Shown here: piece by piece, positions 1 to 64,000 of the stretch
Layout of the letters: every line of letters starts with the position of its first letter
Position numbering within the stretch: position 1 is the first letter of the stretch
Origin: an uncultured Pseudobdellovibrionaceae bacterium
GTDB taxonomy: Bacteria; Bdellovibrionota; Bdellovibrionia; Bdellovibrionales; JAGQZY01
Reading direction: 5' to 3'
Assembly (NCBI GenBank): GCA_964588335.1
Contig: CAZPOV010000003.1
Location: 148,125-212,124 of the forward strand
DNA: 64,000 nt
Notes under the pieces: generated by a model
Told to the model about the DNA's origin: nothing
The model's database searches: none
Seen by the model: only the letters and a program-made list of their open reading frames with translations
Program-made: the position numbers and the translations under genes

Positions 1-553
1 TTTGCTTGTAGGCAGCGAAATCCAATTCTCTTGGATAGGCGCTGTAGCCAGCAATTATCAGTTTTGGTTTGCTTTCAGTGGCCAGTTTTTCAAGCTGATC
101 ATAGTTGATGCGATGAGTTTCAGGGTCAATGCCATAGGCCACAACATTGTATAAAAGGCCACTCACGTTGACTGGCGATCCATGGGTGAGATGTCCTCCA
201 TTCGATAGATCCATTCCCATAATGGTGTCACCGGGCTTTAGAGCCGCCATAAAAACAGCGAAATTCGCCTGACTTCCTGAGTGCGGTTGCACGTTGGCAT
301 GATCAGCACCAAATAGCTCTTTAGCGCGATCGATGGCCAACTGCTCGGTTTCATCAACGAATTCACAGCCACCATAATAGCGCTTGCGAGGATACCCTTC
401 GGCGTACTTATTGGTCATCACAGAGCCTTGCGCTTCCATCACCGCTTTTGAACAGTAGTTTTCAGAGGCAATCATCTCCAACCCATACTCTTGTCTGGCC
501 GTTTCATTTTGTATTGATTGATACACCTTGGGATCGACGTCTTTTAATGCCAT
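1..553 (-). CDS. glyA: serine hydroxymethyltransferase, N-terminal ~184 codons (gene runs off the left edge; absent from ORF track)
   Basis: Hand translation of the minus strand from ATG at 553 gives [33 protein letters not shown]...[18 protein letters not shown]...GGHLTHGS. This is a textbook SHMT N-terminus. Confidence 0.9.
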
Positions 554-576
554 GAAGAACTCCTATAAGAGGCAAA

Positions 577-1020
577 TTAGTCCAAATGAGATGATATTTT
601 TTCCACGCGCTTTTGGTGGCGTCCACCTTCGAATTCGGTTTTGAAAAATGTTTCAACAATTTCTAATAATTGATCTTTTTCAACCAATCGAGAAGCCAAG
701 CACATCACATTGGCATTGTTGTGTTGACGAGAAAGAGCCGTGCTCTCTTGATTCCAGCAAAGGGCGGCACGGATATGGCGATATTTGTTTGCTCGCATCG
801 CCATGCCTTGTCCCGAACCACAAATCAACACACCCACCGACTCGGGGTGGAGTTTGAGTTTGTGACAAACTTTATCGGCGAAATCAGGATAATCGACACG
901 ATCATCAGAGCTTGGCCCCATATCTTGAACGTCCAATTGAAGGTCTTTTAATTTTTGAGCGATAAGATCTTTGACCGGGAAGCCGGCGTGATCGGAGGCA
1001 ATAAAAACTGTATGATCCAT
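577..1020 (-). CDS. rpiB: ribose-5-phosphate isomerase B (RpiB/LacA/LacB family)
   Basis: MDHTVFIASDHAGFPVKD...LICGSGQGMAMRANK motifs. I trimmed the track ORF (577..1071) to the internal ATG at 1020 because a terminator hairpin occupies 1045-1076. Confidence 0.85.
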   Translation of the reverse strand: MDHTVFIASDHAGFPVKDLIAQKLKDLQLDVQDMGPSSDDRVDYPDFADKVCHKLKLHPESVGVLICGSGQGMAMRANKYRHIRAALCWNQESTALSRQHNNANVMCLASRLVEKDQLLEIVETFFKTEFEGGRHQKRVEKISSHLD

Positions 1021-1044
1021 AAACAAACCTCGCCCCGGATCATA

Positions 1045-1076
1045 CCAAAAAATAAAAAAGGTGCCAGGCACCTTTT
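1045..1076 (-). terminator. rho-independent terminator of the 1136..1444 gene
   Basis: The minus strand reads ccaaaaggtgcc-t-ggcacctttt followed by ttatttttt (GC stem plus U-run). Confidence 0.6.
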
Positions 1077-1135
1077 GGTATGCGAATGCGTTAATTAGTT
1101 TATCGGGGACTGATTTTTTAAGTTGGCGACGTTGA

Positions 1136-1444
1136 TTATTCCGAAAACTGATCTTTTAAGGCGCCAACCGTGGTCCAGCGCTCCGAACACTGATCAAGAA
1201 ATTGCACGCGACTGTATTGAGACATTTTCCCTTTTTTCGCGTCTTTCTTTTTCAGATCCTTAAGGCATTTAACCAGAACAGCGTCCTCAGCATTGGGCCA
1301 ATCGTCAGTCAGCCCCAGGGAATTGGCTGTTTCAATAAGCTCAGGATTTTGATCTAAAGTTTCAGCCGAAAGACTTCGAGCTTGGCTTGATAGAGCAAAA
1401 ACCCAAACGGCAAAAAAGCAAATTATGGTTTTTCCGAATTTCAT
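1136..1444 (-). CDS. small secreted hypothetical protein (signal peptide)
   Basis: N-terminal MKFGKTIICFFAVWVFALSSQA signal-like segment, AGGAG RBS upstream, own terminator downstream. Confidence 0.55.
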   Translation of the reverse strand: MKFGKTIICFFAVWVFALSSQARSLSAETLDQNPELIETANSLGLTDDWPNAEDAVLVKCLKDLKKKDAKKGKMSQYSRVQFLDQCSERWTTVGALKDQFSE

Positions 1445-1610
1445 TTTTCACTCCTAAGGTTGTAGTCACCTTTATAAGGAGCAATATTGGTTCCAAAATG
1501 AAATCAAAAACATTCTGTAAGATGCTGTTATTATTAAGTAAATCACTGTCTCAGAATGAAACAAATACAATACCCAAAAATGACAGACAATTTCCGTCAC
1601 TTTGGCGCTT

Positions 1611-2891
1611 TTATTCGCTTATTTTTGAAAAAACCAAACTGGCGTTGGTGCCACCAAAACCAAAGGAATTGTTGAGAACATGCTCAAAATCACCATCGCG
1701 AGCTGACAAAGGAACATAGTCCAAGTCGCATTCATCCGATGGGTTTTCCAAATTGATTGTCGGAGGGGCCACTTGATGTTTTAAAGCCAAAAGACTGTAA
1801 ATACTTTCAATAGCTCCGGCAGCCCCCAAAGTGTGACCGGTCATACTCTTTGTACTTGAAACCCAGATCTTGTGGGCGTGATCACCAAAAACAGTTTTTA
1901 AAGCTAACGTCTCCACACCATCTCCTGCGGGAGTGCTGGTCCCATGGGCGTTCACATAGCCAATTTTTTCGGGGTCCAATTGAGCGTCTTTTATAGCCAG
2001 TCGCATGGAAAGAGCCGCCCCATCACCACCAGGGGAGGGGTTTGTCATGTGGTGAGCGTCCGAAGAAAAACCGTAACCGGTTAACTCACCATAAATGGTT
2101 GCCCCTCGACGAGAGGCGTGCTCGTAATCTTCAAGGATCAATGTTCCGGCGCCCTCACTCAGCACAAAACCATCCCGATCGCGATCGAAAGGACGGCTGG
2201 CCAATTCAGGGTTGTCGTTACGAGTCGACAGCGCTTTCATCGAGCCGAATCCAGCAATGGCCATAGGAGTTACAGCCGCTTCACAGCCACCAGCCACCAT
2301 CACGTCACAGTGCCCGTCGCGAATGTACTGCGCGGCTTCACCGATCGAGTGGGCGCCAGAGGCACAGGCCGACGTCACCGAAAAGTTCGGACCACGCAAA
2401 CCATACTTAATTGTAATGTGTCCCGAAGCCATATTGGTAATAACCGCAGGAATAAAGAACGGCGAAATTCGACTAGGACCTTTGTCTCTTAAAACATTGG
2501 CTTGTTTTTCGATATCTGGCAATCCGCCAATACCAACGCCAATCAAGGCACCCGTGCGCGCTTGCAGAAGTTCATTACCCTCAAGTTCAATACCAGAATC
2601 TTCAAGGGCCTGACGGGTCGACTCTAAAGAGAGCATGATGAAGCGATCCATCTTCTTTTGCTCTTTTTTCTCGATGACTGTCGAGGGATCAAAGTTCTTA
2701 ACTTCTCCGGCTATTTTCGCCACAAAACTCTCCGGATCGAAGTGGGTGATGGTTCCCACGCCGGAGCGTCCATTGGTGACGTTATCCCAGTTCTCTTGAG
2801 TGGTCAGACCAATGGGAGTGATTAATCCCAAGCCTGTTACCACCACTCGTCGCTGAGGTTTGCTATCGCGAAGAAAAACGCTTTGACCCAT
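1611..2891 (-). CDS. fabF: beta-ketoacyl-ACP synthase II
   Basis: 426 aa. It has RRVVVTGLGLITPIG, the active-site context SACASG, and HGTSTPAGD / GHTLGAAG motifs. It follows acpP. Confidence 0.95.
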   Translation of the reverse strand: MGQSVFLRDSKPQRRVVVTGLGLITPIGLTTQENWDNVTNGRSGVGTITHFDPESFVAKIAGEVKNFDPSTVIEKKEQKKMDRFIMLSLESTRQALEDSGIELEGNELLQARTGALIGVGIGGLPDIEKQANVLRDKGPSRISPFFIPAVITNMASGHITIKYGLRGPNFSVTSACASGAHSIGEAAQYIRDGHCDVMVAGGCEAAVTPMAIAGFGSMKALSTRNDNPELASRPFDRDRDGFVLSEGAGTLILEDYEHASRRGATIYGELTGYGFSSDAHHMTNPSPGGDGAALSMRLAIKDAQLDPEKIGYVNAHGTSTPAGDGVETLALKTVFGDHAHKIWVSSTKSMTGHTLGAAGAIESIYSLLALKHQVAPPTINLENPSDECDLDYVPLSARDGDFEHVLNNSFGFGGTNASLVFSKISE

Positions 2892-2915
2892 AGAGTTTAC
2901 CGCTTTCTGTAAAAG

Positions 2916-3158
2916 TTAAACTTTGCCTTTAGAAGAAAGATAATCAGCAACATCCTGAACAGTTTTAAGCTTCTCAGCTTCTTCGTCAGGAATATCGATT
3001 TCAAAAGTCTCTTCCATGGCCATAACCAGCTCAACGATATCTAAGCTATCCGCACCCAAATCGTCGATAAAAGAAGCTTCTCCCTTTACGCGCTCGGGGT
3101 CGACACCCAACTGTTCTGTAATCACTTCTTTTACCTTAGCAGGAATTTCTGTGGACAT
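2916..3158 (-). CDS. acpP: acyl carrier protein
   Basis: 80 aa with the LGADSLD phosphopantetheine attachment motif, sitting between fabG and fabF. Confidence 0.95.
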
Positions 3159-3227
3159 TTTAATACCTCCGTAAATAGTTCACTTATCCTAAGCTCACTT
3201 GAGCCGTAATCAAATCGTCTACGATCA

Positions 3228-3968
3228 TCACATATACATGCCGCCATTAACACTAATGGTTTGACCCGTAATATATTTTGATTTTTCACTCAACAAAAAA
3301 GCCACGGAGTGTGCCACGTCAATAGGCTCTCCCATGGTCTGTAAAGGAACCAAAGAAATGTACTTACTTTTGGTTTCCTCAGGCAAGTCTTCCGTCATAT
3401 CTGTGGTTATAAAACCGGGAGCGACGCAGTTGACGCGGACGTGACGGCTTCCGACTTCCTGCGCCACAGACTTTGAGAAAGCTTCAACTCCTGCCTTACT
3501 GGCCGCATAGTTGGCTTGCCCCGGTCCACCGACCTGTCCAATGACCGAAGTGATATTCACAATGCTGCCTGTACGAGCTTTCATCATGATTTTAACGGCC
3601 ATTTTTGTGCACAAAAAGGTGCCTTTTAAATTGGTTTGGATCACTTCGTCGAAATCATCCTCTTTCATTCTCAACAACAATTGGTCCCGCGTGATACCAG
3701 CGTTATTCACCAGTCCATACAGACCACCAAATTCTTTGGTCACAGCATCGATTCCATCGCGAATCGACTCTTCATCGGCCACATTAAAAGGAACCACCAT
3801 ATGGCCGTCACCCTTAAGACTTTTTAGAACCTCTTCGGCTTTGTCTTTAGAACGCCCGTATGTCACGGCCACTCGCATACCCATTTCCGCCAGGTGCTGG
3901 GCCGTCGCTGCGCCGATGCCACGACTGCTTCCCGTTACTAAGACAGTTTTGCCGTCTAAATCACTCAT
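3228..3968 (-). CDS. fabG: 3-oxoacyl-ACP reductase (SDR)
   Basis: TGSSRGIG cofactor motif, NNAG, and YAASKAG catalytic Y-x3-K. Consistent with fab cluster context. Confidence 0.93.
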   Translation of the reverse strand: MSDLDGKTVLVTGSSRGIGAATAQHLAEMGMRVAVTYGRSKDKAEEVLKSLKGDGHMVVPFNVADEESIRDGIDAVTKEFGGLYGLVNNAGITRDQLLLRMKEDDFDEVIQTNLKGTFLCTKMAVKIMMKARTGSIVNITSVIGQVGGPGQANYAASKAGVEAFSKSVAQEVGSRHVRVNCVAPGFITTDMTEDLPEETKSKYISLVPLQTMGEPIDVAHSVAFLLSEKSKYITGQTISVNGGMYM

Positions 3969-4975
3969 TGTGTGACTCCATAGTTGTTAGAGGGTGAGCT
4001 TTGTGGCGCCTGTTGAACCGCTTTGATCTTATCTTCAAAACCCTTCAAATCATTTGTGGAATTGACGGCGACACACTCAAAGTCGGCATCAATTTTTTTA
4101 CTCAAACCGGTCAAGACTTTACCCGGACCAAGTTCGGCACCAAAAACAAAATTTTGCGACTTTAAGGTTTGCATACATTCAACCCAGCGAACAGCTCCTG
4201 ACACCTGCGCAATAATGTTGGCTTTCAGAGTCTGCGGCTCGGTTTCTAACTGACCGGAGTAGTTTTGCACGATTCCAAAACTGGGTTTTTTAAATTCAAT
4301 ATCTTCGAAAGCGGCGGCCATGCCTTGTTCCGCTTTTTTCATCATTGAGCAGTGGAAGGGGGCTGAAACTTTTAAAGGAATCAATCGAACTTTGGTTTTA
4401 TCGCTGCCGATTTTATCAGGACTAAAGTTTTTAATGGCAAAATCGATGGTCTTCAGATTTCCACTGACCACAGTTTGACTGAGAGAATTGTAATTGGCGG
4501 GCTCAAGGGGAGAGGTTTGACTTTCTCGACAAGCCCATTCGCACATTTGGCGAATCTCTTCGGCCTCGAGACCCATGATGGCCAGCATACCACCGTCTCC
4601 CACAGGCACCGACTTTTGCATCAATTGCCCACGCAATTGCACCAACTTCAAAGCCTCTGAAAAGGAAATCACCCCGGCAGCCACAAGAGCCGCGTATTCA
4701 CCCACCGAATGGCCAGCAGCGGCTTTAAAATCCGTCGCGAATTTTTCTTTGACCACGCAATAAGTGGCGTACTCCATTGTTACCAGAGCGGGCTGAGTGT
4801 ACTCTGTAAGTTGCAACTGGTCTGCAGGACCTTCAACGCATAACTTTTTCATGTCATAGCCAAGCGTATCACTGGCCTCTTCGACTTTTTCTGCAAATAC
4901 GGGAAACTGATCAATGAAGTCAGCGCCCATACCCACGGATTGACTGCCCTGTCCCGGGAAAAGTGCGGCAATCAT
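3965..4975 (-). CDS. fabD: malonyl-CoA:ACP transacylase (with ~25-aa C-terminal tail)
   Basis: FPGQGSQ, GHSVGEY (GxSxG) and SAPFHCSMM motifs. There is a 4-nt overlap with fabG. Confidence 0.9.
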   Translation of the reverse strand: MIAALFPGQGSQSVGMGADFIDQFPVFAEKVEEASDTLGYDMKKLCVEGPADQLQLTEYTQPALVTMEYATYCVVKEKFATDFKAAAGHSVGEYAALVAAGVISFSEALKLVQLRGQLMQKSVPVGDGGMLAIMGLEAEEIRQMCEWACRESQTSPLEPANYNSLSQTVVSGNLKTIDFAIKNFSPDKIGSDKTKVRLIPLKVSAPFHCSMMKKAEQGMAAAFEDIEFKKPSFGIVQNYSGQLETEPQTLKANIIAQVSGAVRWVECMQTLKSQNFVFGAELGPGKVLTGLSKKIDADFECVAVNSTNDLKGFEDKIKAVQQAPQSSPSNNYGVTQ

Positions 4976-5962
4976 TTACAGCCTCACCAGCGCGGAAGCA
5001 CTTGTTAATCCAGCACCAAAAGCGGTGAGTAGGACCAAGTCACCTTTTTTGATTTTCCCGGCCTTTATGGCGTTATTGAGTGCCACCGGAATCGTCGCGG
5101 CTGAAGTGTTCCCCATGTTTTCGATATCCACAATCACTTTGTCCATTGGGATTTCAAAATTTTTCGCCACAGCTTCGATGATTCGAACGTTGGCTTGGTG
5201 AGGAATCACCCAATCCACATCGTCTTTGGTCATATTATTGGATTCAAGAGCTTCTTGGCAGGCTTGCGACATGGTGCGAACCGCGTGCTTGAAGATCTCT
5301 CGCCCTTTCATTTTCACGAAAATATCGCGATTATCCAATGTCTCTTGCGTGAATGGAACCACCGATCCGCCACTGGGGACATACAAAAGGTCGGCTAGGC
5401 TGCCGTCGGCGTGAGCATGGGTAGAGTAAACCTGACTTTTTTCTCCATCATCAGCACGAGTGACTATGGCGGCACCGGCTCCGTCACCGAAAAGGATGCA
5501 GGTTCCCCGATCCTCGTAGTCGACTTTATGATGGAGAATTTCAGCTCCGATAATAAGGGCTGTCTTATAATGTCCTGTTTTAATGAAGTTATCGACCACA
5601 CTTAAAGCGTAGACAAAGCCACTGCAAGCGGCCGCCAAATCGAAGGCCATGATATTATTTAAACCCAGTTTCGCCTGTAAGTAACAAGCGGATGAAGGCA
5701 TCAGGTGGTCGGGGGTGACGGTGGCAAACACCAAAAGATCGATATCGTCTTTGGCGATACCGGATTCTTTAATGGCTTCTTCGGCGGCAACAAGGGCCAA
5801 ATCACTGGTTCCTTGACCGTCTTTAGCCAATGAGCGCGAATGGATTCCTGTTCTTTCAACAATCCATTCGTTATTGGTGTCCACCATTTGTTCGAGATCT
5901 TGGTTGGTGAGCTTTTTTGGAGGCAGGAATGAACCCATTCCTGCAATTTTGCTCTTAAACAT
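4976..5962 (-). CDS. fabH: beta-ketoacyl-ACP synthase III
   Basis: 328 aa with AAACSGF active-site Cys context, HQANVRI, and GNTSAATIP motifs. Confidence 0.93.
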   Translation of the reverse strand: MFKSKIAGMGSFLPPKKLTNQDLEQMVDTNNEWIVERTGIHSRSLAKDGQGTSDLALVAAEEAIKESGIAKDDIDLLVFATVTPDHLMPSSACYLQAKLGLNNIMAFDLAAACSGFVYALSVVDNFIKTGHYKTALIIGAEILHHKVDYEDRGTCILFGDGAGAAIVTRADDGEKSQVYSTHAHADGSLADLLYVPSGGSVVPFTQETLDNRDIFVKMKGREIFKHAVRTMSQACQEALESNNMTKDDVDWVIPHQANVRIIEAVAKNFEIPMDKVIVDIENMGNTSAATIPVALNNAIKAGKIKKGDLVLLTAFGAGLTSASALVRL

Positions 5963-6024
5963 GCTGCTGTCCCCCTAAGATGTCTTTCTTAAAATGAATA
6001 GTAATCTTCAGCCGTTGGCGAAGA

Positions 6025-6213
6025 TTATTCTGCAGCCGCTTGAGCAACAACGATTTCCTTACCTTTATAGTAACCGCATGAAGGACAAACATGATGAGGT
6101 TTGACCACAGACTCACAGTTGGAGCAGTTGATAACGGTTTTAGGTGTGGCAAAATCGTGTGAACGGCGCATGCCTCTTCTTGAGCGGGATATACGACTCT
6201 TGGGTCCTGGCAT
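6025..6213 (-). CDS. rpmF: 50S ribosomal protein L32
   Basis: MPGPKSRISRSRRGMRRSH...CSNC...CPSCGYYKG zinc-ribbon L32 signature, at the head of the fab cluster. Confidence 0.93.
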   Translation of the reverse strand: MPGPKSRISRSRRGMRRSHDFATPKTVINCSNCESVVKPHHVCPSCGYYKGKEIVVAQAAAE

Positions 6214-6634
6214 GTGATCCTCCTAGGGGTTTCTTTAAGTAAGCCCCTATAGATAGTGGAATCTGAGAAAAAATCAACGTTTTTTTCATTAAAATGAGCT
6301 TAAAAAAGGGCCTTTTTTTAGGGGGTTAGTGCCACAGAAAGGGGCTATTCACAAAAACTATTAGACCACCACCACGGAAGCCGTTGCATTTGAACTGAGC
6401 GCCTTCTAAGAGCCCCAAAAAAACTTTTAGGCAGCCCTTCAAGGATGTCTCGGTGTTCGAAAACCGAGTTTTCCAAACAAGCGTTCAATCCCATTTTTCC
6501 TGGCCAGACTTTAGTCAATTCAATGGAGTTCGACACAGCCGTCTCAACCTGGATCACTGACAGGCCACTGAGAGCCTCTGACAAAAACCCGGGTGGCAAG
6601 TTATTTGCTTCAATAAGAGGGAAAGGATGAGGGT

Positions 6635-7036
6635 ATGGAGAGTTTGAACAATATCATTAGATGGGGAATGATTCTGTTTTTTATCTTGGGGTCGAATCAA
6701 TTACTAGCCAACAATAAGAACGGCCAACTGGTCCAGTCGATTAACGAGGCTGTCAATCGCTCTGATAATGAACAAGATCAAATAAAAACAAAAATAGAAA
6801 AAGAAGCGGATCGCCGAGTTGAAACCTGGGCCGATCGCGATAGAGATTTAATAGTTATTCAACATTCGGGGATGTCGTCAACTGATCCCGCAAATCTGGG
6901 TGAGGCCGATTTCGACTACGAAGATGTCGGAATAGACCAAAGTGGCCTTGATCGATTGCGTACTGACGTTGAAGACGAACCGATTGATATAGATTTTGAT
7001 AAAGAATTAAGAGAAGTGAGTTCAGTGAAGGATTAA
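6635..7036 (+). CDS. acidic secreted hypothetical protein
   Basis: Signal/TM segment MILFFILGSNQLLA followed by a D/E-rich sequence. A terminator follows. Confidence 0.5.
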   Translation: MESLNNIIRWGMILFFILGSNQLLANNKNGQLVQSINEAVNRSDNEQDQIKTKIEKEADRRVETWADRDRDLIVIQHSGMSSTDPANLGEADFDYEDVGIDQSGLDRLRTDVEDEPIDIDFDKELREVSSVKD

Positions 7037-7080
7037 TTTCTCTTAGTATTTGGTGTTATAGCCAACTAGCCCTCTTCTGA

Positions 7081-7117
7081 GCCATGGGTGTCGCCAAAAA
7101 CCCATGGCTTTTTTTTT
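7081..7117. terminator. hairpin terminator between convergent genes
   Basis: gccatggg-N12-cccatggc followed by T9. Confidence 0.65.
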
Positions 7118-7123
7118 ATCTTT

Positions 7124-8410
7124 TTACTGCAGGCCTCGCATCTCCATAGCCACAATCACTTTGCTAATAGCTATGGAATAACAGGCGGTTCGATAATCCA
7201 GTTCATCCTGTTTCTTCTTTTGCAATATTCTTTCCCAAGCTTTATTGAGCTGTTTTTCAAGACGTTGCAAAACCGTTTCTCTCGACCATTGGTCCCGTTG
7301 ATGATTTTGCACCCATTCAAAATAAGAAACAATCACTCCACCGGCATTGGCCAAGATGTCAGGGATCACCTGGATCTTTTTTTGTCGAAAGACTTTCTCT
7401 GCCTCTAGACTCATAGGCATGTTGGCGCCCTCAACAATCATCGAAGCCTGAACCTTATCAGCATTGCCTTGGTGTAAAACACCCTCGATGGCGGCTGGAA
7501 TTAACACATCCACATCAAGCTCTAATAGCTCTTCATTACTGATTTTTTTCGCCCCACTCAGGTCACTTCCCAGGTCCGACAAGGCAAGACTGTTTGGTTC
7601 GGCTTCGCCGAGTTTGTCGATGATGGATCGAAGTTGAATGCCGTCTTCACAATAAAGTCCGCCCGATTTATCGGAGATCGCGACCACTTTGGCTCCCATT
7701 TCATCAAGACGTTGAGCTAAGTGGCGACCGACATTTCCAAACCCTTGAATAGCAATGGTTGCCGAATCCACATCCTTGCCCGATTCCTCTAAGGCTTTCT
7801 TGGTGACATAGGCAATACCGTAACCTGTGGCCTCTGACCGTCCGTGAATACCAGCGATTTCGGGACATTTACCTGTCACAACTCCAGGTTTGTAACCGGC
7901 TGATTTCGAAAATTGCTCGAATATCCAACCCATCTCTCGCATGCCGGTCCCCATATCAGGCGCCGGAATATCAATGTCAGGACCGATGTCATTTTTCAGT
8001 TTGTCGACGTACTTTTTTGTGATCGCTTCCAATTCTTGCTCCGAAACCTCTTCGGGGTCGACATCAATTCCGCCCTTGGCACCACCAAAGGGCACATCAA
8101 CCAATGAGCATTTCCAAGTCATTAGTGAAGCTAAAATTTCGAAATGGTCGAGATCAACATCGCGATGATAGCGCAATCCTCCCTTAAAAGGCCCGCGCGC
8201 ATTATTGTGCTGGACTCGATAACCGGTGTAAACAGCCATATCTCCTTGGCCGACCCGTATTGGAATCTCAACATAAATTCGTTTAGAAGGGTTTTTTAAA
8301 AAAAACTCCATTCGTTCATCAATTTTTTTGGGATGGTCACGAAGGCCCATATCGATAAAGCCCGATAAACTTGATTTCAAGGTTTCCATTTTACTTTGAT
8401 CTGCACTCAT
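7124..8410 (-). CDS. gdhA: glutamate dehydrogenase (Glu/Leu/Phe/Val dehydrogenase family)
   Basis: 428 aa with the FKGGLRYH, VPFGGAKGGI catalytic-Lys motif and the GFGNVG Rossmann motif. Confidence 0.88.
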   Translation of the reverse strand: MSADQSKMETLKSSLSGFIDMGLRDHPKKIDERMEFFLKNPSKRIYVEIPIRVGQGDMAVYTGYRVQHNNARGPFKGGLRYHRDVDLDHFEILASLMTWKCSLVDVPFGGAKGGIDVDPEEVSEQELEAITKKYVDKLKNDIGPDIDIPAPDMGTGMREMGWIFEQFSKSAGYKPGVVTGKCPEIAGIHGRSEATGYGIAYVTKKALEESGKDVDSATIAIQGFGNVGRHLAQRLDEMGAKVVAISDKSGGLYCEDGIQLRSIIDKLGEAEPNSLALSDLGSDLSGAKKISNEELLELDVDVLIPAAIEGVLHQGNADKVQASMIVEGANMPMSLEAEKVFRQKKIQVIPDILANAGGVIVSYFEWVQNHQRDQWSRETVLQRLEKQLNKAWERILQKKKQDELDYRTACYSIAISKVIVAMEMRGLQ

Positions 8411-8644
8411 AACTGACTGTTCTCCTTAGCGTATCCTCTGATAATACGAGGTTTGAATCAGCAAGCTCCATTTTGGTTTTTAGAATTTATGTAAATAACT
8501 ATAAGAAAAAGAAATGATGAAAAAACCAGCACAAGAGATTGATGTGTGAATGAAAATCCACAAATCGTAAACAAGTGAGTCGGGCAATTTTCTCTGCTTA
8601 TCAATAAATTGAAAAACTTAACGCCATATCCAGGAGAGTTTTCC

Positions 8645-10099
8645 ATGAGTCAGCAGAAAAAAGACATCAAGCCCACCACCAATGATGCTGGCCGCGCCAT
8701 CGCCAGTGATGAACATTCTCTGACCGTGGGGCCCGACGGTCCTATCGTCCTGCATGATGACTACCTGATTGAACAAATGGCTAATTTCAACCGAGAGCGG
8801 ATCCCTGAACGTCAGCCCCACGCCAAGGGCAGCGGCGCTTTTGGTCAATTTGAAGTCACCCAAGATATCTCCAAGTATACCAAAGCGGCGGTTTTTCAGC
8901 CCGGCACCACCACCAAAACTTTGGTTCGGTTTTCAACGGTGGCCGGAGAACGAGGCTCACCTGATACCTGGAGAGATCCGCGAGGTTTCTCGGTGAAATT
9001 TTATACCTCTGAGGGAAATTACGACATGGTCGGTAATAATACGCCGGTGTTTTTTATTCGCGACCCTATGAAGTTTCAACATTTCATTCGCTCTCAGAAA
9101 CGGCGGGCGGACAGTGGAATGCGTGACCACGATATGCAGTGGGACTTTTGGACGCTGTCGCCGGAATCCGCGCATCAAGTCGCCATTCTGATGGGTGACC
9201 GTGGCATACCAAAGAACTTTCGACAAATGAATGGCTACTCCAGTCATACCTATATGTGGGTCAACGCCGACGGTGAAAAGTTTTGGGTGAAGTACCACTT
9301 TAAAACCGATCAGGGGAATGACTTCCTCACTCAAAACGAAGCCGATCGTCTGGCTGGCGAAGACGGCGATTACCACCGGCGCGATCTGTTTAATGCGATC
9401 AAAAACAAAGACTTTCCCTCGTGGACTTTGAAAGTTCAGATCATGGAGTTTGATGAAGCCAAATCCTATCGCATCAACCCTTTTGATTTAACCAAAGTCT
9501 GGCCCCATGAAGATTACCCATTGCACGAAGTTGGTCGTTTAACTTTAAACCGTAACCCTACAGACTTTCACACCCAAATCGAACAAGCCGCTTTCGAACC
9601 CAATAACTTAGTTCCTGGTATTGGCCTCAGTCCTGATAAAATGCTTCTGGCGCGAGGCTTTGCCTATGCCGATGCGCACCGGGCTCGACTCGGAGTCAAT
9701 TACAAACAGATTCCAGTGAATAAGCCGCAATGTCCTTATCATAGTTACAGTAAAGACGGAGCCATGCGCGTGGAGCCGGTTGAAGATCCTGTCTACGCGC
9801 CAAACTCGTATGGGGGCCCTCATGCGGATCCCTCACAGGCGGCCAACGAGGCTGGCCTCTGGCACGCCGATGGTGACATGGTTCGCAAGGCCTACACCTT
9901 GCGCGAAGACGATGACGACTGGAGCCAAGCGGGAGCCTTAGTAAGAGAGATTATGGATGACGAAGCTCGCGGGCGTCTGGTGCAGAATGTTGCCGGACAT
10001 TTAAAAGGGGGCGTTAGCGATCCCATTCAAAAACGTGCGATCGAGTACTGGAAAAATATCGACAAAGATATTGGTCAAAGAATTGAAGCAGAGCTTTAA
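8645..10099 (+). CDS. katA: monofunctional heme catalase
   Basis: [32 protein letters not shown] and FxxRxxYxDAHR-type motifs. Start moved from the TTG at 8609 to the ATG at 8645, which is preceded by AGGAGA. Confidence 0.93.
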
Positions 10100-10120
10100 G
10101 TTTTATTGATCAAGAGACCA

Positions 10121-10151
10121 GGGAGGCTCCGGACCGGCCTCCCTTTTTTTT
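10121..10151 (+). terminator. rho-independent terminator of the catalase gene
   Basis: gggaggc-N9-gcctccc followed by T8. Confidence 0.75.
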
Positions 10152-10180
10152 AAATTCTAAGGAGCGCTTCAAAAGCAGAC

Positions 10181-10209
10181 TGTGTAAACCCTAACAGGGG
10201 TGTGTAAAC
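10181..10209. promoter_or_regulatory. direct repeat TGTGTAAAC x2 with 20-bp periodicity
   Basis: Identical 9-mers at 10181-10189 and 10201-10209, about 115 bp upstream of the Hint-lipoprotein start. Confidence 0.3.
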
Positions 10210-10322
10210 AAAGTAGCTGATTTTCCCAAATTGATACGCCTTATTTTGAGCTGCTGAGCATGGGCTTTGCATCAATTTAAGATACATTATTATTGGCGGT
10301 CTTAAATTCTGGGGGGATTTTG

Positions 10323-11819
10323 ATGATCTTTAGGCTTTTTATAGCATTAGGATTCACATTAGGCTTAACAACGGCTTGTGGACCGATAAACAATTCTGGA
10401 AACGGTGTCAGTTTCAAAACTTACAACTCTATATATGAAGACACAACCGGACATCCCGACGACCAGGGCGACTTTGGATTGGTCGGTCAAACACCGGGCC
10501 TGCAAAATGGCGATGGTGGTTTAGGGTCCGGTGATGGTCCTGGATCGACTTCCAATAACGATGGTGGCCTCACTGGAAATGGTGGAACGGCCAACGTGAA
10601 CCTTGGTCTTGGAACTTGGACCGGAGGCACCAGCCCTCTCCAACAACCGGATGGAGGCCTGATGGGTGGCAATCCAAACCTTGTTGGGGGAACCATGAGT
10701 CGCCCCGCTCAAGACAATGTCTTGGTTGGAATGAACGTTAAGAAAATGTGCCAAGCCGGTGAGATTGATATTCTTCGCGCCGTTTTACCATGTCAGCCCG
10801 ATCAAAACCTTATTGTCACAATGAAAGACAGTATGGGTGAGGTTCTTCTTGAAAATTTTGGTTCCGTGAGCAGCAACAACGGCGATGTCGATACCTTGGT
10901 TGATAAATTGAAAGCCATGCAGTTAAGCGGCGCCATGGTGGGCACAGCCTTAGGCCTGTTTATTTGTATTGACCATAATGCTAACAACAGTTGTGAAGAT
11001 GAAGAGATCACAGATCTCAATGAACACAATGATGATTTTTTATTTGCTGTGAGAAAATCTGATGATGGTGCCAGGGCCCGTGCTGAAGCGGCACAACAAC
11101 TGTGCGCAGAAGATCGCTTGGGCTCACTAAAAAACGGACTTTTGGTGTATCACCAGGAGTTTGTTGACTCCACCGGTGACATCAAATCCAGTGGTGTGAA
11201 AGATCGCGAAAATGTGGCTGAAGAAGTGGCCAGACATATTAAAAACATTGTTGAAGAGAAAGAAGCCATCGACTTTGAACAGGGCACACAGTTCAGTTTG
11301 ACTTTGGTGGAATCGGACAAAGAAACTTGCGAAGAGGTCGGTGCTCGTATGCACGGTTGCTTTATCGCAGGCACAGAGATCTCTCTCAACTCGGATCTTA
11401 AAGTGAATGTCGAAGACCTTCGAGCCGGGGATTCAATCCTACTATCAAGCGGTAAGAAGTCTGAGATTGTAAAAGTGATCAGTGGACCTGAAAAGCACCC
11501 GGTCGTGAAACTTCAGTTGGTTAGCGGTGAAAGTTTAACTGTTACCCAAAGCCACCCCATGTTAACAGAAATGGGTGTGGTGCAAGCCAAAGACCTAAGC
11601 ATAGGCAGTCGATTGCTAACGGCCAAAGGTCATTGGGTGACATTGAGCTCGATCGCGACCGAGTCCTACAAAGGCCATGTCTACAACTTTGAACTGGCGG
11701 GAAGTCACGAAACCGATCACTTGATTTACGGAAACGGAATTGTGACCGGCGATCTCTATCTGCAGCAAAAACTGCAAGACAAACCCACACCAGGAATTCA
11801 CTTCACCTTAAATTACTAA
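10323..11819 (+). CDS. lipoprotein with Gly/Asn-rich linker and C-terminal Hint (Hedgehog/intein-like) autoprocessing domain
   Basis: Lipobox LGLTTAC. The Hint domain starts at HG|CFIAGTEISL (Cys codon 11358-11360), has a TxxH block (TVTQSHPML) and a terminal block VYNFELAGSHETDHLIYGNGIVTGD. Start placed at the ATG at 10323, after a GGGGGG RBS. Confidence 0.75.
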   Translation: MIFRLFIALGFTLGLTTACGPINNSGNGVSFKTYNSIYEDTTGHPDDQGDFGLVGQTPGLQNGDGGLGSGDGPGSTSNNDGGLTGNGGTANVNLGLGTWTGGTSPLQQPDGGLMGGNPNLVGGTMSRPAQDNVLVGMNVKKMCQAGEIDILRAVLPCQPDQNLIVTMKDSMGEVLLENFGSVSSNNGDVDTLVDKLKAMQLSGAMVGTALGLFICIDHNANNSCEDEEITDLNEHNDDFLFAVRKSDDGARARAEAAQQLCAEDRLGSLKNGLLVYHQEFVDSTGDIKSSGVKDRENVAEEVARHIKNIVEEKEAIDFEQGTQFSLTLVESDKETCEEVGARMHGCFIAGTEISLNSDLKVNVEDLRAGDSILLSSGKKSEIVKVISGPEKHPVVKLQLVSGESLTVTQSHPMLTEMGVVQAKDLSIGSRLLTAKGHWVTLSSIATESYKGHVYNFELAGSHETDHLIYGNGIVTGDLYLQQKLQDKPTPGIHFTLNY

Positions 11820-11842
11820 GTGAAGACGATCATTCAAGAATT

Positions 11843-11874
11843 AAAAAAGAGCGCCATCAGAGCGCTCTTTTTTT
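11843..11874 (+). terminator. rho-independent terminator
   Basis: aaaaagagcgc-catcaga-gcgctcttttttt. Confidence 0.7.
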
Positions 11875-12011
11875 GTTGGAATCGCCTGCATTGTTTGCCG
11901 CCAATGAGTCAGCCCCACCAGGGCCTCCCTCGATTGAAAAGTAGTCTTCGAAGAGATTGTTTTTGTTGGTTTATTTTTACGTAGGGAAAACCTCGACCGA
12001 AGACCCCGGTT

Positions 12012-12142
12012 CCTCCTCAAGACTTTGAAATGAAACTCTCAACGGACGCGGCTCCTGCCTTACCTGAATTTCGCCCTTCGGGCGAAACCACTTCACGTTT
12101 TCAGGAGTCCGTTGAGAGTTTCATTTCAAAGTCTTGAGGAGG
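12012..12142. repeat. 131-nt palindromic element: perfect 36-nt inverted arms around a 59-nt core containing a second hairpin
   Basis: The arm at 12012-12047 (cctcctcaagactttgaaatgaaactctcaacggac) is the exact reverse complement of 12107-12142. The inner tcctg/cagga pairing and the central tttcgccc-ttc-gggcgaaa hairpin (12069-12087) were verified base by base. Confidence 0.9.
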
Positions 12143-12189
12143 TTCGAAGTTTGGTCAGAACTTCCATGAACTTTCTCGTTTAATCGGGG

Positions 12190-12212
12190 AGAGTGCCCTG
12201 ACTCTTTTTTTT
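12190..12212 (+). terminator. possible terminator downstream of the palindromic element
   Basis: agagt-gccctg-actct followed by T7. The stem is short. Confidence 0.4.
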
Positions 12213-12294
12213 AGCACTATTGTTTTGTTTATAGACCTCATCGAAAAACCTCCACTCTTTTGCCCACTTTAGCTAGGACTCTTATTATTGAGCT

Positions 12295-13549
12295 TTGGAG
12301 TTCTGTGTGCGTTTTTTGTTTGTAGTCCTGTTGTTGTTAGCCCAGGGAGCCCAAGCGGTGGCTCTTCGGTGTTCGAACATTTTTAAATCCGAAGACGTGC
12401 CGGCCATTTCAGACATGATGGACGAGAGTGGGTTTATCAACCTTTATGGAGGAAAGCCACGACGTGCCCCAGGCCAACAAGCCCGCCTGAGCCGCCTGTA
12501 TCCCGATTCAGTTTAGAGAGCCTGCAAGGCTTAGCTCGCGAGGGACGCAAACATGTGCGTGGCAACCAATGGCCACGAAGCACCCTGGACCGTTTCTTGG
12601 AGTTCACACGCCTCACCCCTCAAGATATTGCTGAACTCACTGTAGCCCAACAGATGGCGCTGTTGAATGCCTTTGGGCAGTGGAATCTTTTGCTGCCTCG
12701 GACACTCCATTCCCGTATCGAAAGCCAATTAACGAGAGATTTCTCACAGTGGTCGCCGCCGGACTTTCTTGAATTTGCCCTGTTTCGAAAAATCAGCCCG
12801 CAAAGCTTTAGCTCCACATTCTTAAGAGGCTATCGAAGCCAGGTGTCTTGTTGCGATTTCCAGAATTAAACGCCAGCACTCAATTGGAAGTTTTGGCTGC
12901 CGAAATCATGCAGGGGAGTCGTTGGAATTTACGGCAGACTAAGGATTTACTTGAACAGACGTCGATATCTGTTGAAACAGAACCGGGTATTCTTCGACTG
13001 AAACCCCTAAAAGAAATGTTTCGCGCTCTCAGTTTCTTAAGAGCGACCGAGCCGACCTTCTTCTTCCATGAAATTGTTCGATTGGAAACAGCTCTTGAAA
13101 ATCAGTTGAACCGACAAAACCTCTCTTTACAGGAAGGCGGAACCAGCGGCTCCAACAACCCGAATCGTCCTTTCGGCCCCAGTTTCGTGGAATTGCAAAA
13201 CCGCATCGATACCCGCTGGCCAGGCCAAGAAAAGGTTTTTGAGGCCATGGAACCCCAGACTCTCGGACTCTTTGACCCCGTCGACCTTTATTATCCAAAC
13301 TTACGATTGGTGGTGGAGTGGGACGGACCGATTCACTACTTTCGTCAGCTTAACGATCGTGGCGGGCTAGAAAACCATGTTTTCGTCTTACGCCCCATTG
13401 ATGCTATCAAAGACCAAAGCCTTCGCCAGCTGGGAATCTCGGTGTTGCGTTGGCCCAAACACTTAAACCACTTGGTCGAACGGGTGGACATTGAGGCCAT
13501 CATTCAATCCCAGAACCCTCGGAATTGGGACCCCGGCCTTTCAAACTAA
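12295..13549 (+). pseudogene. RAP/DUF559-like (PD-(D/E)xK, Vsr-fold) nuclease-domain protein with signal peptide and helical repeats, split into three frames (12295-12516, 12555-12869, 12848-13549)
   Basis: Three consecutive same-strand ORFs sit in frames 1, 0 and 2 with overlapping open windows (frame 0 is open from 12387, frame 2 from 12812). One extra T in the TTT run at 12512-12514 would fuse ORF1 and ORF2. A repeat motif (RFLEFTRLTPQDIAEL / RFPELNASTQLEVLAAEI) spans the second break. The C-terminus has DPVDLYYPNLRLVVEWDGPIHYF...KDQSLRQLGISVLRWP. Confidence 0.5.
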
Positions 13550-13822
13550 CGACTGAGATCGTAAACGCCACGACCACAATTGAAGCTACCGGTGGCTCGA
13601 TCACCCAGACTCCATGAGCGAAACTCACTTTCTGATGAAGGGGCAATGGCACTCTGTCTTGTTTCACCGAAAGCTTCGAAACTAAAAGTCACTTGATAAT
13701 CAGTCTCTCGAGCCCTATGCGATTCCCGCAAGTGGGTCTTGAAATAAAAACTTCGCCATCCAGTGACAAGCTTCCTATAATGTTTTCGCTATTGATATCG
13801 GTGCAGCTAAAGGTCGAGGCTT

Positions 13823-14383
13823 TTACAGAATCAGTTTACGCATCTCGTTTTGTGAATAAACGAAGTCAGCGTAAATCATGGTGTTTGTTATGTTCCGGTG
13901 TCCCAGGGCGATCTGCAGCAATCGCAAATCTTTAACCTTTTTGTAAAGTCGAATGGCGAAAGTGTGGCGCAGACAGTGGAATTTCTTTTTCACCGGCCGG
14001 TAATGATCCCAAATCTGGCGTAAACGGTGGTAGGAAATATCAAACAGTTTTTCGCCCTTTAGGGTTTTAGAATAGTCCTCAAGCATATCAAAAAGCCATT
14101 CAGGAAGGGGGATTTCACGGTCGTTGGAGCCCTTGATACCATGAATGAAAACACTCTGCTCGTAAACGTTCAGGTCTTCTTTTTCAATATTCAATATTTC
14201 TGTGGCCCGAGCTCCCGTATAGATAGCGACGTAAAGTAAAAGGCAGTTACGACGCTCTTTTAGAACGTAACGTTTAAGTAAAAGCTCTAAGTGCTCAAAC
14301 TCGGGGTCCAGCAAATATTTGTTCTTATTAATGGCATAGGGCTTTTTATTTCGCCTTTTTGATTTATCACTTTCTTCAGCCAT
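13823..14383 (-). CDS. minimal tyrosine recombinase (catalytic domain only, 186 aa)
   Basis: TGARATE (Arg), HGIKGSNDR (Lys), HCLRHTF (H-x-x-R), LGHRNITNTMIYADF (His...Tyr nucleophile). There is no N-terminal SAM-like core-binding domain. Confidence 0.85.
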   Translation of the reverse strand: MAEESDKSKRRNKKPYAINKNKYLLDPEFEHLELLLKRYVLKERRNCLLLYVAIYTGARATEILNIEKEDLNVYEQSVFIHGIKGSNDREIPLPEWLFDMLEDYSKTLKGEKLFDISYHRLRQIWDHYRPVKKKFHCLRHTFAIRLYKKVKDLRLLQIALGHRNITNTMIYADFVYSQNEMRKLIL

Positions 14384-14745
14384 AGTTCATGGAACCGTTC
14401 TGCTAACAAGAAGTCAAATTCTTTTGTCGTTTTGAGTGTTTATAAAGCAATACTCATCGACTTTGGAAAGCAAAACCAAGCACCCATGGTTTCTCTATTT
14501 CACGCCGACACTTTGGTCGCCAATGGTCGTCGCAATGTCACTTCCGTTCAATGAATTCAAACAACCTGTGAAGACTGGCAAAGCACCTACAGCCTTATTT
14601 TCTTTTCGTTCTGTCAACTTCCAAAGGGTCCTCTTCCAACAATTGGTTTCTCAAAATGAGGCGGTTTTTTGTGATTTTGTAGACAGAATTTCTCATTTTA
14701 AAACTCTATCCTAGACTTAAGAGTCGAGATGCAAAAGTGGGGATT

Positions 14746-14991
14746 ATGGAACTGATATTTCGAATTTTTACCGCTGTTTCAGCACTTTTGATTGCTTTTG
14801 GAGCGTATGTTAGCCGCGCCGACAGCACTGTTCTGATCGCACCCCAGAGCGCTCTGGCTCCTCAAATCTTTAATAAAAAATCAAAGAATTCTTTTAAGCT
14901 AAGATTCAATACGAACGAAGCTCGAAAGATAGATAATCAACCCAAGTCAATCCGCCAACCCTGGGTTGAGAGTCGCCCTTACTCCTTATAA
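14746..14991 (+). CDS. small secreted hypothetical protein
   Basis: MELIFRIFTAVSALLIAFGAYVSRA signal-like N-terminus. A terminator follows. Confidence 0.4.
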   Translation: MELIFRIFTAVSALLIAFGAYVSRADSTVLIAPQSALAPQIFNKKSKNSFKLRFNTNEARKIDNQPKSIRQPWVESRPYSL

Positions 14992-15013
14992 AACTCATGT
15001 GAGTTTTGTCCTG

Positions 15014-15041
15014 GGCACCCAATAGTGGGTGCCTTTTTTTT
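15014..15041 (+). terminator. rho-independent terminator
   Basis: ggcaccca-atag-tgggtgcc followed by T8. Confidence 0.7.
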
Positions 15042-15043
15042 AC

Positions 15044-15511
15044 TTATTGCTGTGGCTGCCAATCAGGTAATGCAAACTGGTTGGTATAGATCAGTCGGTC
15101 TTGAAAACGGCAGATCACCAAATCATGAACGCTAGCCGTTTCTGATGTCGATTGACAGCGCCTTTTTGCGGAAACACCAGAAATATTTTCAACGACTTCA
15201 ACTTCTCCATTCACTATAATTTTTAAATCACCTTGAGGACGTTGTTTAAAATAGTACCGACCTGCAAATTGGCAGCGGATTCCAAATTCAACAAAGTCTA
15301 AAGCGGCCTTCATACAAAGCGCGTAATGATCTTTAAAGGTGATGGAGTCGTTACGAGTCCAGTCACTCCAGTCGTAAGCAAGGTTTGCTACCTGGATGAC
15401 TCCAGTATCTTCCTGCTGATAGGCTTCTGGCACAACCGGCCCAGCCAAAGCAAAGTTTACAGACGTTAAAACTCCAATTATTGCCAAAATAAATTGTTTT
15501 GTAAGTATCAT
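15044..15511 (-). CDS. secreted hypothetical protein (4 Cys)
   Basis: Signal peptide MILTKQFILAIIGVLTSVNFALA and a GAGGGGG RBS. Confidence 0.55.
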   Translation of the reverse strand: MILTKQFILAIIGVLTSVNFALAGPVVPEAYQQEDTGVIQVANLAYDWSDWTRNDSITFKDHYALCMKAALDFVEFGIRCQFAGRYYFKQRPQGDLKIIVNGEVEVVENISGVSAKRRCQSTSETASVHDLVICRFQDRLIYTNQFALPDWQPQQ

Positions 15512-15917
15512 AGATACCCCCTCTTTCTGTTATGAGATATTAAAAGCAAGTCGCGTACCACCAAATACTTACTCAAAAACATGAGTTTTTAACCTCTTAC
15601 GACAATCTTAAAATGGTAAACTGGAAAGCCAATCAGCAGGCTGAGAGCCACCCAACAGATCAAACTATCCTTTCAGTGCTTGAATCGAACCTAGTGAAAT
15701 CAAAATGGCTCAATAGAGAACTGTTGAACAAGTGAGCGGGTGTCGCCTCAAATTAAGAGCAAACTTCAGTGTTTTCGAGCATGGTCGCTTTCTAAAAAGG
15801 AGGGGCGGGAGTGTTTAGTCGATAAACAGACATGAAGATATTATATTGAAAGGAGGGTTCCCTTAAGTTCTCCCTGGACCTGGTTTATATTCAATTTTTA
15901 ACATTCAAGGATCTGTA

Positions 15918-16757
15918 TTGCGCAACCTAGCCTCTATACTGTTTGTACTGACTGTCGCTGTCGCCAAGCCTTCTGATGCTTGGGCTGCATCACAGTGTTT
16001 GCAAGCCTACAGCAGTGTTCAGAGCGTCTTAGGGACACTGATCCAGTTCACGCAAGCCCTGATTGGTAAACGATGGGCCGAGGACTACAAGTTCGAGAAA
16101 TACAAAGAAGAACTCTTAGAACTTCAGGAAAAAGACCCTGATTTGACGGTTGCAAGCTACATCCAATCGAAACTGGCAGAAAAACCGATTCCAGCGATCG
16201 TTGATATCAACGGAACCATTCGAATTATTGATAATCATCACAAGATGTACGCCTTTACCAAGCTTTATGGTCGCGAGATTGACTTTGAAATCTCGATCCG
16301 CATCGTGCGCGATTACTCCCTCGACCTAACAAGGCCTAACAATCGCCCCTATTGGACAGCCCGAAGAATGATAAGAGATATGGTGGAAAATGGTTATATC
16401 AGCGGCCAAGGCACCAAAGTCCTGTCCATACGCTGGTTTAATCAGCTACCCACCAATATTCTGGAAATGGGAGATTCTCCCTTACGGAGCTTGATGAGCT
16501 TTGTTTTATTGAGCTTTCCCTTTCAACTTAAGGGTAGCTACTTTGAGCCCCATATACAGAATCAACTGGGTCAAAGACTGATCGAACTCGGGATAGAGCC
16601 TTTTTCAAAAGACAGCTTTTCTCAAGAAAACATCCATCGTCTGCGCGACGAAATTTTGTATCGAACCGAGCTTTCTGATTTCTTAAAACAACAGGCTCTT
16701 CCCGAGTCCGGAAAATATGAAGACATCATGGAACTTCTGACCCCATCCGAGTCCTAA
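15918..16757 (+). CDS. secreted ParB-like nuclease-domain protein (ParBc_2-like)
   Basis: Signal peptide ...AVAKPSDAWA. The segment KPIPAIVDINGTIRIIDNHHKMYAF resembles the ParB/sulfiredoxin-fold 'P-x-V-...-D-x-HH' core of the putative ParB-like nuclease family. This is called from memory, not an HMM. Confidence 0.5.
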   Translation: MRNLASILFVLTVAVAKPSDAWAASQCLQAYSSVQSVLGTLIQFTQALIGKRWAEDYKFEKYKEELLELQEKDPDLTVASYIQSKLAEKPIPAIVDINGTIRIIDNHHKMYAFTKLYGREIDFEISIRIVRDYSLDLTRPNNRPYWTARRMIRDMVENGYISGQGTKVLSIRWFNQLPTNILEMGDSPLRSLMSFVLLSFPFQLKGSYFEPHIQNQLGQRLIELGIEPFSKDSFSQENIHRLRDEILYRTELSDFLKQQALPESGKYEDIMELLTPSES

Positions 16758-17139
16758 AAAATCCGACTCAAAAACAAGCCTCCGAATAGGGGTTTTTAAT
16801 CAAAAAAATGAGTGAATTGAAATCCTAAAATTTGTGAATCGAAGAGCCCGAAAAAAAGGGGAGAAAAATCGAAAAATTGTATGCTTAAAAATAGAGCAGT
16901 TTATTTTCGAAAAAACCTGACCCATACCCTTCAAAACGCACTCGTTCAATACAGGGCAAATATGGAGGTCTAAAAAGAAACACCTATTTTCCTTTATAAA
17001 ATCAATACTTTAACACTCAATCATATAACTATAAGTGTGAATTTGAATGTAATGGCTTGATACCAGAGCTCCTGAATTTTTAATTACCCAATAAAAACAA
17101 TAACTTATGGAGATAAACCAGGACTTTAACCTGTAACGT

Positions 17140-17198
17140 GTTGCGTATCGCAACTATATATATTGTGTTACACAATAATATTTATAGTATTTCACAAT
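17140..17198. promoter_or_regulatory. operator-like palindromes upstream of the HTH gene
   Basis: GTTGCG-tat-CGCAAC (17140-17154), ATTGTGT-t-ACACAAT (17162-17176), and an extra CACAAT half-site at 17193-17198, ending ~20 bp before the RBS/ATG at 17218. Confidence 0.35.
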
Positions 17199-17217
17199 AC
17201 AAAAAGGGAGTGAATCA

Positions 17218-17949
17218 ATGGAGAACGAAAAGCCCACGCAAGAGCCCTTGGAATTGAGCCAAGAGGATTTGGAGGCCCTTTTTGAAAGCACTTTCAATGA
17301 CGCCCAGAAAGACGCCCCGAAAAACGATCAAAATAAGCCCCTAAATACCCCCCTTTTTAAGGGCTCTTTTGAAGGCCATGAAAATCAAAGATTTGAAAGG
17401 TCTCGAAACAAGAATTTGAAGCCTGGTGGGGAGTCTAGGGGAGCCAAGTCGTCTTTGCGCATGAAATATGAAGCCGAAGTTAGCAACATAAAGAAAACCC
17501 ATGGCGACCTTGAAGGGATCCGTCGAAAACTGGGACTTTCAAAAAGAAAGGTGGCTCAACTTTTACTTGTGGATCCATCGGCATGGACCCGATGGACCAA
17601 AAAGAAAGGCGAAGCGCCACCCCATATCTATCGAGCCTTGCAATGGTATTTACTTTTGCAAGATAAGCACCCCGAGTACAAAAGTTCGCTGTGGCTGAAT
17701 GCGGTCGCCACACCATCAATCAGTGAGCATGAAATTGAAAACATCAAACGCGAGGTGGTCAGCCAAGCGCGCATGCAGCTTGATGCGATGCCGACCTATA
17801 TTGAAACAGAGAATGTTGATCTGGGGCCATTGGAAAGGCGTCTGCGCGACTCACAAAAACAGGTTAAAACCCTTGAAAATCGGCTGAAGTGGTTGATTGC
17901 CAGCCAAGCCGTACTGCTTTTTGGTTTTATTATTTTGATGCTTTTATAA
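17218..17949 (+). CDS. membrane-anchored XRE/MqsA-like HTH protein
   Basis: IRRKLGLSKRKVAQLLLVDPSAWTRWTKKKGEAPPHIYRAL is an HTH-like segment. It is followed by a coiled-coil stretch and a C-terminal TM helix WLIASQAVLLFGFIILMLL. Confidence 0.55.
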   Translation: MENEKPTQEPLELSQEDLEALFESTFNDAQKDAPKNDQNKPLNTPLFKGSFEGHENQRFERSRNKNLKPGGESRGAKSSLRMKYEAEVSNIKKTHGDLEGIRRKLGLSKRKVAQLLLVDPSAWTRWTKKKGEAPPHIYRALQWYLLLQDKHPEYKSSLWLNAVATPSISEHEIENIKREVVSQARMQLDAMPTYIETENVDLGPLERRLRDSQKQVKTLENRLKWLIASQAVLLFGFIILMLL

Positions 17950-18027
17950 TGTTCTAAATTGGGAAATTCATCAAGTTAGGGCGAAAAAGGCCCGATAGAT
18001 AGAGTGTCTGCGGTAGGGAGAAACTTT

Positions 18028-20712
18028 ATGAATATCGGTACGTCTTCTGTTCGAGGAGTCATCTTGATAGCAATGATGATTTCGACAGCTGTTTCTTGTT
18101 CCAAAAAAGAAAATCGCACATCAGTCACCTTAAGTTTTTCACAGGGGCAGAATAGTGCGCTAAGCCTGAATTACAAAATTCAACACATCATCTTACAAGA
18201 AGATGATGGTCTCAACGGCTCATTCTTTCGTGAATGGGATTGCGAAATTCAAAATGCCTGTTCGAGTATTATCAGTGGCGGCAAAGTCACTCTTCAATTC
18301 GAAACCACCGTAGGCAAAGACCGCCCGTTACAACTTCTGGTCATAGCGGATGTCGACGATGGCACCGGTAAAAACACCATGGGCTTCTTTTATCATGGAG
18401 GACGATTCGACCTCAATAAACCTTTACCACCCTTTGAATTGGCCGAAATCGAAAAAGACATCAATATGGCCGTTGTCTCGGGTCGTTATGTTCCTACCGC
18501 AAATCACCCTTTAAGTGGTCGTTACTTAACGGGTGAAATTGCAACAGCCATCAAAGCCTCCACTCTGCCTGGTTTCAGCTACCCTGATATGCCTCTTTTA
18601 AAAGTTTTGGATTCTGAAATTTTTGGTGGCTATACCAACCTTTATGTATTCGAAAACATACCCGCGACTTATATTTTTCGTGGCTTCGATCAAGCTGGAA
18701 ACTTTCACAGTAAAACCCGAATCCTCAATGACCTTCATCCCGGAGAAAACGGCTTAACCACAGATAGCGCCGGCCTTGTTGCCAGTGGTAACAGCCGGGT
18801 TCGTTACACACTTAACGCCAACAGTGGTTTCTTTTATGACGAAAGAGACGGCGTTCCTGTGCAAAGATACTTTATTGAAAACATCACTGGTTTTTTTGGA
18901 GCCAACCCCAACGGACGCTACCTTTGCGCCGAAGACGATCCAACAGGGCAAACTTTTGATGGCTCAAACTCATCGGAAGAACTTTGTGCTAATGCCACCT
19001 GCAGCAGCCACTTTAATTGGAGTGACATTGCGGTGGCAGGTGACGTTAATGGCCCTGGAGACACATGCACTGACAACTTAGGGCTCAACATGGAGCTTAT
19101 GGACCTTCCTGAAGAAGGGGAAATGTTAGACTTTTTTGGTCCCTTTGTTGGTGCCGGCTCGACCACCGACAGTGTGGATTTTGATGAAGACACCGGGGTC
19201 TTAACCTGGAATTGGAACACCAATGTGCATGGAGTTCGAGGTGTTCCAGCTGTAGAAATTTTTGTTCGCACTTTGGCAAGTAATTTCAACGAAGATGTCC
19301 TGCGCGTACCCAAAAGCAATGGCCTTTTCTGCGATCGTTTGCTTGGGCAAAATTTTCGCTCCGCCGCTGTTCTAGATCGCGGAACCAATTCATTCACCCT
19401 TTCGCCCAACGATCTGGCAAACGAAAACCTTGTAATGGCTGTCTGTTTTCGGCGGCCGGTGGCTATTGGAGGCGGCTATTACAAAACCGCGCATCTTGAA
19501 GATGGCGACCGACACTCACAACCGAAACTCATCGAAATGCGACTGGTCGATTCGACATCGGGCGCGACAGAGGCTGGCTACGACTACAATTCTTTAGCTT
19601 GGGTGGGTGATGGTCTGATTAAAATGGACCCTGTGGATGCCGCCACTGAATCAAAGCAGTGGTTTGAAATAAGAAATACATCGGACAATATAATCACGGT
19701 TGATTCAGCCCATTTTCATGCAACTGTGGGAGGGCTCTCTTTTGAATGGACAACTTCCGATGCCAATCCATCTGGAAAAAACCGCTGCCCTGATTTAGGC
19801 AACGCGACCTTTAATTTGAATCCCGGAGAAGAATGTGTTTTTCAAATTATGTTTGATCCCACTGTTGAATCCTTCACCCAAGGCGCAACGATCCATCAAG
19901 GCGTGAGCATTTCATCTTATGACACAGTCACCGCGGAATATTCCGACTTTAGTTTTAATTTAGTGCCCCTCGTTGAATTATACGTGCCTGATTCTACACT
20001 AGCGTCGGCAAACGTAGCGCTCGCTGTGGAACTCTTCGCCCCGGAAGGGGAGGCAACCGTCAAAGTCATTCGCTTCGAAAACAATGACAGCATAAACACG
20101 TGGGATATCGGCTCAAACATTCCAGCGTCAGGCGCAAATCTTGGTGGCTCTATCAGAATCCATCACAACTGTGGGGTACTCGCCACACTCGGTGGTGAAT
20201 GTCACTTATATGTTCATTTTAGAAATCCTGAAGGCTCTGGTTTTACAGAAGCCTCGGTCGCTGGATCTTTTCCCGTGCCCAATTACAACAGCTCTTACAG
20301 CTTAACCATCAATCCCGTTCGCCTTGTGGATCGTCCAGTATTGAACGAGGCCAGCATTTATGACAACTATGTTAGCTTTGTGTTTCCTTTGCAATTTAGT
20401 GGGGGTCTTACCAACCAAACTGAAACTCTAACAATCACAAACGATTCATCGCAAGCAATGGCGATTCGAACCCCTGGGCAAGTGAATTCGGTGAGCCACA
20501 GTTACTCAATGAGTTATTCGGGCACTCCGACATATGGGTGGTGTTTTGACAGCCTTCCCAATGTCCAAGCCACTGGAGCGACCTGTGAATTCGATCTTGC
20601 AACCAACTACACTGGCAGCAGCGCAACCTTGGTGGATTGGTTCAATTTTTGGTACGGAATCGAAGGAACTTATCGAATTTTCGATTTCGATGTGGTCACA
20701 GATCATCAATAA
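18028..20712 (+). CDS. large lipoprotein (894 aa) with three C-terminal beta-sandwich-like repeats
   Basis: Lipobox STAVSC. There are three repeats of an 'xxIxNxS...G-E/A-x-C-x-F/L' pattern (LNPGEECVFQIMFDPT, LGGECHLYVHFRNPEG, TGATCEFDLATNY) reminiscent of ASH / choice-of-anchor-D domains. Confidence 0.65.
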   Translation: MNIGTSSVRGVILIAMMISTAVSCSKKENRTSVTLSFSQGQNSALSLNYKIQHIILQEDDGLNGSFFREWDCEIQNACSSIISGGKVTLQFETTVGKDRPLQLLVIADVDDGTGKNTMGFFYHGGRFDLNKPLPPFELAEIEKDINMAVVSGRYVPTANHPLSGRYLTGEIATAIKASTLPGFSYPDMPLLKVLDSEIFGGYTNLYVFENIPATYIFRGFDQAGNFHSKTRILNDLHPGENGLTTDSAGLVASGNSRVRYTLNANSGFFYDERDGVPVQRYFIENITGFFGANPNGRYLCAEDDPTGQTFDGSNSSEELCANATCSSHFNWSDIAVAGDVNGPGDTCTDNLGLNMELMDLPEEGEMLDFFGPFVGAGSTTDSVDFDEDTGVLTWNWNTNVHGVRGVPAVEIFVRTLASNFNEDVLRVPKSNGLFCDRLLGQNFRSAAVLDRGTNSFTLSPNDLANENLVMAVCFRRPVAIGGGYYKTAHLEDGDRHSQPKLIEMRLVDSTSGATEAGYDYNSLAWVGDGLIKMDPVDAATESKQWFEIRNTSDNIITVDSAHFHATVGGLSFEWTTSDANPSGKNRCPDLGNATFNLNPGEECVFQIMFDPTVESFTQGATIHQGVSISSYDTVTAEYSDFSFNLVPLVELYVPDSTLASANVALAVELFAPEGEATVKVIRFENNDSINTWDIGSNIPASGANLGGSIRIHHNCGVLATLGGECHLYVHFRNPEGSGFTEASVAGSFPVPNYNSSYSLTINPVRLVDRPVLNEASIYDNYVSFVFPLQFSGGLTNQTETLTITNDSSQAMAIRTPGQVNSVSHSYSMSYSGTPTYGWCFDSLPNVQATGATCEFDLATNYTGSSATLVDWFNFWYGIEGTYRIFDFDVVTDHQ

Positions 20713-20745
20713 TTCTCTACTTATAACGAATACTTATGGGACCTT

Positions 20746-20774
20746 TTAACCCTGCATCATAGGTGCGGGGTTAA
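20746..20774 (+). terminator. 10-bp hairpin after the 902-aa gene (no U-run)
   Basis: ttaaccctgc-N9-gcggggttaa, with one G.U pair. Confidence 0.3.
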
Positions 20775-20873
20775 ATTGCTTCTGACCGAATTTTTCTTGC
20801 AAAATATAAGACCCTTTTATTAATGTGTGCCGGACGTTGACACAACTGTTCATTTTGCGCGGAGGAGGCACAT

Positions 20874-21986
20874 ATGGTTTTTGAAAATATTGGCAAAAAT
20901 GGCAATCACGAAGAGGTGGTTTTCTGCCATGATAAAGAAACCGGTCTTAAAGCCATCATCGCCATCCACAACACAACATTAGGTCCCGCACTTGGTGGAA
21001 CACGGATGTGGAACTACGCCAGTGAAGAAGAGGCGTTGGTTGATGTTCTTCGCCTGTCGGAAGGGATGACCTACAAAGCAGCGGCGGCTGGGTTGAACCT
21101 CGGTGGTGGAAAAGCCGTGATTATTGGCGATCCCAAAAAAGACAAAACCGAAGGACTGTTCCGCGCCTTTGGAATTTACATTAACACTTTGAATGGCCGC
21201 TATATCACGGCTGAAGATGTGGGAACCAGTGTTCACGACATGGAAAAAGTCTATGCCGAAACGCCCTGGGTGACGGGGATTCCAAAAGGCCTTGGCGGTT
21301 CTGGTGACCCGTCTCCGCACACCGCTCACGGTGTTTTAATGGCGATCAAAGCTGCGTGCAAAGAGAAGTTAGGCTCTGACAATATGGATGGTATTCGCGT
21401 GGCTGTGCAAGGCCTTGGCAACGTTGGTTCCAACTTAGTGAAGTTTCTTGTCGAAGAAGGAGCGAAGGTTACAATTTCCGATATCGATAAAGAGCGCACC
21501 AACAAGTTAGCCGAAAAATACAATTTACAAGTGGCCGATCCCAACGAAATTCACATGACCGAATGTGATGTTTTTGCCCCTTGCGCATTGGGTGCGGTCA
21601 TCAATGATCAGACGATCCCTCAACTAAAGTGTAAGGTTGTGGCAGGGGGAGCCAACAATATGCTCGCTGAAACTCGTCACGGTGATGCTCTCCGAGAAAT
21701 GGGTATTTTATACGCTCCCGATTTCGTCGCCAATGCCGGTGGGCTGATGAACGTGTTTGCTGAGTTAGAGGGATACTCCATTGAACGAGCCCTTGAACGC
21801 ACCACTGCTGTTTATGATAACATGATGAATATTTTCGCATTAGCGAAGCGGGACAACTGCTCGACTCATGACGCGGCTTTTAAATTTGCCTCAGCCCGAC
21901 TTGAAACATTGGGTCGCTTAAAACAAAAGCACCAAGGTCGCGCCTCACGTCCTTACTCAACCTTAAAAGAAGTCTACAATCGCTAG
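20874..21986 (+). CDS. leucine (Leu/Phe/Val) dehydrogenase
   Basis: 370 aa. EEVVFCHDKETGLKAIIAIHNTTLGPALGGTRMWNY and GGGKAVI (catalytic Lys) motifs, plus the GLGNVG Rossmann motif. Confidence 0.85.
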   Translation: MVFENIGKNGNHEEVVFCHDKETGLKAIIAIHNTTLGPALGGTRMWNYASEEEALVDVLRLSEGMTYKAAAAGLNLGGGKAVIIGDPKKDKTEGLFRAFGIYINTLNGRYITAEDVGTSVHDMEKVYAETPWVTGIPKGLGGSGDPSPHTAHGVLMAIKAACKEKLGSDNMDGIRVAVQGLGNVGSNLVKFLVEEGAKVTISDIDKERTNKLAEKYNLQVADPNEIHMTECDVFAPCALGAVINDQTIPQLKCKVVAGGANNMLAETRHGDALREMGILYAPDFVANAGGLMNVFAELEGYSIERALERTTAVYDNMMNIFALAKRDNCSTHDAAFKFASARLETLGRLKQKHQGRASRPYSTLKEVYNR

Positions 21987-22041
21987 TCGAGCGACTTAGA
22001 GGGCTGGCAGTGACTGTCTCAGTCGCGTTAAAGCCCCTCAG

Positions 22042-22073
22042 AACCTCTCTGTAGCCCAGAGAGGTTTTTTTTT
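22042..22073 (+). terminator. rho-independent terminator
   Basis: aacctctct-gtagccc-agagaggtt followed by T9. Confidence 0.75.
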
Positions 22074-22249
22074 GCAAAAGCCTCCATCGGAGCTTTGTGA
22101 AAGCCTCAAAAAAGAAAGCAGCCAGAAAGCCCCGTCCGCACTCTCTGTACAGATAAGAATTTCGACCTAAAGCTCATAGATTATTGACTTTTCTATGATT
22201 TCGCACTTTTCTAGGGACTTACTTAATAGTATCGGACAAGGAGCCCTTA

Positions 22250-23092
22250 GTGAGTCAGGATAAACAAGATTTCGACATTCTCGATTTTGCATCAAAGACA
22301 GCAAAAGTTATCGAAAACAATTTTAAAATTCTCCTTGGACTGTTTGTCGTGGCTGTCGTTGCCGGAGCCATTTATTCCTTTGTCGACCACCAAAATCGAC
22401 AACAAGAAATGCAGGCCTTCACAGAGCTTTATAAAATCACTAAAATTTATACCGACAAAAAGTCGGCGTATGATGAGGCGAAAGCGGCACTGGATGAAAA
22501 GAGTGATCCCAAACAAAAATCAGAAGACGGGGAGGACGCACCCAAAAAAGATCTGCAAGCCGCCACCGGTGATTTGGAAAAAGACTACCCTCAAGTTCCT
22601 GACCGGCTGCAAGCTTTTATCGAAAAACACAAAGGCAACAACGCCAGCGGCGAAGCGGCCCTGATTCTTTCTGAAATCTACGACGATTACAACATGCCAG
22701 AAAAAGGGGCGGCTCAGCTCGACAAAGTGATTAAAAACTGGGGTTCTGAAAATGTTTTATTTTTTGTGATGCAGATGCGAGCCGGGGATTTGCACGCTGG
22801 CAGTAACGATTGCAACAGTGCCATTCCCTATTGGCAAGAAGTGGCCAACTCGAAAAGCTTTATTGCCAAACAGGCCCAGTTGAAATTGGGAGTCTGTCTG
22901 CAAAAAGTAGGACGCCTTGAAGAAGCCAAACAGTGGTTCAATCAGTTGGTCGAAGCTGACCCCAATTCCACAGAAGGATTTAGTGCCAAACGTTATCTGC
23001 GTTTTTTAAAATTCAAGAGCAAAGTCGAAACCGATGCCAAGTCTGATGACAAAGCTCAGAACAAAGACTCCAAAAAAGACCAGGCTTCATGA
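22250..23092 (+). CDS. YfgM-like membrane-anchored TPR protein
   Basis: Single N-terminal TM helix (LLGLFVVAVVAGAIYSFV) and a C-terminal TPR-like region. It overlaps (ATGA) a BamB-like gene, as in the enterobacterial yfgM-bamB pair. Confidence 0.55.
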   Translation: MSQDKQDFDILDFASKTAKVIENNFKILLGLFVVAVVAGAIYSFVDHQNRQQEMQAFTELYKITKIYTDKKSAYDEAKAALDEKSDPKQKSEDGEDAPKKDLQAATGDLEKDYPQVPDRLQAFIEKHKGNNASGEAALILSEIYDDYNMPEKGAAQLDKVIKNWGSENVLFFVMQMRAGDLHAGSNDCNSAIPYWQEVANSKSFIAKQAQLKLGVCLQKVGRLEEAKQWFNQLVEADPNSTEGFSAKRYLRFLKFKSKVETDAKSDDKAQNKDSKKDQAS

Positions 23093-24216
23093 AATTTGTT
23101 TTTTTCTTGATAAGCCTACTCTTGGTTTTACCTGGCTGGGGCAAGTCTCAGTTATCTCGACAGTGGTCACGTTCCACATTGCAATCGCCGCATTATAAGT
23201 TTAGACACCAAAATCGCATGGTGCCTTTATTGACTGAGTCTCTGGTTATTCAGGGCAACGCTATTGATGGAATCAAAGCCTTTCGACGCAAATCCGGACA
23301 CATGCTTTGGGCCCTTGAGGTGGACAACGGAGTTGAGGGTGGTGCTGCATTGGATGAAAACCGACTTTATTTCGGTGCCAATAATGGCAAATTCTACTGC
23401 CTGGATGTCAACAGTGGGGCGGTGCTGTGGACCCATGATCTGAATTCCGAGTCTTTGTCGAAACCCTTGGTGGAGGGACAAATCGTTTACCACGTGACTG
23501 GTAATAATACTCTTTACGCTTTTAATAAAAACACCGGTGAATCGTTGTGGGTGAAAACCAATGCTGCGAAATCCAACATGACAGTGCGCGGACAAACTGC
23601 ACCGATTTACGAATCCGGAGTTCTATACCTGGGTTTTAGTGACGGCTCGTTTGCTGCGATCAATGCACAAAACGGTCGCCAGTTATGGAGTAAACGTATT
23701 GGCGACGACAAAAAGTTTAATGATGTCGATGCCACCCCTGTGATCACTGACGCCTGCCTGCTGGTCAGCAGTTTTGCCAACGCTCTTTACTGCATTGACA
23801 AAAATACTGGAAACATCAAATGGCGGCATGACGAAGGTGGGTATTTCTCGGTTATGGTTGCCGATGATCTGATTTATTACCCCACGCTCGGTGGAGAGAT
23901 TCATTTATTAGAGGCCCAATCGGGCAAGTTGATTCGCAAGGTGATCAATATTGATGGTCTGGCAACCACTCCTGTGGCGGTGGGCCCATACATTGTGTAC
24001 GGCGAAACCGAAGGAAAACTGATCGTCAGAAACAAGACGGACTTACAAGAGGTGGACTCTTTTGCCCCAGGGCTGGGGATGTTTGCTCCACCAAGTGTTG
24101 ATCCGAAGACAGAGCAGATTTATTTTGTTTCCAATGATGCCAACCTTTATCGCGTCGACTTAAAAGATCGCAAAGACAATCGTTTTCTATGGAGTGAATC
24201 CAATGTCACAAAATAA
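23089..24216 (+). CDS. bamB: PQQ-repeat beta-propeller, BamB-like outer-membrane assembly factor
   Basis: At least five repeats of the G-x-hydrophobic-Y/F-x-hydrophobic-D/N-x2-(T/S)G-x3-W motif (e.g. GKFYCLDVNSGAVLW, NTLYAFNKNTGESLW). It has a signal peptide but no lipobox Cys. Confidence 0.65.
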   Translation: MKFVFFLISLLLVLPGWGKSQLSRQWSRSTLQSPHYKFRHQNRMVPLLTESLVIQGNAIDGIKAFRRKSGHMLWALEVDNGVEGGAALDENRLYFGANNGKFYCLDVNSGAVLWTHDLNSESLSKPLVEGQIVYHVTGNNTLYAFNKNTGESLWVKTNAAKSNMTVRGQTAPIYESGVLYLGFSDGSFAAINAQNGRQLWSKRIGDDKKFNDVDATPVITDACLLVSSFANALYCIDKNTGNIKWRHDEGGYFSVMVADDLIYYPTLGGEIHLLEAQSGKLIRKVINIDGLATTPVAVGPYIVYGETEGKLIVRNKTDLQEVDSFAPGLGMFAPPSVDPKTEQIYFVSNDANLYRVDLKDRKDNRFLWSESNVTK

Positions 24217-24613
24217 AGTCTTAAGAAGCTTAGTCTGGTGTTGCACCCTGATCATTGTCGCTTGTAGTACAGGTCACTGTCGTCGCGACAGCCAAGAGGT
24301 TTTACAGAAAGTGGATCCTAAGCCTCCCACCGGTTATGAGGAAGAAAACCTCGGTAGCTTACGGGTGGGTAAAGCCGATGGATCACAGCAATGTGGTATG
24401 CGAGCCGGTGTTTCTTTAGAAGATATGGCTAAAGAAGAATTGCAGGGTGTGACGATCTTATCCTCGGAAAAAAGAAACGATGGCCTGATGCGTATTCAAT
24501 CTTGTGGAGCGTCTACCGGCATGCTTAACACTTACGAGATTCGCCACCAGGACCTTCGTAAAGCCCAGAAGTCGGGTTTCACCGTCATTAAAGAGCAAAA
24601 AAATCAGCAATAA
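24203..24613 (+). CDS. small lipoprotein, hypothetical
   Basis: Lipobox LIIVAC and a GGAGTG RBS. It overlaps the bamB-like 3' end. Confidence 0.5.
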   Translation: MSQNKVLRSLVWCCTLIIVACSTGHCRRDSQEVLQKVDPKPPTGYEEENLGSLRVGKADGSQQCGMRAGVSLEDMAKEELQGVTILSSEKRNDGLMRIQSCGASTGMLNTYEIRHQDLRKAQKSGFTVIKEQKNQQ

Positions 24614-24702
24614 TCACAGTCCAATGTCTGGCTAAAATTTGAATTTCCGCATGGGTTTGCCGATGAGATCAAGTATTCAATACAAACCTTGGAGAATCAT
24701 CT

Positions 24703-25800
24703 ATGCTGGCATCGGCACAACATTTTTTAGCAAAAACATATTGGGGAAACACGGTGGGAGAGTGGGCCTTATCACTTTTTCTGATTTTAGGTGTTCTGCT
24801 TTTTTCCAAAGTCCTTAGCACTGTCCTGACACGGGCGCTTAAAAAACTTGTTGGTAAAACAGAAAACACCATCGACGATGCGATTTTTCAAATTGTTGAT
24901 GAACCTTTGCGTTTGATTATCAGCCTAACGGGGACGTGGATTGCCTTTGGCCTTTTGGATTGGCCGCAAATGATTCAACGAATTGGTAGCATCAGCTTTT
25001 ATTTTGTGGCGGTACTCAGTTGTGCCTGGATTTTGGATCGTTTTTTCTGTCGCCTTTTTGAGGAATTCATTGTTCCACTCACCCAAAAAACTGAGACCGA
25101 TCTTGACGACCAACTGCTACCGATTGCCAAGCGAGGCGTGCGCACCATCATTTGGGCGGTGGCCTTTATCGTCGGTGTCGACAATGCCGGTTATGATATC
25201 GGCGCCGTTCTCGCAGGGCTGGGAATTGGTGGTTTGGCTTTCGCATTGGCGGCTCAAGACACAGTATCAAACCTGTTTGGAAGTATTACTATCTTTGTTG
25301 ATAAACCCTTCAAAGTCGGTGAGCGCGTGCAAGTCAGTGGCATCGATGGTGTAGTTATAGAGATCGGTACACGCAGTACCCGAATTCGCACCCTTGAAGG
25401 ACGCATTGTGACCATCCCCAACTCTCAATTTACAGACAATGCCGTCACCAACGTTAGCTCGGAGCCGACCCGCAAAGTCTGTGTCGACCTAGGGCTGACC
25501 TACGACACCACTCCAGAGCAAATCGAACAGGCGATTCAGATTCTACGTAACATTGTCAGTGAAACCGAAGGTGTTCTTGACGATCATTATGCTTGGTTTG
25601 GTTCGTTTGGTGATTTTTCACTGGGCGTGTCTCTGATTTATTATATCAAAAAGGATTCACCACTGGTGGACACCCAGACCGAAATCAACCTGAAAATCAT
25701 GCGTGAATTTGCAAAAGCCAATCTTGAAATGGCATTCCCAACTCAGACCCTATACCACATCAATCCGGGCCAACAGTCAGAATTGAAAAGGTCGGCCTAG
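24703..25800 (+). CDS. small-conductance mechanosensitive channel (MscS family)
   Basis: Multiple TM helices, then DKPFKVGERVQVSGIDGVVIEIGTRSTRIRTLEGRIVTIPNSQF, the MscS beta-domain signature. Confidence 0.85.
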   Translation: MLASAQHFLAKTYWGNTVGEWALSLFLILGVLLFSKVLSTVLTRALKKLVGKTENTIDDAIFQIVDEPLRLIISLTGTWIAFGLLDWPQMIQRIGSISFYFVAVLSCAWILDRFFCRLFEEFIVPLTQKTETDLDDQLLPIAKRGVRTIIWAVAFIVGVDNAGYDIGAVLAGLGIGGLAFALAAQDTVSNLFGSITIFVDKPFKVGERVQVSGIDGVVIEIGTRSTRIRTLEGRIVTIPNSQFTDNAVTNVSSEPTRKVCVDLGLTYDTTPEQIEQAIQILRNIVSETEGVLDDHYAWFGSFGDFSLGVSLIYYIKKDSPLVDTQTEINLKIMREFAKANLEMAFPTQTLYHINPGQQSELKRSA

Positions 25801-25815
25801 ACCTTTCCCGAGTTG

Positions 25816-25849
25816 AGTCTATCATGACCTTTGAAAGTCATGATAGACT
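25816..25849 (+). promoter_or_regulatory. perfect 13-bp-stem intercistronic hairpin
   Basis: agtctatcatgac-ctttgaaa-gtcatgatagact, located 16 nt after the MscS stop. It covers the ATG used by the ORF track (25824). Confidence 0.6.
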
Positions 25850-25856
25850 GAGGCCT

Positions 25857-27152
25857 ATGGGGCGTTTAGAGAATTTTATTCCGAAACTTGAGAAATTTAA
25901 GATCGAAGAGGGCGGCGGTATCGCTGTCGTTCAGTTCAATGGCAAAGATTCATTTCCAGTGGGTCCTGAAACTCTGTCTTTTCTAAAGCAAATCAATGGC
26001 CATCTGTCTTTGCGCGAGATCTTTCTTTTTCTCAACGAGAAGAAAGCTTTCTTTAGTATCGACAAATGCATCGAGATGCTCCGACATCTTGGAAATCTTG
26101 GCGTCATGGACAATGCTGATGATTTTTTTCATGTTCTGCATGGATCCAAGGCCGGGCGCAGTCACAATCCAAAAGCCAGTCGCTTAAAGGAAGACTATTT
26201 TTCCCAGGAAAGACTGATCGCTTTGATCCAAAAGACCACCTTGTTTCTGCAGTGTGATCGCTCCATCGCCGAATCTATTTTAAAAGAATCCAAACTATTG
26301 AAGGTTCCGGCGGGCGAAAAGCTAATCAACCAAGGAACCAAGAGCACTTATTTCTTTGTGCTTCTGGCTGGAGAGGTGGGCGTTTTTCGTGGCAGTGAGT
26401 GCCTTGCCAGTCTTGGCCCTCTTACTGTGTTTGGTGAAAGTGCCGCGATTTTTAATCAACCCCGCAATGCCGATGTTAAAACCCAGGAAGAGTCCTGGGT
26501 GCTACGAATTGACGCCAGCCAAATCGTCGACACTAAAAGTCCAGAAAGTTTCGAGGCCTTTAAAGGCTTAAAGTCACGTTTGATTCTCAATCAAACTTTG
26601 GCAGCCAACCCCTTGTTCCGCTCGTTGCCCACCGATGTGATGCAGTTTTTTATCTCCAAATGTCGGATTGAAAAATACGGACGCGAGCAAATTGTGATTG
26701 AGCAAGGCGAGACCAGTGGTGATTTTTATTTTATTCTCAAAGGCTCAGTCTCTGTGATTAAGGACGGAATTCCCGTCACCAGCTTAGGCGAGGGCAATCA
26801 CTTTGGCGAGGTGGCTGCCATGTTCAACGAACCGCGCACCGCCACCGTTTTATGTGAGACCTCCTGTGCTTTCTTGGTCCTCAATCAAAAATCATTGATG
26901 GAGGTTTTAGCCAGCCATTTTCGATTGGCTGTTGATATCGAAAGAACAGCCAAATTGCGACGCAACTCCAAAGGCAACGTCTTGCAGATTTTTGAAGACA
27001 TTGACTCCACAGAAGAGGACACAGCCGTCACTGTGGTGGAGTTTTCCGGTTCGATGGCCATCGATGAGGACTTCTTAGAAGCTTCACAAAGCAACTTCGA
27101 AATGGAGTTGGTGGATTTTTCTGAGTACAGTGATGACGAGGAAGCCTCTTAG
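25857..27152 (+). CDS. tandem cyclic-nucleotide-binding (CAP_ED x2) protein with acidic tail
   Basis: Two cNMP phosphate-binding cassettes, FGESAAIFNQPRNADVKT and FGEVAAMFNEPRTATVLC. Start moved to the ATG at 25857 (TGAGG RBS) because the hairpin covers 25824. Confidence 0.8.
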   Translation: MGRLENFIPKLEKFKIEEGGGIAVVQFNGKDSFPVGPETLSFLKQINGHLSLREIFLFLNEKKAFFSIDKCIEMLRHLGNLGVMDNADDFFHVLHGSKAGRSHNPKASRLKEDYFSQERLIALIQKTTLFLQCDRSIAESILKESKLLKVPAGEKLINQGTKSTYFFVLLAGEVGVFRGSECLASLGPLTVFGESAAIFNQPRNADVKTQEESWVLRIDASQIVDTKSPESFEAFKGLKSRLILNQTLAANPLFRSLPTDVMQFFISKCRIEKYGREQIVIEQGETSGDFYFILKGSVSVIKDGIPVTSLGEGNHFGEVAAMFNEPRTATVLCETSCAFLVLNQKSLMEVLASHFRLAVDIERTAKLRRNSKGNVLQIFEDIDSTEEDTAVTVVEFSGSMAIDEDFLEASQSNFEMELVDFSEYSDDEEAS

Positions 27153-27505
27153 GACAATAAGAGTCGACCGGCCGAAATCATCCCACTGCCAATCAATAAA
27201 CCATAGATGACCCACATCAATTGCAGGCGACTCGGTGACCGACCCAATTTTTTAAACAAAGACTTCACAAACTGGCCCTCGTCGTCAGGCGATAGGCTTT
27301 GACCCTCAAGACGCCTTTGCCATTGGGTGAGTAGGCATTGATCATTGTTGCACTTCCAATGACCGATGACGACGACAATGGCGACCAGGTGCCATGGCAG
27401 CGTTGATAGCGGTAGCAACCAGCCGAAAATAAAATAGACGATAAAAAGCAGATGAATCAAACCCACAAGCTTGGCTAACAAAAGAGAGGCATTCGTCACC
27501 ATCAC
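27149..27505 (-). CDS. small 3-4 TM membrane protein (DUF2784-like)
   Basis: Hydrophobic N-terminal half and a CLLTQWQRRL motif resembling the DUF2784 C-P-L-T core. The call is weak. Confidence 0.4.
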   Translation of the reverse strand: MMVTNASLLLAKLVGLIHLLFIVYFIFGWLLPLSTLPWHLVAIVVVIGHWKCNNDQCLLTQWQRRLEGQSLSPDDEGQFVKSLFKKLGRSPSRLQLMWVIYGLLIGSGMISAGRLLLS

Positions 27506-28386
27506 ATGATCTTCTTTTCAGGAAGCATCTCCCCAGCTTTCAATTGAACCGGCAAGTGTTTTTGTAATCCCACCGGGCAATGCCAAAACGGCGAGTGCGC
27601 ACAGTAAAAATTCAAAGTTTTATTAAAGTCTAAGACCATAGGGGTGCCGTCGACTAAGCCATTGGGCATGTCAATCACCAGCTCACGTCCTCCGGCATAG
27701 GTCTCTGAACCTTTGCTTTCATCGGTAAAAATCAAAGCCACATAGTCCTTGCTTTCACCGTCCTTTTGCCAATTGTAGGCTGGTAAAAAATAGTCTTTCC
27801 CGGCAATGGAAAAACTGACATTACCCACCTGATGAACCTTGGTGGGGTCGCCTTGAACGGTTTTATAACTGACAAAGCGAGGTTTTTGTTTTTTAAATTG
27901 TCCCCCGACCACGGCGTTGGGGTTGTATTCGTAAAACCGAAAACCGGTGAAACTTTCGATCTGTTTGGGGTCATAGAGATAACCCCACATCTTCTTGTTA
28001 CGTCGACCGAACACCACTTCCGCCACATCGCCATTGGGAAGTTTAAAGGTCTTGCGGCGCGCTTTCGGCTTGTCCTGTAAATATCCCAAAGTCGACTCTT
28101 TCACTTGGATCCGAATACCACCACCCAAATGCTCAGCTACAGCATAAACGTTTTTCGGTTTTTGGGTTCGCCATTGGCTTTGTTTTTTATTGTCCGCCAA
28201 CTCAAGATAAAGACTGTCTCCTGGTTGCGCCTGCTCTAAAGCATAGGCGTTTAAAAAAGAGGTCGGCGAGGTCAGGGCTTTTTTCAATGTCTTCTGTTTC
28301 CAGGCCAGCCAGTTCTGTTCGGCTGGTGAGGTTTGTGGCGCTGGGTCGGCACTTAAAAATGACAAGAGCAGCACAAAATGAAGCAT
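27502..28386 (-). CDS. DUF1684 family protein (secreted)
   Basis: The C-terminal NFYCAHSPFWHCPVGLQKHLPVQLKAGE matches the DUF1684 'C-A-x5-C-P...N-x-L...AGE' signature. Confidence 0.7.
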   Translation of the reverse strand: MLHFVLLLSFLSADPAPQTSPAEQNWLAWKQKTLKKALTSPTSFLNAYALEQAQPGDSLYLELADNKKQSQWRTQKPKNVYAVAEHLGGGIRIQVKESTLGYLQDKPKARRKTFKLPNGDVAEVVFGRRNKKMWGYLYDPKQIESFTGFRFYEYNPNAVVGGQFKKQKPRFVSYKTVQGDPTKVHQVGNVSFSIAGKDYFLPAYNWQKDGESKDYVALIFTDESKGSETYAGGRELVIDMPNGLVDGTPMVLDFNKTLNFYCAHSPFWHCPVGLQKHLPVQLKAGEMLPEKKIM

Positions 28387-28489
28387 AAACAGACCCCCCA
28401 GTTGGCTATTTTGACGGTTTATGCATCATATATAAGACTTCTCTCTGCTGCAACTTATGATAGCCTTAAAAGCTCGGGTGAGGTGATAC

Positions 28490-29509
28490 ATGGACAATAA
28501 GGTGCAATTCAATCTGCAAGGATTGGAACAGGAATTGAAGCAATTGGTTTCAACAAGTTCGGGGCGACGCAGCTTTTTGAAAGCGATGCCGCTTTTGCTT
28601 GCGGCTTGCTCCACGGCCCCCAAAACTCGGTATCGTGAAGGTGATAACACCGGACAGGCCGCCGCTTTGACAGTCTCTCAAGAAAAGAAAATGACGGCGG
28701 AAGTTTTACCCAAAATGCAAAAAGACTACCCTAAATTGCGGGACGCTCAGTTGCAAAATTACATTTCCAGTTTGGGCCAAAAGATAGTCCGTAAAAACAA
28801 CCTTGTTGGAAAACCCTACACCTATAGTTTCTCGGTGGTTGACGTAAAGTACGTCAACGCCTTTGCATTGCCTGCTGGCACCATTTTTGTGACCACCCCG
28901 CTGCTCGCCATGGCCGATAGCGAGGCTGAGCTGGCGGGAGTGATTGGTCACGAGGTTGGACATGTTAAAGCGCGCCACTCGGCCGAGCGCATGTTCAAAG
29001 CCCAACAAGAGCAGCAGAAAAGCTGGCTTTATGCGTTGGGTGGCGGCCTTGGCGGAGCTCTGGTGGGCTTTGGAATTGGTAAACTGGTTTGTCCTCCTAA
29101 GGATAAAAAATGCCTGGCGAAAGCTGCCGCATACGGGGGCGGTGCCGGAGCCCTGGGAGGCCTTCTGATCCAAAAATACGGTTTCTTAGCCAATTCGCGA
29201 GAGGATGAGATGGAAGCTGACCGCATTGGATTTCGCACGTCAACAAAAGCGGGGTATCACAAAGATTATGTTGGAAGGTTTTATTCCAAGTTGTTAAAGA
29301 TGGAGCAAGACCGCAAACAAGGGGGCGGCGTCATGGCTTCATTTGCTGACGCATTAAGCACCCACCCTCCCAGTCGCGAACGGGTTCAACAGATGAACGA
29401 AATGGCGAGAAAGTCAGGAGGCGCTGGTCAGATCAACACGGATCAGTTTGCTAAAATCCGTGCGAAAGCAAAACAAATCTCCATCAAAAGGGGAGCACAA
29501 ATTACGTAA
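28490..29509 (+). CDS. M48-family zinc metalloprotease, Tat-signal lipoprotein
   Basis: HEVGHVKARH zinc motif with a downstream E (REDEMEADRIG). The N-terminus has the SGRRSFLK twin-arginine motif followed by the lipobox LLLAAC. Confidence 0.85.
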   Translation: MDNKVQFNLQGLEQELKQLVSTSSGRRSFLKAMPLLLAACSTAPKTRYREGDNTGQAAALTVSQEKKMTAEVLPKMQKDYPKLRDAQLQNYISSLGQKIVRKNNLVGKPYTYSFSVVDVKYVNAFALPAGTIFVTTPLLAMADSEAELAGVIGHEVGHVKARHSAERMFKAQQEQQKSWLYALGGGLGGALVGFGIGKLVCPPKDKKCLAKAAAYGGGAGALGGLLIQKYGFLANSREDEMEADRIGFRTSTKAGYHKDYVGRFYSKLLKMEQDRKQGGGVMASFADALSTHPPSRERVQQMNEMARKSGGAGQINTDQFAKIRAKAKQISIKRGAQIT

Positions 29510-29518
29510 GGATGACCC

Positions 29519-30031
29519 ATGTCACTAGAAAAAGCTTTAAGAGTGGTGCCCGATTTTCCTAAACCAGGCATTGAATTTTTAGATATTTCTCCACTTCTTG
29601 AAAACCCCGCTCATTTTAAATCTTTGATCCTTGAATTGGCCGAAGCCAGTCAACAGTTTGAATTTTCAAAAATTGTCGCCATCGAATCTCGAGGCTTTAT
29701 TTTAGGCTCTGCCCTGGGGCTGTATTTAGAAAAAGGCTTCGTGATGGTGCGAAAAAAAGGCAAGTTGCCTGGCGAAACCGTTCAGCAGACTTATGATCTT
29801 GAATACGGCACCGACACCATCGAGATGCTTCCCACCAGCTTAGAAAAAGGCGAGAAGGTGCTTGTTCTTGATGATGTTTTAGCCACAGGTGGAACCGCCG
29901 CAGCGGCCTGCCAATTGATCGAAAAGATTGGCGCCGAAGTTTCAGGCTGTCTGTTTTTTGTTGAACTGGATTTTCTTAAGGGTCGTGAAAAACTTTCGAC
30001 TCCGACTCATTCACTGATCCATCGCTCTTGA
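29519..30031 (+). CDS. apt: adenine phosphoribosyltransferase
   Basis: 170 aa with FPKPGIEFLDISPLL and the VLVLDDVLATGGTA PRPP-binding motif. Confidence 0.92.
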   Translation: MSLEKALRVVPDFPKPGIEFLDISPLLENPAHFKSLILELAEASQQFEFSKIVAIESRGFILGSALGLYLEKGFVMVRKKGKLPGETVQQTYDLEYGTDTIEMLPTSLEKGEKVLVLDDVLATGGTAAAACQLIEKIGAEVSGCLFFVELDFLKGREKLSTPTHSLIHRS

Positions 30032-30056
30032 TAAACCCCACACGAAGGAACAAACA

Positions 30057-30623
30057 ATGATGCATATCCTTGTTGGCACCAATCGCCCCCATTCACGAAG
30101 CGCACAAGTGGCCGAATACATTAAACCGTTTTATGAAAAACAAGGCCAAGAGGTCAAAGTCATGAACCTCATTGATGTCGGACTCGATGACGTTAAAACG
30201 GGAAGTTACGGTGATGGAGCCAAACCCGAGGCCATGGTTAATGCTGTCGATGAACTTTTAGAGTCTGATGGGCTTGTGGTCATTGTGCCTGAGTACAATG
30301 GTTCCTACCCAGGGGCCTTGAAGTATTTTATCGACCACTGGAAATACCCCGACTCGTTTGAACATCGACCGGTGGCCTTTATCGGTTTGGGTGGACGCTT
30401 TGGCGGCCTAAGACCTGTGGAGCATTTGCAACAGGTTTTTGGTTACCGAAACGCTTTTATGTATCCGGACCGCGTTTTTCTAACCAATATTTTTGGCATT
30501 CTCAAAGAGGGACAGGTCACAGACACGGTGATGGCGGATCTCCTAATGACACAAGCCCAGGGCTTTTGTCGGTTTATCAAGGCCCTTAAGTCCGAAAACC
30601 TCCATGGGGGCCTTAAAAACTAG
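30057..30623 (+). CDS. NAD(P)H-dependent FMN reductase family oxidoreductase
   Basis: ILVGTNRPHSRS...VIVPEYNGSYPGALKYFIDHW, typical of the FMN_red family. Confidence 0.78.
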   Translation: MMHILVGTNRPHSRSAQVAEYIKPFYEKQGQEVKVMNLIDVGLDDVKTGSYGDGAKPEAMVNAVDELLESDGLVVIVPEYNGSYPGALKYFIDHWKYPDSFEHRPVAFIGLGGRFGGLRPVEHLQQVFGYRNAFMYPDRVFLTNIFGILKEGQVTDTVMADLLMTQAQGFCRFIKALKSENLHGGLKN

Positions 30624-30646
30624 AAAAAATAGGATAAACTGGGTCC

Positions 30647-31414
30647 ATGAAGAAGGCCTTAGTTTTTATCTCAATCGTTGTGTTGGTGGGTTGCGCGTCT
30701 GACGATTCTGTCGATAGTTTACCCAAAGAAATCAATCAAAAATACCCCGTTGTAACAATTGAAACGTCGGGAGACCTTTATTACGAAGAGGGTGGTCAAA
30801 ACGTCCAAATGGACTTGTTTGGTAACTGCGCTCCCGGTCGCAAGGTTATTTACGTAGAGATTGATCGCAAAAAGTCAGTGGCTAATTGCAAAAAGGGCCG
30901 CTACCGATTTTCGATGAATCTTCCCAAAACTTTTTTTGGAAAAAAATATGGTAAGGTTCGCGGGCCTTCTGCCAACTACGTGATGAAAGCGGTCAAAGCT
31001 TTTCACGATGGCCACGAGGAGCTCAATGCGACCTCTTATATCTTAATTGATCGCAAGAAAAAAGAAGTGAAGTCGGTCATTAACAAACAAGTGAAATTCG
31101 AGAAAATTCCAACCGGTGAGTACGAGCCGATCACTCAATTCAATGCCTTTGGTAGTTGCACTTCCGGCACACTTTTAAAGCTTGATATTACGGCTCCTGA
31201 TCGTTACGGCCATGAGGTTTCTAAGTATGATGAGAAGAAAGAGTGTCAGAACTCTGGAGGTTTTTACTTCTTGTCGCAAATCCACGGGTACCCGAAGAAA
31301 GGGACTTTGGTTTATATCTACGAGGACAAAAAAATCAATCCGAAACGAGCTCCAGCGAGCAAGTCGAAGCCTCGATATAAAAACCTATTCAAATGGTCGA
31401 TACCCATTGATTAA
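30647..31414 (+). CDS. lipoprotein, hypothetical, with an internal two-fold repeat
   Basis: Lipobox LVGCAS. The pattern FG-x-C-x-x-G...C-x-x-G-x-Y/F-x-F occurs twice. Confidence 0.6.
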   Translation: MKKALVFISIVVLVGCASDDSVDSLPKEINQKYPVVTIETSGDLYYEEGGQNVQMDLFGNCAPGRKVIYVEIDRKKSVANCKKGRYRFSMNLPKTFFGKKYGKVRGPSANYVMKAVKAFHDGHEELNATSYILIDRKKKEVKSVINKQVKFEKIPTGEYEPITQFNAFGSCTSGTLLKLDITAPDRYGHEVSKYDEKKECQNSGGFYFLSQIHGYPKKGTLVYIYEDKKINPKRAPASKSKPRYKNLFKWSIPID

Positions 31415-31440
31415 AACAAATTCCTTTCTATGAAATCAAA

Positions 31441-31470
31441 ACCCTGGCTTTGAAGGTCAGGTTTTTTTTG
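31441..31470 (+). terminator. probable terminator
   Basis: cctggc-tttgaag-gtcagg (one G.U pair) followed by T8. Confidence 0.5.
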
Positions 31471-31765
31471 TATTTAAAGCTCCTGAAAGGGTGCGCTCTC
31501 AGCTCGTGCAAGCGGCGTGGTAAAGCGCTCGGTGAAATACAAGGCTTGTCAGTCAGGAACACAGGAAACAGCTGGGACGGGACAGTCGAGGCCACAGGCA
31601 TAATTTCTTTTTGCTTCCTCAATATCCTGACTGCGATCAATCAACCTGTAGAGTCGGCGGCAATCATCAACCACAGAGTCGTCGCCCCTAAAGACTGAAG
31701 CGACTCTTTAGAAAAAACACATAACTGTCTTAAGATAATGGGTTTTCTTGGCCTGAAAAGATTTT

Positions 31766-32734
31766 TTAAAGTGAAAAATCACTGAGTGCGAAATAGGTGA
31801 AAATCACATCAGCACCGGCTCGCTTAATGCTAAGAAGAGTTTCGCCAATGGCCTTTTCTTGATTCAACCAGCCTTTTTCGGCAGCCGCCATAATCATGGC
31901 ATACTCACCACTGACATTGTACGCCGCAATCGGTAAGGTTGAATGATTTTTAAGATCGGTAATAATATCTAAATAGGCCAGTGCTGGCTTCACCATTAAA
32001 AAATCAGCGCCCTCTTCGCTATCCAGGTCAGCTTCTAAAAGAGCCTCTTTTTTACTGGCAGGACTCATTTGATAGGTTTTCTTGTCGCCAGCTTTGGGTG
32101 CCGAATCGAGAGCTTCACGAAACGGTCCATAAAAGGCGGAAGCGTATTTCGCAGTGTAGGCTATAATCCCTCGATCGGTAAAACCTTTGCCGTCGAGCGC
32201 TTGGCGTATCGCACCGACTCGACCATCCATCATGTCACTGGGAGCGACAATATCAGCGCCGGCTTCGACGTGCAGGACCGCCATCTTTCCTAAAATTTCC
32301 ACCGTTTCATCATTGAGAATCACGCCATCTTTCACCAACCCGTCGTGGCCATCACTGGAATAGGGGTCCAAGGCAATATCAGTGATGACCAGCAATTCTG
32401 GGAACCGTTTTTTGATCTCGGCCACCGCTTGGCAATTCAAGTTCGAGGAGTTCAGCGCTTCACTGGCTTTTGAATCTTTTAACGATTCTTCGATCGAAGG
32501 GAAAAGGGCAACCGCGCCCACGCCTTTTTGCAGAGCTTGTTCGCAGACATTCAACACCTGATCGACGGACCAACGGTACTGCCCCGGCATCGCCGCAATC
32601 TCTTGTTTTTGTTTTGTCCCGTCGACTAAAAACAGGGGATAGACAAAGTCTTTGCGACTCAATTCCGTGTCTTGGCGCCAATGGCGAAGGGTGGCATTTT
32701 TACGATTGCGTCTTGGTCTTTTTGTTAGCTTCAA
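31766..32734 (-). CDS. hemB: porphobilinogen synthase (ALA dehydratase)
   Basis: RPRRNR...RHWRQDTELS N-terminus, ITDIALDPYSSDGHDG, PSDMMDGRV and YASAFYGPFREA motifs. Confidence 0.93.
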   Translation of the reverse strand: MKLTKRPRRNRKNATLRHWRQDTELSRKDFVYPLFLVDGTKQKQEIAAMPGQYRWSVDQVLNVCEQALQKGVGAVALFPSIEESLKDSKASEALNSSNLNCQAVAEIKKRFPELLVITDIALDPYSSDGHDGLVKDGVILNDETVEILGKMAVLHVEAGADIVAPSDMMDGRVGAIRQALDGKGFTDRGIIAYTAKYASAFYGPFREALDSAPKAGDKKTYQMSPASKKEALLEADLDSEEGADFLMVKPALAYLDIITDLKNHSTLPIAAYNVSGEYAMIMAAAEKGWLNQEKAIGETLLSIKRAGADVIFTYFALSDFSL

Positions 32735-33060
32735 TGATTGTCCTCAAGTTCTTCTAAAGATTCTTCTGATTGGTCGGCTAATCCATACTTTAATCGGCAT
32801 TCTTGCAGATGTTGTTTACCCACTTTTCCCATCGAGGCCAAAGAGGTCAGTAAAATACTGATGTCATCGGCGTATCCGCCTGGCAAAAAGTCGGGCACAG
32901 CGTCGACGGGGAGCAATAGGTAGGCGAGAGCGCCCACCAGTAAAGCCTTTTGAGTGACCGAAATGGACGGGTCTTTCATGGTTAAATAAACGGCCTCACT
33001 GGCGGCCATAACCTCTTTCCCAGCTCTGCGACTGTACTTTTGAATAGTCTTCCAATTCAT
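32731..33060 (-). CDS. DUF1232 (YkvA-like) membrane protein
   Basis: LLPVDAVPDFLPGGYADD matches the DUF1232 'D-x-I-P-D-F-x-P-x-x-G-x-x-DD' core. Confidence 0.7.
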   Translation of the reverse strand: MNWKTIQKYSRRAGKEVMAASEAVYLTMKDPSISVTQKALLVGALAYLLLPVDAVPDFLPGGYADDISILLTSLASMGKVGKQHLQECRLKYGLADQSEESLEELEDNH

Positions 33061-33151
33061 TCGATCACCTTGTCATTATTATGGTGCAAAAGTAGGGTAC
33101 GACTTTGCTTGACTCAAGGATAAAGAGTACACTAGAAGCTAAGGACGCACC

Positions 33152-34441
33152 ATGACAAGCACCACGATTCTTACTGTTCTACTTGTTTTCAGTTTCATTA
33201 TCGGTCGATTTCTTCGCCGCTTTGATACCCCCCATTTTATTTTCTCGGGCATGCTTTATTTAATTCTGGGGCTTCTGGTCGGATCTTATATGGGCTTTGG
33301 AATTCTCACTGAAGATCTTCTCTACAAATTGGAACCGATGACTGACCTAATGACGGGAATTGCCGGTTTTTTACTGGGTTTGCGGTTTCGCTTACTCATG
33401 CAATTTAAACGAAGCTTTGTCAGCGGGAGCCTTTTGGGTTTGACCACATTTATTGCCATGGCGTTGGTGATCTTTTTTGTCTCTCCGTTTGCCATTGATT
33501 TTTCGGCCCTGTCTTTTGATGCGACTTTTTTAGAAGGGGTCGGGCACCAGGGCATACTGAGCTACCTATCATTTCCCTTTGATGTCAATCGCAAGCAGTT
33601 CTGGTTTGCCTTGGGTACCAGTGCCACCGCTTGCTCGGCGTCCCTTCTTAGCCTTGGAATGGTTTCAAAGTTTAATAAAACCACCACCGAAATTTCGCGG
33701 GCCCTAAGTATCATTGCGCCGTCAGGGCAGTTTATTGCCATCAGTTTATTGGGCATTTGCTTGGCGATGGCGCGCGCTGATATTTCAGCAACGGCTCTTC
33801 AGATCTCATTGGCCGAATGGATTGTCGCCAGTCTGTTTTCCGGATTCCTGTGTGGAATTCTGTTTTCCCTTTTTATTGGTCGTCAATCCAATGAAAACCG
33901 TATCATGCTGGCGGCCTTGGGAGCCATTATCTTTGCTGCCGGTATCGGCACGCTCTTAAGTGTGTCGTCGTTGTTTGTTTGCTTTATCACCGGTCTAACC
34001 ATCAGCATATTTTCGAGCTACGCCGAAGTTCTGAAAGAGAATCTGGTCCGCGTTGAGGAGCCCATCTTTGTTCTATTGTTGGTGATTGGTGGAGCCTCTT
34101 GGCATCCCGAGATCAACCGCGCTTGGATTCTCCCAGCGGTATACTTCTTAGTTCGAGCTTTGGTGTTTTCTGGCAGTGCCCATTTCATTCATAAAAAAGT
34201 CACGGGTCGTAAATTGGCTCGACTGGGGCAAGGCCTTTTAGGGCAAGATTTGATCGCGGTGGCGATTGCTCTGTCTTTGGCCAAAGAATTCCCTGGGCTA
34301 TCCCAGCTTTTTCTGACAACCATCTTGGGTAGCATCTTTTTAAATGATATCGTCGCCAACTCATTGCTGAAAAAAGTGATTTTGGACAATGAGCAAGCCA
34401 TTGAGGTTCATCCCCTAGCGACAGAGGAAGGTGAAGAATGA
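33152..34441 (+). CDS. polytopic membrane protein, cation:proton antiporter (CPA2)-like, no RCK domain
   Basis: 429 aa and about 12 hydrophobic segments. The N-terminal pattern FIIGRFLRRFDTPHFIFSGMLYLILGLLVGS resembles the Kef/CPA2 'lP-x-v-x-GyllaGillGP' start. It overlaps trkA (ATGA). Confidence 0.55.
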   Translation: MTSTTILTVLLVFSFIIGRFLRRFDTPHFIFSGMLYLILGLLVGSYMGFGILTEDLLYKLEPMTDLMTGIAGFLLGLRFRLLMQFKRSFVSGSLLGLTTFIAMALVIFFVSPFAIDFSALSFDATFLEGVGHQGILSYLSFPFDVNRKQFWFALGTSATACSASLLSLGMVSKFNKTTTEISRALSIIAPSGQFIAISLLGICLAMARADISATALQISLAEWIVASLFSGFLCGILFSLFIGRQSNENRIMLAALGAIIFAAGIGTLLSVSSLFVCFITGLTISIFSSYAEVLKENLVRVEEPIFVLLLVIGGASWHPEINRAWILPAVYFLVRALVFSGSAHFIHKKVTGRKLARLGQGLLGQDLIAVAIALSLAKEFPGLSQLFLTTILGSIFLNDIVANSLLKKVILDNEQAIEVHPLATEEGEE

Positions 34442-35775
34442 AAATTGTGATAGTGGGCGCTGGCGATGTGGGAAGCTACCTTGCGAAAGATCTTTCGCAA
34501 CGGTCCGAGGATGTCATTATTGTCGATACCGATTCGCGAGCCTTAGAAAGAGTTGAAGAAAAAACCGATGTGATGACGATGCGAGGCAACGGCACCTTTC
34601 GCAAAACCTTAGCCGAAGTGGGTGTTCAATCGGCCGACCTGGTGGTGGGTGTAACAAGTCACGATAATACAAACCTGGTCATTGCCTCCCTGGCTGCCAG
34701 TCTTGGTGCCAAGCGAACAGTCGCTCGTGTTGATGCTCCTGAGTTCTTTATGACCAAGGGTGGAATTGAACGCGGGGTGCTGGATAGTTTTGCCATCGTC
34801 TGTGCCTCGCGACTGGTCAGTGCCGAGCTTTTACGGTTGGTGCGTCGAATTGAAATGCCTTATGTTGAAAATTTCTCTTCCAACTCGATTACGGTCGCTA
34901 TGGTGGAGGTCAATGAAGACTGCCGGTTTTTAGAAAAATCGGGGAGTGACTTAGAGTTGGGAAAAAATGCTAAAGTCATTGGAGTGTTTCGCGACGGCGA
35001 ACTCCGCCGCCCCTTTGATCTCGCCCATCTCTACAATGGCGATAAAATTCTTTTGGCCTCAACATTGGAAAAACTTCCCATTGCCATGCGCCGATTGGTG
35101 CAGATCCCTGGAAAGAAAGCCGTGATTATTGGCGGTGGAGACGTCGGCTACCAACTTTCAAAATCTCTGCAAGAGGTGGAAAACCGCCTGACTGTTATTG
35201 ATGTCGATCGAAGGCGCTGTGAATTCTTAGCTGACAACCTGGATCACGCCACCATTGTTCATGGCGATGGCACAAGCTTAGCCCTGCTTCAAGAAGAGCA
35301 TGTGGAGATGGCGGATTACATTCTAGCAGTGACCCGTGCCGACGAGGTGAACTTGATGTCGTCCCTGGTTTCCCAAGAAATTGGTGTTGATAACACCTTC
35401 ACCTTGGTGCATCGACCTGGCTACGCTCACGTCTACGAGCATTTAGGAATTAAAGGAACAGCCAGTGCCCATGAGTTGATTTCAAAAGCGGTCAACAAGT
35501 ACTTTCCCAATCAAATTATTCTGACCGAATCTCCCATACCGGACACCGACTATTTGGTGGGTGAATTTCAAGTTCCCTATCATGTGACTAACAACAATCT
35601 TAAAATTCGCGACTTATCAATTCCTCCGGGATGTTATTTGGTGGGAATTTCTCGCAACGAAGAGTTTTATTTTGGAGACGGGGATTCTGAAATTCATCCG
35701 GGCGACATCGTTATTGTCGTGCTGAAGAAAAAAGAACTAAAGGGTCTTGAAAATATGTTCAAGAAACTGAAGTAA
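34438..35775 (+). CDS. trkA: Trk system K+ uptake protein TrkA (two RCK/KTN + TrkA_C units)
   Basis: MKIVIVGAGDVGSYLA and a second AVIIGGGDVGYQLS Rossmann motif. Length is 445 aa. Confidence 0.9.
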   Translation: MKIVIVGAGDVGSYLAKDLSQRSEDVIIVDTDSRALERVEEKTDVMTMRGNGTFRKTLAEVGVQSADLVVGVTSHDNTNLVIASLAASLGAKRTVARVDAPEFFMTKGGIERGVLDSFAIVCASRLVSAELLRLVRRIEMPYVENFSSNSITVAMVEVNEDCRFLEKSGSDLELGKNAKVIGVFRDGELRRPFDLAHLYNGDKILLASTLEKLPIAMRRLVQIPGKKAVIIGGGDVGYQLSKSLQEVENRLTVIDVDRRRCEFLADNLDHATIVHGDGTSLALLQEEHVEMADYILAVTRADEVNLMSSLVSQEIGVDNTFTLVHRPGYAHVYEHLGIKGTASAHELISKAVNKYFPNQIILTESPIPDTDYLVGEFQVPYHVTNNNLKIRDLSIPPGCYLVGISRNEEFYFGDGDSEIHPGDIVIVVLKKKELKGLENMFKKLK

Positions 35776-35784
35776 GGATTTTCA

Positions 35785-37245
35785 TTGCAAAAACGTATTG
35801 TGGCCTACTATGTGGGTCAGCTTTTCATCATTTTATCTTTTTTCATGCTAGCGCCGCTAGCCATGGCCTATTATGACAACGCTCAGGAATCACTCAACGC
35901 TTACATGATGGCCATTTTGATTTCCATCGGCTCAGGAATTTTACTGCGCTATTTTGCACACCGACTGAAGGTGAATATTCTCTCGATTTCCCGCAAGGAT
36001 GCCTTTGGTATTGTGGCTCTTGGATGGGTCGGTTCCGGATTTATCAGTGGTCTGCCTTTCTTTTTTGAAGGTAGCATTGCTGACCTAAGTGCCTCCACTT
36101 TTGAAGCGATTTCAGGGCTTACCACCACTGGCGCCACAGTTATCAACGATATTGAATCCTTGTCGCGAGCCACCCATTTGTGGCGCGTGCTCTTGCATTG
36201 GATCGGTGGGATGGGAATTGTGGTTCTTTTCGTGGCTATTTTTCCCCACATGGGCCTGGGAGGAAAACATCTTTTTAAAACCGAAGTGGCGGGTCCCATC
36301 ACTGAAGGTTTGAAGCCGCGGATCAAGCAGACCGCTTTGCGCCTGTGGTGGGTCTATATGATGTTCACCGCTGCCTGCACGGCTCTTCTGTTCCTGTGCG
36401 GACTCTCTCTTTTTGATTCGATCTGTCACGCTTTTTCAACTCTTTCCACTGGTGGTTTTTCTACCCGTGCCGCCAGTGTCGGAGCATTTAACAACCCCAT
36501 GGCCGAATGGGTGATCATTATTTTCATGCTCGCTGGTGGTGTCAACTTTGGTCTTTACTACGGACTGTTCCGTGGAAAATTTCAAAAGCTTTTCACCAGT
36601 GTTGAAGTTCGTTTTTTTCTCCTTTTAAATTTGGTCGTTGGCCTGGTGATCTTTTTCATGACGACCCATTTCGAAAGTGGTAAGTGGACCGAAGAGCTCA
36701 GAGACTCCTTTTTCCAAACTGTGGCGGTGACCACAACCACGGGTTTAATGACCGCCGATTTTGATCTCTACCCTTTGGTTAGTAAATACCTCCTTTTTAT
36801 CTGCATGTTTATTGGCGGTTGTGCCGGATCAACGGCGGGAGGCCTTAAGGTTTCTCGAGTTCTCATCGTTTTTAAACGCTGTATTCAAGAACTTCGCCTG
36901 ACTTTGCACCCGCAAGAGGTGGTTTCTACAAAACTGGGTAAGCAAACCATTTCACGTCGGGTTCTGAGCTCGGTGTTTATCTTCTTTTGCTCCTATTTCC
37001 TGCTCTACCTTTTTGGTGTCTTTATCATGTCACTCTTAGGTCTGGACGGGGAGTCGGCCGCCAGCAGTGTGGTCGCGGCTCTATCCAGTGTGGGCCCTGG
37101 ATTTGGAGCGGTCGGACCGACGCAAAGCTACAATTTCATTCATCCCATTGGAAAATTAGTGCTATGCTTTTACATGATCGCCGGACGTCTTGAAATTTTT
37201 GTACTACTGACTCTGCTAACGCCATCATTCTGGAGGAAAGGTTAA
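35785..37245 (+). CDS. trkH: Trk/Ktr K+ transporter membrane subunit TrkH
   Basis: Four selectivity-filter-like motifs (GLTTTGATV, TLSTGGFS, VTTTTGLMT, AGSTAGGLKVSR). Length is 486 aa. Confidence 0.9.
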   Translation: MQKRIVAYYVGQLFIILSFFMLAPLAMAYYDNAQESLNAYMMAILISIGSGILLRYFAHRLKVNILSISRKDAFGIVALGWVGSGFISGLPFFFEGSIADLSASTFEAISGLTTTGATVINDIESLSRATHLWRVLLHWIGGMGIVVLFVAIFPHMGLGGKHLFKTEVAGPITEGLKPRIKQTALRLWWVYMMFTAACTALLFLCGLSLFDSICHAFSTLSTGGFSTRAASVGAFNNPMAEWVIIIFMLAGGVNFGLYYGLFRGKFQKLFTSVEVRFFLLLNLVVGLVIFFMTTHFESGKWTEELRDSFFQTVAVTTTTGLMTADFDLYPLVSKYLLFICMFIGGCAGSTAGGLKVSRVLIVFKRCIQELRLTLHPQEVVSTKLGKQTISRRVLSSVFIFFCSYFLLYLFGVFIMSLLGLDGESAASSVVAALSSVGPGFGAVGPTQSYNFIHPIGKLVLCFYMIAGRLEIFVLLTLLTPSFWRKG

Positions 37246-40200
37246 ATGAGAAAAGTTTTTATTCTGTTTATTCTTTTCTCAATCAGCTTTGCCTTAAAGG
37301 GTGCTGGTATCCTGAGTGACACCCACAATTCGGTTCTCCTAGCCATTGGATTGGTGATATTGGCAGCCTATACTTTGTCTGAGGTGGGTTCGACTTTGAA
37401 ACTCCCGCGGGTCACCGGCTATATTTTAACTGGTCTTCTCCTGGGTCCTTACGCTTTAAAGATTCTTTCGGTCACTGTTGTTAAAGAAATCGAGATGTTT
37501 AACACCTTGGCGATCGGCTTGATTGCCACAACCGCCGGTTTGGAGCTGCATTTTTCATCACTGAAAAAAGTGATCGCACCTATTTTGTCGACTTCGGCTT
37601 TAAAAATCCTATTTTTAGCGATAACCAGCGTCGGCGCTTTTTATATAGCCAATATGTATATTCACGATTTCGGTCTGGGCATGGGATTACCACTGATCTC
37701 TTTAGCCTTGGTTTTTGCCGCATTGGCTTTAGGAACCTCTCCGGCGATTTCGATAGCGGTTATTTCCGAAATGAAGGCAAAAAGTCGCATGAGCCAAATG
37801 GTTCTGGGTTCGGCCATCGTCAAAGATGTCTTGGTGGTGGTTATCCTTGCGGTTTGTATCTCGTTCACGAAATCGATCACCATTGGTGGCGGGGACATTG
37901 GCTCTAGTTTCTTACATTTGATGGAAGAGCTGGCTTACTCCCTTTTGGCCGGAGGTGTTTTAGGGGCTCTTTTCATTGGCTACTTGAAGTTTGTTCGCAA
38001 AGAAATGTTTTTATTTATTGCGGCTATGATTTTAACCACAGCCGAGGTCAGTCAGACTTTACATCTTGAGCTTCTGTTGGTTTTTATCGTCGCCGGAATT
38101 GTGGTTCGCAACTTCTGTGAGGAGCAACACATTCTGCATGAAGCTCTAGAAAAAGTCTCACTGCCGGTGTTTGTCGTCTTCTTTACCAATGTTGGAGCCG
38201 GTCTGGATTTGACCTCGACCTGGGCTTTCTTACCGGTGGCAGGACTGTTATTTGCCACTCGAGCTTTATCTTTCATAGGTGGTTCTTGGTTGGCCGGCGC
38301 CTGGCATGGTGAATCCGCGCCCATTCAAAAGAAAATATGGCTGGGGTATTTGCCACAAGCCGGGGTCACCCTCGGGTTGATCCAGATTGCTTCAAAAAGT
38401 CTTCCGGAACATGCGTCTATTATAACCAATGTTGGGATCGGCTTGGTAACATTGAATCTTTTAATCGGGCCCATTTTTCTACGCATGGTTTTGCAGGCCG
38501 AGGAGCCGCAAGGGGACACTGAAGAGGAGAGCACTCAAGACTCCACCACCATTGAGGATGTGCAGTCAGAACGACCGCCGCAGAAGCCCGCTGAGGTGTC
38601 TGAGTTTGACAGTGATTTCGACCTCATGCTGCACTCTCACACCGAGGACATGGATGATCCTCTTTTAGAGAAACAGTATTATGAATTGTCACAAGCGGTT
38701 TACGATGTTTTCAAAAAATCGCAAGTTCTCCCTCAAAAAGCCATTTTAAATACCTTTCTGGAAGCCCTTGAGAAAATGGGTGACCTCCCAGAAAAAGAGA
38801 TCGTTAACAAAATCGACGATCATTTTCGCAAAATGGGTGAGAAAGGACGTGACATCTACAATGCGATTGCCGCTTATAAAAAAGAAGTGGATCGACAAGT
38901 TGTGGTTATGAAAAGGCCGTACCCAGCCTCCGGCATTTACCTGCAAAAAGGTGACTCGGTTGTCGTGCAAGCCAAAAAACTTATGCAACGACCTTACTAT
39001 TGGTTTGCCAAGCGTCCGACTCGAGAAATTCCTTTGCGGAAAATAGCGAAATACAACCTTGATCCCATGATTGGCGCTTTTTCACTCAGTATGATCAACT
39101 CCTGGTACCGCTTACTGGGCAAACACATTGCTATTTTTCAAAAATCTTTAGAGGATCATGAGTTCAATTCAACAGAGATTATCGAAAAAATCTCAAAAGA
39201 AAACGAAATCTGGTTTCGTTCCATCCAATCCGATTTTCACAAAGAGTTTTCACAGGCTTCCAATCGATGGGTGAGCCACCTTAGGAACGTCAACACACCA
39301 GCGCTGCCCGATACGCACCTGCGCTACTCACAAGTGGAACCACAGATCTCAGAGAATTTTGAACGGGCCAAGAAATTCTCAGTCAACTGGGAAGAGAAGT
39401 TTGTTTACTGTCGAAACCGCCTAAAGGTGATCGTACAGTCGGCGCTGCTTTCCAATGCCGTTGAAACTCTGCTTGATGAAAAGTTTTTTGGTCCCGTCAA
39501 CACTGCCAAAACCAATACTGACCTTATGGTCAAAGACGTGTTTTCGTTCTTTGATCGCATCGAAAGGGAACTGAAAGAGACGGAGTCTTTTGATAAAACG
39601 GCCTACGAAAAACTGCATCAAGACACCAAAGCTTTTAGTGAAGATCATCTGCAGGCGGAAATTAAGACCAAATATGTGCGTGGAAGCTTTCGCCTGTTAA
39701 ACCGTGATATTTCATTGAATTTAAAAAAGAACCTTCCCAAAGAGGAGGGGTCTTTTCAGATCGCCTCGGAGCAAACACCGGCCGACCAGGTGAGTTCCCC
39801 ATCAGAAATAATAGTCAAGAAAATCAATCTCACCGAACTGTTTGAACAAAGCATTCTTATTAACTTTCTTCCGGTCATTGAAGAAAGAATCGAAGGGGTC
39901 TCAAACTACCTTGAGTCGCTCTTGCTTGAGATGGAGCAGGCCTTCTCAATCATTCACTACAGTCTTGAATCTCAGATTGCCGGCGAATCGGAATTGAACC
40001 CAAAAGAACTCACCGATAGCCTTTTAACGTCGATCACTTCCGAAAGAGAAAAGATCAATGAGATCTATGAAGGACTGGTGAGTTACATCGATTCTTCAAG
40101 TATCGCCACGGAAAAACTTTTAGAAGAGGTTCAAGGTGAGGTTCGTTTGGGGATTGAGCGCTTTTCAGTGGTCAACACCGCCAAAAATCAATTTCGCCAA

Positions 40201-41475
40201 CGTCTTTACAATATTGTGCAAAAGGGCCGACAGCTTAAACATGACGTTGACGATAAAATTGACAGCGCTTATCAGAAAATCAAGAAACTTGGCATTCAGC
40301 AAACCGAGCGTGAAGTTGATCGAGCGATCAGCAACAAAATTCAGTCGAAAACTCTGGACACCACCACCATTCGACAGTTTATCAAAGAAACCTATTCCTT
40401 TGATCGCGAGCTTAAAAAATTACCGCGTGTCTATTTCCGACTTTTCAGTTTGGATCCGATTCAAGATCGACGCTTCTTTGTGGCGCATCGGGATCGCTGG
40501 CGTCACTTTGAGCCCTTCACACGCGACCAGGGTTTTACCGAAAGCCAAAAGATCTTGGTCATCGGCGACCGCGGAATCGGCAAGTCGTCGCTTATCAACG
40601 TGGCTCAGATGGAAATTCAGAACACGCGCTTGATACGCATCGACGGTGAGTCACAAGGTGGTCCGCTCAATGAACTGACTCGAGCTCTAGGCTGCAAGAA
40701 CAACAATGCCTCTATACTGGCTGCGCTTCGTAAAAACGGAGCCACCATCGTGATGGACAACGTCGATCAGATGCTCAGTAAAAACAATCTCGATCGTTTC
40801 GAGCGTCTGTTTGATATTATTAAACAGTCACCTCACGAAGCCCATTGGATTCTTTCAATCACCAGTTTCAACCTGGATCCTTTGGACCGAGCCTTCAAGA
40901 TTCGCAGTCTTTTCAATAAGCTTATTGACCTGAATGAGATCAACTTAGAGACCTGCAAAGAAATCATCTTGGGCCGCCATCGGTTGAGTGGTTTAGAAAT
41001 TGAGTATCCTCGAACCTTAATGAGCGATCTGGCCATGAAAGTCGGTTTTTCTTCTGAGGATGAAATGTTTTTCCGCGTTCTTTATGAACGTTCGGGTGGG
41101 CACCTTCGTCACTTGATCTACCTGTGGCTTCTTAGTCTCGAAGATTCCGATGGCAAGAAAATCAAGCTGTCACTCAATCGCTCTATCGACCGTGGCTTAC
41201 CGATGATTCACGAATTCTCGGTTTTACAAAAATACATTCTTCACGAGCTCTACAGCTTTCATTCACTCAGTGTTCAGCAAATGAGCCAAAACTTGGGAGT
41301 GTCTTACTCCATTGTCGACAACGAAACTCAGTACCTGGAGCACTGTGGACTGATTGAAACCAAAGGGATTGACCGCAGTGTTTTCGAAATCCCCAACCCT
41401 CTGGTGATGCCGGTGGGTACGGAACTTAAAAAGGAGGGCGTCCTGAATGAAGGATTCAACAACTTACGCCTCTAG
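37246..41475 (+). CDS. 1409-aa fusion: N-terminal CPA2 (Kef-like) antiporter domain + acidic linker + ~650-aa helical region + P-loop ATPase (AAA/ATPase_2-like) + C-terminal winged-HTH-like domain
   Basis: CPA2 start LKLPRVTGYILTGLLLGP and ~12 TM segments up to about residue 410. Walker A is VIGDRGIGKSSL (40564-40590) and Walker-B-like ATIVMDNVDQ. The C-terminal LSVQQMSQNLGVSYSIVDNETQYLEHCGLIETKG is wHTH-like. The ATG directly abuts the trkH stop. Confidence 0.8.
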   Translation: MRKVFILFILFSISFALKGAGILSDTHNSVLLAIGLVILAAYTLSEVGSTLKLPRVTGYILTGLLLGPYALKILSVTVVKEIEMFNTLAIGLIATTAGLELHFSSLKKVIAPILSTSALKILFLAITSVGAFYIANMYIHDFGLGMGLPLISLALVFAALALGTSPAISIAVISEMKAKSRMSQMVLGSAIVKDVLVVVILAVCISFTKSITIGGGDIGSSFLHLMEELAYSLLAGGVLGALFIGYLKFVRKEMFLFIAAMILTTAEVSQTLHLELLLVFIVAGIVVRNFCEEQHILHEALEKVSLPVFVVFFTNVGAGLDLTSTWAFLPVAGLLFATRALSFIGGSWLAGAWHGESAPIQKKIWLGYLPQAGVTLGLIQIASKSLPEHASIITNVGIGLVTLNLLIGPIFLRMVLQAEEPQGDTEEESTQDSTTIEDVQSERPPQKPAEVSEFDSDFDLMLHSHTEDMDDPLLEKQYYELSQAVYDVFKKSQVLPQKAILNTFLEALEKMGDLPEKEIVNKIDDHFRKMGEKGRDIYNAIAAYKKEVDRQVVVMKRPYPASGIYLQKGDSVVVQAKKLMQRPYYWFAKRPTREIPLRKIAKYNLDPMIGAFSLSMINSWYRLLGKHIAIFQKSLEDHEFNSTEIIEKISKENEIWFRSIQSDFHKEFSQASNRWVSHLRNVNTPALPDTHLRYSQVEPQISENFERAKKFSVNWEEKFVYCRNRLKVIVQSALLSNAVETLLDEKFFGPVNTAKTNTDLMVKDVFSFFDRIERELKETESFDKTAYEKLHQDTKAFSEDHLQAEIKTKYVRGSFRLLNRDISLNLKKNLPKEEGSFQIASEQTPADQVSSPSEIIVKKINLTELFEQSILINFLPVIEERIEGVSNYLESLLLEMEQAFSIIHYSLESQIAGESELNPKELTDSLLTSITSEREKINEIYEGLVSYIDSSSIATEKLLEEVQGEVRLGIERFSVVNTAKNQFRQRLYNIVQKGRQLKHDVDDKIDSAYQKIKKLGIQQTEREVDRAISNKIQSKTLDTTTIRQFIKETYSFDRELKKLPRVYFRLFSLDPIQDRRFFVAHRDRWRHFEPFTRDQGFTESQKILVIGDRGIGKSSLINVAQMEIQNTRLIRIDGESQGGPLNELTRALGCKNNNASILAALRKNGATIVMDNVDQMLSKNNLDRFERLFDIIKQSPHEAHWILSITSFNLDPLDRAFKIRSLFNKLIDLNEINLETCKEIILGRHRLSGLEIEYPRTLMSDLAMKVGFSSEDEMFFRVLYERSGGHLRHLIYLWLLSLEDSDGKKIKLSLNRSIDRGLPMIHEFSVLQKYILHELYSFHSLSVQQMSQNLGVSYSIVDNETQYLEHCGLIETKGIDRSVFEIPNPLVMPVGTELKKEGVLNEGFNNLRL

Positions 41476-42187
41476 CGCTCTCCCCATTGATTTGCCCGAA
41501 CTATCGATGCAAGTGGTTTCGTTCTTGCAGATTGGTCTTTTTATCGCCTTGGCCACTCTCACTTATTATGTCACCCGCAAGTTTTTACAGACCATGGGAA
41601 ACACTGGCGCACTTGAAAAAAGCACTCTCACTTATCAAGTGTTAAACATCGCCACTTTTGTACTACCGGGATTAATTTTCCTGTATGGTCTTACCAACGT
41701 CTCTCAGGACTCGTTATTTGTTTCTTTATTATTTTTCGTTATTTTCAGCATTGTTTTCGGCTACTCATTGATCGACCCTATGAAGTCCATTTTAGCGGCC
41801 CTGATGATCACTGTGCGTGGCGATCTGCGAGTTGGAGACTACATCACTATGGGAGAGATTGAGGGCGAAATTGCAGCCATAGGAGCCTTTAATATATTGG
41901 TTCTAACAAAAAATGGATCACGGACTTTTATCCCCACCAATAAAATTCTGAACCAGGCTTACGAAATCCACGCTAAAAAAGGCGGGCCATCCATTATGAT
42001 CAACGTGCCATCCGATAAAATCAGCAAACGCAATTTGGAGCGCTTGGCTCACCTGTGTTCCTTCAAAAGAAAAGGTTCTGACATTCGTATTTCAACCATG
42101 GACGGTCAGCATCGTCTTTCCATTGAAATCGTAAACCGTGAAGCTCGCCCTTGGGTGCAAAAATATTTCGACCGCCACCTTCAATAG
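41447..42187 (+). CDS. small MscS-like mechanosensitive channel family protein
   Basis: Three or four TM helices, then GDLRVGDYITMGEIEGEIAAIGAFNILVLTKNGSRTFIPTNKIL (MscS beta-domain pattern). It overlaps the upstream gene by 29 nt. Confidence 0.6.
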   Translation: MKDSTTYASSALPIDLPELSMQVVSFLQIGLFIALATLTYYVTRKFLQTMGNTGALEKSTLTYQVLNIATFVLPGLIFLYGLTNVSQDSLFVSLLFFVIFSIVFGYSLIDPMKSILAALMITVRGDLRVGDYITMGEIEGEIAAIGAFNILVLTKNGSRTFIPTNKILNQAYEIHAKKGGPSIMINVPSDKISKRNLERLAHLCSFKRKGSDIRISTMDGQHRLSIEIVNREARPWVQKYFDRHLQ

Positions 42188-42269
42188 TCTGGCGACGTTG
42201 GCATAGTCTTCAGGCCTATTCTTCAAAATTAGCCCCCAGCATTAGATAATCTTAGTATGGGGGTGATTG

Positions 42270-43109
42270 ATGAAAGTTTGGGGTCTTTTTCTATTTGTTC
42301 TAGGAGTATCGACGCAGGCCTTTGCATTGAATATTGCGAAACCAGTAGAGACAGCTTTTCTCAACGCCGGTGGTTCCAGCAAAGCTCTAACTCATTTGAA
42401 GTGTTTTCTGCATAATTACGGGCAAGCCTCGTTTCGATTAAAAAGCGCGCAATTGTCGGAGCGTTGTAATAATATGGCCGGCAATAAGACAGCTGTGAAC
42501 ATCAACAGCACCAAGCATGTGGTGGTGGTCGATTACACCAAACCCTCATCTCAGCGTCGTCTTTTTATCGTCGATCTGGAAAATCCCCTGCCCCCTTATG
42601 TCGAGACTTACTACGTCAGTCATGGTCGCTACCAAGCCAGCTACGACAATACGATTAAAGCGATCCATCAAAACACCATCGAAGAGATTGATTACTATAG
42701 TAATGTTTATGGCTCCAACGCTTCGTCTTCAGGCTTCTACATCAGCGGACACATCTATCAGGGGCGCTGGGTCGGACCGCAAGGAGACAAGTTTTCACTG
42801 ATTGTTCACGGGATCAATAAAGGTCTTAACGACAATGCCTGTGACCGGGCTGTGGTGTTGCACGGTAACTCTTACATTAAAGAACAAGGCCCTGATCAGG
42901 GCGTGTCTCGTATGAGCAGTGGCTGTTTTATGGTCGATTACGACTGGGTCAACCAAATTATTGGTCAGATTCGCGGAGGTGGTGGCACACACTTTCCAAA
43001 CGAACCGCGCCTGGGTGGCGTTTTACTGTTCACCTATGGCAACACCGAAGCGCAGCTTCCCTCCAACTATTACTGCACCGAGGACAGCCGAAGCAGTCTC
43101 CGGCTCTGA
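42270..43109 (+). CDS. secreted L,D-transpeptidase-like protein (YkuD_2-like)
   Basis: Signal peptide, RRLFIVDL, VSHGRYQ, VVLHGNSYI, and the SSGCFMV catalytic-Cys context typical of the YkuD_2 family. Confidence 0.6.
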   Translation: MKVWGLFLFVLGVSTQAFALNIAKPVETAFLNAGGSSKALTHLKCFLHNYGQASFRLKSAQLSERCNNMAGNKTAVNINSTKHVVVVDYTKPSSQRRLFIVDLENPLPPYVETYYVSHGRYQASYDNTIKAIHQNTIEEIDYYSNVYGSNASSSGFYISGHIYQGRWVGPQGDKFSLIVHGINKGLNDNACDRAVVLHGNSYIKEQGPDQGVSRMSSGCFMVDYDWVNQIIGQIRGGGGTHFPNEPRLGGVLLFTYGNTEAQLPSNYYCTEDSRSSLRL

Positions 43110-43162
43110 TAACCACAACAATGAAAGATGCCGTCAGCCTAAGACGGTCTCCTGAGACGCTT

Positions 43163-44329
43163 TTAACGGATGGCTTCGATACCAGTCACTTCAAGTCCGA
43201 CGACCAGACGATGAATGTCTTCAGTGCCTTCGTATGTGTTGACGGTTTCTAAGTTGAGCATGTGGCGAATCACTGGATACTCGTCAATGATTCCGTTTCC
43301 ACCCAGCATGTCGCGAGCTTCGCGCGCCACATCCAAAGCCATACGACAATTGTTCATTTTTGCAAGAGACACGTGATGGGGCTGCATTTTACCGGCCTCT
43401 TTTAGACGTCCCAATTGCAACGCCAACAATTGTCCTTTGGTGATTTCCTGTACCATCTTCACAAGCTTGGCCTGCGCCAGCTGATATCCAGCCAGTGGTT
43501 TTGTGAAAATCGTGCGTTCTTTCGAGTAGTGAAGAGCCTCGTGATAACAAGTGTTCGCAGCCCCTAATACACCCCAGGCGATTCCATAGCGCGCTTGGGT
43601 TAAGCAACTTAAGGGGCCCTTTAGGCCTTCGATGTTTGGAAGAATGGCATCTTCTGGTATCACACAATCTTGCATGTGCAACTCACTGGTGGTGCTCACG
43701 CGCAACGAGAACTTTCCTTTCATGGTCGACGTGCTGAACCCCTTGGTTTTGGTGTCGACGATAAAGCCACGGACTTTACCATCAAGCTTGGCCCAAACAA
43801 CGGCGATATCACTGACACAACCATTGGTGATCCACATTTTGTTACCATTTAACTTAAAACCACCATCGACCTTTTCAGCGGTGGTCAACATACCGCCAGG
43901 ATTGGAACCGGCATCGGGCTCGGTCAGGCCGAAACAACCGATCATTTCACCTTTGGCCAATTGGGGAAGATATTTTTGTTTTTGCTCTTCCGAACCATAA
44001 GCATAAATCGGATACATCACCAGGGCCCCTTGTACGGAACAAAACGATCGAATTCCTGAATCGGCACGCTCCAGTTCCTGCATCAGCAGGCCATAAGAAA
44101 CATCACCCAATCCTGGGCAATCGTAGCCCTTGATGGTTGAACCCAATAAGCCAAGCTCAGCAAATCGAGGCACCAGCTCCATAGGGAATTTTTCTTCGCG
44201 ATGAGCTTCTTGCAGCTTCGGTATGATTTCCTTTGTGGCAAACTCGCGAACCGTGTTGCGAACCATGAGTTCTTCTTCGCTCAGTAGACTATCAAAATCC
44301 ATATAATTGAGTGATTCATAGGCAGCCAT
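43163..44329 (-). CDS. gcdH: glutaryl-CoA dehydrogenase (acyl-CoA dehydrogenase family)
   Basis: 388 aa with IGCFGLTEPDAGSNPGGM, KMWITNG and the C-terminal YEGTEDIHRLVVG motif. Confidence 0.85.
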   Translation of the reverse strand: MAAYESLNYMDFDSLLSEEELMVRNTVREFATKEIIPKLQEAHREEKFPMELVPRFAELGLLGSTIKGYDCPGLGDVSYGLLMQELERADSGIRSFCSVQGALVMYPIYAYGSEEQKQKYLPQLAKGEMIGCFGLTEPDAGSNPGGMLTTAEKVDGGFKLNGNKMWITNGCVSDIAVVWAKLDGKVRGFIVDTKTKGFSTSTMKGKFSLRVSTTSELHMQDCVIPEDAILPNIEGLKGPLSCLTQARYGIAWGVLGAANTCYHEALHYSKERTIFTKPLAGYQLAQAKLVKMVQEITKGQLLALQLGRLKEAGKMQPHHVSLAKMNNCRMALDVAREARDMLGGNGIIDEYPVIRHMLNLETVNTYEGTEDIHRLVVGLEVTGIEAIR

Positions 44330-44466
44330 GCTGATCTCCTTTTCTCGCTATAAGTCTAGCACCAATGTTTAAATTAGCATTGCTATGACCTATAGGATAA
44401 GGGAAAATGCCCGTTAAGAATAGCTATTGACCCTTATGCATCATATCAATCGGGGAGAGGAGTGAA

Positions 44467-46686
44467 ATGAGTGTTTTTAATCGAGCCGAGGTGATTGATA
44501 AGAACTTCCAGAGTCGTGTCGCCAGCCTGGAACTCCCTAAAAACAGTTCAAACACTCCGTACCATGACGCTGTCATGCCCCCCGAGGAGCTCATAGACCT
44601 GTTTGAAAGCCAAGTCATGAGCCGCTGCCTGGACCTGCGCGCCCGCGAGCTTAAAAAGGATGGTCATTGCTATTATACGATTGGCAGCTCTGGGCATGAA
44701 GGCAACGCCGCCTTCGCCAAAGCCTTCCGCTACACCGATGTTGCTTTTTTACACTATCGAAGCGCGGCTTTTTTTATTCAACGAGCCAAACAGAAAATGG
44801 GATCGACACCGCTTTTTGATCTTTTGCTTTCCTTTATGGCTTCACAAGACGATCCCATTTCTGGTGGACGACACAAGGTTCTGGGCAGTCTGGATCTTTG
44901 CATCCCACCGCAAACTTCAACCATAGCCTCACATTTACCGAAAGCCGTGGGAGCTGCTCTTTCCATTGGCAAGGCCAAAGATTTGCAAATCGCCAGTCGG
45001 TGGCCAGAAAACAGTGTCGCTCTTTGCAGCTTTGGCGACGCTTCGGCCAACCACTCAACGGCCTTGGGCGCCATCAACACCGCCAGCTGGGTGGCCTATC
45101 AAAACATCAAGCTGCCTTTAGTTTATTTTTGTGAGGACAATGGCCTGGGTATCTCTGTTAAAACCCCCAACGAGTGGATCAAGAAAAACTTTTCGGGACG
45201 TCCAGGATTATTGTACCTTGAGTGTGATGGTTTGAATTTGGTCGATGTTTATCAAACCTGTCGTCATGCCGCTCAATATGCCCGAGCCCGCAAGAAACCG
45301 GTTTTTGTGCGTATGAAAACAGTGCGCCTGTTGGGACACGCGGGGAGCGATGTCGAGTCTAACTATCACTCCATGGATTTTATCAAGAACACTGAGGCCC
45401 AGGACCCCTTGTTGCACAGTGCACGTTTACTGATTGAAAATGAAATTTTATCGAGCGAGGAGATTCTTAATCTTTATCAACATGTGAAGCAAAGAATTCA
45501 GCACGTTTCCGATCAAGTGGTCTTGCGCAAACCACTACAGAACATCGAGGACGTGGCGGCATCCATCACGGCTTGCACCCATCCACAGCCCCCTCAACCC
45601 CTGAGTGATGAGGCATCCCGAGAGCCACTTTTTGAAAAAGAATACAGTAAACTCAGCACACCTCAACATATGGCGAAATTGATCAATTGGGGTCTCAACG
45701 ATGTGATGCTTCAATATCCCAACACTTTGGTTTTTGGCGAGGATGTGGCCGAAAAAGGTGGCGTCTATCACGTCACTGACAATCTGAAAAAACGCTTTCG
45801 TTCACGACGAGTGTTCAACTCTCCGCTGGATGAACAAAGTATTTTGGGAACCGCCATCGGTTTGGCCCACAATAATTTTATTCCTATTCCAGAAATTCAA
45901 TTTCTAGCCTACGTTCACAATGCCGAGGATCAAATCCGTGGTGAAGCGGCGACCTTAAACTTTTTTTCAAAAGGCCAATACACCAACCCCATGGTCATCC
46001 GTGTGGCTGGGCTGGCTTATCAAAAAGGCTTTGGAGGCCATTTTCACAATGACAACTCACTGGCCATTTTCCGCGACATCCCGGGGCTGATTATCGCGGT
46101 GCCAAGCCATGGCGCCGATGCCGTTAGAATGCTGAGAACCTGTGTTAAGGAAGCCCATGAGCGAGGCCGGATCAGTGTCTTCATCGAGCCGATTGCTCTG
46201 TACATGACCCGTGACCTTCACGAGGAGAACGACAAAGCCTGGACCTTCCCGTATCCAGATCCTTCCGAGCACGCACCTTTGGGGGAGTGGTCAACCTATG
46301 GCGACGCTGACTCCAAAGTCGTCATTCTCACTTATGGCAATGGCACCTTCTTATCCTTACAAGCCCAGAAACTATTGCAGGAAAAACATGACATCTCATC
46401 ACAAATCATTGATTTAAAATGGATTGCTCCGCTGGATCAAGAAAAGCTAGCCTCTGAAGTTGGCAGCAACAAACATGTTCTCTTCGTCGAAGAATGTCGG
46501 CAAACTGGCTCTTTCGCCGAAGGGGTGATTTCACAGTTGGCCATACGCAACCCGCAAAACCGTTACCAAATTCACGGTGCCGCCGATTGTTTTATTCCTC
46601 TCGGTCCAGCGGCGACAGCGGGTTTACCCAGCCGAGAATCCATAATTAAAGCTGTCCTCGACTTCACAGGAGGAAATCATGAGTAA
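44467..46686 (+). CDS. 2-oxoacid dehydrogenase E1 component, fused alpha+beta subunits (TPP-dependent)
   Basis: 739 aa. The alpha part has SSGHEGN and FGDASANH...YFCEDNGLGIS (TPP motif). The beta part has FGEDVAEKGGVY and NSPLDEQSILGTAIGLA. Confidence 0.85.
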   Translation: MSVFNRAEVIDKNFQSRVASLELPKNSSNTPYHDAVMPPEELIDLFESQVMSRCLDLRARELKKDGHCYYTIGSSGHEGNAAFAKAFRYTDVAFLHYRSAAFFIQRAKQKMGSTPLFDLLLSFMASQDDPISGGRHKVLGSLDLCIPPQTSTIASHLPKAVGAALSIGKAKDLQIASRWPENSVALCSFGDASANHSTALGAINTASWVAYQNIKLPLVYFCEDNGLGISVKTPNEWIKKNFSGRPGLLYLECDGLNLVDVYQTCRHAAQYARARKKPVFVRMKTVRLLGHAGSDVESNYHSMDFIKNTEAQDPLLHSARLLIENEILSSEEILNLYQHVKQRIQHVSDQVVLRKPLQNIEDVAASITACTHPQPPQPLSDEASREPLFEKEYSKLSTPQHMAKLINWGLNDVMLQYPNTLVFGEDVAEKGGVYHVTDNLKKRFRSRRVFNSPLDEQSILGTAIGLAHNNFIPIPEIQFLAYVHNAEDQIRGEAATLNFFSKGQYTNPMVIRVAGLAYQKGFGGHFHNDNSLAIFRDIPGLIIAVPSHGADAVRMLRTCVKEAHERGRISVFIEPIALYMTRDLHEENDKAWTFPYPDPSEHAPLGEWSTYGDADSKVVILTYGNGTFLSLQAQKLLQEKHDISSQIIDLKWIAPLDQEKLASEVGSNKHVLFVEECRQTGSFAEGVISQLAIRNPQNRYQIHGAADCFIPLGPAATAGLPSRESIIKAVLDFTGGNHE

Positions 46687-47710
46687 AAAACGCGCCGTAG
46701 TCATTTGCCCCGGTCGAGGCTCTTACACCAAAGAAAACTTGGGCACCCTAAAAGATCGATCAAGTATCAAGCAAGACCTGCAACTGATTGACGAAGAGCG
46801 AGTCAAAAGAGATTACCCAACGATCAGTGATCTCGACAGTTCGGATAAGTTTAAAGTGTCTTTGCACACCAAAGGCGAGCACGCCTCACCTTTGATTTAT
46901 ACCTGTGCCAAGGCCGACTTTTTAGAAATCGATAGAGAAAAGATCGACGTGGTGGCGATGGCTGGCAATTCCATGGGTTGGTACCTGACTCTGGCTTTTG
47001 CTGGCGCCCTTAACCCCTATGACTCTTACCATCTGATTCAAACCATGGGCTCTATGATGGAAAAGGAACTGATCGGCGGCCAAGTGATTTACCCCATCAT
47101 CGATGAAAATTGGCAACGTGATCCCGTCAAAATCGAGCAAGTTGAAGATCTGCTGATAGACATTAACAGCACTCCCGATGCCCAGGTCTACACCTCCATT
47201 CACCTCGGTGGCTACAAGGTCTTGGCGGGTAATAAAAAAGGCGTGGCTCTGCTATTAGAGAAACTGCCTAAAATCGACCCTTACCCCTTTCAGCTTGTGA
47301 ATCACGGCGCTTTCCACACGCCTCTGCTAAAAGAAATCTCTGAAATTGCTGAACACTCTCTGTACAAAATTAAATTTGAAAACCCCAAGATTCCTATGAT
47401 TGATGGTCGTGGTCATATTTGGCCCACTTACGCCAGCAACTCGAAACAGCTCTATGAGTACACTCTGGGCCACCAAGTCACTGAAACTTACGATTTTTCA
47501 AAATCAATTGAAGTGGCGATAAAGGAGTTTGCGCCTGACCTTTTGATTCTTCTTGGCCCAGGCAATTCTTTGGGGGGAAGTATCGGACAAATACTGATTG
47601 AACATCAGTGGTTGGGAATCAATGATAAAGCGACCTTTCAAAATCGTCAGGCCGAAAATCCATTTCTTATTTCGATGGGGGTCAGCGACCAACGGGCGTT
47701 GGTCACCTGA
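46679..47710 (+). CDS. FabD-like acyltransferase (AT-fold, GxSxG)
   Basis: VICPGRGSY (compare FPGQGSQ), AGNSMGWY (GxSxG nucleophile elbow) and NHGAFHTPLL (compare SxPFHSxLM). It overlaps the E1 gene by 8 nt. Confidence 0.65.
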   Translation: MSKKRAVVICPGRGSYTKENLGTLKDRSSIKQDLQLIDEERVKRDYPTISDLDSSDKFKVSLHTKGEHASPLIYTCAKADFLEIDREKIDVVAMAGNSMGWYLTLAFAGALNPYDSYHLIQTMGSMMEKELIGGQVIYPIIDENWQRDPVKIEQVEDLLIDINSTPDAQVYTSIHLGGYKVLAGNKKGVALLLEKLPKIDPYPFQLVNHGAFHTPLLKEISEIAEHSLYKIKFENPKIPMIDGRGHIWPTYASNSKQLYEYTLGHQVTETYDFSKSIEVAIKEFAPDLLILLGPGNSLGGSIGQILIEHQWLGINDKATFQNRQAENPFLISMGVSDQRALVT

Positions 47711-47727
47711 TAGACTTGCAAGGCGCC

Positions 47728-50700
47728 TTACTGTTCTAAAAAGTAAGGGCCCCAGTTTTGCTGTTGACGCTGATAAAACCTTTCAGTGTTGATTTGAAAC
47801 TGGTTCATTTCATTCTGAAATTGATAAACACTTTGAGTTAATGGCTTAAACTCAAAAAGATCATCTTGCAGACTGACTTTGAGCTGAGAAGGGTTTTCTG
47901 GATAATAATCAAGAAACAAAGCCTCGGCATTCTCGTAAAGCTGATGAGCTGCATCCAATTGTAAATTCAAATCCTTTTTCGCTTGCACAAACTGCTGATC
48001 TAAAATTTCTTTATCAAATTTAAAAAGAAACAGTCCACGCCGAGTACGGGCCTCAAAAAATTCTTGAGCTCGAAAAAAGTAGGTTTTCCAAAAATCGCCA
48101 TCGCGATCATAGGACGGGGACACAGCGGCTCGAACCAAGTTGCGAGAGGTCGCATGAAAATTAAGGGAAACATAATAATCATTAATAAAATTACGTCCAA
48201 GATAAGGGGACGTCACCATCTCCAACGGCAAATCTAAAAATCCTTTCAGTCGACTGAATGGGATTGGCTTTTCGGTTTCATTGATCACCGCAAAGGCTTT
48301 GCTCTGTTGATGGCCTATTCCGGTATCGAACAGCAATTGAATACCCATGTTCTGTTTATGGAGAAAGTCCGTCTCCTTAATCGCCTCAAGATAGGTCTGC
48401 TCAGCTTGATCAATCTGCACCAGATTAAAACTCTGATGCATAGCTCGGGCTAAATCTTCAAGTGCCACTTTCTCTTCGATCAAACAGTCTTCAGAAAGGG
48501 GACGGTTAAGTTCTTGGCATTGTGGCTTGTCGTAGTTGGCAATTTTGTAGCCATTGAAAAAATACCGTTGAACCAAATGATCCAAGCGACCTTTTTCATA
48601 ACTTTCAAGATTTTCGACGTTCGACGAGTAATGGATCACCTCTTCTTTATCCCAAGCTGTGTAGAGTTCTCGTTTGGGAGAAAAGCTGAATTGATCAGAG
48701 GCTTGGGCCACGGCCTCAAGCGCAATCGCCGCCGCTGTCATATTGGGACGGTAGTGGACTACCGAGTCCGGAGCCTCGCGGTACGGAAAATCGGGGCTAT
48801 TGAGAGCATCAATAGGCATCTGTATGGTGAGACTACGACCGACGACGGCCGGAATCTCAAGATCAATAGCTTCATTCTGGTTGTACCTTAAACCGGTTGT
48901 CAGATAACGACGCACTCGGTTCATGTAGCTTTGTTTGGTAAACTTATAAAAAACCTGATCACCACTTTCAGACTTCACAATCCGAGAATCGTAATGCGAA
49001 CTGCGACCATTGACTTCAAAAAGAATATCATTGGCTTCATCGACGGTGAGTTCCGATTGATAAACCGCTTTTAAAAGAGGATAGACGGCTTTCATAAAGT
49101 ATTGCTTTTCACTTAAAACCACGGCTTTGGCTCGGCGTCGAGACTCATTGATTGAAACATACATGCAGTCATCAAAGATTTTTCCGTAAAAAGCCTGTTG
49201 TCCAAGATAGGATCGCACTCGATTATCAAGACTTTGAAAATAACGGGCTGTCGACTCAAGAGGAACTCTTGAAAACTCAGAATTCTGACGTTGCAGTTTT
49301 TGATAAGCCTTCATCACCTGATCAAAATATCCCATGATCGGAAGCACTTCTTGCCGAATTCGCGAGGTCACTGTTAAAGGTGAAGTATGAGTGAAATCCG
49401 CCGGATCAATCATAATAGAATCAAACTGAGAGCTTCGAAATTCATCACTATAGAAAAAGTTTGTATAAAACCGGTCCGAGATCTTTCGGTTCTCGAAGAA
49501 ATCTTTACTAAAACCCAAAAGATACTTGTCGAGATCGAAATACCGGATCAGCTCAGGTTGGTATTGATCCTTTTTAATTCCCTCACACCAACGAGCCCAA
49601 CGTCGCGACAGACTGTCTGGCGAATGATAAAGGTCACGCTGCATCTCCTGCACTGTCGAAATTAATATTTCTCTTTCGATCACTAAGTCTTTGAATAAAG
49701 TGAGAATAAAATCATCAGGATCAAAACCGTAAGATTTATAAACATTACCGGCAAAAAAGTAGTAAAAACTATCGACAATTTCGTGACGAAATAGACTGAC
49801 TTTGTTTTTTAAGGCACCAGAACCAATTCCATCTTCCGATTTTAAAAAATCGAACCATAAGCCACGGTAGGCACCAGCAAAGAACAGCTCGACAATAAGA
49901 TCGGCATTAACATCAAAAACACCAAGAAGCTTATCTTTCCACTCCGAGCGAACCATCTCGTACATGAAGGCCATCATATTTGGGTAAATCACTGTCTTCA
50001 TGACATTACGATCGATACTGCTAAAAAACTCTGCGATTTCATTGATTTGTTGCGAAGAAAGGGCTGTCGATTGCGCTTCAAGAAGATTTTGTAAAGCTTC
50101 GACACGACCGGTGTGAAATTCGACCCAATCAGGACGAAGAGTGTTTGCATAATCTTTCGAAGCCTTAACATGTTGAGCCGACTTGGTGGCCTGACTGTTG
50201 TAAAACGCTGCAATTTTCTCATTGGTATCGACTGCCATAATAGCTAAATCCCAACGGATTAAAACTTTACTGTAGTCGATGAGTCGGTCCAATGACTCGG
50301 TTTTGTTTGGAAAACTACGGATTAATAAGTTGGCCTGAGTGATCGACATTTCTTTGAAATAGACTGAAAACAGAACATGGTACTCCCATGGAGCGATTTC
50401 AAACATCTTTTGTATGTTGATATCTTTATAAGCCGGGTACTCAGAAAGATCCTTTTTACTGGCAATCATTTCTTGCCAATAGGCTTGCGCGTAGCGATCA
50501 AAACTGTCTCGAATCTCAGGATTCTCGTTGGCGTAAATCGAAATAAAAGGCGTTAAGAAGTTTTTAAGATCACGGTCCACCAAGGATGATTCCGACGATG
50601 CCTGTTGCCAAGGCGCCAAACGTATGAAATAGCGGCGTTGAAACTCTGAAGGGTTCTGCCAGTCCATCAGCTGAAAAGCCGCGATCACGTTGTGTGAGTG

Positions 50701-51387
50701 TCGTGCTTTTTCTGGAATATCGATATTTTGGTCCACCATAGAGAAAAAAGTTTCAATATAAAGTTGCGACAGATTGTCTTTTTGCCGACGGTTACCAACC
50801 TCGTAGGCAACACCAATCAATTTCAATTTACTTTCTAGATTGTCTTCGTTTTCAATAAAATAAATGACTATATCAACCAAGGAACTGGCCTGTGGAAGAC
50901 TTTCGCGCAGGTATGTACAGGTGTTGATACTGTCATCAGTACAAGGCGTGATGAAGCGCTCACGAAACAACGCCAATGATTTTTCAAACTCTGAACGAAA
51001 AGTGTCGTCGTTTGAGGTTTTGAATTTGACAAATAGGTCACGGTACAAGTTGAGGTAACCAGCATAAGGTCGACTTCCATATTGCGACTTGTCTTTTGAC
51101 CCCGGTCCAAACAACGCCAATTGGAGGCGCTCTAAAGCCAACACCCAACTCTCGATGGATTCAGATTCAATCAAAGCCTGAATTTGTAGATGATCGGGGC
51201 CATATTGCACAGACACTTCGCCGGCAGGGGATTGAGGTTCAACTCGGGTATTGGCCAAATCCTCATCCACGACTTTCTGGTGACGCGGCAGCTCCTTATC
51301 GGTGCAAGCGACGCCCCCAAAAACAAGGGCCAGTGCTAAAGTGCTTTGATAAAATGCTTTTACCCAATCGGTCTTAATCATTAACAA
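47728..51387 (-). CDS. 1219-aa orphan lipoprotein, paralog of the upstream 1234-aa gene
   Basis: Lipobox FGGVAC. I recognise no motif in it. A shared block with 51374..55078 is IYPNMMAFMYEMVRSEW...LIVELFFAGAYRGLWFDF versus AYPSMYPMLVAMTKNEL...LISLFFSGSFSPWFSY. The start overlaps the upstream gene by 14 nt. Confidence 0.7.
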   Translation of the reverse strand: MLMIKTDWVKAFYQSTLALALVFGGVACTDKELPRHQKVVDEDLANTRVEPQSPAGEVSVQYGPDHLQIQALIESESIESWVLALERLQLALFGPGSKDKSQYGSRPYAGYLNLYRDLFVKFKTSNDDTFRSEFEKSLALFRERFITPCTDDSINTCTYLRESLPQASSLVDIVIYFIENEDNLESKLKLIGVAYEVGNRRQKDNLSQLYIETFFSMVDQNIDIPEKARHSHNVIAAFQLMDWQNPSEFQRRYFIRLAPWQQASSESSLVDRDLKNFLTPFISIYANENPEIRDSFDRYAQAYWQEMIASKKDLSEYPAYKDINIQKMFEIAPWEYHVLFSVYFKEMSITQANLLIRSFPNKTESLDRLIDYSKVLIRWDLAIMAVDTNEKIAAFYNSQATKSAQHVKASKDYANTLRPDWVEFHTGRVEALQNLLEAQSTALSSQQINEIAEFFSSIDRNVMKTVIYPNMMAFMYEMVRSEWKDKLLGVFDVNADLIVELFFAGAYRGLWFDFLKSEDGIGSGALKNKVSLFRHEIVDSFYYFFAGNVYKSYGFDPDDFILTLFKDLVIEREILISTVQEMQRDLYHSPDSLSRRWARWCEGIKKDQYQPELIRYFDLDKYLLGFSKDFFENRKISDRFYTNFFYSDEFRSSQFDSIMIDPADFTHTSPLTVTSRIRQEVLPIMGYFDQVMKAYQKLQRQNSEFSRVPLESTARYFQSLDNRVRSYLGQQAFYGKIFDDCMYVSINESRRRAKAVVLSEKQYFMKAVYPLLKAVYQSELTVDEANDILFEVNGRSSHYDSRIVKSESGDQVFYKFTKQSYMNRVRRYLTTGLRYNQNEAIDLEIPAVVGRSLTIQMPIDALNSPDFPYREAPDSVVHYRPNMTAAAIALEAVAQASDQFSFSPKRELYTAWDKEEVIHYSSNVENLESYEKGRLDHLVQRYFFNGYKIANYDKPQCQELNRPLSEDCLIEEKVALEDLARAMHQSFNLVQIDQAEQTYLEAIKETDFLHKQNMGIQLLFDTGIGHQQSKAFAVINETEKPIPFSRLKGFLDLPLEMVTSPYLGRNFINDYYVSLNFHATSRNLVRAAVSPSYDRDGDFWKTYFFRAQEFFEARTRRGLFLFKFDKEILDQQFVQAKKDLNLQLDAAHQLYENAEALFLDYYPENPSQLKVSLQDDLFEFKPLTQSVYQFQNEMNQFQINTERFYQRQQQNWGPYFLEQ

Positions 51388-54300
51388 CTTCTTTTATTTC
51401 ATTAAGGTGCGAATTGATGTCAGAACGGTAATAGAATTTAAAATTCCTATTCATGTCACCGACAAATGTTTCAAATTTACCAAACTGAAACTCACTAACA
51501 ACCGGATCAATGGCATTGTCACTGGCATCACTGGCTCCAATAGGGAAACAACGATCATTTTCATAACAGTAAGTTCCTGCTTCAATGGTTGGGGCCATGA
51601 TCTTAGCCTCAATCAGGAAGCGTTTCACTGATTTAAAATAGTCGCTAATCCACAACTTGTGATCATTATCAAACAGTCCATAAATCTCCTCTTTGTTGTA
51701 AGGAAAGATAAAATAAGCCTTTTCCAAGTCATCTTCAGTGGATGTGAAGCGCGACAGACGATCTTGAAACCAAACACCCTCTTCACTGCGCACGCTACTG
51801 TCGGAAAAGACCTTTTTAAAGATCAAATCAAAGTAGGAGAACAACTGGTGATTGTTCTGTCTTTTAATAATATTCTCGTACTCCGTTCGGGTGTATTTTT
51901 TCACCTTACCAAGAGTCGTGAAAACAAATTTGTCGACAGGATCGTAATGCATGTAATCGATCATATCTTTATAATGATTGATCACTTCCGCAGGATGAAT
52001 GGATCGACAGTCCTGAGCCTGCTCTGGATTGTCACAATTAACATCATCAGCGACAGGAAGATCATTCAGTTTAAAGATTCCCGTAATTGTACTCCCTTTA
52101 CGTTCTATAAGACGCATATCCGGTGCACCAGATGACCATCTGAAAACTTTGGCAAACTCAAGTAAACCCTGCTTGATAAAATCACTTTTTGCGGTTTCTT
52201 TGTCTTTGCCCGTCCAATCAAATCGGACTCGCCATTTGTCGGACTTTTGAAACAGGCCATCTTCGATGTTGTCAAAACGACGGGGATATGAAAATTGGTA
52301 CTGACCAGCAAAAGGCTCTTCGCTCAAATAGCTAACTAAACGGGCATAATAATCCGATTTGTACATAACCAATTCCAAAGCCGTCATCTGTGAATAACCA
52401 TGATTGTCTCTAAAATCATCAGGCAGATGGGTGTTCTGATTGGCGTAGGTGAAGACCTCTTTACGAATATCCTCAATGGACGCCAATTGTTCTTGGCTCA
52501 GATTCTGTCTCTCTTCATCGGTCATCTGACCCACAGAGGCATACATTTTCTCAAAAAGATCTTCGAGAAACTGGGCTTCCTTGAAAAATAAAGCATAACG
52601 AACATCTCGTTCACGTTTAAGGAACGGAAGTTCACAGGATTGCCCGTTGACCTTTAATTCATCGTGCATTTCAAAAAACAAATCCGTGTACTCATGCTTT
52701 AAATCATTAAACTTTTTAAACTGCTCATCAATGATCTGCTCTAAAGACTCCTCACCTTCAACAGCGATATCATTGTCCTGGGCGTAACGTTTGTACATTT
52801 CAACCAACATCTTGACTTTGGTGTTATTCAAAACGTAGCCACTTTGAAAACGTTCAAAAGTCGTATTAACGTCATGAGAATAGACATCTTCGAAGTACTT
52901 ATAAGCACTATCACTGACATGATCCGAGTTCTGCGGATAAACCACACTTTGTCCAAGCTCAATAAAATCGATATCGTTTTTTCCCTGTCGACGAGGCAGT
53001 AGGTTCTGATTGAATCCTGTTACAATATCAAAATTACCGCTCTCTACGTTTTCGACGAGACTGCGACGTTCACGCTCTTGTAAACGTATTTCCTCGGCAC
53101 ACATCGATTTTAGATTTTCTATTTTCGACTGATAACTACCACGCACACGTTTTAGGTTGGTGAGCTTTATTTCGAGATTCTTTTCATTTTCCTCAATAAA
53201 TTTTGCCACAATGATGCGAAAAAATTCTTTTGCATCAAACTGCATTTTCGAGTTGTTTTTATAACTGCTCAAAGTCTGGGTCACAATGGTGTAATAAAAC
53301 GCCACCATCAGCTCAGTTTCGTCCAAAGCGACGGTGTTTCCACCGTATGAAAACCAAGGGCTAAAGGAACCAGAAAAGAAAAGACTGATCAGTGTATTAT
53401 GGTCGATGGTACCGAACCAGAAAGACTTTTTCAGCTCATTCTTTGTCATAGCCACCAACATCGGATACATCGACGGGTAGGCGGCCAAATATTTGATATT
53501 TAACTTAATAGCACGCACCAAAGTTCGAAACTCATCACGCGCTCGACGATTCTGAAAATCCGAATCAGGAACCACACGGTTGATAAAATCCAATAAATAG
53601 GTGGCTCTCAGATTGATTTTCTCCCAAGACAGGGTCAAAAAGTCAGCCTCTTGCTTGGTTTGCTGCAAAAGTGTGATCAAACCACCACTGTCATTGTTCT
53701 CATAAAACTTGTTCATTCTTGCATTGGTAAAAACGATGTTATAAACCAACTGCATTTTGATCAAATGAGTGGCGGCTTCGATCAATCGTTCACTGTTACG
53801 ATTTGAGTTTTCCCAAAACGAATCCGAATCAGAAATATAATAATGCTCATAAAATATTTGATGAGTCAGATAAAAGTACTCGTCATACTGAAAGTTCACA
53901 TCACCCATCATCGATCCTAGGATATTCTTACTCTCAGATCCAAACTTCATGACCTGGGGATTGGCCTCTAATTCGGCTTCAACCAGTTCATCGCGCTCCG
54001 GACTAAAAACCGTTGCTTCAGAAGCATCACTCCATGCGCCGTTGATATTGCTTTTCTGGAACTCAATTCCGTACTCGAAGTCTGATCCAATTCGATATTT
54101 AAGGTCCTCGATGGCCTCTTGCATTGAATTGGAAAGACTGGTTTTTTGGGCGTCCGAATAAAGAAATTTCTCGGAGGCTATTTTCAATAACTCGGGCATC
54201 GACTGCGATATTTCATCACTGGAACTCCGACTCATAGTCCATGGGTTCAGTTGTTCAACAATCGAGATATAGCTGTCATTACTGGCAAAATCCAAAGAAT

Positions 54301-55078
54301 CCAGTTTCAAAATCGTCGCAAACAATTGGTTGTCAAGCTGTCGACGAGTGGTTGAAAGCTCACCTTTTTGACGCAACTCAAAGCTCTCTAAAATCCGAGA
54401 CATGAGCATCAATCTTAACGTCGTATCCAAACGACGATTCTTCAGATCAAAAGTGGCTCGTAAAATACGTGTTTTTTCAGCCTCAACCGACTCATTATCG
54501 TAAATTATTTGCATGACTTTTGAAATATTGGGGGAGTCTGCATTCCTAAAAAAGTTTATGAGCTTGCAAGACCCAACAAGATTTTCATCACAGTCCCACA
54601 GAATAATATTCTTATAGGCCGGTAAGATATTGGTTGTAGTTAAAATCTCTTTATTACTGCCGTAAACCATAATCAGGGCTTGGTCAAAAAGACTGACCAG
54701 CTGATAACTCAGTTTTCGTCGATTTTCATCCATTACATTGCGAAAATCAGGGTTCAGCATGTTGTCCATATCGAAAAGAACTTCTTTCAGCGGTATGATG
54801 ACCTTCGTCATCAGCATATTGGGGTCCCGCTGTTCTTTGTGTTTCTCAAGCTCAGAGTTTACGAAGGGGCGAGTTTGTCGAATAAGCAGTTCCAATTGGC
54901 TTACCATGTCTTGATTCTGTAGACGTAGAGATTCGCTCTCTTCAACCAGATAATCGCCATCAGTCATCATTCGCTTCCGGGAGGAAGACTCAGGACTACA
55001 AGCGACTAGCAAAAGAGCGGTGACTAGCAGAGTGGTTCGCAATAGATCTTTAAGTGTCATCGTGTTCCTCATTGTCAT
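51374..55078 (-). CDS. 1234-aa orphan lipoprotein, paralog of 47728..51387
   Basis: Lipobox LLLVAC. The start is 3 nt after the metalloprotease stop. There is no HExxH motif. Confidence 0.7.
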   Translation of the reverse strand: MTMRNTMTLKDLLRTTLLVTALLLVACSPESSSRKRMMTDGDYLVEESESLRLQNQDMVSQLELLIRQTRPFVNSELEKHKEQRDPNMLMTKVIIPLKEVLFDMDNMLNPDFRNVMDENRRKLSYQLVSLFDQALIMVYGSNKEILTTTNILPAYKNIILWDCDENLVGSCKLINFFRNADSPNISKVMQIIYDNESVEAEKTRILRATFDLKNRRLDTTLRLMLMSRILESFELRQKGELSTTRRQLDNQLFATILKLDSLDFASNDSYISIVEQLNPWTMSRSSSDEISQSMPELLKIASEKFLYSDAQKTSLSNSMQEAIEDLKYRIGSDFEYGIEFQKSNINGAWSDASEATVFSPERDELVEAELEANPQVMKFGSESKNILGSMMGDVNFQYDEYFYLTHQIFYEHYYISDSDSFWENSNRNSERLIEAATHLIKMQLVYNIVFTNARMNKFYENNDSGGLITLLQQTKQEADFLTLSWEKINLRATYLLDFINRVVPDSDFQNRRARDEFRTLVRAIKLNIKYLAAYPSMYPMLVAMTKNELKKSFWFGTIDHNTLISLFFSGSFSPWFSYGGNTVALDETELMVAFYYTIVTQTLSSYKNNSKMQFDAKEFFRIIVAKFIEENEKNLEIKLTNLKRVRGSYQSKIENLKSMCAEEIRLQERERRSLVENVESGNFDIVTGFNQNLLPRRQGKNDIDFIELGQSVVYPQNSDHVSDSAYKYFEDVYSHDVNTTFERFQSGYVLNNTKVKMLVEMYKRYAQDNDIAVEGEESLEQIIDEQFKKFNDLKHEYTDLFFEMHDELKVNGQSCELPFLKRERDVRYALFFKEAQFLEDLFEKMYASVGQMTDEERQNLSQEQLASIEDIRKEVFTYANQNTHLPDDFRDNHGYSQMTALELVMYKSDYYARLVSYLSEEPFAGQYQFSYPRRFDNIEDGLFQKSDKWRVRFDWTGKDKETAKSDFIKQGLLEFAKVFRWSSGAPDMRLIERKGSTITGIFKLNDLPVADDVNCDNPEQAQDCRSIHPAEVINHYKDMIDYMHYDPVDKFVFTTLGKVKKYTRTEYENIIKRQNNHQLFSYFDLIFKKVFSDSSVRSEEGVWFQDRLSRFTSTEDDLEKAYFIFPYNKEEIYGLFDNDHKLWISDYFKSVKRFLIEAKIMAPTIEAGTYCYENDRCFPIGASDASDNAIDPVVSEFQFGKFETFVGDMNRNFKFYYRSDINSHLNEIKEVVND

Positions 55079-55081
55079 CTC

Positions 55082-58000
55082 CTATTCCAAATACTGGAAC
55101 ACTTGGGGAAGGATCCATCCGTTTAGAGAAAGAGCTGTAGCACCAATAAGGCCCAGTCCTTTCCGCGATTCAATACACTCTCTTTGGTCTGGTTTTCTAA
55201 CGCCATCCAAACTGTTGTACTTTTCAAATTGTTCGATCACTGAGTTTTCAAATTGCTGCTGCGTTAAACTACTGACAGCGATATTTGATGATGTCGTAAA
55301 TCCGTCGAATTTCTCTTCTTTGATCTCACCCTCCTCATCTGTGGTTCGATTGTTTTTAGTAAAGAAACTGGCTAGACCATTTTCACCACGCATACAATCA
55401 TCCAAGACCTTGTTTGACAGGGTTCGAATAATCGATTTAACGCTAAACCCTTGCAAAGGGTCACCATTTCGAGTTGGCTCGTAAGTCACCTCGACGGCCC
55501 AAATGTAAGCGGTTTTTGGTCCAATAAATCTGAGTTTTGTTAATGGCATAACGATCTGACCGTCTGTTCCACGCACCACGGTGTTTCCGTGCGGCAAGAT
55601 GTAAGCTTCCGGGAGCGTAATCAATCCGTCTTTGGCGCGACTGAATATCTTAGGTGTGAATCCAAAGATGATTGAATCAGAGATCTCTTGATCGACAACA
55701 GCTTCAAATAGAACTGGAGACACACTCACACGAAAGTTGGTCTGACCTTTAACATCATCCAAAAAGATATCATCAAAGCCTCGATGCAAATTGTCTCGAG
55801 TCAGCCAATTGTCTCGTCGCAAAAAGTATGACATGTACAAGTTCGCCAAACTCAACGAGGCTTTATCGCCCAGGTCAACACCTCCAAATGACATGTTGTT
55901 TTCAACCGAAGATTTAACAATATCGGTGTACTCTTCAGGATAGAAGGCATAATAGCTGTAATTACCTTTTTTACCTGAGTATTGAGGCTTGCTCACATTC
56001 CAGTATCCGTATCGCATTGTCGAAGACGGTGAGGTTAGAACGCTGAGTGCGGCCAACTTTAGGGGCAGAATCCCCAAAGTTATATAACGTCCAAAAACCT
56101 TATTGTATTGGGCTCGGGCGTTGGCACCTCGCAATCCTGTTGGAATCACTGAGCCTTCGAAGTCATACTCGGTATGATCATACCCAGGCAGCGAAAGTAA
56201 AGTTTTGGTGTGGTCTAAAGACTTTCGGTTGGCGCGACAAAGCTTATGAAGCTCTGTAAAAGCCACTCCATCAGCATAAAGACTGTTCTCTAAGTCCAAT
56301 TTCTCCTCAGCTGACAGGTCGAGATAGCTTTTGTCTCCAAAACTTCTCATAGCGCCTCGGTATTTATTTAACAGTGTTCTGTTGATCGAGTTGTAATCAC
56401 CGCCGCGGCGTTCGGTTTCGAAAAGTTTACCTGTCGCGGTAGCTGTCGGCTGTAGAACCAGCTTCGCAAAATCTTCTTGGTAGTCATCGCTAGCAAGTAG
56501 GGGATCGACACAGGCTTTAGAAAACTGGACCAAAACGTCACGGTCAGCAATCATCTCGTAGAACACCTTGGCATAGCTCGGTCTGTGAAGATCATCGATC
56601 ATGTCGAAACGCATCTTATCGTAAAATGTTCGATTGTAGTTCATTAAAGCATAAGTGTCGTGCCAAAGCCTCCAGCTCATGTAACTATCGCTACCTCCAG
56701 TGGCTTGCGTGAACGAGTTCATTCTCTTGATAAATGAATCTTTAAATTGATCAAAATTGTCGTCAATAATAGTTGGCGCATCATGACCGCTATCCCAACG
56801 TCGACAATAGGGGTCGGTCGCTAACCAGGCTTCCAAATCTGAACATTGTGGCATATAGCGCACCTGTCGCATCCGCCCTTGGTGTATAATGGTTTTTGGA
56901 ATGCTTCCGTCAATTGGTAGGTCTACCATAACGAAGTCATCTTCTCCAGGCTCAAAAGTCGCGATTTTTTGGTTATAAAGATATTGTAAAACCAGTTCAT
57001 CGTGGCTGCGCAAAGTCACATCCTCTGGTTTCAGTGAAACCTCTGTTTGCCCACTCTGGTAATCCATGACACTGGTATAGTGTTTACCCGAACGAACCCG
57101 TTCACTCATCTCTTGATAAAGAGTTTCAGGAATTGTTCCTCGTTCTGGCAAAATATTTCCTTTAAATTGGTGCCCCATTCCTAGGACATGACCAACCTCA
57201 TGCAACATGACATTTTTGATAACTGAAATAGCCGCTTCTTCACGCTCGGGATAGCCCATTTCTGAAGTTTGCGCCAGCCACTCACCGTAGTGATCGGCGA
57301 TGGTATTATCCCAATCAACATCCATTCGAAGCATGGTTTTGTAGTCAGTAATCAACTGCCTCTTGACCTCTTCAGGATTCTCGTTACTGATAACAGAGTT
57401 TCTTTTTTCCTTCTCAAGGTCGCTATAGACGGCTGAAACGCCAAGCTGGGATTTTTGCATCAAAGACTGTTTGTAGTCCTGTTCTTCTAAACGAAAGTTC
57501 CTAAAATCGGGGAAGACATCCGAGTCCAAATTATTAGGTACGGTTGCAACCACTTCAGAGATCTTTTTATTCACCAATTCTTCTATTTTTGACTGCAGAA
57601 CTTGACTGGCATTTTGACCACTTGCGGTCAATTGCTCTATCACTGACGCCTGTTGGTAATGGGATTGCAGTTGCCCAGCCTCATCTTCAATACCTAGAAC
57701 TCGAACCAGTTCGGTTTGTTCCATCGCACTCGCTTGGCTCGCATTGGCTCCAGCGGCTTCAATTTTCGCCTGCACATGAGTCAATAGCATCGCACGGAAA
57801 GACTCTTTTAATTTACTGTCGTCGGCCAGCTCTTCATGCTGCCCAATCGGACGCATACCCGTAATGTCAGGCATCTCTAACTGATGATTAATGTCCGAGA
57901 AATAGGGTTGATCTTTGATCGATTGAATTCTCTCTAAGACTTCATGAGTGTTTCGGGCCAATGCATCCACTGGCGATTCCGATTCACGATTGACAAGATA

Positions 58001-59209
58001 ATCGATCATTCCACCCCAAACAATAGCGCTTCCCCAAAGGATTTCACCGGTTTTGATGTTGGTATTCACCAAACCGATACCAAGAGGGGCACCCATAGAG
58101 AGCTCTGGGTCGGCGACAAAATTAATACTGGGACAACGCATATCAAAGACGTAATCATAGGTTTTGTCTGATACAACAAAACCAACCTGTCCGTCTTTAA
58201 GAGCTCCAATCTTGCGCAAGGTCTTGTTGACCTCGGCGATCACTTCTTCTCCTATCTTTCTATATCTTCCATCCTCAGGGAATCCATTCAGACACATCTT
58301 AATGGGTTTTGAGAAGTCCCAGTGAGCCGCGTAATTTTTTTCGTTCATACCATCTTCACGAGTCCCAAGAATATGCAGAATGTTCATATTCTGAGAGACA
58401 GTGTCTGGATCGTAGGCTGTGACTTTAAAACCTTTGGTTCCTTCGAACTCTAGGAAATTAAAACGAATCTCATGTTGAACGTCAGACCCAAACACACTAG
58501 ACGTTAGAGTGCCTGTGTAAGCAAAAAAGTTCTTACCGTTTTCATCTTGCGACAATTCAATATCGTGAACGTCGTGAACTCGTCCTCCGTTTAGAGGATG
58601 ATAGGTTCCGAAAAGAATAAGAGGGTCTTTTTCTCTATTTGTATAGTTAATATTTTTGATGTCGAGGTCCATATACGGCTGCAGCTGCCAGTTCTTTCGA
58701 TCAGAAACTTTGGCAAATCGATTCAACTCGCGACCTCTTGAATCCACGTCTTTTTCATAAAAATAGTGCTTTGTGATTGGAATCACAAAAAGAGTCTGCC
58801 AATCCGCAACATTCGGCTTGTCGACGTTGACCTCAAGAGCTTCAAGTCCTGAACCATCCTCAGTGATTCTAAAAACCATGTTACAGTGACGAGTATTATA
58901 AGGGGCTCCGGTCAGACCACCGACATTTTTAAATTTTCCGCTCTGCCGAACCGGCGCCCAACCACACAGCCATGTTTTATCTTCATAAGCCCATTCATTG
59001 GTTTCCTGGTTGATCTTAATACCAAAGAAAGATTTCTTTGCCGACAGAACACCATTTTGAACTTTTCCAAAAACCGAGGATTGCTCAAGTCCAGGAACCG
59101 GGTTTTCCTCTTCCGGGGTCACATAAGTGCATTGGCTCAAGAATAAGTAGGCGAGCGCCAGTACACTTATTGCGATGGTGGATTTTAGCTTTAGGGGAGT
59201 CCGCATCAT
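55082..59209 (-). CDS. 1375-aa secreted/lipoprotein metzincin-type zinc metalloprotease (DUF5117/DUF4953-like)
   Basis: HEVGHVLGMGH (plus-strand coordinates 57170-57202) is an HExxHxxGxxH motif, followed ~37 aa later by the SVMDY Met-turn. The upstream GAPLGIGLVNTNIKTGEILWGS block is typical of this family. The signal peptide ends FLSQC. Confidence 0.8.
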   Translation of the reverse strand: MMRTPLKLKSTIAISVLALAYLFLSQCTYVTPEEENPVPGLEQSSVFGKVQNGVLSAKKSFFGIKINQETNEWAYEDKTWLCGWAPVRQSGKFKNVGGLTGAPYNTRHCNMVFRITEDGSGLEALEVNVDKPNVADWQTLFVIPITKHYFYEKDVDSRGRELNRFAKVSDRKNWQLQPYMDLDIKNINYTNREKDPLILFGTYHPLNGGRVHDVHDIELSQDENGKNFFAYTGTLTSSVFGSDVQHEIRFNFLEFEGTKGFKVTAYDPDTVSQNMNILHILGTREDGMNEKNYAAHWDFSKPIKMCLNGFPEDGRYRKIGEEVIAEVNKTLRKIGALKDGQVGFVVSDKTYDYVFDMRCPSINFVADPELSMGAPLGIGLVNTNIKTGEILWGSAIVWGGMIDYLVNRESESPVDALARNTHEVLERIQSIKDQPYFSDINHQLEMPDITGMRPIGQHEELADDSKLKESFRAMLLTHVQAKIEAAGANASQASAMEQTELVRVLGIEDEAGQLQSHYQQASVIEQLTASGQNASQVLQSKIEELVNKKISEVVATVPNNLDSDVFPDFRNFRLEEQDYKQSLMQKSQLGVSAVYSDLEKEKRNSVISNENPEEVKRQLITDYKTMLRMDVDWDNTIADHYGEWLAQTSEMGYPEREEAAISVIKNVMLHEVGHVLGMGHQFKGNILPERGTIPETLYQEMSERVRSGKHYTSVMDYQSGQTEVSLKPEDVTLRSHDELVLQYLYNQKIATFEPGEDDFVMVDLPIDGSIPKTIIHQGRMRQVRYMPQCSDLEAWLATDPYCRRWDSGHDAPTIIDDNFDQFKDSFIKRMNSFTQATGGSDSYMSWRLWHDTYALMNYNRTFYDKMRFDMIDDLHRPSYAKVFYEMIADRDVLVQFSKACVDPLLASDDYQEDFAKLVLQPTATATGKLFETERRGGDYNSINRTLLNKYRGAMRSFGDKSYLDLSAEEKLDLENSLYADGVAFTELHKLCRANRKSLDHTKTLLSLPGYDHTEYDFEGSVIPTGLRGANARAQYNKVFGRYITLGILPLKLAALSVLTSPSSTMRYGYWNVSKPQYSGKKGNYSYYAFYPEEYTDIVKSSVENNMSFGGVDLGDKASLSLANLYMSYFLRRDNWLTRDNLHRGFDDIFLDDVKGQTNFRVSVSPVLFEAVVDQEISDSIIFGFTPKIFSRAKDGLITLPEAYILPHGNTVVRGTDGQIVMPLTKLRFIGPKTAYIWAVEVTYEPTRNGDPLQGFSVKSIIRTLSNKVLDDCMRGENGLASFFTKNNRTTDEEGEIKEEKFDGFTTSSNIAVSSLTQQQFENSVIEQFEKYNSLDGVRKPDQRECIESRKGLGLIGATALSLNGWILPQVFQYLE

Positions 59210-59366
59210 GGGATTTCATCCTTTCTTTTTTTATTAACACTTTTTAAGGTACACAAAATGTACCAAGTCTAAGTCACCGAAATGACAGTAAATATTATGC
59301 TTACAGCGCTCCAATAAATGGCTCCACCGTAAAATTGTCAGACACTTGTCCGCAGGTTGTCAGAAT

Positions 59367-60281
59367 TCAAAACGAATAGGTCACCCCACCCGAAATCAAG
59401 CGACGATATCGGTCAAACATCACCGGATCGATACTGTCGTTTTCTGGATATGATTGATTGAGATAGCTTAAGTAAAGTTGAAAACCCTGGACGTTGGCAA
59501 AAAGGGTGACATTGTTACCCATGACCGTTGTCCATTGACCATCAAGGTAGCGTTCAGCACTGGCATTAAAGCTGGTGCGCAACCCCAAAAAATTCCATGG
59601 AACGTAAGTGATTCCAAAAGAATTGGCGAGCAACCAATCGCGATTGATGAGATCAGTTGTAATTGAGTATTTTTGACTGTTCCACTGAAAGTGAGCCATC
59701 ATTCGATTGAATAGAATCATCTTATTCCAGCTGTATGAACTCATGAAGTTTGTCAAAGAAAGACTTCCGATGTGTTTATCAAAACGACTGACCTCACTGG
59801 TCGGTAAAGAGATATTGAAGGTATTGGAGCTGCGATTCACAAACGAAAGAGGCTTCATCTTGGAGTACACAACTCCAAAGTTCAGATTGGTAAATTGATG
59901 AAAAGGCTCGCTCGAAGTTTCGCGGACAATTCGACCGCCGTACGATTCATGAAGAACCCCAGCCGATGTGTAAGCACTCCAATGCTTATCAAAACCATAG
60001 GTGCCGGCGAGAGACAAAATATGACGGGTGGTTTTGATCTCGACTTGCTGTAACTGATCGTAAGTAAATCCATAGTTTGCGATCAGCCCAAAACGATTGG
60101 CCGGTGGCATGAAGTCCGATTGGTCCACACCCAGTTTGTTTTTTTCACTTTTCTTTGATTTTTTCTTATTATCTGTGATTTGAGTTTTGCTTTGGTTGGA
60201 CTTTTCTTCAGCAAACGCTGACGGCAATGACACCAGGCCACTCAGGAAAACTGCAATGAATGATTGAAATATAGGACGCAA
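59367..60281 (-). CDS. outer-membrane beta-barrel protein (small, ~14-16 strands predicted by eye)
   Basis: Signal peptide ...LPSAFA, alternating hydrophobic pattern, aromatic-rich sequence, and a C-terminal GGVTYSF ending in Phe. TTG start with a GGAGAGG RBS. Confidence 0.6.
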   Translation of the reverse strand: MRPIFQSFIAVFLSGLVSLPSAFAEEKSNQSKTQITDNKKKSKKSEKNKLGVDQSDFMPPANRFGLIANYGFTYDQLQQVEIKTTRHILSLAGTYGFDKHWSAYTSAGVLHESYGGRIVRETSSEPFHQFTNLNFGVVYSKMKPLSFVNRSSNTFNISLPTSEVSRFDKHIGSLSLTNFMSSYSWNKMILFNRMMAHFQWNSQKYSITTDLINRDWLLANSFGITYVPWNFLGLRTSFNASAERYLDGQWTTVMGNNVTLFANVQGFQLYLSYLNQSYPENDSIDPVMFDRYRRLISGGVTYSF

Positions 60282-60484
60282 AACCTCTCCACATTTTATT
60301 CGACTTGTACCCAGTTAAGAGATGCACAAAGCACGCCACGGCTAAGTTATTGATATTTCTGAAATTACAGAATTAAAAGTTGTACACCACTGACCATTTT
60401 CGCGCCCCCAAACCGCCAGCTCACTTTTTTTGACCGTCTAAAATCAGCTTCTTGACTCCTTCGAACAAGAGGCTAGAAACAACT

Positions 60485-60727
60485 ATGGTATTAAAAATGA
60501 TTCAACAATCGATCTATTTTACAAGATACGGGCTGGGGCTTTTGGGAATTGTTATTGGTATGGGAATGGTATTTCAAAGCGTTCTACCCATTCATCCAAG
60601 CTTTTTATTTCGGCTCGAAGGCGACACCGTTCCATTAATTTTTACCCATAGAGCTCTACTGGCTTTGGTTGGAGCCTGTATTTACATCACCGCCACCCAA
60701 TGCCTTCCTCTTGGGGAAAGGAAATAA
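60485..60727 (+). CDS. possible small 2-TM membrane protein
   Basis: Two hydrophobic segments (LGLLGIVIGMGMVF, ALLALVGACIYI). The RBS is weak. Confidence 0.3.
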   Translation: MVLKMIQQSIYFTRYGLGLLGIVIGMGMVFQSVLPIHPSFLFRLEGDTVPLIFTHRALLALVGACIYITATQCLPLGERK

Positions 60728-60730
60728 ACT

Positions 60731-61024
60731 TTAGAATGCCACCTCAACACCACTGTCATAAGTTTCCATTGAGGTGAATTCGATGCCTTGTTCCTGAGAG
60801 CTTTGATCGTCAGCTGACGCCACAAAGAAGGGAACGGTGCCAAACGGGCAGGGTGAATTCGGTCCGGTGACAGCTGTATAACCATCAGCACCATCCATAC
60901 AATACCATCCTGATACCGTGATCGTTGATTGACTTTCACTGGACTCACTTTGTAGGTCTTTTGGAGCATAGGCAAAGGACACATTGGCCAGCAACATTGA
61001 TAGAATAATGATCGTTTGTTTCAT
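60731..61024 (-). CDS. small secreted hypothetical protein
   Basis: Signal peptide MKQTIIILSMLLANVSFAYA and a GAGGAG RBS. It ends in ...VEVAF. Confidence 0.5.
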   Translation of the reverse strand: MKQTIIILSMLLANVSFAYAPKDLQSESSESQSTITVSGWYCMDGADGYTAVTGPNSPCPFGTVPFFVASADDQSSQEQGIEFTSMETYDSGVEVAF

Positions 61025-61352
61025 AGTAATCTCCTCACTAAAGTCAGTTCACAAATCATGCCAGGCTGCTGATTCACTCAGATCCAAATCAAAGTCTTTC
61101 GACGTGCCAGTGTTTCAGCGCAAATTGTTCGAGACGCTTTTTTTCGCAAATAAAAAATAGTTAGTGATTTCAGTATCCTGTAATATTTGCCTGAAATTTT
61201 TGTCAAAAAAATAGACGAAACCACCCCCTAAAACCTATTCACCTACGAAAGTTTTACCTAGTAAATTCAGCAACATAGACCATGGCCTGGTTTGTGTATC
61301 ATAATGGGGCACAAACAAACGGACATATTTAAAAACAAAAAGGCCTCAATCA

Positions 61353-62216
61353 GTGATCCAACTTTTCAAACATTTTAATCTGTTCCGAACCCTAGCGATC
61401 GGTGTTGGTTCACTTATGGCATGCAGCCTTTCGTTGGCCTCTTATGAAAACACCACACAATTAGGAATTAAGAAAAAAGAGAGTCAAATCAATCTAGTCA
61501 ACTCTTTTAGCTATCGCATGTCCTCGGATGCTTTTGATAGCAATGACCGCAAGGTCTTTAACCATGGTCTTGGTTACAATGGGACTCTGTTTTTTCTCGA
61601 TAAATATTATGCTAACGCTGGCTTAGCCGCCACTTATCACAGTGTTGATTCAACGATTATTCAACAAGATAACGGAACCTATCATTTAAGTGATGCTGTT
61701 ATCGGCTTAGGGACAAAAGGATTCCAACTCTACAAAGGCAACTCAGATAGCCTGTCTTTGTTTAATAATATCCGCAATGTTGTTCCTCTCAGTGATCGCA
61801 GTCGCAATGAAGGTTACAAGTCATTAACTTCTGTCTCCGGAGATTTGGCTTATCAGCGCGGCCCACTAAGCTTTGTTCTGACCGGGCAGTACAACTATGT
61901 CTTCAATTCGTTTGAAACCAATACCGATGGCTTATACAACTTACGATCGTCGTCCCTGGCTGGAGTCACAGCTCGTTACAATTACAAAAAACTTCGTCTG
62001 CAGTACTCTTACCGTTTTGGAGTGCTTGAATATATGGACGGCAATCGATTGGGCTCTTCAGGAAACACCCTTTCAATCATGGCATTATTTAATAAATCAT
62101 TATGGGCCGGCATTTCGACATCAAACTTGAGTTACGCTGAAGAACAGTATGTCGATGTTTGGTTTTATGACCCCTTTCGAAGAATTTATAACCTCACACT
62201 AGGAGTAACATTCTAA
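61353..62216 (+). CDS. outer-membrane beta-barrel protein, paralog of 59367..60281
   Basis: Signal peptide ...SLSLASY. The C-terminus DPFRRIYNLTLGVTF aligns with DRYRRLISGGVTYSF of the other barrel. Its stop overlaps the next ATG (TAATG). Confidence 0.6.
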   Translation: MIQLFKHFNLFRTLAIGVGSLMACSLSLASYENTTQLGIKKKESQINLVNSFSYRMSSDAFDSNDRKVFNHGLGYNGTLFFLDKYYANAGLAATYHSVDSTIIQQDNGTYHLSDAVIGLGTKGFQLYKGNSDSLSLFNNIRNVVPLSDRSRNEGYKSLTSVSGDLAYQRGPLSFVLTGQYNYVFNSFETNTDGLYNLRSSSLAGVTARYNYKKLRLQYSYRFGVLEYMDGNRLGSSGNTLSIMALFNKSLWAGISTSNLSYAEEQYVDVWFYDPFRRIYNLTLGVTF

Positions 62217-64000
62217 TGAGACTCATCCTAATAACAGCACTTTTCCTAAGCTTCGGCCTGACAGCATGTGACGTCAACAAGCGAGACCCCGAAACTCCAG
62301 CGCCCACTGTCAAAAGAGTGAAAAGCGATTTCTTTTTTGAATACAGTGCTGATCGTAGCACTTTCAAATCAAGACGGTTTTTATTTGGGATGGCGACTGA
62401 AGACAAAACCGGAGTCTACAGAGACATCACCATGGATCACTTTAACCACTACAGTTATGGAAGCTCCAATATTGAGTTTGACTTTAATGAAGAGGGGACC
62501 AAACTGATCGGACGTTTAGTCAACCCAACCTATCCTAATAATAAAAACAAGTGGCAGGTTCTATTAACCTTCGATGTGAGCCGTAGTTATTACCAAGAAA
62601 ATAGAGTCGATGGCAGTGGACGAACCAGTAACGACCAGATCGAAAGAACCGATCGCAGTCATCCTCACGCTCGAACCTATATCGATATTGAACTGAGTTC
62701 CTTAAGATTTGAAAACAATGTTCTGATTGGTCCCTATGCTGGCCTTGGCTTACGACAAATTCAAAAAATTGAAGATGTCGAATGGAGTATTGACGAAAAG
62801 TTCCTCGCCTTTACAGCCGTTTCAACCAACGTAGCCTTAGGATCCAATGCTCAAACTATTGACCGAGTGAATTTTTTGCGTATGGAGAAAAGACCAGATG
62901 ATTTCGAGGTCACGCGATACAATAAATTTAACGATGAACACGTGCAGATTCTTTACACCCTGGGCTCACGCCCTAACCACTATGGTGAAGATTTAAAGGC
63001 CGTGCACTGGGACATTAACGAGAAAACCAAAAAGACCCACACTATATATCTCCACAATTTCCCCTCTGAGTACCTGCAGATCGCTAAAGACTCTGTGGAA
63101 TCATGGAATGATACCTTCCAGGATGTAGTTGGTTATCGCCCTTTTAAAACGGAAGTTTGGGAAAGTAAGTATCACTTTGACCTTCGTCGCCATGTGATTC
63201 ACTGGGTGGATGACATCCGTCTGTCTGCCGCTGGTCCTCTTGGTGTTGCCAACATTGCCGCTGACGTTGAAACCGGACAGGTTCTGTGGACAGGCTCCAT
63301 TGTTTGGGGTGGATTGCTGGACCGCTACGCCGGTCGTTATGTGCCGTCTTCAAGCGTTGCAGGTTTTGCGTCCTATGCCAGCAATTCTCATAGTATGCAA
63401 AATCTTATTGCAGCCAATCGCAGCGCCTGGTCGACACCCTTGGCTCACCCCAGTTTAGAAACCTATTTTTCGGACTTTACTGATTACCTTACTGATCGAG
63501 TAACCGATCTGAATCAACGTGTGATTGAACAAAGAATTGAAGAGTACAATGCCGGTGTTGATGCCGCCGTTGAACGCAACGAGATCACGGAACAAGAGGC
63601 TACGATCAATAAACAACAGTTTGCTCTTGAGGCACGCAGCCCTGAGGACCTGTTCTCAGCCCAACAACAATTAAATACTCTGCGCGAGTCTCTGCAGATG
63701 GACCCGGTCAATGATGTTGACCTTGACGATGCCTATGCCGGCCTTCAACAAAGCCCGTTCACATTCAACCAAATGCTTGAGGAACTGGGAATGGAGACGT
63801 CGTCAACAGAAAACAACGCCCCTTTATATATGGGGATGATTGATCCTCAGTCTGAATTTTTCGAGCAATTGCCAGAAAATTTAAAAAACCGAGCCATGCA
63901 AGTACCCAATGGCTTTTACAAATACACCCATGATGGTGATTACTCGGCTTTTCAAGCCATTCAAAGTATCAATTCAGGCATAAGCGAGCTTTTAAGCTCT
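62216..64000 (+). CDS. metzincin-family lipoprotein paralog, N-terminal 595 codons (runs off the right edge; absent from ORF track)
   Basis: Hand translation is open from the ATG at 62216 to 64000. It has the lipobox FGLTAC. AAGPLGVANIAADVETGQVLWTGSIVWGGLLDRY aligns with GAPLGIGLVNTNIKTGEILWGSAIVWGGMIDYL of 55082..59209. Confidence 0.75.
   Translation, partial: MRLILITALFLSFGLTACDVNKRDPETPAPTVKRVKSDFFFEYSADRSTFKSRRFLFGMATEDKTGVYRDITMDHFNHYSYGSSNIEFDFNEEGTKLIGRLVNPTYPNNKNKWQVLLTFDVSRSYYQENRVDGSGRTSNDQIERTDRSHPHARTYIDIELSSLRFENNVLIGPYAGLGLRQIQKIEDVEWSIDEKFLAFTAVSTNVALGSNAQTIDRVNFLRMEKRPDDFEVTRYNKFNDEHVQILYTLGSRPNHYGEDLKAVHWDINEKTKKTHTIYLHNFPSEYLQIAKDSVESWNDTFQDVVGYRPFKTEVWESKYHFDLRRHVIHWVDDIRLSAAGPLGVANIAADVETGQVLWTGSIVWGGLLDRYAGRYVPSSSVAGFASYASNSHSMQNLIAANRSAWSTPLAHPSLETYFSDFTDYLTDRVTDLNQRVIEQRIEEYNAGVDAAVERNEITEQEATINKQQFALEARSPEDLFSAQQQLNTLRESLQMDPVNDVDLDDAYAGLQQSPFTFNQMLEELGMETSSTENNAPLYMGMIDPQSEFFEQLPENLKNRAMQVPNGFYKYTHDGDYSAFQAIQSINSGISELLSS

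Follow-up and report, generated by a model that had tools for sequence, protein, structure and literature searches.

The question raised by this locus is whether a small outer-membrane barrel, a large protease lipoprotein and two giant lipoproteins, encoded one after another, form a single system at the cell envelope and what such a system might do. The window, by which we mean the whole 64-kb stretch of DNA analysed, holds this gene set, the start of a second one, a small gene and promoter-like motifs:

47728..51387, minus strand: giant B lipoprotein, 1219 aa (ORF, TTG start)
51374..55078, minus strand: giant A lipoprotein, 1234 aa (ORF)
55082..59209, minus strand: metzincin lipoprotein, 1375 aa (ORF)
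59250..59265, minus strand: weaker copy of the promoter-like motif, TGGTACATTTTGTGTA, with 2 mismatches, in the gap between barrel and metzincin (read from the sequence)
59367..60281, minus strand: predicted outer-membrane 12-strand beta-barrel, 304 aa (ORF, TTG start)
60323..60338, minus strand: -24/-12 (sigma-54-like) promoter motif TGGCGTGCTTTGTGCA, lying 42 nt ahead of the barrel's start codon
60731..61024, minus strand: small secreted protein upstream of the barrel, 97 aa, with a signal peptide and 2 Cys (translation and tblastn)
61063-61048, minus strand: motif copy with 1 mismatch, preceding the gene of the 97-aa protein
61283-61298, plus strand: motif copy with 1 mismatch, preceding the second-module barrel
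61353..62216, plus strand: second-module barrel (paralogous module, transcribed divergently), 287 aa, ending ...LGVTF (matches barrels of other loci)
62216..64000, plus strand: second-module metzincin lipoprotein, N-terminal 595 aa, MRLILITALFLSFGLTAC... (translation; runs past the window end)

Re-reading the open reading frames gave the same arrangement as the original prediction: four co-oriented minus-strand genes, with 157 nt between barrel and metzincin, 3 nt between metzincin and giant A, and a 14-nt overlap between the end of giant A and the start of giant B. Export signals are present on all four products. The Cys-ending signal peptides read in the three large proteins (FLSQC, LLLVAC and GGVAC) are all seen in the translations, but canonical lipoboxes are found in the two giants only (LVAC in giant A, GVAC in giant B), as that of the protease, L-S-Q-C, is atypical. 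The barrel has a type I signal peptide (SAFA/EEK), a Lys-rich disordered linker at residues about 25-50 and, including the TYSF ending described before, the C-terminus ...GVTYSF with its final Phe. Compared with orthologues in two related MAGs, synonymous sites are saturated (pS 0.60-0.86) and pN is low (0.02-0.19; for the metzincin against locus L004, pN 0.02 and pS 0.66), which indicates strong purifying selection on all four coding genes.

This neighbourhood is conserved. Of the 15 distinct loci examined, 14 have the metzincin, both giants and the barrel side by side, while the remaining one (L013) has the metzincin and both giants with no adjacent barrel. The genes stay together, in varying order, even where the metzincins are only about 25% identical. 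In the commonest arrangement the metzincin comes first, followed by giant A, barrel and giant B. Barrel orthologues of other loci sit between the two giants, and the position of the barrel varies between module types; the barrel-first arrangement is true of the window, but it is derived. Start and stop codons in the module abut or overlap, and in L001 and L002 the barrel gene shares 11 nt with that of giant B. Contiguity despite differing gene order, together with this packing, supports the view that the four genes form a functional unit. The module is present in at least three diverged copies per genome, one MAG having three (types I and II of L004, plus L008), and each paralogous module has its own co-diverged barrel. 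The assignment to Bdellovibrionales is upheld by the genome-collection matches, all eight of which are titled Bdellovibrionales or Pseudobdellovibrionaceae. This is a real, conserved, lineage-restricted and multi-copy four-gene set of predatory Bdellovibrionales.

The start of the second, divergent module at 61353-64000 was absent from the original prediction. Its barrel was included in the barrel alignment, and the barrel profile match in L011 has an E-value of 7.5e-76. Its metzincin is 26% identical to the first one; in L003, L004 and L011 the full gene (1271-1273 aa) has HExxHxxGxxH and is followed by two more giant lipoproteins. In tblastn searches the small 97-aa protein is 70% identical in L004 and has no counterpart in L003.

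The window's copy of the module seems to rely on a -24/-12-type promoter, TGGCGTGCTTTGTGCA, which we take to be sigma-54-like from the consensus GG-N10-GC. Within the window, TGGCNNNNTTTNTGCA has a single exact match, the motif upstream of the barrel; when the loci are added (348 kb in all), further exact matches occur in L003 and L004 alone, in the corresponding position ahead of the barrel gene. The TGGTACATTTTGTGTA copy, kept in L004 and missing in L003, is a possible internal promoter. Since the 157-nt gap holds this promoter-like motif, the barrel may be transcribed separately.

Judged by its sequence, the protease is a metzincin, a divergent member of DUF4953 whose active site is intact. 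The Pfam family DUF4953 'Met-zincin' (PF16313), a group of uncharacterised zinc metalloproteases, matches residues 656-854 with a marginal 26.4 bits against a gathering cut-off of 24.2. HExxHxxGxxH and a Met-turn with Tyr are common to both, and HEVGHVLGMGH and SVMDY are present as originally read, at residues 670 and 713. The likeness covers 186 of the 316 profile positions, whereas our protein is a lipoprotein whose flanks, about 650 residues on the N-terminal side and 520 on the C-terminal side, have no match. A sequence search found no PDB relative, and a literature search found no paper mentioning DUF4953. HExxHxxGxxH is kept in every relative (11 full-length and four more distant), which suggests an active protease; the Met-turn S[VI]MDY occurs in all but one of the 11 full-length relatives and, with the pattern used, in none of the four more distant ones. 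A conserved tether, C-T-Y-V-T-P-E, follows the signal peptide.

The two giants had been described as orphans without a recognisable motif. Our searches agree with the latter point, as neither has a Pfam or NCBIfam match or a PDB relative. They are not orphans, however, but ancient paralogs in a family of 274 representative clusters: giant A and giant B match each other (BLASTP E=1e-8), and invariant Cys, Trp and Pro columns are common to the giant subfamilies. Position-1 giants of distant loci are far closer to other position-1 giants than to position-2 giants, so that on sequence evidence the two positions are separate ancient lineages and presumably non-redundant. The AlphaFold2 model of giant A (residues 35-1234; pLDDT 89.3, pTM 0.78) is all-alpha with about 60 helices and has no structural match in the PDB (best TM about 0.1) or in BFVD. 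While the family is otherwise 15-20% identical, 116 of the 131 giants carry C-[TS]-x-K-x-x-P-R-x-x-H-E-G from the lipobox Cys onwards, and in giant A this segment is modelled as disordered. Together these features suggest a recognition element, with P-R-x-x-H-E-G lying 7-13 residues past the lipid anchor. The window's own giants depart from the motif (CSPESSSRKR and CTDKELPRHQ). The giants' conserved cysteines C660 and C815 are far apart in sequence, and the +2 residues of the lipoproteins are Thr or Ser, not Asp.

That the small protein folds as a beta-barrel is confirmed at the level of its AlphaFold2 model (pLDDT 79.6, pTM 0.72), in which 12 long strands were counted and a conserved LGVDQSDFMP before strand 1 is confidently modelled. 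None of the 27 barrel homologs found has a Pfam domain, the barrel itself matches no sequence family, and profile and structure searches placed neither barrel nor giants in a characterised family, in line with the original prediction. In a Foldseek search of the PDB the top 18 matches are all FapF (E 2e-10 to 2e-8), with a likeness at fold level only (TM 0.55-0.67, 12-14% identity). Even the best uptake channel trails FapF by four orders of magnitude in E-value. Other listed neighbours include OmpG, the COG4313 channel 4rl8, the KdgM-family VhGalP, NanC, an OmpC model and the EstA autotransporter. By TM-score 4rl8 (0.57/0.64) matches no worse than FapF, and the fold would therefore be just as compatible with uptake.

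We give a probability of roughly 40% to a single complex in which the barrel would be conduit or anchor, the giants a scaffold and the metzincin the enzyme degrading extracellular protein. Linkage, tight packing, co-diverged barrels, export signals and invariant giant cysteines argue for assembly of the four proteins into one outer-membrane complex. The barrel might be the complex's own conduit, to which the 12-strand model, FapF as the best solved match and LGVDQSDFMP ahead of strand 1 all point. Via this barrel the lipoproteins, if perhaps only with their conserved N-terminal tethers, would reach the outer face of the outer membrane, much as Slam serves neighbouring lipoproteins and FapF unfolded polypeptides; given the Slam precedent, such display is plausible. 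Giants A and B could form a non-redundant helical scaffold holding, shielding or presenting substrate to the metzincin. The degraded protein might come from the prey envelope or the environment, and the diverged paralogous copies may serve different targets.

Several observations speak against parts of this reading. Folded 130-kDa proteins cannot pass a 12-strand lumen, and C660 and C815, if paired and oxidised in the periplasm, would hinder threading. The likeness to FapF is one of fold only, in a barrel without the coiled-coil and without Fap partners, and the COG4313 uptake channel has equal TM-scores. L013 has no adjacent barrel, and elsewhere the barrel gene may have a transcript of its own, given the promoter-like motif in the window's 157-nt gap. 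In E. coli, lipoproteins with Thr or Ser at +2 end up in the outer membrane's inner leaflet, which by analogy would argue against surface display.

A serious rival to display, if a somewhat unlikely one, is peptide uptake. The module would then be a protein-utilisation locus, with the barrel as a substrate-specific channel for protease-made peptides or unfolded polypeptide and the giants as SusD-like binding or capping lipoproteins. Such a locus would resemble KdgM/NanC-type channels and the degradative enzymes with which they are encoded, as well as SusC/SusD pairs. In the latter, the genes of barrel and helical lipoprotein are strictly paired, and the pairing here is similar. Apart from FapF, the OmpC model and EstA, all listed barrel neighbours are uptake channels or general porins; the metzincin is intact, and the presence of several diverged copies in a genome recalls the way nutrient-acquisition loci expand. 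Nevertheless, FapF outscores every such channel, no TonB-dependent or ABC importer is found within the module at the loci examined, and the lipoproteins would need an unexplained route to the surface, unless digestion is periplasmic. The tether motif beside the lipid anchor is also more easily seen as a sorting or docking signal.

We think it quite unlikely that the complex faces the periplasm, with its lipoproteins on the inner leaflet of the outer membrane via the default Lol route, the predator's own envelope or imported material as targets, and the barrel as a co-regulated anchor or porin without translocation. The +2 residues, conserved cysteines suited to periplasmic folding and the barrel-less L013 would fit, and surface-export machinery or a signal is not established for these lipoproteins. 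But a merely co-regulated porin is not expected to co-diverge with each paralogous module, or to keep its reading-frame overlap with giant B across deep divergence, and the fold closest to the barrel is that of a gated secretion channel. It is hardly probable that the metzincin cuts the giants' tether, and perhaps its own, to shed a soluble protease-giant complex into medium or prey with the barrel as secretion pore, for which FapD/FapF is a partial parallel and NalP-type shedding a further one. The protease is always co-encoded, P-R-x-x-H-E-G lies close to the anchor and Fap secretion through FapF needs a periplasmic protease (PMC5557850), but the motif is altered in the window's giants, and the pore-size and disulfide objections apply equally.

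Returning to the single complex with the barrel as conduit or anchor, the module can be compared with several known systems. SusC/SusD loci of Bacteroidota bring a barrel together with helical lipoproteins and a lipoprotein hydrolase, and have undergone paralogous expansion. The module shares this co-encoding and its diverged copies, but SusC is a 22-strand TonB-dependent transporter whereas our barrel is a small 12-strand channel, the giants have no TPR or SusD match, and the phylum differs. COG4313 proteins (Pput2725, PDB 4rl8) are likewise 12-strand barrels, with an E-value four orders weaker than FapF and no sequence-family match to ours; they are implicated in hydrophobic small-molecule uptake and are unpaired with giant lipoproteins (PMC4493636). 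Slam genes, like our barrel gene, adjoin those of lipoproteins, which Slam displays, and the candidate function would be the same. Slam combines a 14-strand DUF560 barrel with an N-terminal TPR domain and handles cargo of a TbpB-like beta fold (PMC5449769), while here the candidate cargo is all-helical. The 12 strands and the lack of TPR, POTRA and DUF560 rule out our barrel as a relative of Slam or two-partner secretion, and the module as a whole fits none of Slam, two-partner secretion, the Fap system and T9SS. In the Pseudomonas functional-amyloid Fap system, FapF (PDB 5o65/5o67/5o68) conducts unfolded polypeptide through a 12-strand barrel fitted with a plug, and a periplasmic protease acts alongside it (PMC5557850). 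The two barrels have no common sequence family, and FapF has an N-terminal coiled-coil trimerisation domain where ours has only about 30 Lys-rich residues between signal peptide and motif. Fap partners are small unfolded amyloid subunits and the Fap protease is a C39 cysteine peptidase, whereas the module encodes 130-150 kDa lipoproteins, a metzincin and no FapA-E homologs. Common to both are a barrel of about 250 residues, a disordered linker and short conserved segment ahead of it, and a place in the genome beside a protease and exported partners, as in the operon of FapF, or lipoproteins. Taken together, the four products resemble a protein machine of the outer membrane not described before, with a function that we infer.

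Our preferred reading of the four-gene module, held with a probability of about 0.4, is that its products may form one outer-membrane complex, brought to the outer face by a beta-barrel, with two giant lipoproteins scaffolding an extracellular protease. The genes concerned are the following.

59367..60281, minus strand: barrel gene, ORF of 304 aa
55082..59209, minus strand: metzincin lipoprotein gene, ORF of 1375 aa
51374..55078, minus strand: giant A gene, ORF of 1234 aa
47728..51387, minus strand: giant B gene, ORF of 1219 aa

The original prediction described four co-oriented minus-strand genes, and the ORF coordinates match it exactly, with spacings from barrel to metzincin to giant A to giant B of 157 nt, 3 nt and then a 14-nt overlap. 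The translations contain every one of the sequence signals it listed: the signal peptides, TYSF at the C-terminus of the barrel, HEVGHVLGMGH (at 670) and SVMDY (at 713). Compared with the orthologous locus L004, which like L003 lies in a related MAG, the four genes have a pS of 0.60-0.79, which is saturated, and a pN of 0.02-0.07; against L003 the pN is 0.10-0.19. All four are real genes. For the metzincin, the comparison of window 55082-59209 with L004 10001-14128 gives 97% protein identity, a pS of 0.66 (near saturation) and a pN of 0.02. The flanking genes (E1 dehydrogenase, acyl-CoA dehydrogenase, YkuD, MscS, TrkH/TrkA) have housekeeping roles unrelated to the module, whose borders are therefore sharp. 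Neither Rfam families nor tRNA genes were found in the window. Elsewhere in the window we observed a 508-aa protein with a pretoxin HINT domain (10293-11819, plus strand) and a 1409-aa protein (37246-41475, plus strand) with an N-terminal Na+/H+ exchanger domain, a long C-terminal region and a weak AAA_22 match.

Beyond the barrel gene, a small ORF separates the module from a second, paralogous copy that is divergently transcribed.

60731-61024, minus strand: small ORF of 97 aa between the two modules (MKQTIIILSMLLANVSFAYAPKD...); its product has two Cys and a signal peptide
61353..62216, plus strand: barrel paralog of the second module, ORF of 287 aa
from 62216, running off the window at 64000, plus strand: paralogous metzincin lipoprotein of the second module, with a 1-nt overlap with the barrel stop

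At L003, L004 and L011 (the last in MAG CAYGNH) another two giant lipoproteins, of 1375 and 1194 aa, follow in the second module. The flank of L011 is that of the window (TrkH, the 1409-aa Na/H exchanger, MscS, acyl-CoA DH, E1 DH and a 343-aa gene), and the second module begins there 271 nt after the housekeeping genes (9730-10000, versus 47711-61352 in the window). Since this flank leads directly into the second module, the window's module together with the small ORF is a lineage-specific insertion or duplication of ~13.6 kb. The 97-aa secreted ORF is present in L004 with 70% identity and absent from L003.

The region between the modules also holds promoter-like sequences. The window has a single exact copy of a -24/-12-type motif, TGGCNNNNTTTNTGCA, which lies 42 nt before the barrel; L003 and L004 have an exact copy at the equivalent site, and these three are the only exact matches in 348 kb of window and loci. 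By its consensus, this motif resembles sigma-54 promoters.

60323-60338, minus strand: exact copy, upstream of the barrel
61048-61063, minus strand: copy with one mismatch, upstream of the 97-aa ORF
61283-61298, plus strand: copy with one mismatch, upstream of the second module's barrel
59250-59265, minus strand: weaker copy with two mismatches, within the 157 nt that separate barrel and metzincin

Ahead of the two barrels and the small ORF, the pattern TGGC-N4-TTT-N-TGCA is correctly oriented at a distance of 24-55 nt, and the 1.07-kb intergenic region between the modules contains a cluster of three of the four matches in the window. A Pfam scan of 24 window proteins revealed no gene for an enhancer-binding protein, and a generic sigma-70 and terminator scan gave a signal at or below chance.

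The original prediction asked whether the neighbourhood is conserved across Bdellovibrionota, and the module is conserved, with all four genes contiguous in 14 of 15 distinct loci. Searching one genome per GTDB species with the metzincin alignment yielded 8 loci, all eight with Bdellovibrionales or Pseudobdellovibrionaceae MAG titles; this count is an undercount, since the scan relies on exact peptide patterns. Metagenome contigs scanned with the barrel and the metzincin alignments gave no matches. Mapping by tblastn shows the order of the window (barrel, metzincin, A, B) in L003 and L004, where the metzincin identity is 84% and 97%, and the order metzincin, A, barrel, B in seven further loci (L001, L002, L005, L006, L007, L009 and L010; L002 and L008 are one contig), in which the barrel gene separates the two giants, with an overlap of ~11 nt with giant B. 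Three distant loci recovered by the exhaustive giant search (L014, L015 and a contig of GCA_041447075.1) have metzincin, giant, a ~290-aa barrel and giant. The barrel between the giants is the common order, and the barrel-first order of the window is derived. MAG YZ12B_2.97 carries three module types, two at L004 and one at L008. At L013 the metzincin and both giants are present without an adjacent barrel, which speaks against a complex with an export role. Directly upstream of this distant copy (GCA_030427805.1, 5442-5978) we observed a MamF_MmsF-family gene; magnetotactic Bdellovibrionota have reportedly been described in a 2026 paper. The family is also present in a marine sponge metagenome, since the L014 contig (JAAHTH010000073.1), another distant copy, comes from that of Mycale hentscheli (PMC7196800).

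The barrel has no Pfam, NCBIfam or PDB sequence match; none of the 27 homologs found has a Pfam domain, and scanning 29 barrel sequences revealed no consistent Pfam family. Its fold was expected to be a beta-barrel, with the strands still to be counted, and the AlphaFold2 model (29-sequence alignment, pLDDT 79.6, pTM 0.72) is indeed a barrel of 12 long strands. The even strand number (12) and the C-terminal aromatic residue (...GVTYSF) are those of outer-membrane beta-barrels, and Foldseek lists more than 170 barrel matches in the PDB at E<=1e-3. In the model a disordered Lys-rich linker is followed, just before strand 1, by a short helix in the conserved LGVDQSDFMP (residues 54-57 in GVDQSDFMP, pLDDT ~82). 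As modelled, the barrel is a known fold of no known sequence family. The top 18 PDB matches are all FapF (E 2e-10 to 2e-8, TM 0.55-0.67), followed by an OmpC model (5e-7), OmpG (2e-6) and the COG4313 channel 4rl8 (3e-6, TM 0.57/0.64), with VhGalP and NanC also among the listed matches. Two properties of the model argue against an export role: the pore is small, and the TM-scores to uptake channels equal those to FapF. It is possible, though doubtful, that the module is a protein-utilisation locus whose barrel serves as a peptide uptake channel; the E-values rank FapF first. Even with a barrel that were an uptake channel only, the module would represent a protein-utilisation locus of a new type.

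The protease is the one component with a recognisable family. It matches Pfam DUF4953 (PF16313, 'Met-zincin') at 26.4 bits against a gathering threshold of 24.2 (E 4.9e-6), a marginal and partial match covering residues 656-854 and profile positions 5-190 of 316. The zinc motif HExxHxxGxxH/D is kept in 11 of 11 full-length relatives, in the second-module paralogs and in the distant metzincins. Within the Met-turn, S713, M715, D716 and Y717 are invariant in the metzincin alignment; 10 of the 11 full-length relatives have the Met-turn pattern, as against none of four distant metzincins. The remaining ~1170 residues have no match in Pfam, NCBIfam or PDB sequences, and a conserved C-T-Y-V-T-P-E follows the signal peptide. 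Its motifs make the metzincin a divergent representative of a known clan, with a predicted intact catalytic site, and constraint on it is unusually strong over the whole 1375 residues, including the 1170 without a known domain.

The original prediction called the giants orphans, and this does not hold: A and B are paralogs of each other (BLASTP E 1e-8 over 223 residues), and an exhaustive HMMER search over 1.84 billion representatives found 274 family members at E<=1e-3, 84 of them at E<=1e-30. The full-length matches are nearly all 1050-1400 aa and the remainder are fragments. A word-indexed search with a 19-giant alignment recovered three proteins, none of them new. Its further statement that the giants contain no recognisable motif stands, for family members lack Pfam and NCBIfam matches (0 of 8 and 0 of 4 distant members, respectively) and the giant A model lacks a real structural match in the PDB; none of ten family clusters looked up has a taxonomy or an informative name, one member being labelled 'hypothetical protein'. 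An alignment of 19 sequences from three subfamilies shows full conservation of the lipobox Cys, five other Cys, two Trp, a Pro and an Asp. The giants in first position in distant loci are much closer to other first-position giants than to second-position ones. Both products of this old duplication have been retained, which suggests non-redundant roles. The AlphaFold2 model of giant A (residues 35-1234, 60-sequence alignment, pLDDT 89.3, pTM 0.78) is almost wholly helical, and Foldseek found no real match in the PDB, the best being generic HEAT-type solenoids at E 6e-4 and TM ~0.1. The giants are a new family without a structural relative in the libraries searched, and a confident all-helical model without a solved match is new structural territory.

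Several other relationships of the giants were considered and rejected. HEAT or karyopherin-like solenoids fail on the TM of ~0.1, cryptic zinc proteases on the lack of a conserved HExxH, and kinship with the metzincin on an hhalign match confined to the signal peptide (BLASTP was also run). A match to gp41 SOSIP (giant profile 96-210, giant A ~130-250, E 2.7e-4; helix, Cys-x7-Cys loop, helix) raised the question of a class I viral fusion module shared with HIV-1 gp41; it includes an engineered SOSIP cysteine and the giant A model has no match in BFVD, and the resemblance is probably due to chance. BoNT/NTNH and Tc-toxin systems were a further comparison, rejected on two grounds: giants and protease are not paralogous, and every one of the proteins is a lipoprotein.

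A further feature of the giants lies at their N-termini. By pattern ([LVI][ASTVI][GAS]C) alone, giants A (LVAC) and B (GVAC) have canonical predicted lipoboxes; that of the metzincin, L-S-Q-C, is atypical with a conserved Cys (SSGC, TSC and SSC in relatives). In the family alignment a lipobox-like Cys is present in 116 of 131 giants, followed by the motif C-[TS]-x-K-x-x-P-R-x-x-H-E-G, with R+8 in 59, H+11 in 67 and E+12 in 50.

54967-55000, minus strand: N-terminal tether region of giant A
51271-51306, minus strand: N-terminal tether region of giant B

The window's versions (CSPESSSRKR and CTDKELPRHQ) have diverged, and in giant A the motif falls in a segment left disordered by the model. The motif could serve as a signal for sorting, docking or cleavage. 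The giant cysteines may be oxidised in the periplasm, which tells against export. A complex that faces the periplasm is improbable in our view. Least probable of all is that the complex is shed as an effector.

The reading of one complex at the outer face draws on four predicted-exported proteins, a FapF-like barrel, an intact metzincin, a conserved Cys and tether in two helical paralogs, and linked, co-diverging genes in several copies per genome. The barrel would be a dedicated conduit or anchor by which the lipoproteins, or else their tethers, get to the outer face, where giants A and B would scaffold the metzincin for extracellular proteolysis. Strong constraint and several copies in predatory bacteria make the module a plausible part of a prey-contact or feeding apparatus. 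In diderm bacteria, the route of lipoproteins to the surface is described for a few lineages: Proteobacteria (Slam), Bacteroidota (an export signal) and Borrelia (LptD). A barrel co-encoded with lipoproteins, together with a motif beside the anchor, is a testable candidate for surface display in another phylum. A bolder version, which we consider unlikely, is an outer-membrane lipoprotein display machine unrelated to Slam, the Bacteroidota export signal or LptDE flipping. The FapF-like 12-strand barrel would recognise the tether motif beside the lipid anchor and place a ~400-kDa complex of the metzincin and two new-fold helical giants on the predator surface, and each paralogous copy would be adapted to a prey or substrate of its own.

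The closest known structure, FapF, is a 12-strand channel with a plug and an N-terminal periplasmic coiled-coil trimerisation domain; it exports polypeptide in the unfolded state and needs a periplasmic protease to do so (PMC5557850). The modelled barrel shares the 12-strand fold but not the coiled coil, having only ~30 Lys-rich, low-confidence residues between signal peptide and conserved motif, and it belongs to no Fap sequence family and has no FapA-E partners, its neighbours being the metzincin and giants only. Slam combines an N-terminal TPR domain with a 14-strand DUF560 barrel, and its cargo has a TbpB-like beta-barrel/handle fold (PMC5449769). The module's barrel, in contrast, has no Pfam match, 12 strands and no N-terminal domain, and giant A, the putative cargo, is modelled as almost entirely alpha-helical. 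Two-partner secretion uses an Omp85-type 16-strand TpsB barrel with POTRA domains and a TpsA cargo with a TPS domain, whereas this barrel has 304 aa and 12 strands, and POTRA, ShlB and TPS Pfam domains were found in none of the four proteins. The PorP/SprF barrels of T9SS form the PorP_SprF sequence family and the cargo carries a T9SS C-terminal domain; neither barrel nor giants match PorP_SprF in Pfam or NCBIfam. Membership of Slam, two-partner secretion and T9SS PorP was rejected, as their defining features are absent. Our literature search, including work on DUF4953, on metzincins in Bdellovibrio and on Bdellovibrio surface lipoproteins, found no description of the four-gene module. As the original prediction supposed, profile and structure searches did not place the giants and the barrel in a characterised secretion or adhesion system. 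The four-gene system lies outside Fap, Slam, two-partner secretion, T9SS and SusCD.

Follow-up and report, generated by a model that had tools for sequence, protein, structure and literature searches.

Two tandem genes in the window (the whole 64,000-nt stretch of DNA analysed, from an uncultured Pseudobdellovibrionaceae bacterium), here designated A and B, define an unannotated superfamily of giant lipoproteins, whose members recur in a four-gene module together with a lipoprotein of the metzincin clan and a small putative outer-membrane protein (OMP). We give about an even chance to the reading that this module encodes an envelope metzincin complex of ~470 kDa in which A and B, without being catalytic, serve as scaffold or select the substrates. 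A superfamily without annotation is thus provided with a confident structural model and with constant genomic partners, and hypothetical ORFs become a concrete proposal, a tri-lipoprotein metzincin machine of ~470 kDa that includes an outer-membrane protein of its own. The phylum is one of bacterial predators, in which large proteases anchored in the envelope are candidates for a part in attacking or recognising prey or in harvesting nutrients.

The two ORFs, which an earlier note on this DNA had called lipoproteins, lie on the minus strand and are real lipoprotein genes, each with a lipobox. The B gene (51374..55078) encodes the position-1 giant lipoprotein of 1234 aa (lipobox LLVA-C27; mature protein ~142 kDa), and the A gene (47728..51387) encodes the position-2 giant lipoprotein, which has 1219 aa when read from the TTG at 51387 (lipobox GGVA-C28, with Cys28 as the lipid Cys; mature protein 1192 aa, ~140 kDa). 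The true start of A is likely the ATG at 51381, giving 1217 aa, and the identical database protein, P0004, has 1217 aa and matches A from this ATG. A signal peptide followed by a lipobox Cys was found in B, in A and in the adjacent metzincin (LSQ-C27), and the three proteins are predicted to be lipidated at this conserved residue; the lipobox Cys is retained in 96% of 138 family members. Phe (6.6–7.1%) and Tyr (4.7–5.6%) make up ~1.7–1.9 times their share of a typical bacterial proteome in A and B. Of the four residues in which both proteins had been described as rich, Asn and Glu are raised just mildly. Internal repeats were not found in A or B by self-BLAST, and a motif scan of both proteins found no HExxH, Walker A or GxSxG, as had been reported for repeats and for the first two motifs.

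The neighbour of B on the minus strand (55082..59209) encodes a 1375-aa lipoprotein that carries the zinc-binding motif HEVGHVLGMGH (residues 670–680; 57170..57202) and the downstream Met-turn SVMDY (residues 713–717; 57059..57073), both conserved in 8 homologues, and its earlier assignment as a metzincin was borne out. H670, E671, H674, G677, G679, H680, Q681 and F682, as well as S713, M715 and Y717 of the Met-turn, were invariant in these homologues, and the HExxHxxGxGH zinc site followed by a Met-turn places the protein in the metzincin clan. The protein also matched the Pfam family DUF4953 (PF16313, 'Met-zincin'), its score of 26.4 bits being just over the cut-off (24.2), and 6 of the 8 homologues matched this family at E ≤ 0.01. 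DUF4953 resembles the window metzincin, and not A or B, in its HExxHxxGxxH motif and Met-turn; it is a Pfam family without known function, of which no mention turned up in a literature search. The match spans ~200 of the 1375 residues, and no profile matched the first ~640 or the last ~500. From the conserved zinc site and Met-turn, the metzincin is predicted to be an active protease and the catalytic subunit of the module.

The metzincin, B and A genes are consecutive in the window. The stop codon TAG of the metzincin gene is separated from the ATG of B by 3 nt (GAG; 55079..55084, minus strand), and the stop codon of B overlaps the ATG of A by 8 nt (AATGATTAA; 51374..51381, minus strand). Judging by these two junctions, translation of the three large genes is coupled. 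Flanking DNA was sufficient at 13 related loci (39–56% GC), all of which carry the metzincin, the first paralogue, the ~300-aa OMP and the second paralogue, and the genes for metzincin, B, OMP and A are all present in the window and in the loci L001–L006. Among seven independent metagenome loci (39–56% GC), six show the gene order metzincin, family member, OMP, second family member; L012, a fragment of 3.8 kb, has just one family member and then the OMP. In some loci the OMP gene lies between B and A, the position that it left for the front of the module in others. The co-occurrence, which extends down to about 25–30% identity, the 3-nt gap and the 8-nt overlap support well the functional association of A and B with the adjacent metzincin that had been proposed earlier.

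The fourth gene of the module (59367..60281, minus strand) encodes a probable outer-membrane β-barrel of 304 aa, with the signal peptide ...PSAFA|EEK, a mature part of ~280 aa and the C-terminus ...GGVTYSF. In L004, the gene between B and A encodes a ~305-aa protein with 53% identity to it, and phmmer found homologues in all seven metagenome loci. The alignment retained the signal peptide, and a C-terminal Y/V-x-F was present in 11 of 12 members, so that both a Sec signal peptide and a C-terminal aromatic β-signal were found. The Pfam family OMP_b-brl (PF13505) matched 1 of the 12 homologues weakly (3.9e-4), a PDB profile search with the OMP gave no match, and a crude count of amphipathic strands was no higher than in the shuffled sequence. 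From the signal peptide and the C-terminal signal, the 304-aa protein might fold as a barrel, and we make this assignment tentatively. In Neisseria, Slam combines a DUF560 barrel with a TPR domain at the N-terminus, and its substrates typically have a C-terminal β-barrel domain. The module resembles this system in that a barrel gene adjoins lipoprotein genes that it could serve. However, the OMP has neither DUF560 nor TPR, and the helical model of A has no C-terminal β-barrel domain. A Slam translocon with Slam-dependent lipoproteins was rejected, since DUF560 and TPR gave no match at E ≤ 1 in the 12 OMP homologues and the mature OMP is so small.

A and B were compared at two levels of sensitivity. 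BLASTP gave one significant segment only (E 1e-8, 24% identity over 223 aa), whereas hhalign of the A-family and B-family profiles gave a probability of 99.93% and E 3.5e-36 over 1052 columns (A 3–1181, B 7–1227). This alignment check, which the earlier note had set beforehand as a possible refutation, clearly detected the similarity. The shared YPxM...FF(A/S)G...WF block described before is real and lies inside the BLASTP segment, but homology is not confined to the middle of the proteins; the similarity had been under-called, as the profiles align A and B over their full length. The core block extends from Y468-P-N-M471 to FFAGAYRGLW511-F512 in A (residues 468–512; 49852..49986, minus strand) and from Y534-P-S-M537 to FFSGSFSPW575-F576 in B (residues 534–576; 53351..53479, minus strand), and P442, M444, G478, W484 and F485 of A (mature numbering) are 85–98% conserved in 138 sequences. 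Besides the lipid Cys, A contains just six more Cys, seven in all: C122/C130, C574/C714 and C930/C941. Each of these six has a Cys counterpart in B, and four are 99–100% conserved in the 138 sequences; A and B are probably stabilised by three disulfides. Full-length homology, the three common Cys pairs and two copies in fixed positions at each adequately covered locus support the proposed ancient duplication. With the B-type HMM, B scored 1503 bits, and with the A-type HMM it scored 0.

An exhaustive HMMER scan found 303 clusters (50% identity) at E ≤ 1e-3 and 116 at E ≤ 1e-30, compared with only 6 clusters from a word-indexed homology search, and the members of the 303 clusters are nearly always 1050–1350 aa long. 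The closest homologues of A and B are 70–100% identical and the nearest copies from paralogous modules 25–35% identical, all over the full length. A and B had no match in Pfam, NCBIfam or PADLOC (sub-threshold noise only) or among PDB sequences. In 36 diverse relatives there was no recurring Pfam match, five unrelated families appearing once each at E ≥ 4.5e-4, and NCBIfam gave zero matches; the earlier statement that A and B have no recognisable domain holds. The family size of 303 clusters and the fourth partner at 59367..60281 had both been missed in the earlier note.

The AlphaFold model of A (maa9844716189), built from a 64-sequence alignment, reached pLDDT 87.7 and pTM 0.80, and all five models scored 85–88; the pLDDT rose from 41 to 88 after the sequences from the profile search were added. 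Helix accounts for 60% of the model and strand for 5%, and the C-terminal third is mixed α/β, predominantly helical with short scattered strands. Residues 1–31 have pLDDT below 50, which corresponds to a disordered tether of ~30 residues. Foldseek of the model against the PDB gave no real match, with a query-normalised TM of at most 0.17, and no known domain family explains A in this check, which had been suggested before. The best matches were α-solenoids (karyopherins, PPR10), at E 0.009 or worse. A is likewise large and mostly helical, but this resemblance is generic and not homology, and the C-terminal third of A is mixed α/β; HEAT/ARM/TPR/PPR α-solenoids were rejected because there are no sequence repeats, no match to a repeat family in Pfam and no TM above 0.17. 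Peptidase inhibitors (α2-macroglobulin, TIMP and the serralysin inhibitor) were also rejected: their hallmarks, which are MG/thioester domains, an OB-like TIMP fold and the Inh β-barrel, gave no Pfam or PDB matches, and the model has 60% helix and 5% strand.

From these data we propose the following model. The three large genes are translated in a coupled manner and in about equimolar amounts, as the gene junctions show, and the metzincin, B and A would be exported and then lipidated at the conserved Cys of their lipoboxes. None of the three has Asp at +2, and by the E. coli rule, which may not be that of Bdellovibrionota, they would therefore go to the outer membrane. Each lipoprotein could be suspended there from a disordered tether of ~30 residues, as modelled for A. 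The invariant synteny is consistent with assembly of the three lipoproteins and the barrel into a ~470-kDa envelope protease machine, in which the metzincin would be the cutter and A and B the scaffold, gating or substrate-selecting walls. The one line of evidence for a non-enzymatic role of A and B is their conservation pattern without catalytic residues, and we infer from it the scaffold or substrate-recognition role, and from the synteny the physical complex. The paralogues evolve at different rates: in cross-matches between distant loci, the position-1 proteins scored 80–190 bits and the position-2 proteins mostly 0–50 bits, which suggests that one of the two may carry specificity. The slower-evolving B would be the structural partner and the faster-evolving A the source of variable specificity, while the barrel may serve as an anchor of the complex, an exporter or a route of product uptake. 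Given the Bdellovibrionales host, the target is plausibly, if speculatively, an envelope protein of prey or of the environment.

In architecture alone, the closest analogue of the module would be dentilisin of Treponema denticola, a PrcB-PrcA-PrtP lipoprotein protease complex that is outer-membrane-associated and encoded in a single operon (PMC8167434). PrcA and PrcB are unique to oral spirochetes, and co-immunoprecipitation of PrcA2 and Msp identifies an outer-membrane protein as a physical partner of dentilisin (PMC8167434). Dentilisin combines, in one operon, a lipoprotein protease with two accessory lipoproteins, comparable to the three coupled lipoprotein genes of the window, and in both cases no domain can be recognised in the accessory proteins, which are taxonomically restricted. 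However, PrtP is a subtilisin whereas the window protease is a metzincin without a subtilase match, A and B greatly exceed PrcB and PrcA in size (PrcA ~70 kDa), the latter two are not mutual paralogues, and here the OMP is encoded within the module. No sequence relation was detected or is expected, PrcA and PrcB being judged from their published description, and the resemblance is therefore architectural only.

A different division of labour, rather unlikely in our judgement, would make A and B the functional products, such as a surface coat, an adhesin or a prey-contact structure, which the barrel, as a dedicated translocator, brings to the cell surface and the metzincin matures or releases. 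The synteny supports this equally, and dentilisin, in which processing of PrcA depends on PrtP, is an earlier example of this for an accessory lipoprotein (PMC8167434). When the two module types were compared, the metzincin was 44% identical (over the full length, to the L004 homologue) and the OMP 53%, but B only about 33% and A 27%; proteins that are exposed or take part in recognition are expected to evolve faster in this way. The otherwise disordered tether also has a short conserved motif, which, counted from the lipid Cys in 134 sequences, has R at +8 (53 sequences), H at +11 (59) and E at +12 (40) and might signal export or docking. Surface exposure of A and B is, however, an assumption, adhesin-type domains and repeats are absent from both, the OMP shows no detectable relation to Slam/DUF560 translocators, and a metzincin lipoprotein of 153 kDa is very large for mere maturation. 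A further reading, which we regard as distinctly doubtful, is a new type of surface machine peculiar to Bdellovibrionota-like predators, in which the barrel acts as dedicated translocon or dock and displays the three ~140–150-kDa lipoproteins, the tether motif (K..PR..HE) is the export or docking signal, and the novel-fold paralogues form a prey-recognising cage that passes envelope proteins to the metzincin in the attack, with the fast-evolving A setting the prey range.

TIMPs and the serralysin inhibitor Inh act by placing their N-termini in the active site. By analogy, A, B or both might be stoichiometric inhibitors or chaperones that hold the metzincin inactive or protect the envelope of the producer, perhaps acting through the tether motif in its active site, but we consider this improbable. 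The tight gene coupling with a copy ratio of 1:1:1 and the His/Glu motif 8–12 residues past the lipid Cys in many members agree with such a role, and published work (PMC8235301) provides a precedent for a metzincin paired with an inhibitory lipoprotein. On the other hand, A and B, at 140 kDa each, far exceed any known metzincin inhibitor in size, the His of the tether motif is missing from the window B-type proteins, and the all-α fold, with no Pfam or PDB match, is unlike TIMP, Inh and α2-macroglobulin. Conservation distributed across all 1200 residues also points to a larger structural role.

That A and B are themselves enzymes of an undescribed class, acting for example on prey peptidoglycan, lipopolysaccharide or polysaccharide and forming with the protease a machine that degrades the envelope through several activities, is slightly more improbable still. 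No known fold explains A, and an unrecognised active site is therefore possible; R797 is nearly invariant (99%) in 138 sequences, and E733 (86%), N434 (85%) and the YPNM and PWF motifs are conserved. Apart from this Arg and this Glu, the most conserved columns in the same sequences are nevertheless Cys, Trp, Phe, Pro, Met and Gly, which are typical of structural cores, and no His/Asp/Ser constellation was found among them. Known catalytic motifs are absent, the 36 relatives showed no profile match to any enzyme family, and Foldseek returned generic α-solenoids only, with no α/α-toroid hydrolases or lyases.

Finally, a merely coincidental or co-inherited adjacency of functionally unrelated genes is effectively refuted: the synteny of the loci nearest the window (L001 and L002) by itself proves nothing because they are 80–95% identical to it, but the four genes still co-occur among loci whose proteins are only 20–35% identical and whose GC content runs from 39 to 56%, while the flanking genes vary from locus to locus and the module survives relocation of the OMP gene.

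All members of the family derive from uncultured metagenome bins. At least one genome carries two modules, each with ~12 kb of 'hypothetical' coding sequence.

The two giant lipoproteins, A and B, are encoded in a run of four consecutive minus-strand genes in the window (47728..60281). The first gene (59367..60281, minus strand) encodes a probable outer-membrane protein (OMP) of 304 aa, with a Sec signal peptide (PSAFA/EEK) and the C-terminal sequence GGVTYSF. After a spacer of 157 nt it is followed, on the same strand, by a metzincin lipoprotein protease of 1375 aa (55082..59209; lipobox LSQ-C27; motif HEVGHVLGMGH), by B (51374..55078; 1234 aa; lipobox LLVA-C27) and by A (47728..51387; lipobox GGVA-C28). 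A has 1219 aa when counted from TTG, and its true start is probably the ATG at 51381, two codons downstream; this start yields 1217 aa, as in the 100 %-identical database protein P0004. The metzincin, B and A genes are tightly coupled. Just GAG lies between the metzincin TAG and the ATG of B, and the stop codon of B overlaps the ATG of A within AATGATTAA by 8 nt. Asp is absent from position +2 of all three lipoproteins, and by the E. coli +2 rule, which may not be that of the host phylum, they would be sorted to the outer membrane. The mature masses are 32 (OMP), 153 (metzincin), 142 (B) and 140 kDa (A), and a 1:1:1:1 assembly would total about 467 kDa by computation. The module is flanked by opposite-strand, unrelated housekeeping genes for an E1 dehydrogenase, an acyl-CoA dehydrogenase and an L,D-transpeptidase. 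A 343-aa ORF without a Pfam match (46679..47710, plus strand) converges on the 3' end of A with a gap of 17 nt, and adjoins the module only in two near-identical loci, L001 and L002. Upstream of the OMP gene, at a distance of about 450 nt, a 97-aa ORF (60731..61024, minus strand) has a clear signal peptide (MKQTIIILSMLLANVSFAYA...); it falls below the 100-aa cut-off of the window ORF listing. Scanning the window for tRNA genes and Rfam families gave no match.

The metzincin is predicted to be active, since its zinc-site and Met-turn residues are invariant. All eight homologues keep H670, E671, H674, G677, G679, H680, Q681 and F682, together with S713, M715 and Y717 of the Met-turn. The Met-turn has a Tyr two residues past the Met, as is likewise found in astacins and serralysins. 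Membership in Pfam DUF4953 is weak (26.4 bits; cut-off 24.2), and 6 of the 8 homologues match this family. Searches with the other ~1100 residues, PDB profile searches included, found no match. A relationship of the non-catalytic regions of the metzincin to A or B was ruled out by negative BLASTP and hhalign comparisons, in which the signal peptides alone aligned. The small protein of the module is a probable outer-membrane beta-barrel. Its family shares a signal peptide and a conserved LPTSE.SR.E motif, 11 of 12 members have a C-terminal aromatic residue, and one member matches OMP_b-brl (3.9e-4). A crude Kyte-Doolittle alternation count gave 22 windows for this protein, versus 33 +/- 11 in shuffles.

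The earlier note had described A and B as tandem paralogues of ~1200 aa, rich in Phe and Tyr, without a recognisable domain, internal repeats or catalytic motifs, and sharing colinear blocks near the middle. The finding proved to be real and better than first described. Phe accounts for 6.6-7.1 % and Tyr for 4.7-5.6 % of the residues, HExxH, Walker A and GxSxG occur in neither protein, self-BLAST detected no internal repeats, and the Pfam, NCBIfam and PADLOC searches were all empty. The shared YPxM...FF(A/S)G...WF block sits in the sole BLASTP-significant segment (24 % identity, 223 residues, E 1e-8). The paralogy is stronger than had been claimed, as the homology extends beyond the middle block to the full length. 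While a shallow profile comparison (4 versus 3 sequences) recovered just a core of 215 columns, the deeper profiles of 17 A-type and 15 B-type sequences aligned over 1052 columns (A 3-1181 with B 7-1227) at 99.93 % probability and E 3.5e-36. Alignments of 7 and then 14 sequences already had conserved cysteines in colinear positions along the whole length. Mature A contains exactly seven Cys, i.e., the lipid Cys and C122/C130, C574/C714 and C930/C941, and each of the six non-lipid Cys is aligned to a Cys of B. Among 138 family members, the C574/C714 pair is invariant, and conservation of C122 and C130 reaches 99 %. The three conserved pairs, as presumed here, fit disulfides in an extracytoplasmic protein.

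A sensitive profile search, one of the checks proposed for the pair, showed that the family is large. The exhaustive HMMER scan, in which a trimmed A+B profile (first 100 alignment columns removed) was run against 1.84 billion representatives, returned 303 clusters at 50 % identity with E <= 1e-3, 268 with E <= 1e-10 and 116 with E <= 1e-30, and nearly all members were 1050-1350 aa long. Word-indexed homology searches queried with B, with A and with a profile of 14 sequences gave only six clusters, and the profile query lost the A-type matches. The impression of a near-orphan pair came from these searches and was ruled out by the exhaustive scan; a verdict of orphan status that relied on indexed searching alone would have misled. 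No recurring Pfam or NCBIfam match was present among 36 diverse family members. Every cluster looked up was a metagenomic singleton or near-singleton with uninformative annotation, and two members were named just 'hypothetical protein'. The GTDB representative genomes gave five matches, all in metagenome bins labelled Bdellovibrionales or Pseudobdellovibrionaceae, in a scan that used B-type-specific patterns and sets no limit to the range of the superfamily.

The structure of mature A was predicted by AlphaFold from 64 aligned sequences of the exhaustive search, giving a mean pLDDT of 87.7 and a pTM of 0.80, with 784 of 1192 residues at pLDDT >= 90 and all five models at 85-88. A model from a 7-sequence alignment had a pLDDT of 41 and was kept out of the fold search. 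Overall, helix makes up 60 % and strand 5 % of the confident model. It begins with a disordered tether (residues 1-31), followed by a region that is 72 % helical (~37-455), a middle part in which three helices span 27-36 residues apiece (643-749), and a C-terminal third of mixed alpha/beta structure (771-1192). Foldseek, which the earlier note had also suggested, found no PDB counterpart and no match among viral structures, and PDB sequence searches with profiles of A, B, both mixed, the metzincin and the OMP gave nothing usable. The giant lipoproteins constitute an unannotated superfamily with a confident model that has no counterpart in the PDB. Past the lipid Cys, in a tether that is otherwise disordered, there is a short conserved motif, approximately C-T-P-K-x-x-P-R-x-x-H-E-G. 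It reads CTDKELPRHQ in A (C28-V39; 51270..51306, minus strand) and CSPESSSRKR in B (C27-M38; 54964..55000, minus strand), where the Arg is kept and the His is absent. In the family alignment, Arg +8 occurs in 53, His +11 in 59 and Glu +12 in 40 of the 134 members scored. This motif may act as a signal for sorting, docking or protease binding.

In the 138-sequence alignment, Cys, Trp, Phe, Pro, Met, Gly and Tyr prevail among the 60 most conserved columns, which hold no His/Asp/Ser-type constellation. The conserved polar residues among them are R797 (near-invariant), E733 (86 %) and N434 (85 %). This pattern reads as the signature of a structural core and not of an active site. It makes a non-catalytic role of A and B the preferred, though unproven, interpretation: they would serve as scaffold, gate or selector of substrates. 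Alternatively, A and B may themselves be the product, a coat, adhesin or prey-contact structure that is exported by the barrel and matured by the metzincin. This fits all observations as well as the conserved tether motif, and we consider it unlikely. That A and B would act as inhibitors holding the protease latent has the tether motif and 1:1 coupling in its favour, but is very unlikely, because a conserved helical protein, at 2 x 140 kDa, is oversized for an inhibitor and its fold is unlike those of known inhibitors. A new enzyme activity in A and B is very improbable, as the conservation pattern speaks against it.

The decisive evidence came from related loci, where the four genes form a fixed module. 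L001 and L002, which are 80-95 % identical to the window, have the window order of OMP, metzincin, B and A. A second module type, with the order metzincin, B, OMP and A, was found in L003, L004, L005 and L006; over the full length its metzincin is 44 %, its OMP 53 %, its B about 33 % and its A 27 % identical to those of the window. L001 and L003 belong to one bin ('Bdellovibrionales bacterium YZ12B_2.97'), and their B proteins share 95 % and 34 % identity, respectively, with that of the window. A single genome thus holds both types, and for this reason the organism of the window probably carries a second module elsewhere in its genome. A metagenome scan queried with 20 distant 'C-type' members gave seven further loci (39-56 % GC). 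By local hmmsearch and phmmer, six of them contain, in this order, a metzincin (~1190-1270 aa), a family member, a ~300-aa OMP homologue and a second family member, and L012, a 3.8-kb fragment, contains a family member and the OMP and nothing else. Genes beyond the four vary between loci. The OMP gene has been relocated: it is upstream of the metzincin gene in the window, L001 and L002, and between both paralogues in all 11 other loci including the fragment (e.g., L003:6667-7575, L004:13754-14677 and L005:13862-14794, compared with 59367..60281 in the window). The latter looks like the ancestral order. Since the synteny outlasts divergence to 20-30 % identity and the relocation of the OMP gene, there is strong evidence that the four genes are a functional unit, and the idea that A and B adjoin the metzincin by coincidence is effectively refuted. 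The superfamily is locked into this four-gene metzincin module, carried by Bdellovibrionales and unclassified relatives. Position-1 (B-like) proteins cross-match across all loci at 80-190 bits, while position-2 (A-like) proteins are far more divergent, often at 0-50 bits. Judged from this contrast, the duplication is older than all modules sampled, with the two copies differing in evolutionary rate. Such unequal rates would suit a pair in which one partner is structural and conserved and the other is more variable and may bear specificity. In L006 (14718-18349, a JGI contig) the A-type gene is annotated as two ORFs of 768 and 440 aa, both A-type by score. A frameshift or pseudogene, misassembly or a genuine split of the gene may be the reason.

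From this context, we infer that the module encodes a kind of outer-membrane lipoprotein protease complex. By architecture its nearest analogue is dentilisin of Treponema denticola, in which PrcA2 was co-precipitated with Msp, an outer-membrane protein (PMC8167434). The logic is shared, but the sequences, protease class and sizes are all different. The module also has accessory subunits that are paralogous, and it includes an outer-membrane protein of its own. The Slam system was ruled out, as DUF560 and TPR were not found and A lacks a beta-barrel domain at its C-terminus; a known defence system was likewise ruled out by PADLOC. None of the four proteins matched transporter families in Pfam, and literature searches on the Pfam names and on Bdellovibrio with lipoprotein and metzincin found no account of the module. 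That the module is a surface predation machine of a genuinely new type appears decidedly unlikely. Elsewhere in the window, a 1409-aa ORF (37246..41475, plus strand) has an N-terminal Na+/H+ exchanger membrane domain (Pfam 5.6e-28) and a weak AAA_22 match near residues 1103-1210, an unusually long fusion. The AT skew is strongly negative at 32001..38000 (-0.18 to -0.26 in 2-kb bins) and ~0 in the rest of the window, probably owing to the T-rich codons of plus-strand membrane-protein genes.

Follow-up and report, generated by a model that had tools for sequence, protein, structure and literature searches.

The window (the whole 64,000-nucleotide stretch that was analysed) comes from an uncultured Bdellovibrio-like bacterium and contains a head-to-head junction of two anciently diverged four-gene cassettes, each of which would encode a barrel-docked, tri-lipoprotein protease complex of the outer membrane; a probability of about 60% is assigned to this reading, the mechanism of which we infer. 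No description of the cassette was found in the literature and, as far as that literature goes, it is undescribed.

Locus organisation

A cassette consists of a barrel gene (B, ∼300 aa), a metzincin lipoprotein gene (P, ∼1,300 aa) and two paralogous lipoprotein genes of ∼1,200 aa each (G1 and G2). The left arm lies on the minus strand and comprises giantL2 (47728..51387; 1219-aa lipoprotein of G2 type, lipobox ...GGVAC/TD), giantL1 (51374..55078; 1234-aa lipoprotein of G1 type, ...LLVAC/SPE), which overlaps giantL2 by 14 nt, protL (55082..59209; 1375-aa metzincin lipoprotein, ...LSQC/TY) and barrelL (59367..60281; 304-aa outer-membrane β-barrel). The right arm lies on the plus strand with barrelR (61353..62216; 287-aa outer-membrane β-barrel) and protR (62216..64000), the first 595 codons of a metzincin lipoprotein of ∼1272 aa (...LTAC/DV) that is open at the window end. 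The first-pass annotation had described a minus-strand barrel and protease pair facing a plus-strand pair, and all of these ORFs were found at the coordinates given above. The translational coupling it had noted on the plus strand is also present (TAATG, 1-nt overlap): position 62216 is both the last letter of the barrelR stop codon (TAA) and the first of the protR start codon (ATG). Giants follow the right-hand protease in a relative, too. In locus L067, which carries a full-length orthologue 93% identical to the window protR fragment, the right arm encodes a barrel (310 aa), a protease (1272 aa) and two giants (1377 and 1180 aa). As judged from this relative, the mirror is one of four plus four genes, with the order G2-G1-P-B, core, B-P-G1-G2 and a total length of ∼27 kb (right giants as seen in relatives).

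Proteases

ProtL and protR are colinear paralogues (BLASTP, 26% identity over 454 residues, E=2e-40), and the long colinear blocks quoted earlier, including the WGG block, are present in both. When the full-length L067 orthologue was aligned with protL, both its N-terminal part (E=1e-39) and its C-terminal part (E=5e-64) matched. The zinc motif of protL is HEVGHVLGMGH (residues 670-680) and its Met-turn is SVMDY (713-717); the same pair of motifs is found in the right-hand copy as represented by L067 (HEIGHTLGLGH and SSIMGY). HExxHxxGxxH was present in 51/51 full-length proteases and SxMxY in 43/51. Metzincin-like features are the conserved Met ∼35 residues past the third His and the Tyr that follows it; a Met-turn of the SxMxY type with Tyr also occurs in astacins and serralysins. 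The zinc motif is shared with PF16313 (DUF4953, "Met-zincin", metzincin clan), against which protL scored just over the cut-off (26.4 bits vs 24.2). The match of this ∼1,300-aa lipoprotein is partial, covering profile positions 5-190 of 316 (the first ∼60%), and relatives were graded "weak" or "faint". In an AF2 model of protL residues 261-1375 (pLDDT 81, pTM 0.81), the predicted order of secondary structure elements agrees with metzincin topology, with a helical insertion of ∼250 residues between the β-sheet subdomain and the active-site helix and with ∼600 residues beyond the catalytic domain. Comparison with solved metzincins gave no significant match, either by Foldseek (E>1) or by sequence.

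Barrels

BarrelL has a signal peptide (...SAFA/EE), a lysine-rich linker and the C-terminus ...GVTYSF; barrelR, which is 100% identical to P0033, has a GTG start with the conserved AAAGGCCT just upstream, a signal peptide (...SLA/SYE) and the C-terminus ...LGVTF. Barrels of the family have signal peptides, and the final residue is F or I in 47/51 of them. By pairwise BLASTP, the match between barrelL and barrelR was borderline (28% over 74 residues at the C-terminus, E=0.001), but it included the C-terminal blocks that had been pointed out before. An HMM built from left-type barrels alone scored barrelR at E=7.9e-12, and hhalign of the two barrel clade profiles gave 97.3% probability over 223 columns; at profile level, the two barrels are firmly homologous over their full length. 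Neither for the barrels nor for the proteases is the similarity confined to low-complexity stretches, and it is well above chance. A chance adjacency, in which the barrels would be unrelated to the proteases beside them and resemble each other in composition only, could draw on the modest BLASTP score; given the two non-circular profile tests, the occurrence of the barrel in 29/31 complete loci and a barrel tree that mirrors the protease tree, it can practically be dismissed.

The AF2 model of barrelR has 12 strands (pLDDT 80.9) and neither a plug helix nor a coiled coil. Its top Foldseek matches were FapF and then a COG4313 channel, at TM 0.54-0.57 and 10-12% identity; Tsx is also among the structural matches, and the fold matches are generic. 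FapF (PDB 5o65, 5o67 and 5o68) belongs to the Fap amyloid operon of Pseudomonas and is a polypeptide transporter of the outer membrane with 12 strands. The modelled similarity to it was the best obtained (E=1.4e-8, TM 0.54-0.57, ∼280 aligned columns), and in both systems one operon holds a small barrel and the exported proteins that it serves or may serve. FapF differs in that, at 10-12% identity, it has no sequence-level relationship to the cassette barrel, and in that the cassette lacks Fap amyloid subunits, its partners being three giant lipoproteins and not unfolded amyloid monomers. Channels of the COG4313/Tsx type have the same size and strand number, PDB 4rl8 being the second-best match to the model (TM 0.57), but they show no sequence similarity to the barrel, and no genes for giant lipoproteins or proteases accompany theirs. 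Some family members matched Pfam OMP_b-brl (2.8e-9) or FadL (2.2e-5). The end of the model that bears the long loops holds the invariant residues P145, S147, S150 and N196 and the WYxDxYRR block.

Giant lipoproteins

GiantL1, giantL2 and giantR1 belong to one family, as iterative HMM searches seeded with each of them converged on the same ∼115 ORFs. The family has 146 representatives among 1.84e9 proteins, nearly all of 1050-1350 aa. No Pfam or NCBIfam family was matched, no relative in the PDB was found by sequence, and an alignment at 17% identity contained no invariant H, E, D or S column; G1 and G2 have no recognisable enzymatic signature, and it is chiefly by exclusion that a role is proposed for them below. 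The lipobox Cys is found in every one of 32 giants, and its conservation in the proteases is 90% or higher; P and G have invariant Cys residues, which point to disulphides.

Conservation of the cassette

Iterative HMM searches seeded with barrelL and with barrelR returned the same 58-60 ORFs, and the P, B and G sets were disjoint. Of the 31 relatives with sufficient flank, 29 have one or more barrels and two or more giants beside the protease, barrel and protease being co-located at nearly all related loci. The order P-G-B-G was found at 20 of these 31 protease loci; both window arms have a rare order with the barrel upstream. Genes are tightly packed or overlap (median intergenic gaps -11 to +2 nt), and the four genes of a cassette have diverged in concert. 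The neighbouring genes differ from locus to locus and are housekeeping genes (ATP synthase operon, mur genes, dehydrogenases), which argues that the cassette is self-contained. It is often multi-copy, with two or three cassettes in several MAGs, and was found in MAGs alone and in part of the Bdellovibrionales alone.

Distance matrices of barrel and protease were correlated (Mantel r=0.77; 0/2000 permutations as high), and this co-divergence supports a functional link. Co-divergence of cassette genes is equally expected under plain co-inheritance. The earlier view of barrel and protease as a unit holds as regards their linkage (29/31 loci, tight packing, correlated distances) and fails as regards its size, which is four genes.

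Age and origin of the two arms

Identity between the arms is low (∼25% for the protease, ∼18-21% for the barrel), and in the trees of all three families, protease, barrel and giant, the two arms occupy widely separated clades. A cassette of clade A makes up the left arm, and its barrel gene has left the place between G1 and G2 for one upstream of P; protL shares 44-47% identity with proteases of P-G-B-G cassettes, its nearest paralogue (44%) belonging to a third cassette on another contig in related genomes, and giantL2 falls in with the G2 giants of clade A. The clade of the right arm is a distant one with the barrel upstream. In the 97% relative, the right-arm protease and barrel form a tight cluster with those of L027 (barrelR 77% identical), where a right-type cassette stands without a mirrored partner.

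The first-pass annotation had read the mirror as a two-gene barrel-plus-protease module that was copied in place and in reverse orientation about the 1-kb core, both copies being retained. The mirror symmetry, the rare barrel-upstream order common to both arms and the retention of the head-to-head pair in the 97% and 84% relatives would fit such an event. It is nevertheless very improbable, since the arms are so dissimilar, each has closer relatives elsewhere, the trees contradict it, the unit is of four genes and, at nucleotide level, the arms have no inverted repeat in common other than 52 nt with a 73% match, at the WGG block. On tree and identity evidence, the arms are old paralogues brought together, not a fresh in-place duplication.

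Intergenic core and candidate regulatory elements

The divergent core between barrelL and barrelR (60282..61352) measures 1071 nt in the window, in agreement with the 1-kb core first described; it is lineage-specific, however, and in the 84% relative it is 440 bp long and free of small genes. Both of the tiny genes reported there exist as ORFs. The one on the plus strand (60452..60727; 91 aa, hydrophobic segments) is doubtful as a gene: it has no homologue at any related locus, and a core segment of ∼320 nt that contains it (about 60407-60730) has no counterpart in the 97% relative by blastn. The one on the minus strand (60731..61024) encodes a small secreted protein of 97 aa (signal peptide ...SFAYA, two Cys), kept in L001, L002 and L005 alone as an 88-92-aa gene, with no Pfam family and no counterpart in L003; it lies outside the cassette proper.

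Promoter and terminator signals in the core were no more frequent than in shuffles. Upstream of barrelR, an imperfect palindrome (61118..61147, plus strand; GCGYAAA-N15-17-TTTRCGC) is a candidate regulator site, and the window, L067, L003 and L027 all keep GCGYAAATTGT unchanged amid diverging intergenic DNA. A TGGCC-N7-TGTAT block (61283..61299, plus strand), 54 nt before the barrelR start and resembling a sigma-54 -24/-12 element with GT replacing GC at -12, is conserved across four diverged upstream regions. TGGC-N7-TTG[CT] was found upstream of 6/49 cassettes vs 0.9% background; the window copy has one mismatch.

Tether motifs and proposed complex

His at Cys+10 in 54/89 giants and E[TN]PxP at Cys+8 in 29/47 proteases are both far above background. 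In protR, the residue at +2 behind the lipid Cys is Asp, which causes inner-membrane retention in E. coli, although that rule may not apply in the Bdellovibrionota. Linkage of an outer-membrane barrel gene to surface-lipoprotein genes is also known from Slam/TbpB (type XI secretion, Neisseria) and SusC/SusD (Bacteroidota). Slam barrels have 14 strands and SusC barrels 22, vs 12 in the cassette barrel, and domain searches of the cassette proteins gave no DUF560 (Slam), TonB-dependent receptor or SusD domain. Surface export in Bacteroidota is directed by C-X-K-(D/E)2-X, a short motif at a set distance from the +1 Cys (PMC5080379). The cassette tether motifs are likewise position-fixed, but H-E-G at +10 and E-T-P-x-P at +8 are unlike that signal in sequence and position, and the taxon differs, too.

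All four cassette products would be exported, and the three lipoproteins would reach the outer membrane and assemble on the barrel or pass through it. Contact or sorting would probably be the task of the motifs fixed in position behind the Cys, together with those conserved in the barrel loops. A role in nutrient acquisition of the Sus or KdgM/NanC kind, with lipoproteins digesting extracellular protein and the 12-stranded barrel serving as a diffusion channel for peptide import, is unlikely, even though substrate-specific channels exist among 12-strand barrels, a small-molecule channel (COG4313) ranks second and Tsx is listed among the structural matches, two family members match the FadL/Toluene_X transport family and a constriction could be lined with the conserved residues of the loops. 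In structure, the barrel comes closest to a polypeptide secretion pore, position-fixed tether motifs on all three lipoproteins would be superfluous for a pure channel, each cassette has a single barrel of ∼280 aa, and this barrel diverges at its partners' pace (16-20% identity between clades), which is more than a generic peptide pore would be expected to show. Somewhat less probable still is a housekeeping function, in which periplasm-facing lipoproteins would carry out quality control or remodelling of the cell's own envelope in the manner of BepA or LoiP, metalloproteases linked to the biogenesis of the outer membrane, and would be unrelated to prey or external substrates. The position of cassettes among core genes would suit it, as would the putative nature of any surface location of the lipoproteins; several fast-diverging paralogous cassettes per genome are atypical for quality-control factors, the family was found in MAGs alone and just in some of the Bdellovibrionales, and the barrel is best conserved at its long-loop end, which is presumed to be extracellular.

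The cassette probably encodes an outer-membrane protease complex. This complex would be an outward-facing protease machine with P as the catalytic subunit, by its predicted activity, and G1 and G2 as scaffold or substrate-binding subunits; each paralogous cassette may have substrates of its own, such as proteins of prey or of the environment.

Gene organisation of the window

The open reading frames of the first-pass annotation were confirmed at their reported positions. The left arm, on the minus strand, comprises the paralogous lipoproteins ("giants") giantL2 (47728-51387; 1219 aa) and giantL1 (51374-55078; 1234 aa), the metzincin lipoprotein protL (55082-59209; 1375 aa) and the small outer-membrane β-barrel barrelL (59367-60281; 304 aa). 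The right arm, on the plus strand, consists of barrelR (61353-62216; 287 aa) and protR, which starts at 62216 and extends to the window end (595 codons, partial). The TAATG overlap was also confirmed, a single base serving both the stop codon of barrelR and the start codon of protR. Database entry P0033 is 100% identical to barrelR, and its contig records same-length entries of 1375 aa (protL) and 1232 aa (giantL1).

The G+C content is 0.41-0.43 over the cassettes (48000-62000) and 0.44-0.49 in most other parts of the window. A mobile-element origin was rejected: 0 tRNAs were found, the neighbours that were checked are housekeeping genes and the cassette G+C content is just slightly lower. Elsewhere in the window, a 1409-aa ORF (37246-41475, plus strand) matched a Na+/H+ exchanger domain in its first ~420 residues only; the remaining ~1000 residues carry no annotation, and a small MscS-like gene lies next downstream.

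Definition of the four-gene cassette

Related loci were collected by scanning one genome per species with a protease alignment. This gave 61 true loci, plus two weak spurious matches, and all 61 were located in MAGs of Bdellovibrionales, Pseudobdellovibrionaceae, Bdellovibrionota or Oligoflexia. Every ORF at these loci was extracted and then searched iteratively with HMMs. Searches seeded with barrelL or barrelR ended in the same set of about 60 ORFs, and those seeded with giantL1, giantL2 or giantR1 in the same set of about 115; the protease, barrel and giant sets have no member in common. One or more barrels together with two or more giants were found beside 29 of the 31 proteases with enough flanking sequence (at least 9 kb downstream and 1.3 kb upstream of the protease), 20 of these 31 having the gene order protease-giant-barrel-giant (P-G-B-G). 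Gaps between cassette genes are minimal (medians -11 to +2 nt), and the genes flanking the cassettes are of housekeeping type and different at each locus. Protease and barrel distance matrices were correlated (Mantel r=0.77; 0/2000 permutations as high). The loci thus carry a conserved, tightly packed and co-diverging cassette of four genes, encoding one outer-membrane barrel and three lipoproteins; the two-gene unit of barrel and protease proposed in the first-pass annotation was not borne out.

A second, independent head-to-head arrangement was observed in a Bdellovibrio sp. MAG (locus L017, 1-21000). Here a normal P-G-B-G cassette is faced by a deep-branching 1370-aa protease whose flanking genes encode two barrels and a lipoprotein of 1151 aa; the giant HMMs match this lipoprotein only barely.

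The right arm in relatives

Because protR runs off the window end, the right arm was read from relatives. The head-to-head layout is also present in MAGs with protL orthologues of 97% and 84% identity (the 97% and 84% relatives). In the 97% relative (locus L067) the right arm encodes a barrel (310 aa), a protease (1272 aa; 93% identity to the window protR fragment) and lipoproteins of 1377 aa and 1180 aa. The protease contains HEIGHTLGLGH (residue 615) and SSIMGY, so the zinc motif is kept in this orthologue, as the first reading had supposed for the right-hand copy. Both proteins 3' of it carry lipoboxes and match the giant HMMs; the question whether giants also follow the right-hand copy is therefore answered positively, as seen in relatives.

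Origin of the mirrored arrangement

The two arms had been described as a mirror-image duplication, with barrel and protease copied in place as a pair. Their homology extends well beyond short low-complexity stretches: protL and protR are colinear over 454 residues (26% identity, E=2e-40), and the profiles of the two barrel clades were aligned by hhalign with 97.3% probability along almost the entire barrel (223 columns). By BLASTP, barrelL and barrelR match in the last 74 residues only (E=0.001); this weak pairwise match is firm because an HMM built from left-type barrels alone, and hence non-circular, recovered barrelR at E=7.9e-12. Chance adjacency of unrelated genes is contradicted by the profile homology of the barrels and by the conserved four-gene loci.

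Duplication in place is contradicted by the neighbour-joining trees, the only trees calculated for proteases, barrels and giants. The arms are not closest paralogues and are widely separated in all three. The other members of the protL clade belong to P-G-B-G cassettes (41-47% identity). The right-arm proteases of loci L003 and L005 cluster with that of L027 in a distant clade, which adjoins cassettes with the barrel upstream and divergent; the L005 protease shares 93% identity with the window protR fragment. The barrel tree has the same left/right pattern, and giantL1 and giantL2 cluster with left-clade first (G1) and second (G2) giants, respectively. BLOSUM-based tree distances are 0.78 for protL-protR vs 0.49 for protL and its counterpart at locus L007, and 0.92 for barrelL-barrelR vs 0.50 for barrelL and the L007 barrel. 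A third cassette of P-G-B-G order (L007, L010) occurs in MAGs with the mirrored pair, and protL is nearer to it than to protR; in the L027 genome a right-type cassette stands on its own, without a mirrored partner. When the arms were compared as DNA, the inverted repeat expected of a mirror duplication was limited to 52 nt at 73%, over the WGG block.

Judged from their sequences, the two arms are old paralogues and not a local duplication. Given the trees, the closer paralogues elsewhere and the lack of an inverted repeat, the left arm is therefore a clade-A cassette whose barrel gene has been relocated: it once lay between G1 and G2 and now lies upstream of the protease. The mirror symmetry of the arms is secondary.

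Intergenic core and upstream elements

The 1-kb divergent core between the barrels is present in the window as originally described, but it is unstable: it measures 440 bp and holds no small genes in the 84% relative, and ~320 nt are missing in the 97% relative. This absent segment (60407-60730) contains a 91-aa hydrophobic ORF (60452-60727, plus strand) for which a homologue was found in none of the loci; it is a spurious ORF if not an insertion specific to the strain. Also between the two cassettes lies the gene (60731-61024, minus strand) of a secreted 97-aa protein that has two Cys residues and recurs in the closest relatives only; its conserved core reads ITVSGWYCMDGADGYT.VTGPNS.CPFGTVPFFVA.

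Upstream of barrelR, blocks at 61118-61147, 61283-61299 and 61339-61346 are kept in four diverged genomes. The elements conserved in this way are an imperfect palindrome (GCGYAAA-N15-17-TTTRCGC), a sigma-54-like TGGCC-N7-TGTAT and, immediately 5' of the barrelR GTG start, AAAGGCCT. The pattern TGGC-N7-TTG[CT] was found upstream of 6/49 cassettes vs a background of 0.9%, the matches coming from about three lineages only. For the strict sigma-54 pattern the window as a whole shows no enrichment, sigma-70 promoters and terminators in the core show no excess over shuffles, and the FliA-type (attack-phase) promoter pattern has no match in the window.

Protease

HExxHxxGxxH is present in all 51 full-length protease members and invariant in a 21-sequence alignment that includes the right-arm orthologue. 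In protL it reads HEVGHVLGMGH (residue 670); M715, 35 residues past H680, and Y717 are likewise invariant, and SxMxY follows the zinc motif within 70 residues in 43 of the 51 members, in keeping with a predicted Met-turn of the metzincin clan. The protease thus keeps all sequence hallmarks of an active metzincin. PF16313 (DUF4953) matched protL at 26.4 bits (cut-off 24.2) over profile positions 5-190 of 316 only; in relatives the match is weak, faint or absent, and there is none in the window protR fragment, which ends before the region.

An AF2 model of protL residues 261-1375 (pLDDT 81, pTM 0.81) opens with a subdomain of sheet and helix, followed by a helical insertion (~250 residues), the active-site helix and finally large helical and β domains. 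The insertion (~400-650; window ~58010-57260, minus strand) was modelled with lower confidence, and conservation within the family is lowest there; a role as a cap or latency element is possible. A Foldseek search of the 1115-residue model against the PDB gave no match at E<0.1, and the protease profile gave no significant PDB match.

Barrel

Both window barrels carry Sec signal peptides and end in GVTYSF and LGVTF. Among 51 barrels, 38 end in F and 9 in I (47/51 together), and the AF2 model has 12 strands (pLDDT 80.9). With a signal peptide, an even strand number and a C-terminal β-signal, the window barrels have the features of outer-membrane β-barrels. Pfam OMP_b-brl matched 2/34 barrel members, neither of them a window barrel.

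The best PDB matches of the model were FapF (TM 0.54-0.57) and the COG4313 channel (TM 0.57), at ~10% identity, and the barrel profile had no significant PDB match. FapF has only the 12-strand fold in common with the cassette barrel (9-12% identity in structural alignments), and Fap-like genes were present at none of the loci examined; membership of the FapF family was rejected for want of sequence homology, a PDB profile match and a Fap operon context. Slam (type XI secretion) has a 14-stranded DUF560 barrel with a periplasmic TPR domain; membership was rejected, there being no Pfam match, 12 strands in the model and no N-terminal folded domain.

Conserved loops are unusual in outer-membrane proteins. 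In this family the invariant P145, S147, S150 and N196 and a WYxDxYRR block lie outside the strands, in loops that cluster at a single end of the model; the conserved barrelR stretches are residues 145-154 (window ~61785-61814) and 262-277 (~62136-62183). From standard barrel topology this long-loop end would face outward. A rival reading casts the barrel as an uptake channel for peptides; a few family members have a Pfam match to FadL.

Giants and tether motifs

Proteases and giants are predicted bacterial lipoproteins. The lipobox ends in LSQC (protL), LTAC (protR), LVAC (giantL1) and GVAC (giantL2); its Cys is at least 90% conserved in proteases and invariant in a 32-sequence giant alignment, and the strict pattern is present in 35/50 proteases and 66/91 giants. 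The same giant alignment contains four further conserved Cys residues and no invariant acidic, His or Ser column. Searches of Pfam, NCBIfam and the PDB with giants, including distant representatives, gave no family match, an FN3 match of entry P0210 being a false positive. A single-sequence search among 1.84 billion clusters found 146 giant representatives, nearly all of 1050-1350 aa, and the 32-giant alignment, used as query in a word-indexed homology search, found three proteins. That giants are degenerate proteases was rejected, because the two profiles were matched by hhalign at the signal peptides only. Within one cassette the two giants are ancient paralogues (giantL1 vs giantL2 in the 97% relative: 22% identity, E=1e-8); G1 and G2 types form mostly separate clades across the family, and the giant duplication is therefore older than the spread of the cassette.

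Short motifs follow the lipid-modified Cys at a fixed distance. Giants (consensus C-T-x-K/R-x-V-P-R-x-P-H-E-G-A) have a His, usually in H-E-G-A/P, at Cys+10 in 54/89 and at +7 to +14 in 66/89 (background 11%); proteases have E-[TN]-P-x-P at Cys+8 in 29/47 and at +3 to +32 in 36/47 (background 0.3%). In the window the sites are 59128-59092 (protL, ENPVP at +8), 62267-62303 (protR, ETPAP at +8) and 51306-51277 (giantL2); such motifs are also found in the L067 giants and across related loci. On sequence grounds, they are proposed as candidate signals for sorting or docking. In Bacteroidota, surface export of lipoproteins is directed by a position-critical C-X-K-(D/E)2-X after the +1 Cys (PMC5080379). 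The fixed position is alike and the sequences are different, so the relationship is one of analogy and not of membership.

Proposed function and significance

The three lipoproteins probably assemble on the barrel or pass through it, and together they would form an outward-facing protease complex, the paralogous cassettes differing in substrate. A rival reading places the complex facing the periplasm, in a housekeeping role. Tentatively, and with a probability of roughly one in four, we propose a new Bdellovibrionales-specific outer-membrane machine, in which a 12-stranded barrel would dock or export a metzincin and two non-enzymatic lipoproteins of a new family by means of N-terminal tether signals (C-x9-H-E-G in giants; C-x7-E-T-P-x-P in proteases). 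Lipoproteins would thereby be displayed on the surface by a new route, tied to a proteolytic weapon or feeding device that would exist in several paralogous copies per genome of uncultured predatory bacteria.

The components are of known broad kinds (metzincin, outer-membrane barrel, lipoprotein), and the cassette is kin to barrel-plus-lipoprotein envelope systems. No describing paper or curated family was found for the giant family, the protease architecture or the whole cassette; no paper naming DUF4953 or PF16313 was found, and literature searches for Bdellovibrio with metzincins or lipoprotein metalloproteases gave nothing relevant.

The value of the finding lies in the definition of the cassette; as a mere mirror duplication it would be ordinary. 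The cassette is a strictly conserved unit of ~13 kb, often multi-copy and found in Bdellovibrionales only, and provides a testable candidate for a lipoprotein complex that depends on a barrel, in which the catalytic subunit can be identified and sorting motifs can be proposed. It bears on the surface placement of lipoproteins in Gram-negatives outside Bacteroidota and a few pathogens, and on the attack and feeding tools of uncultured Bdellovibrio-like predators.
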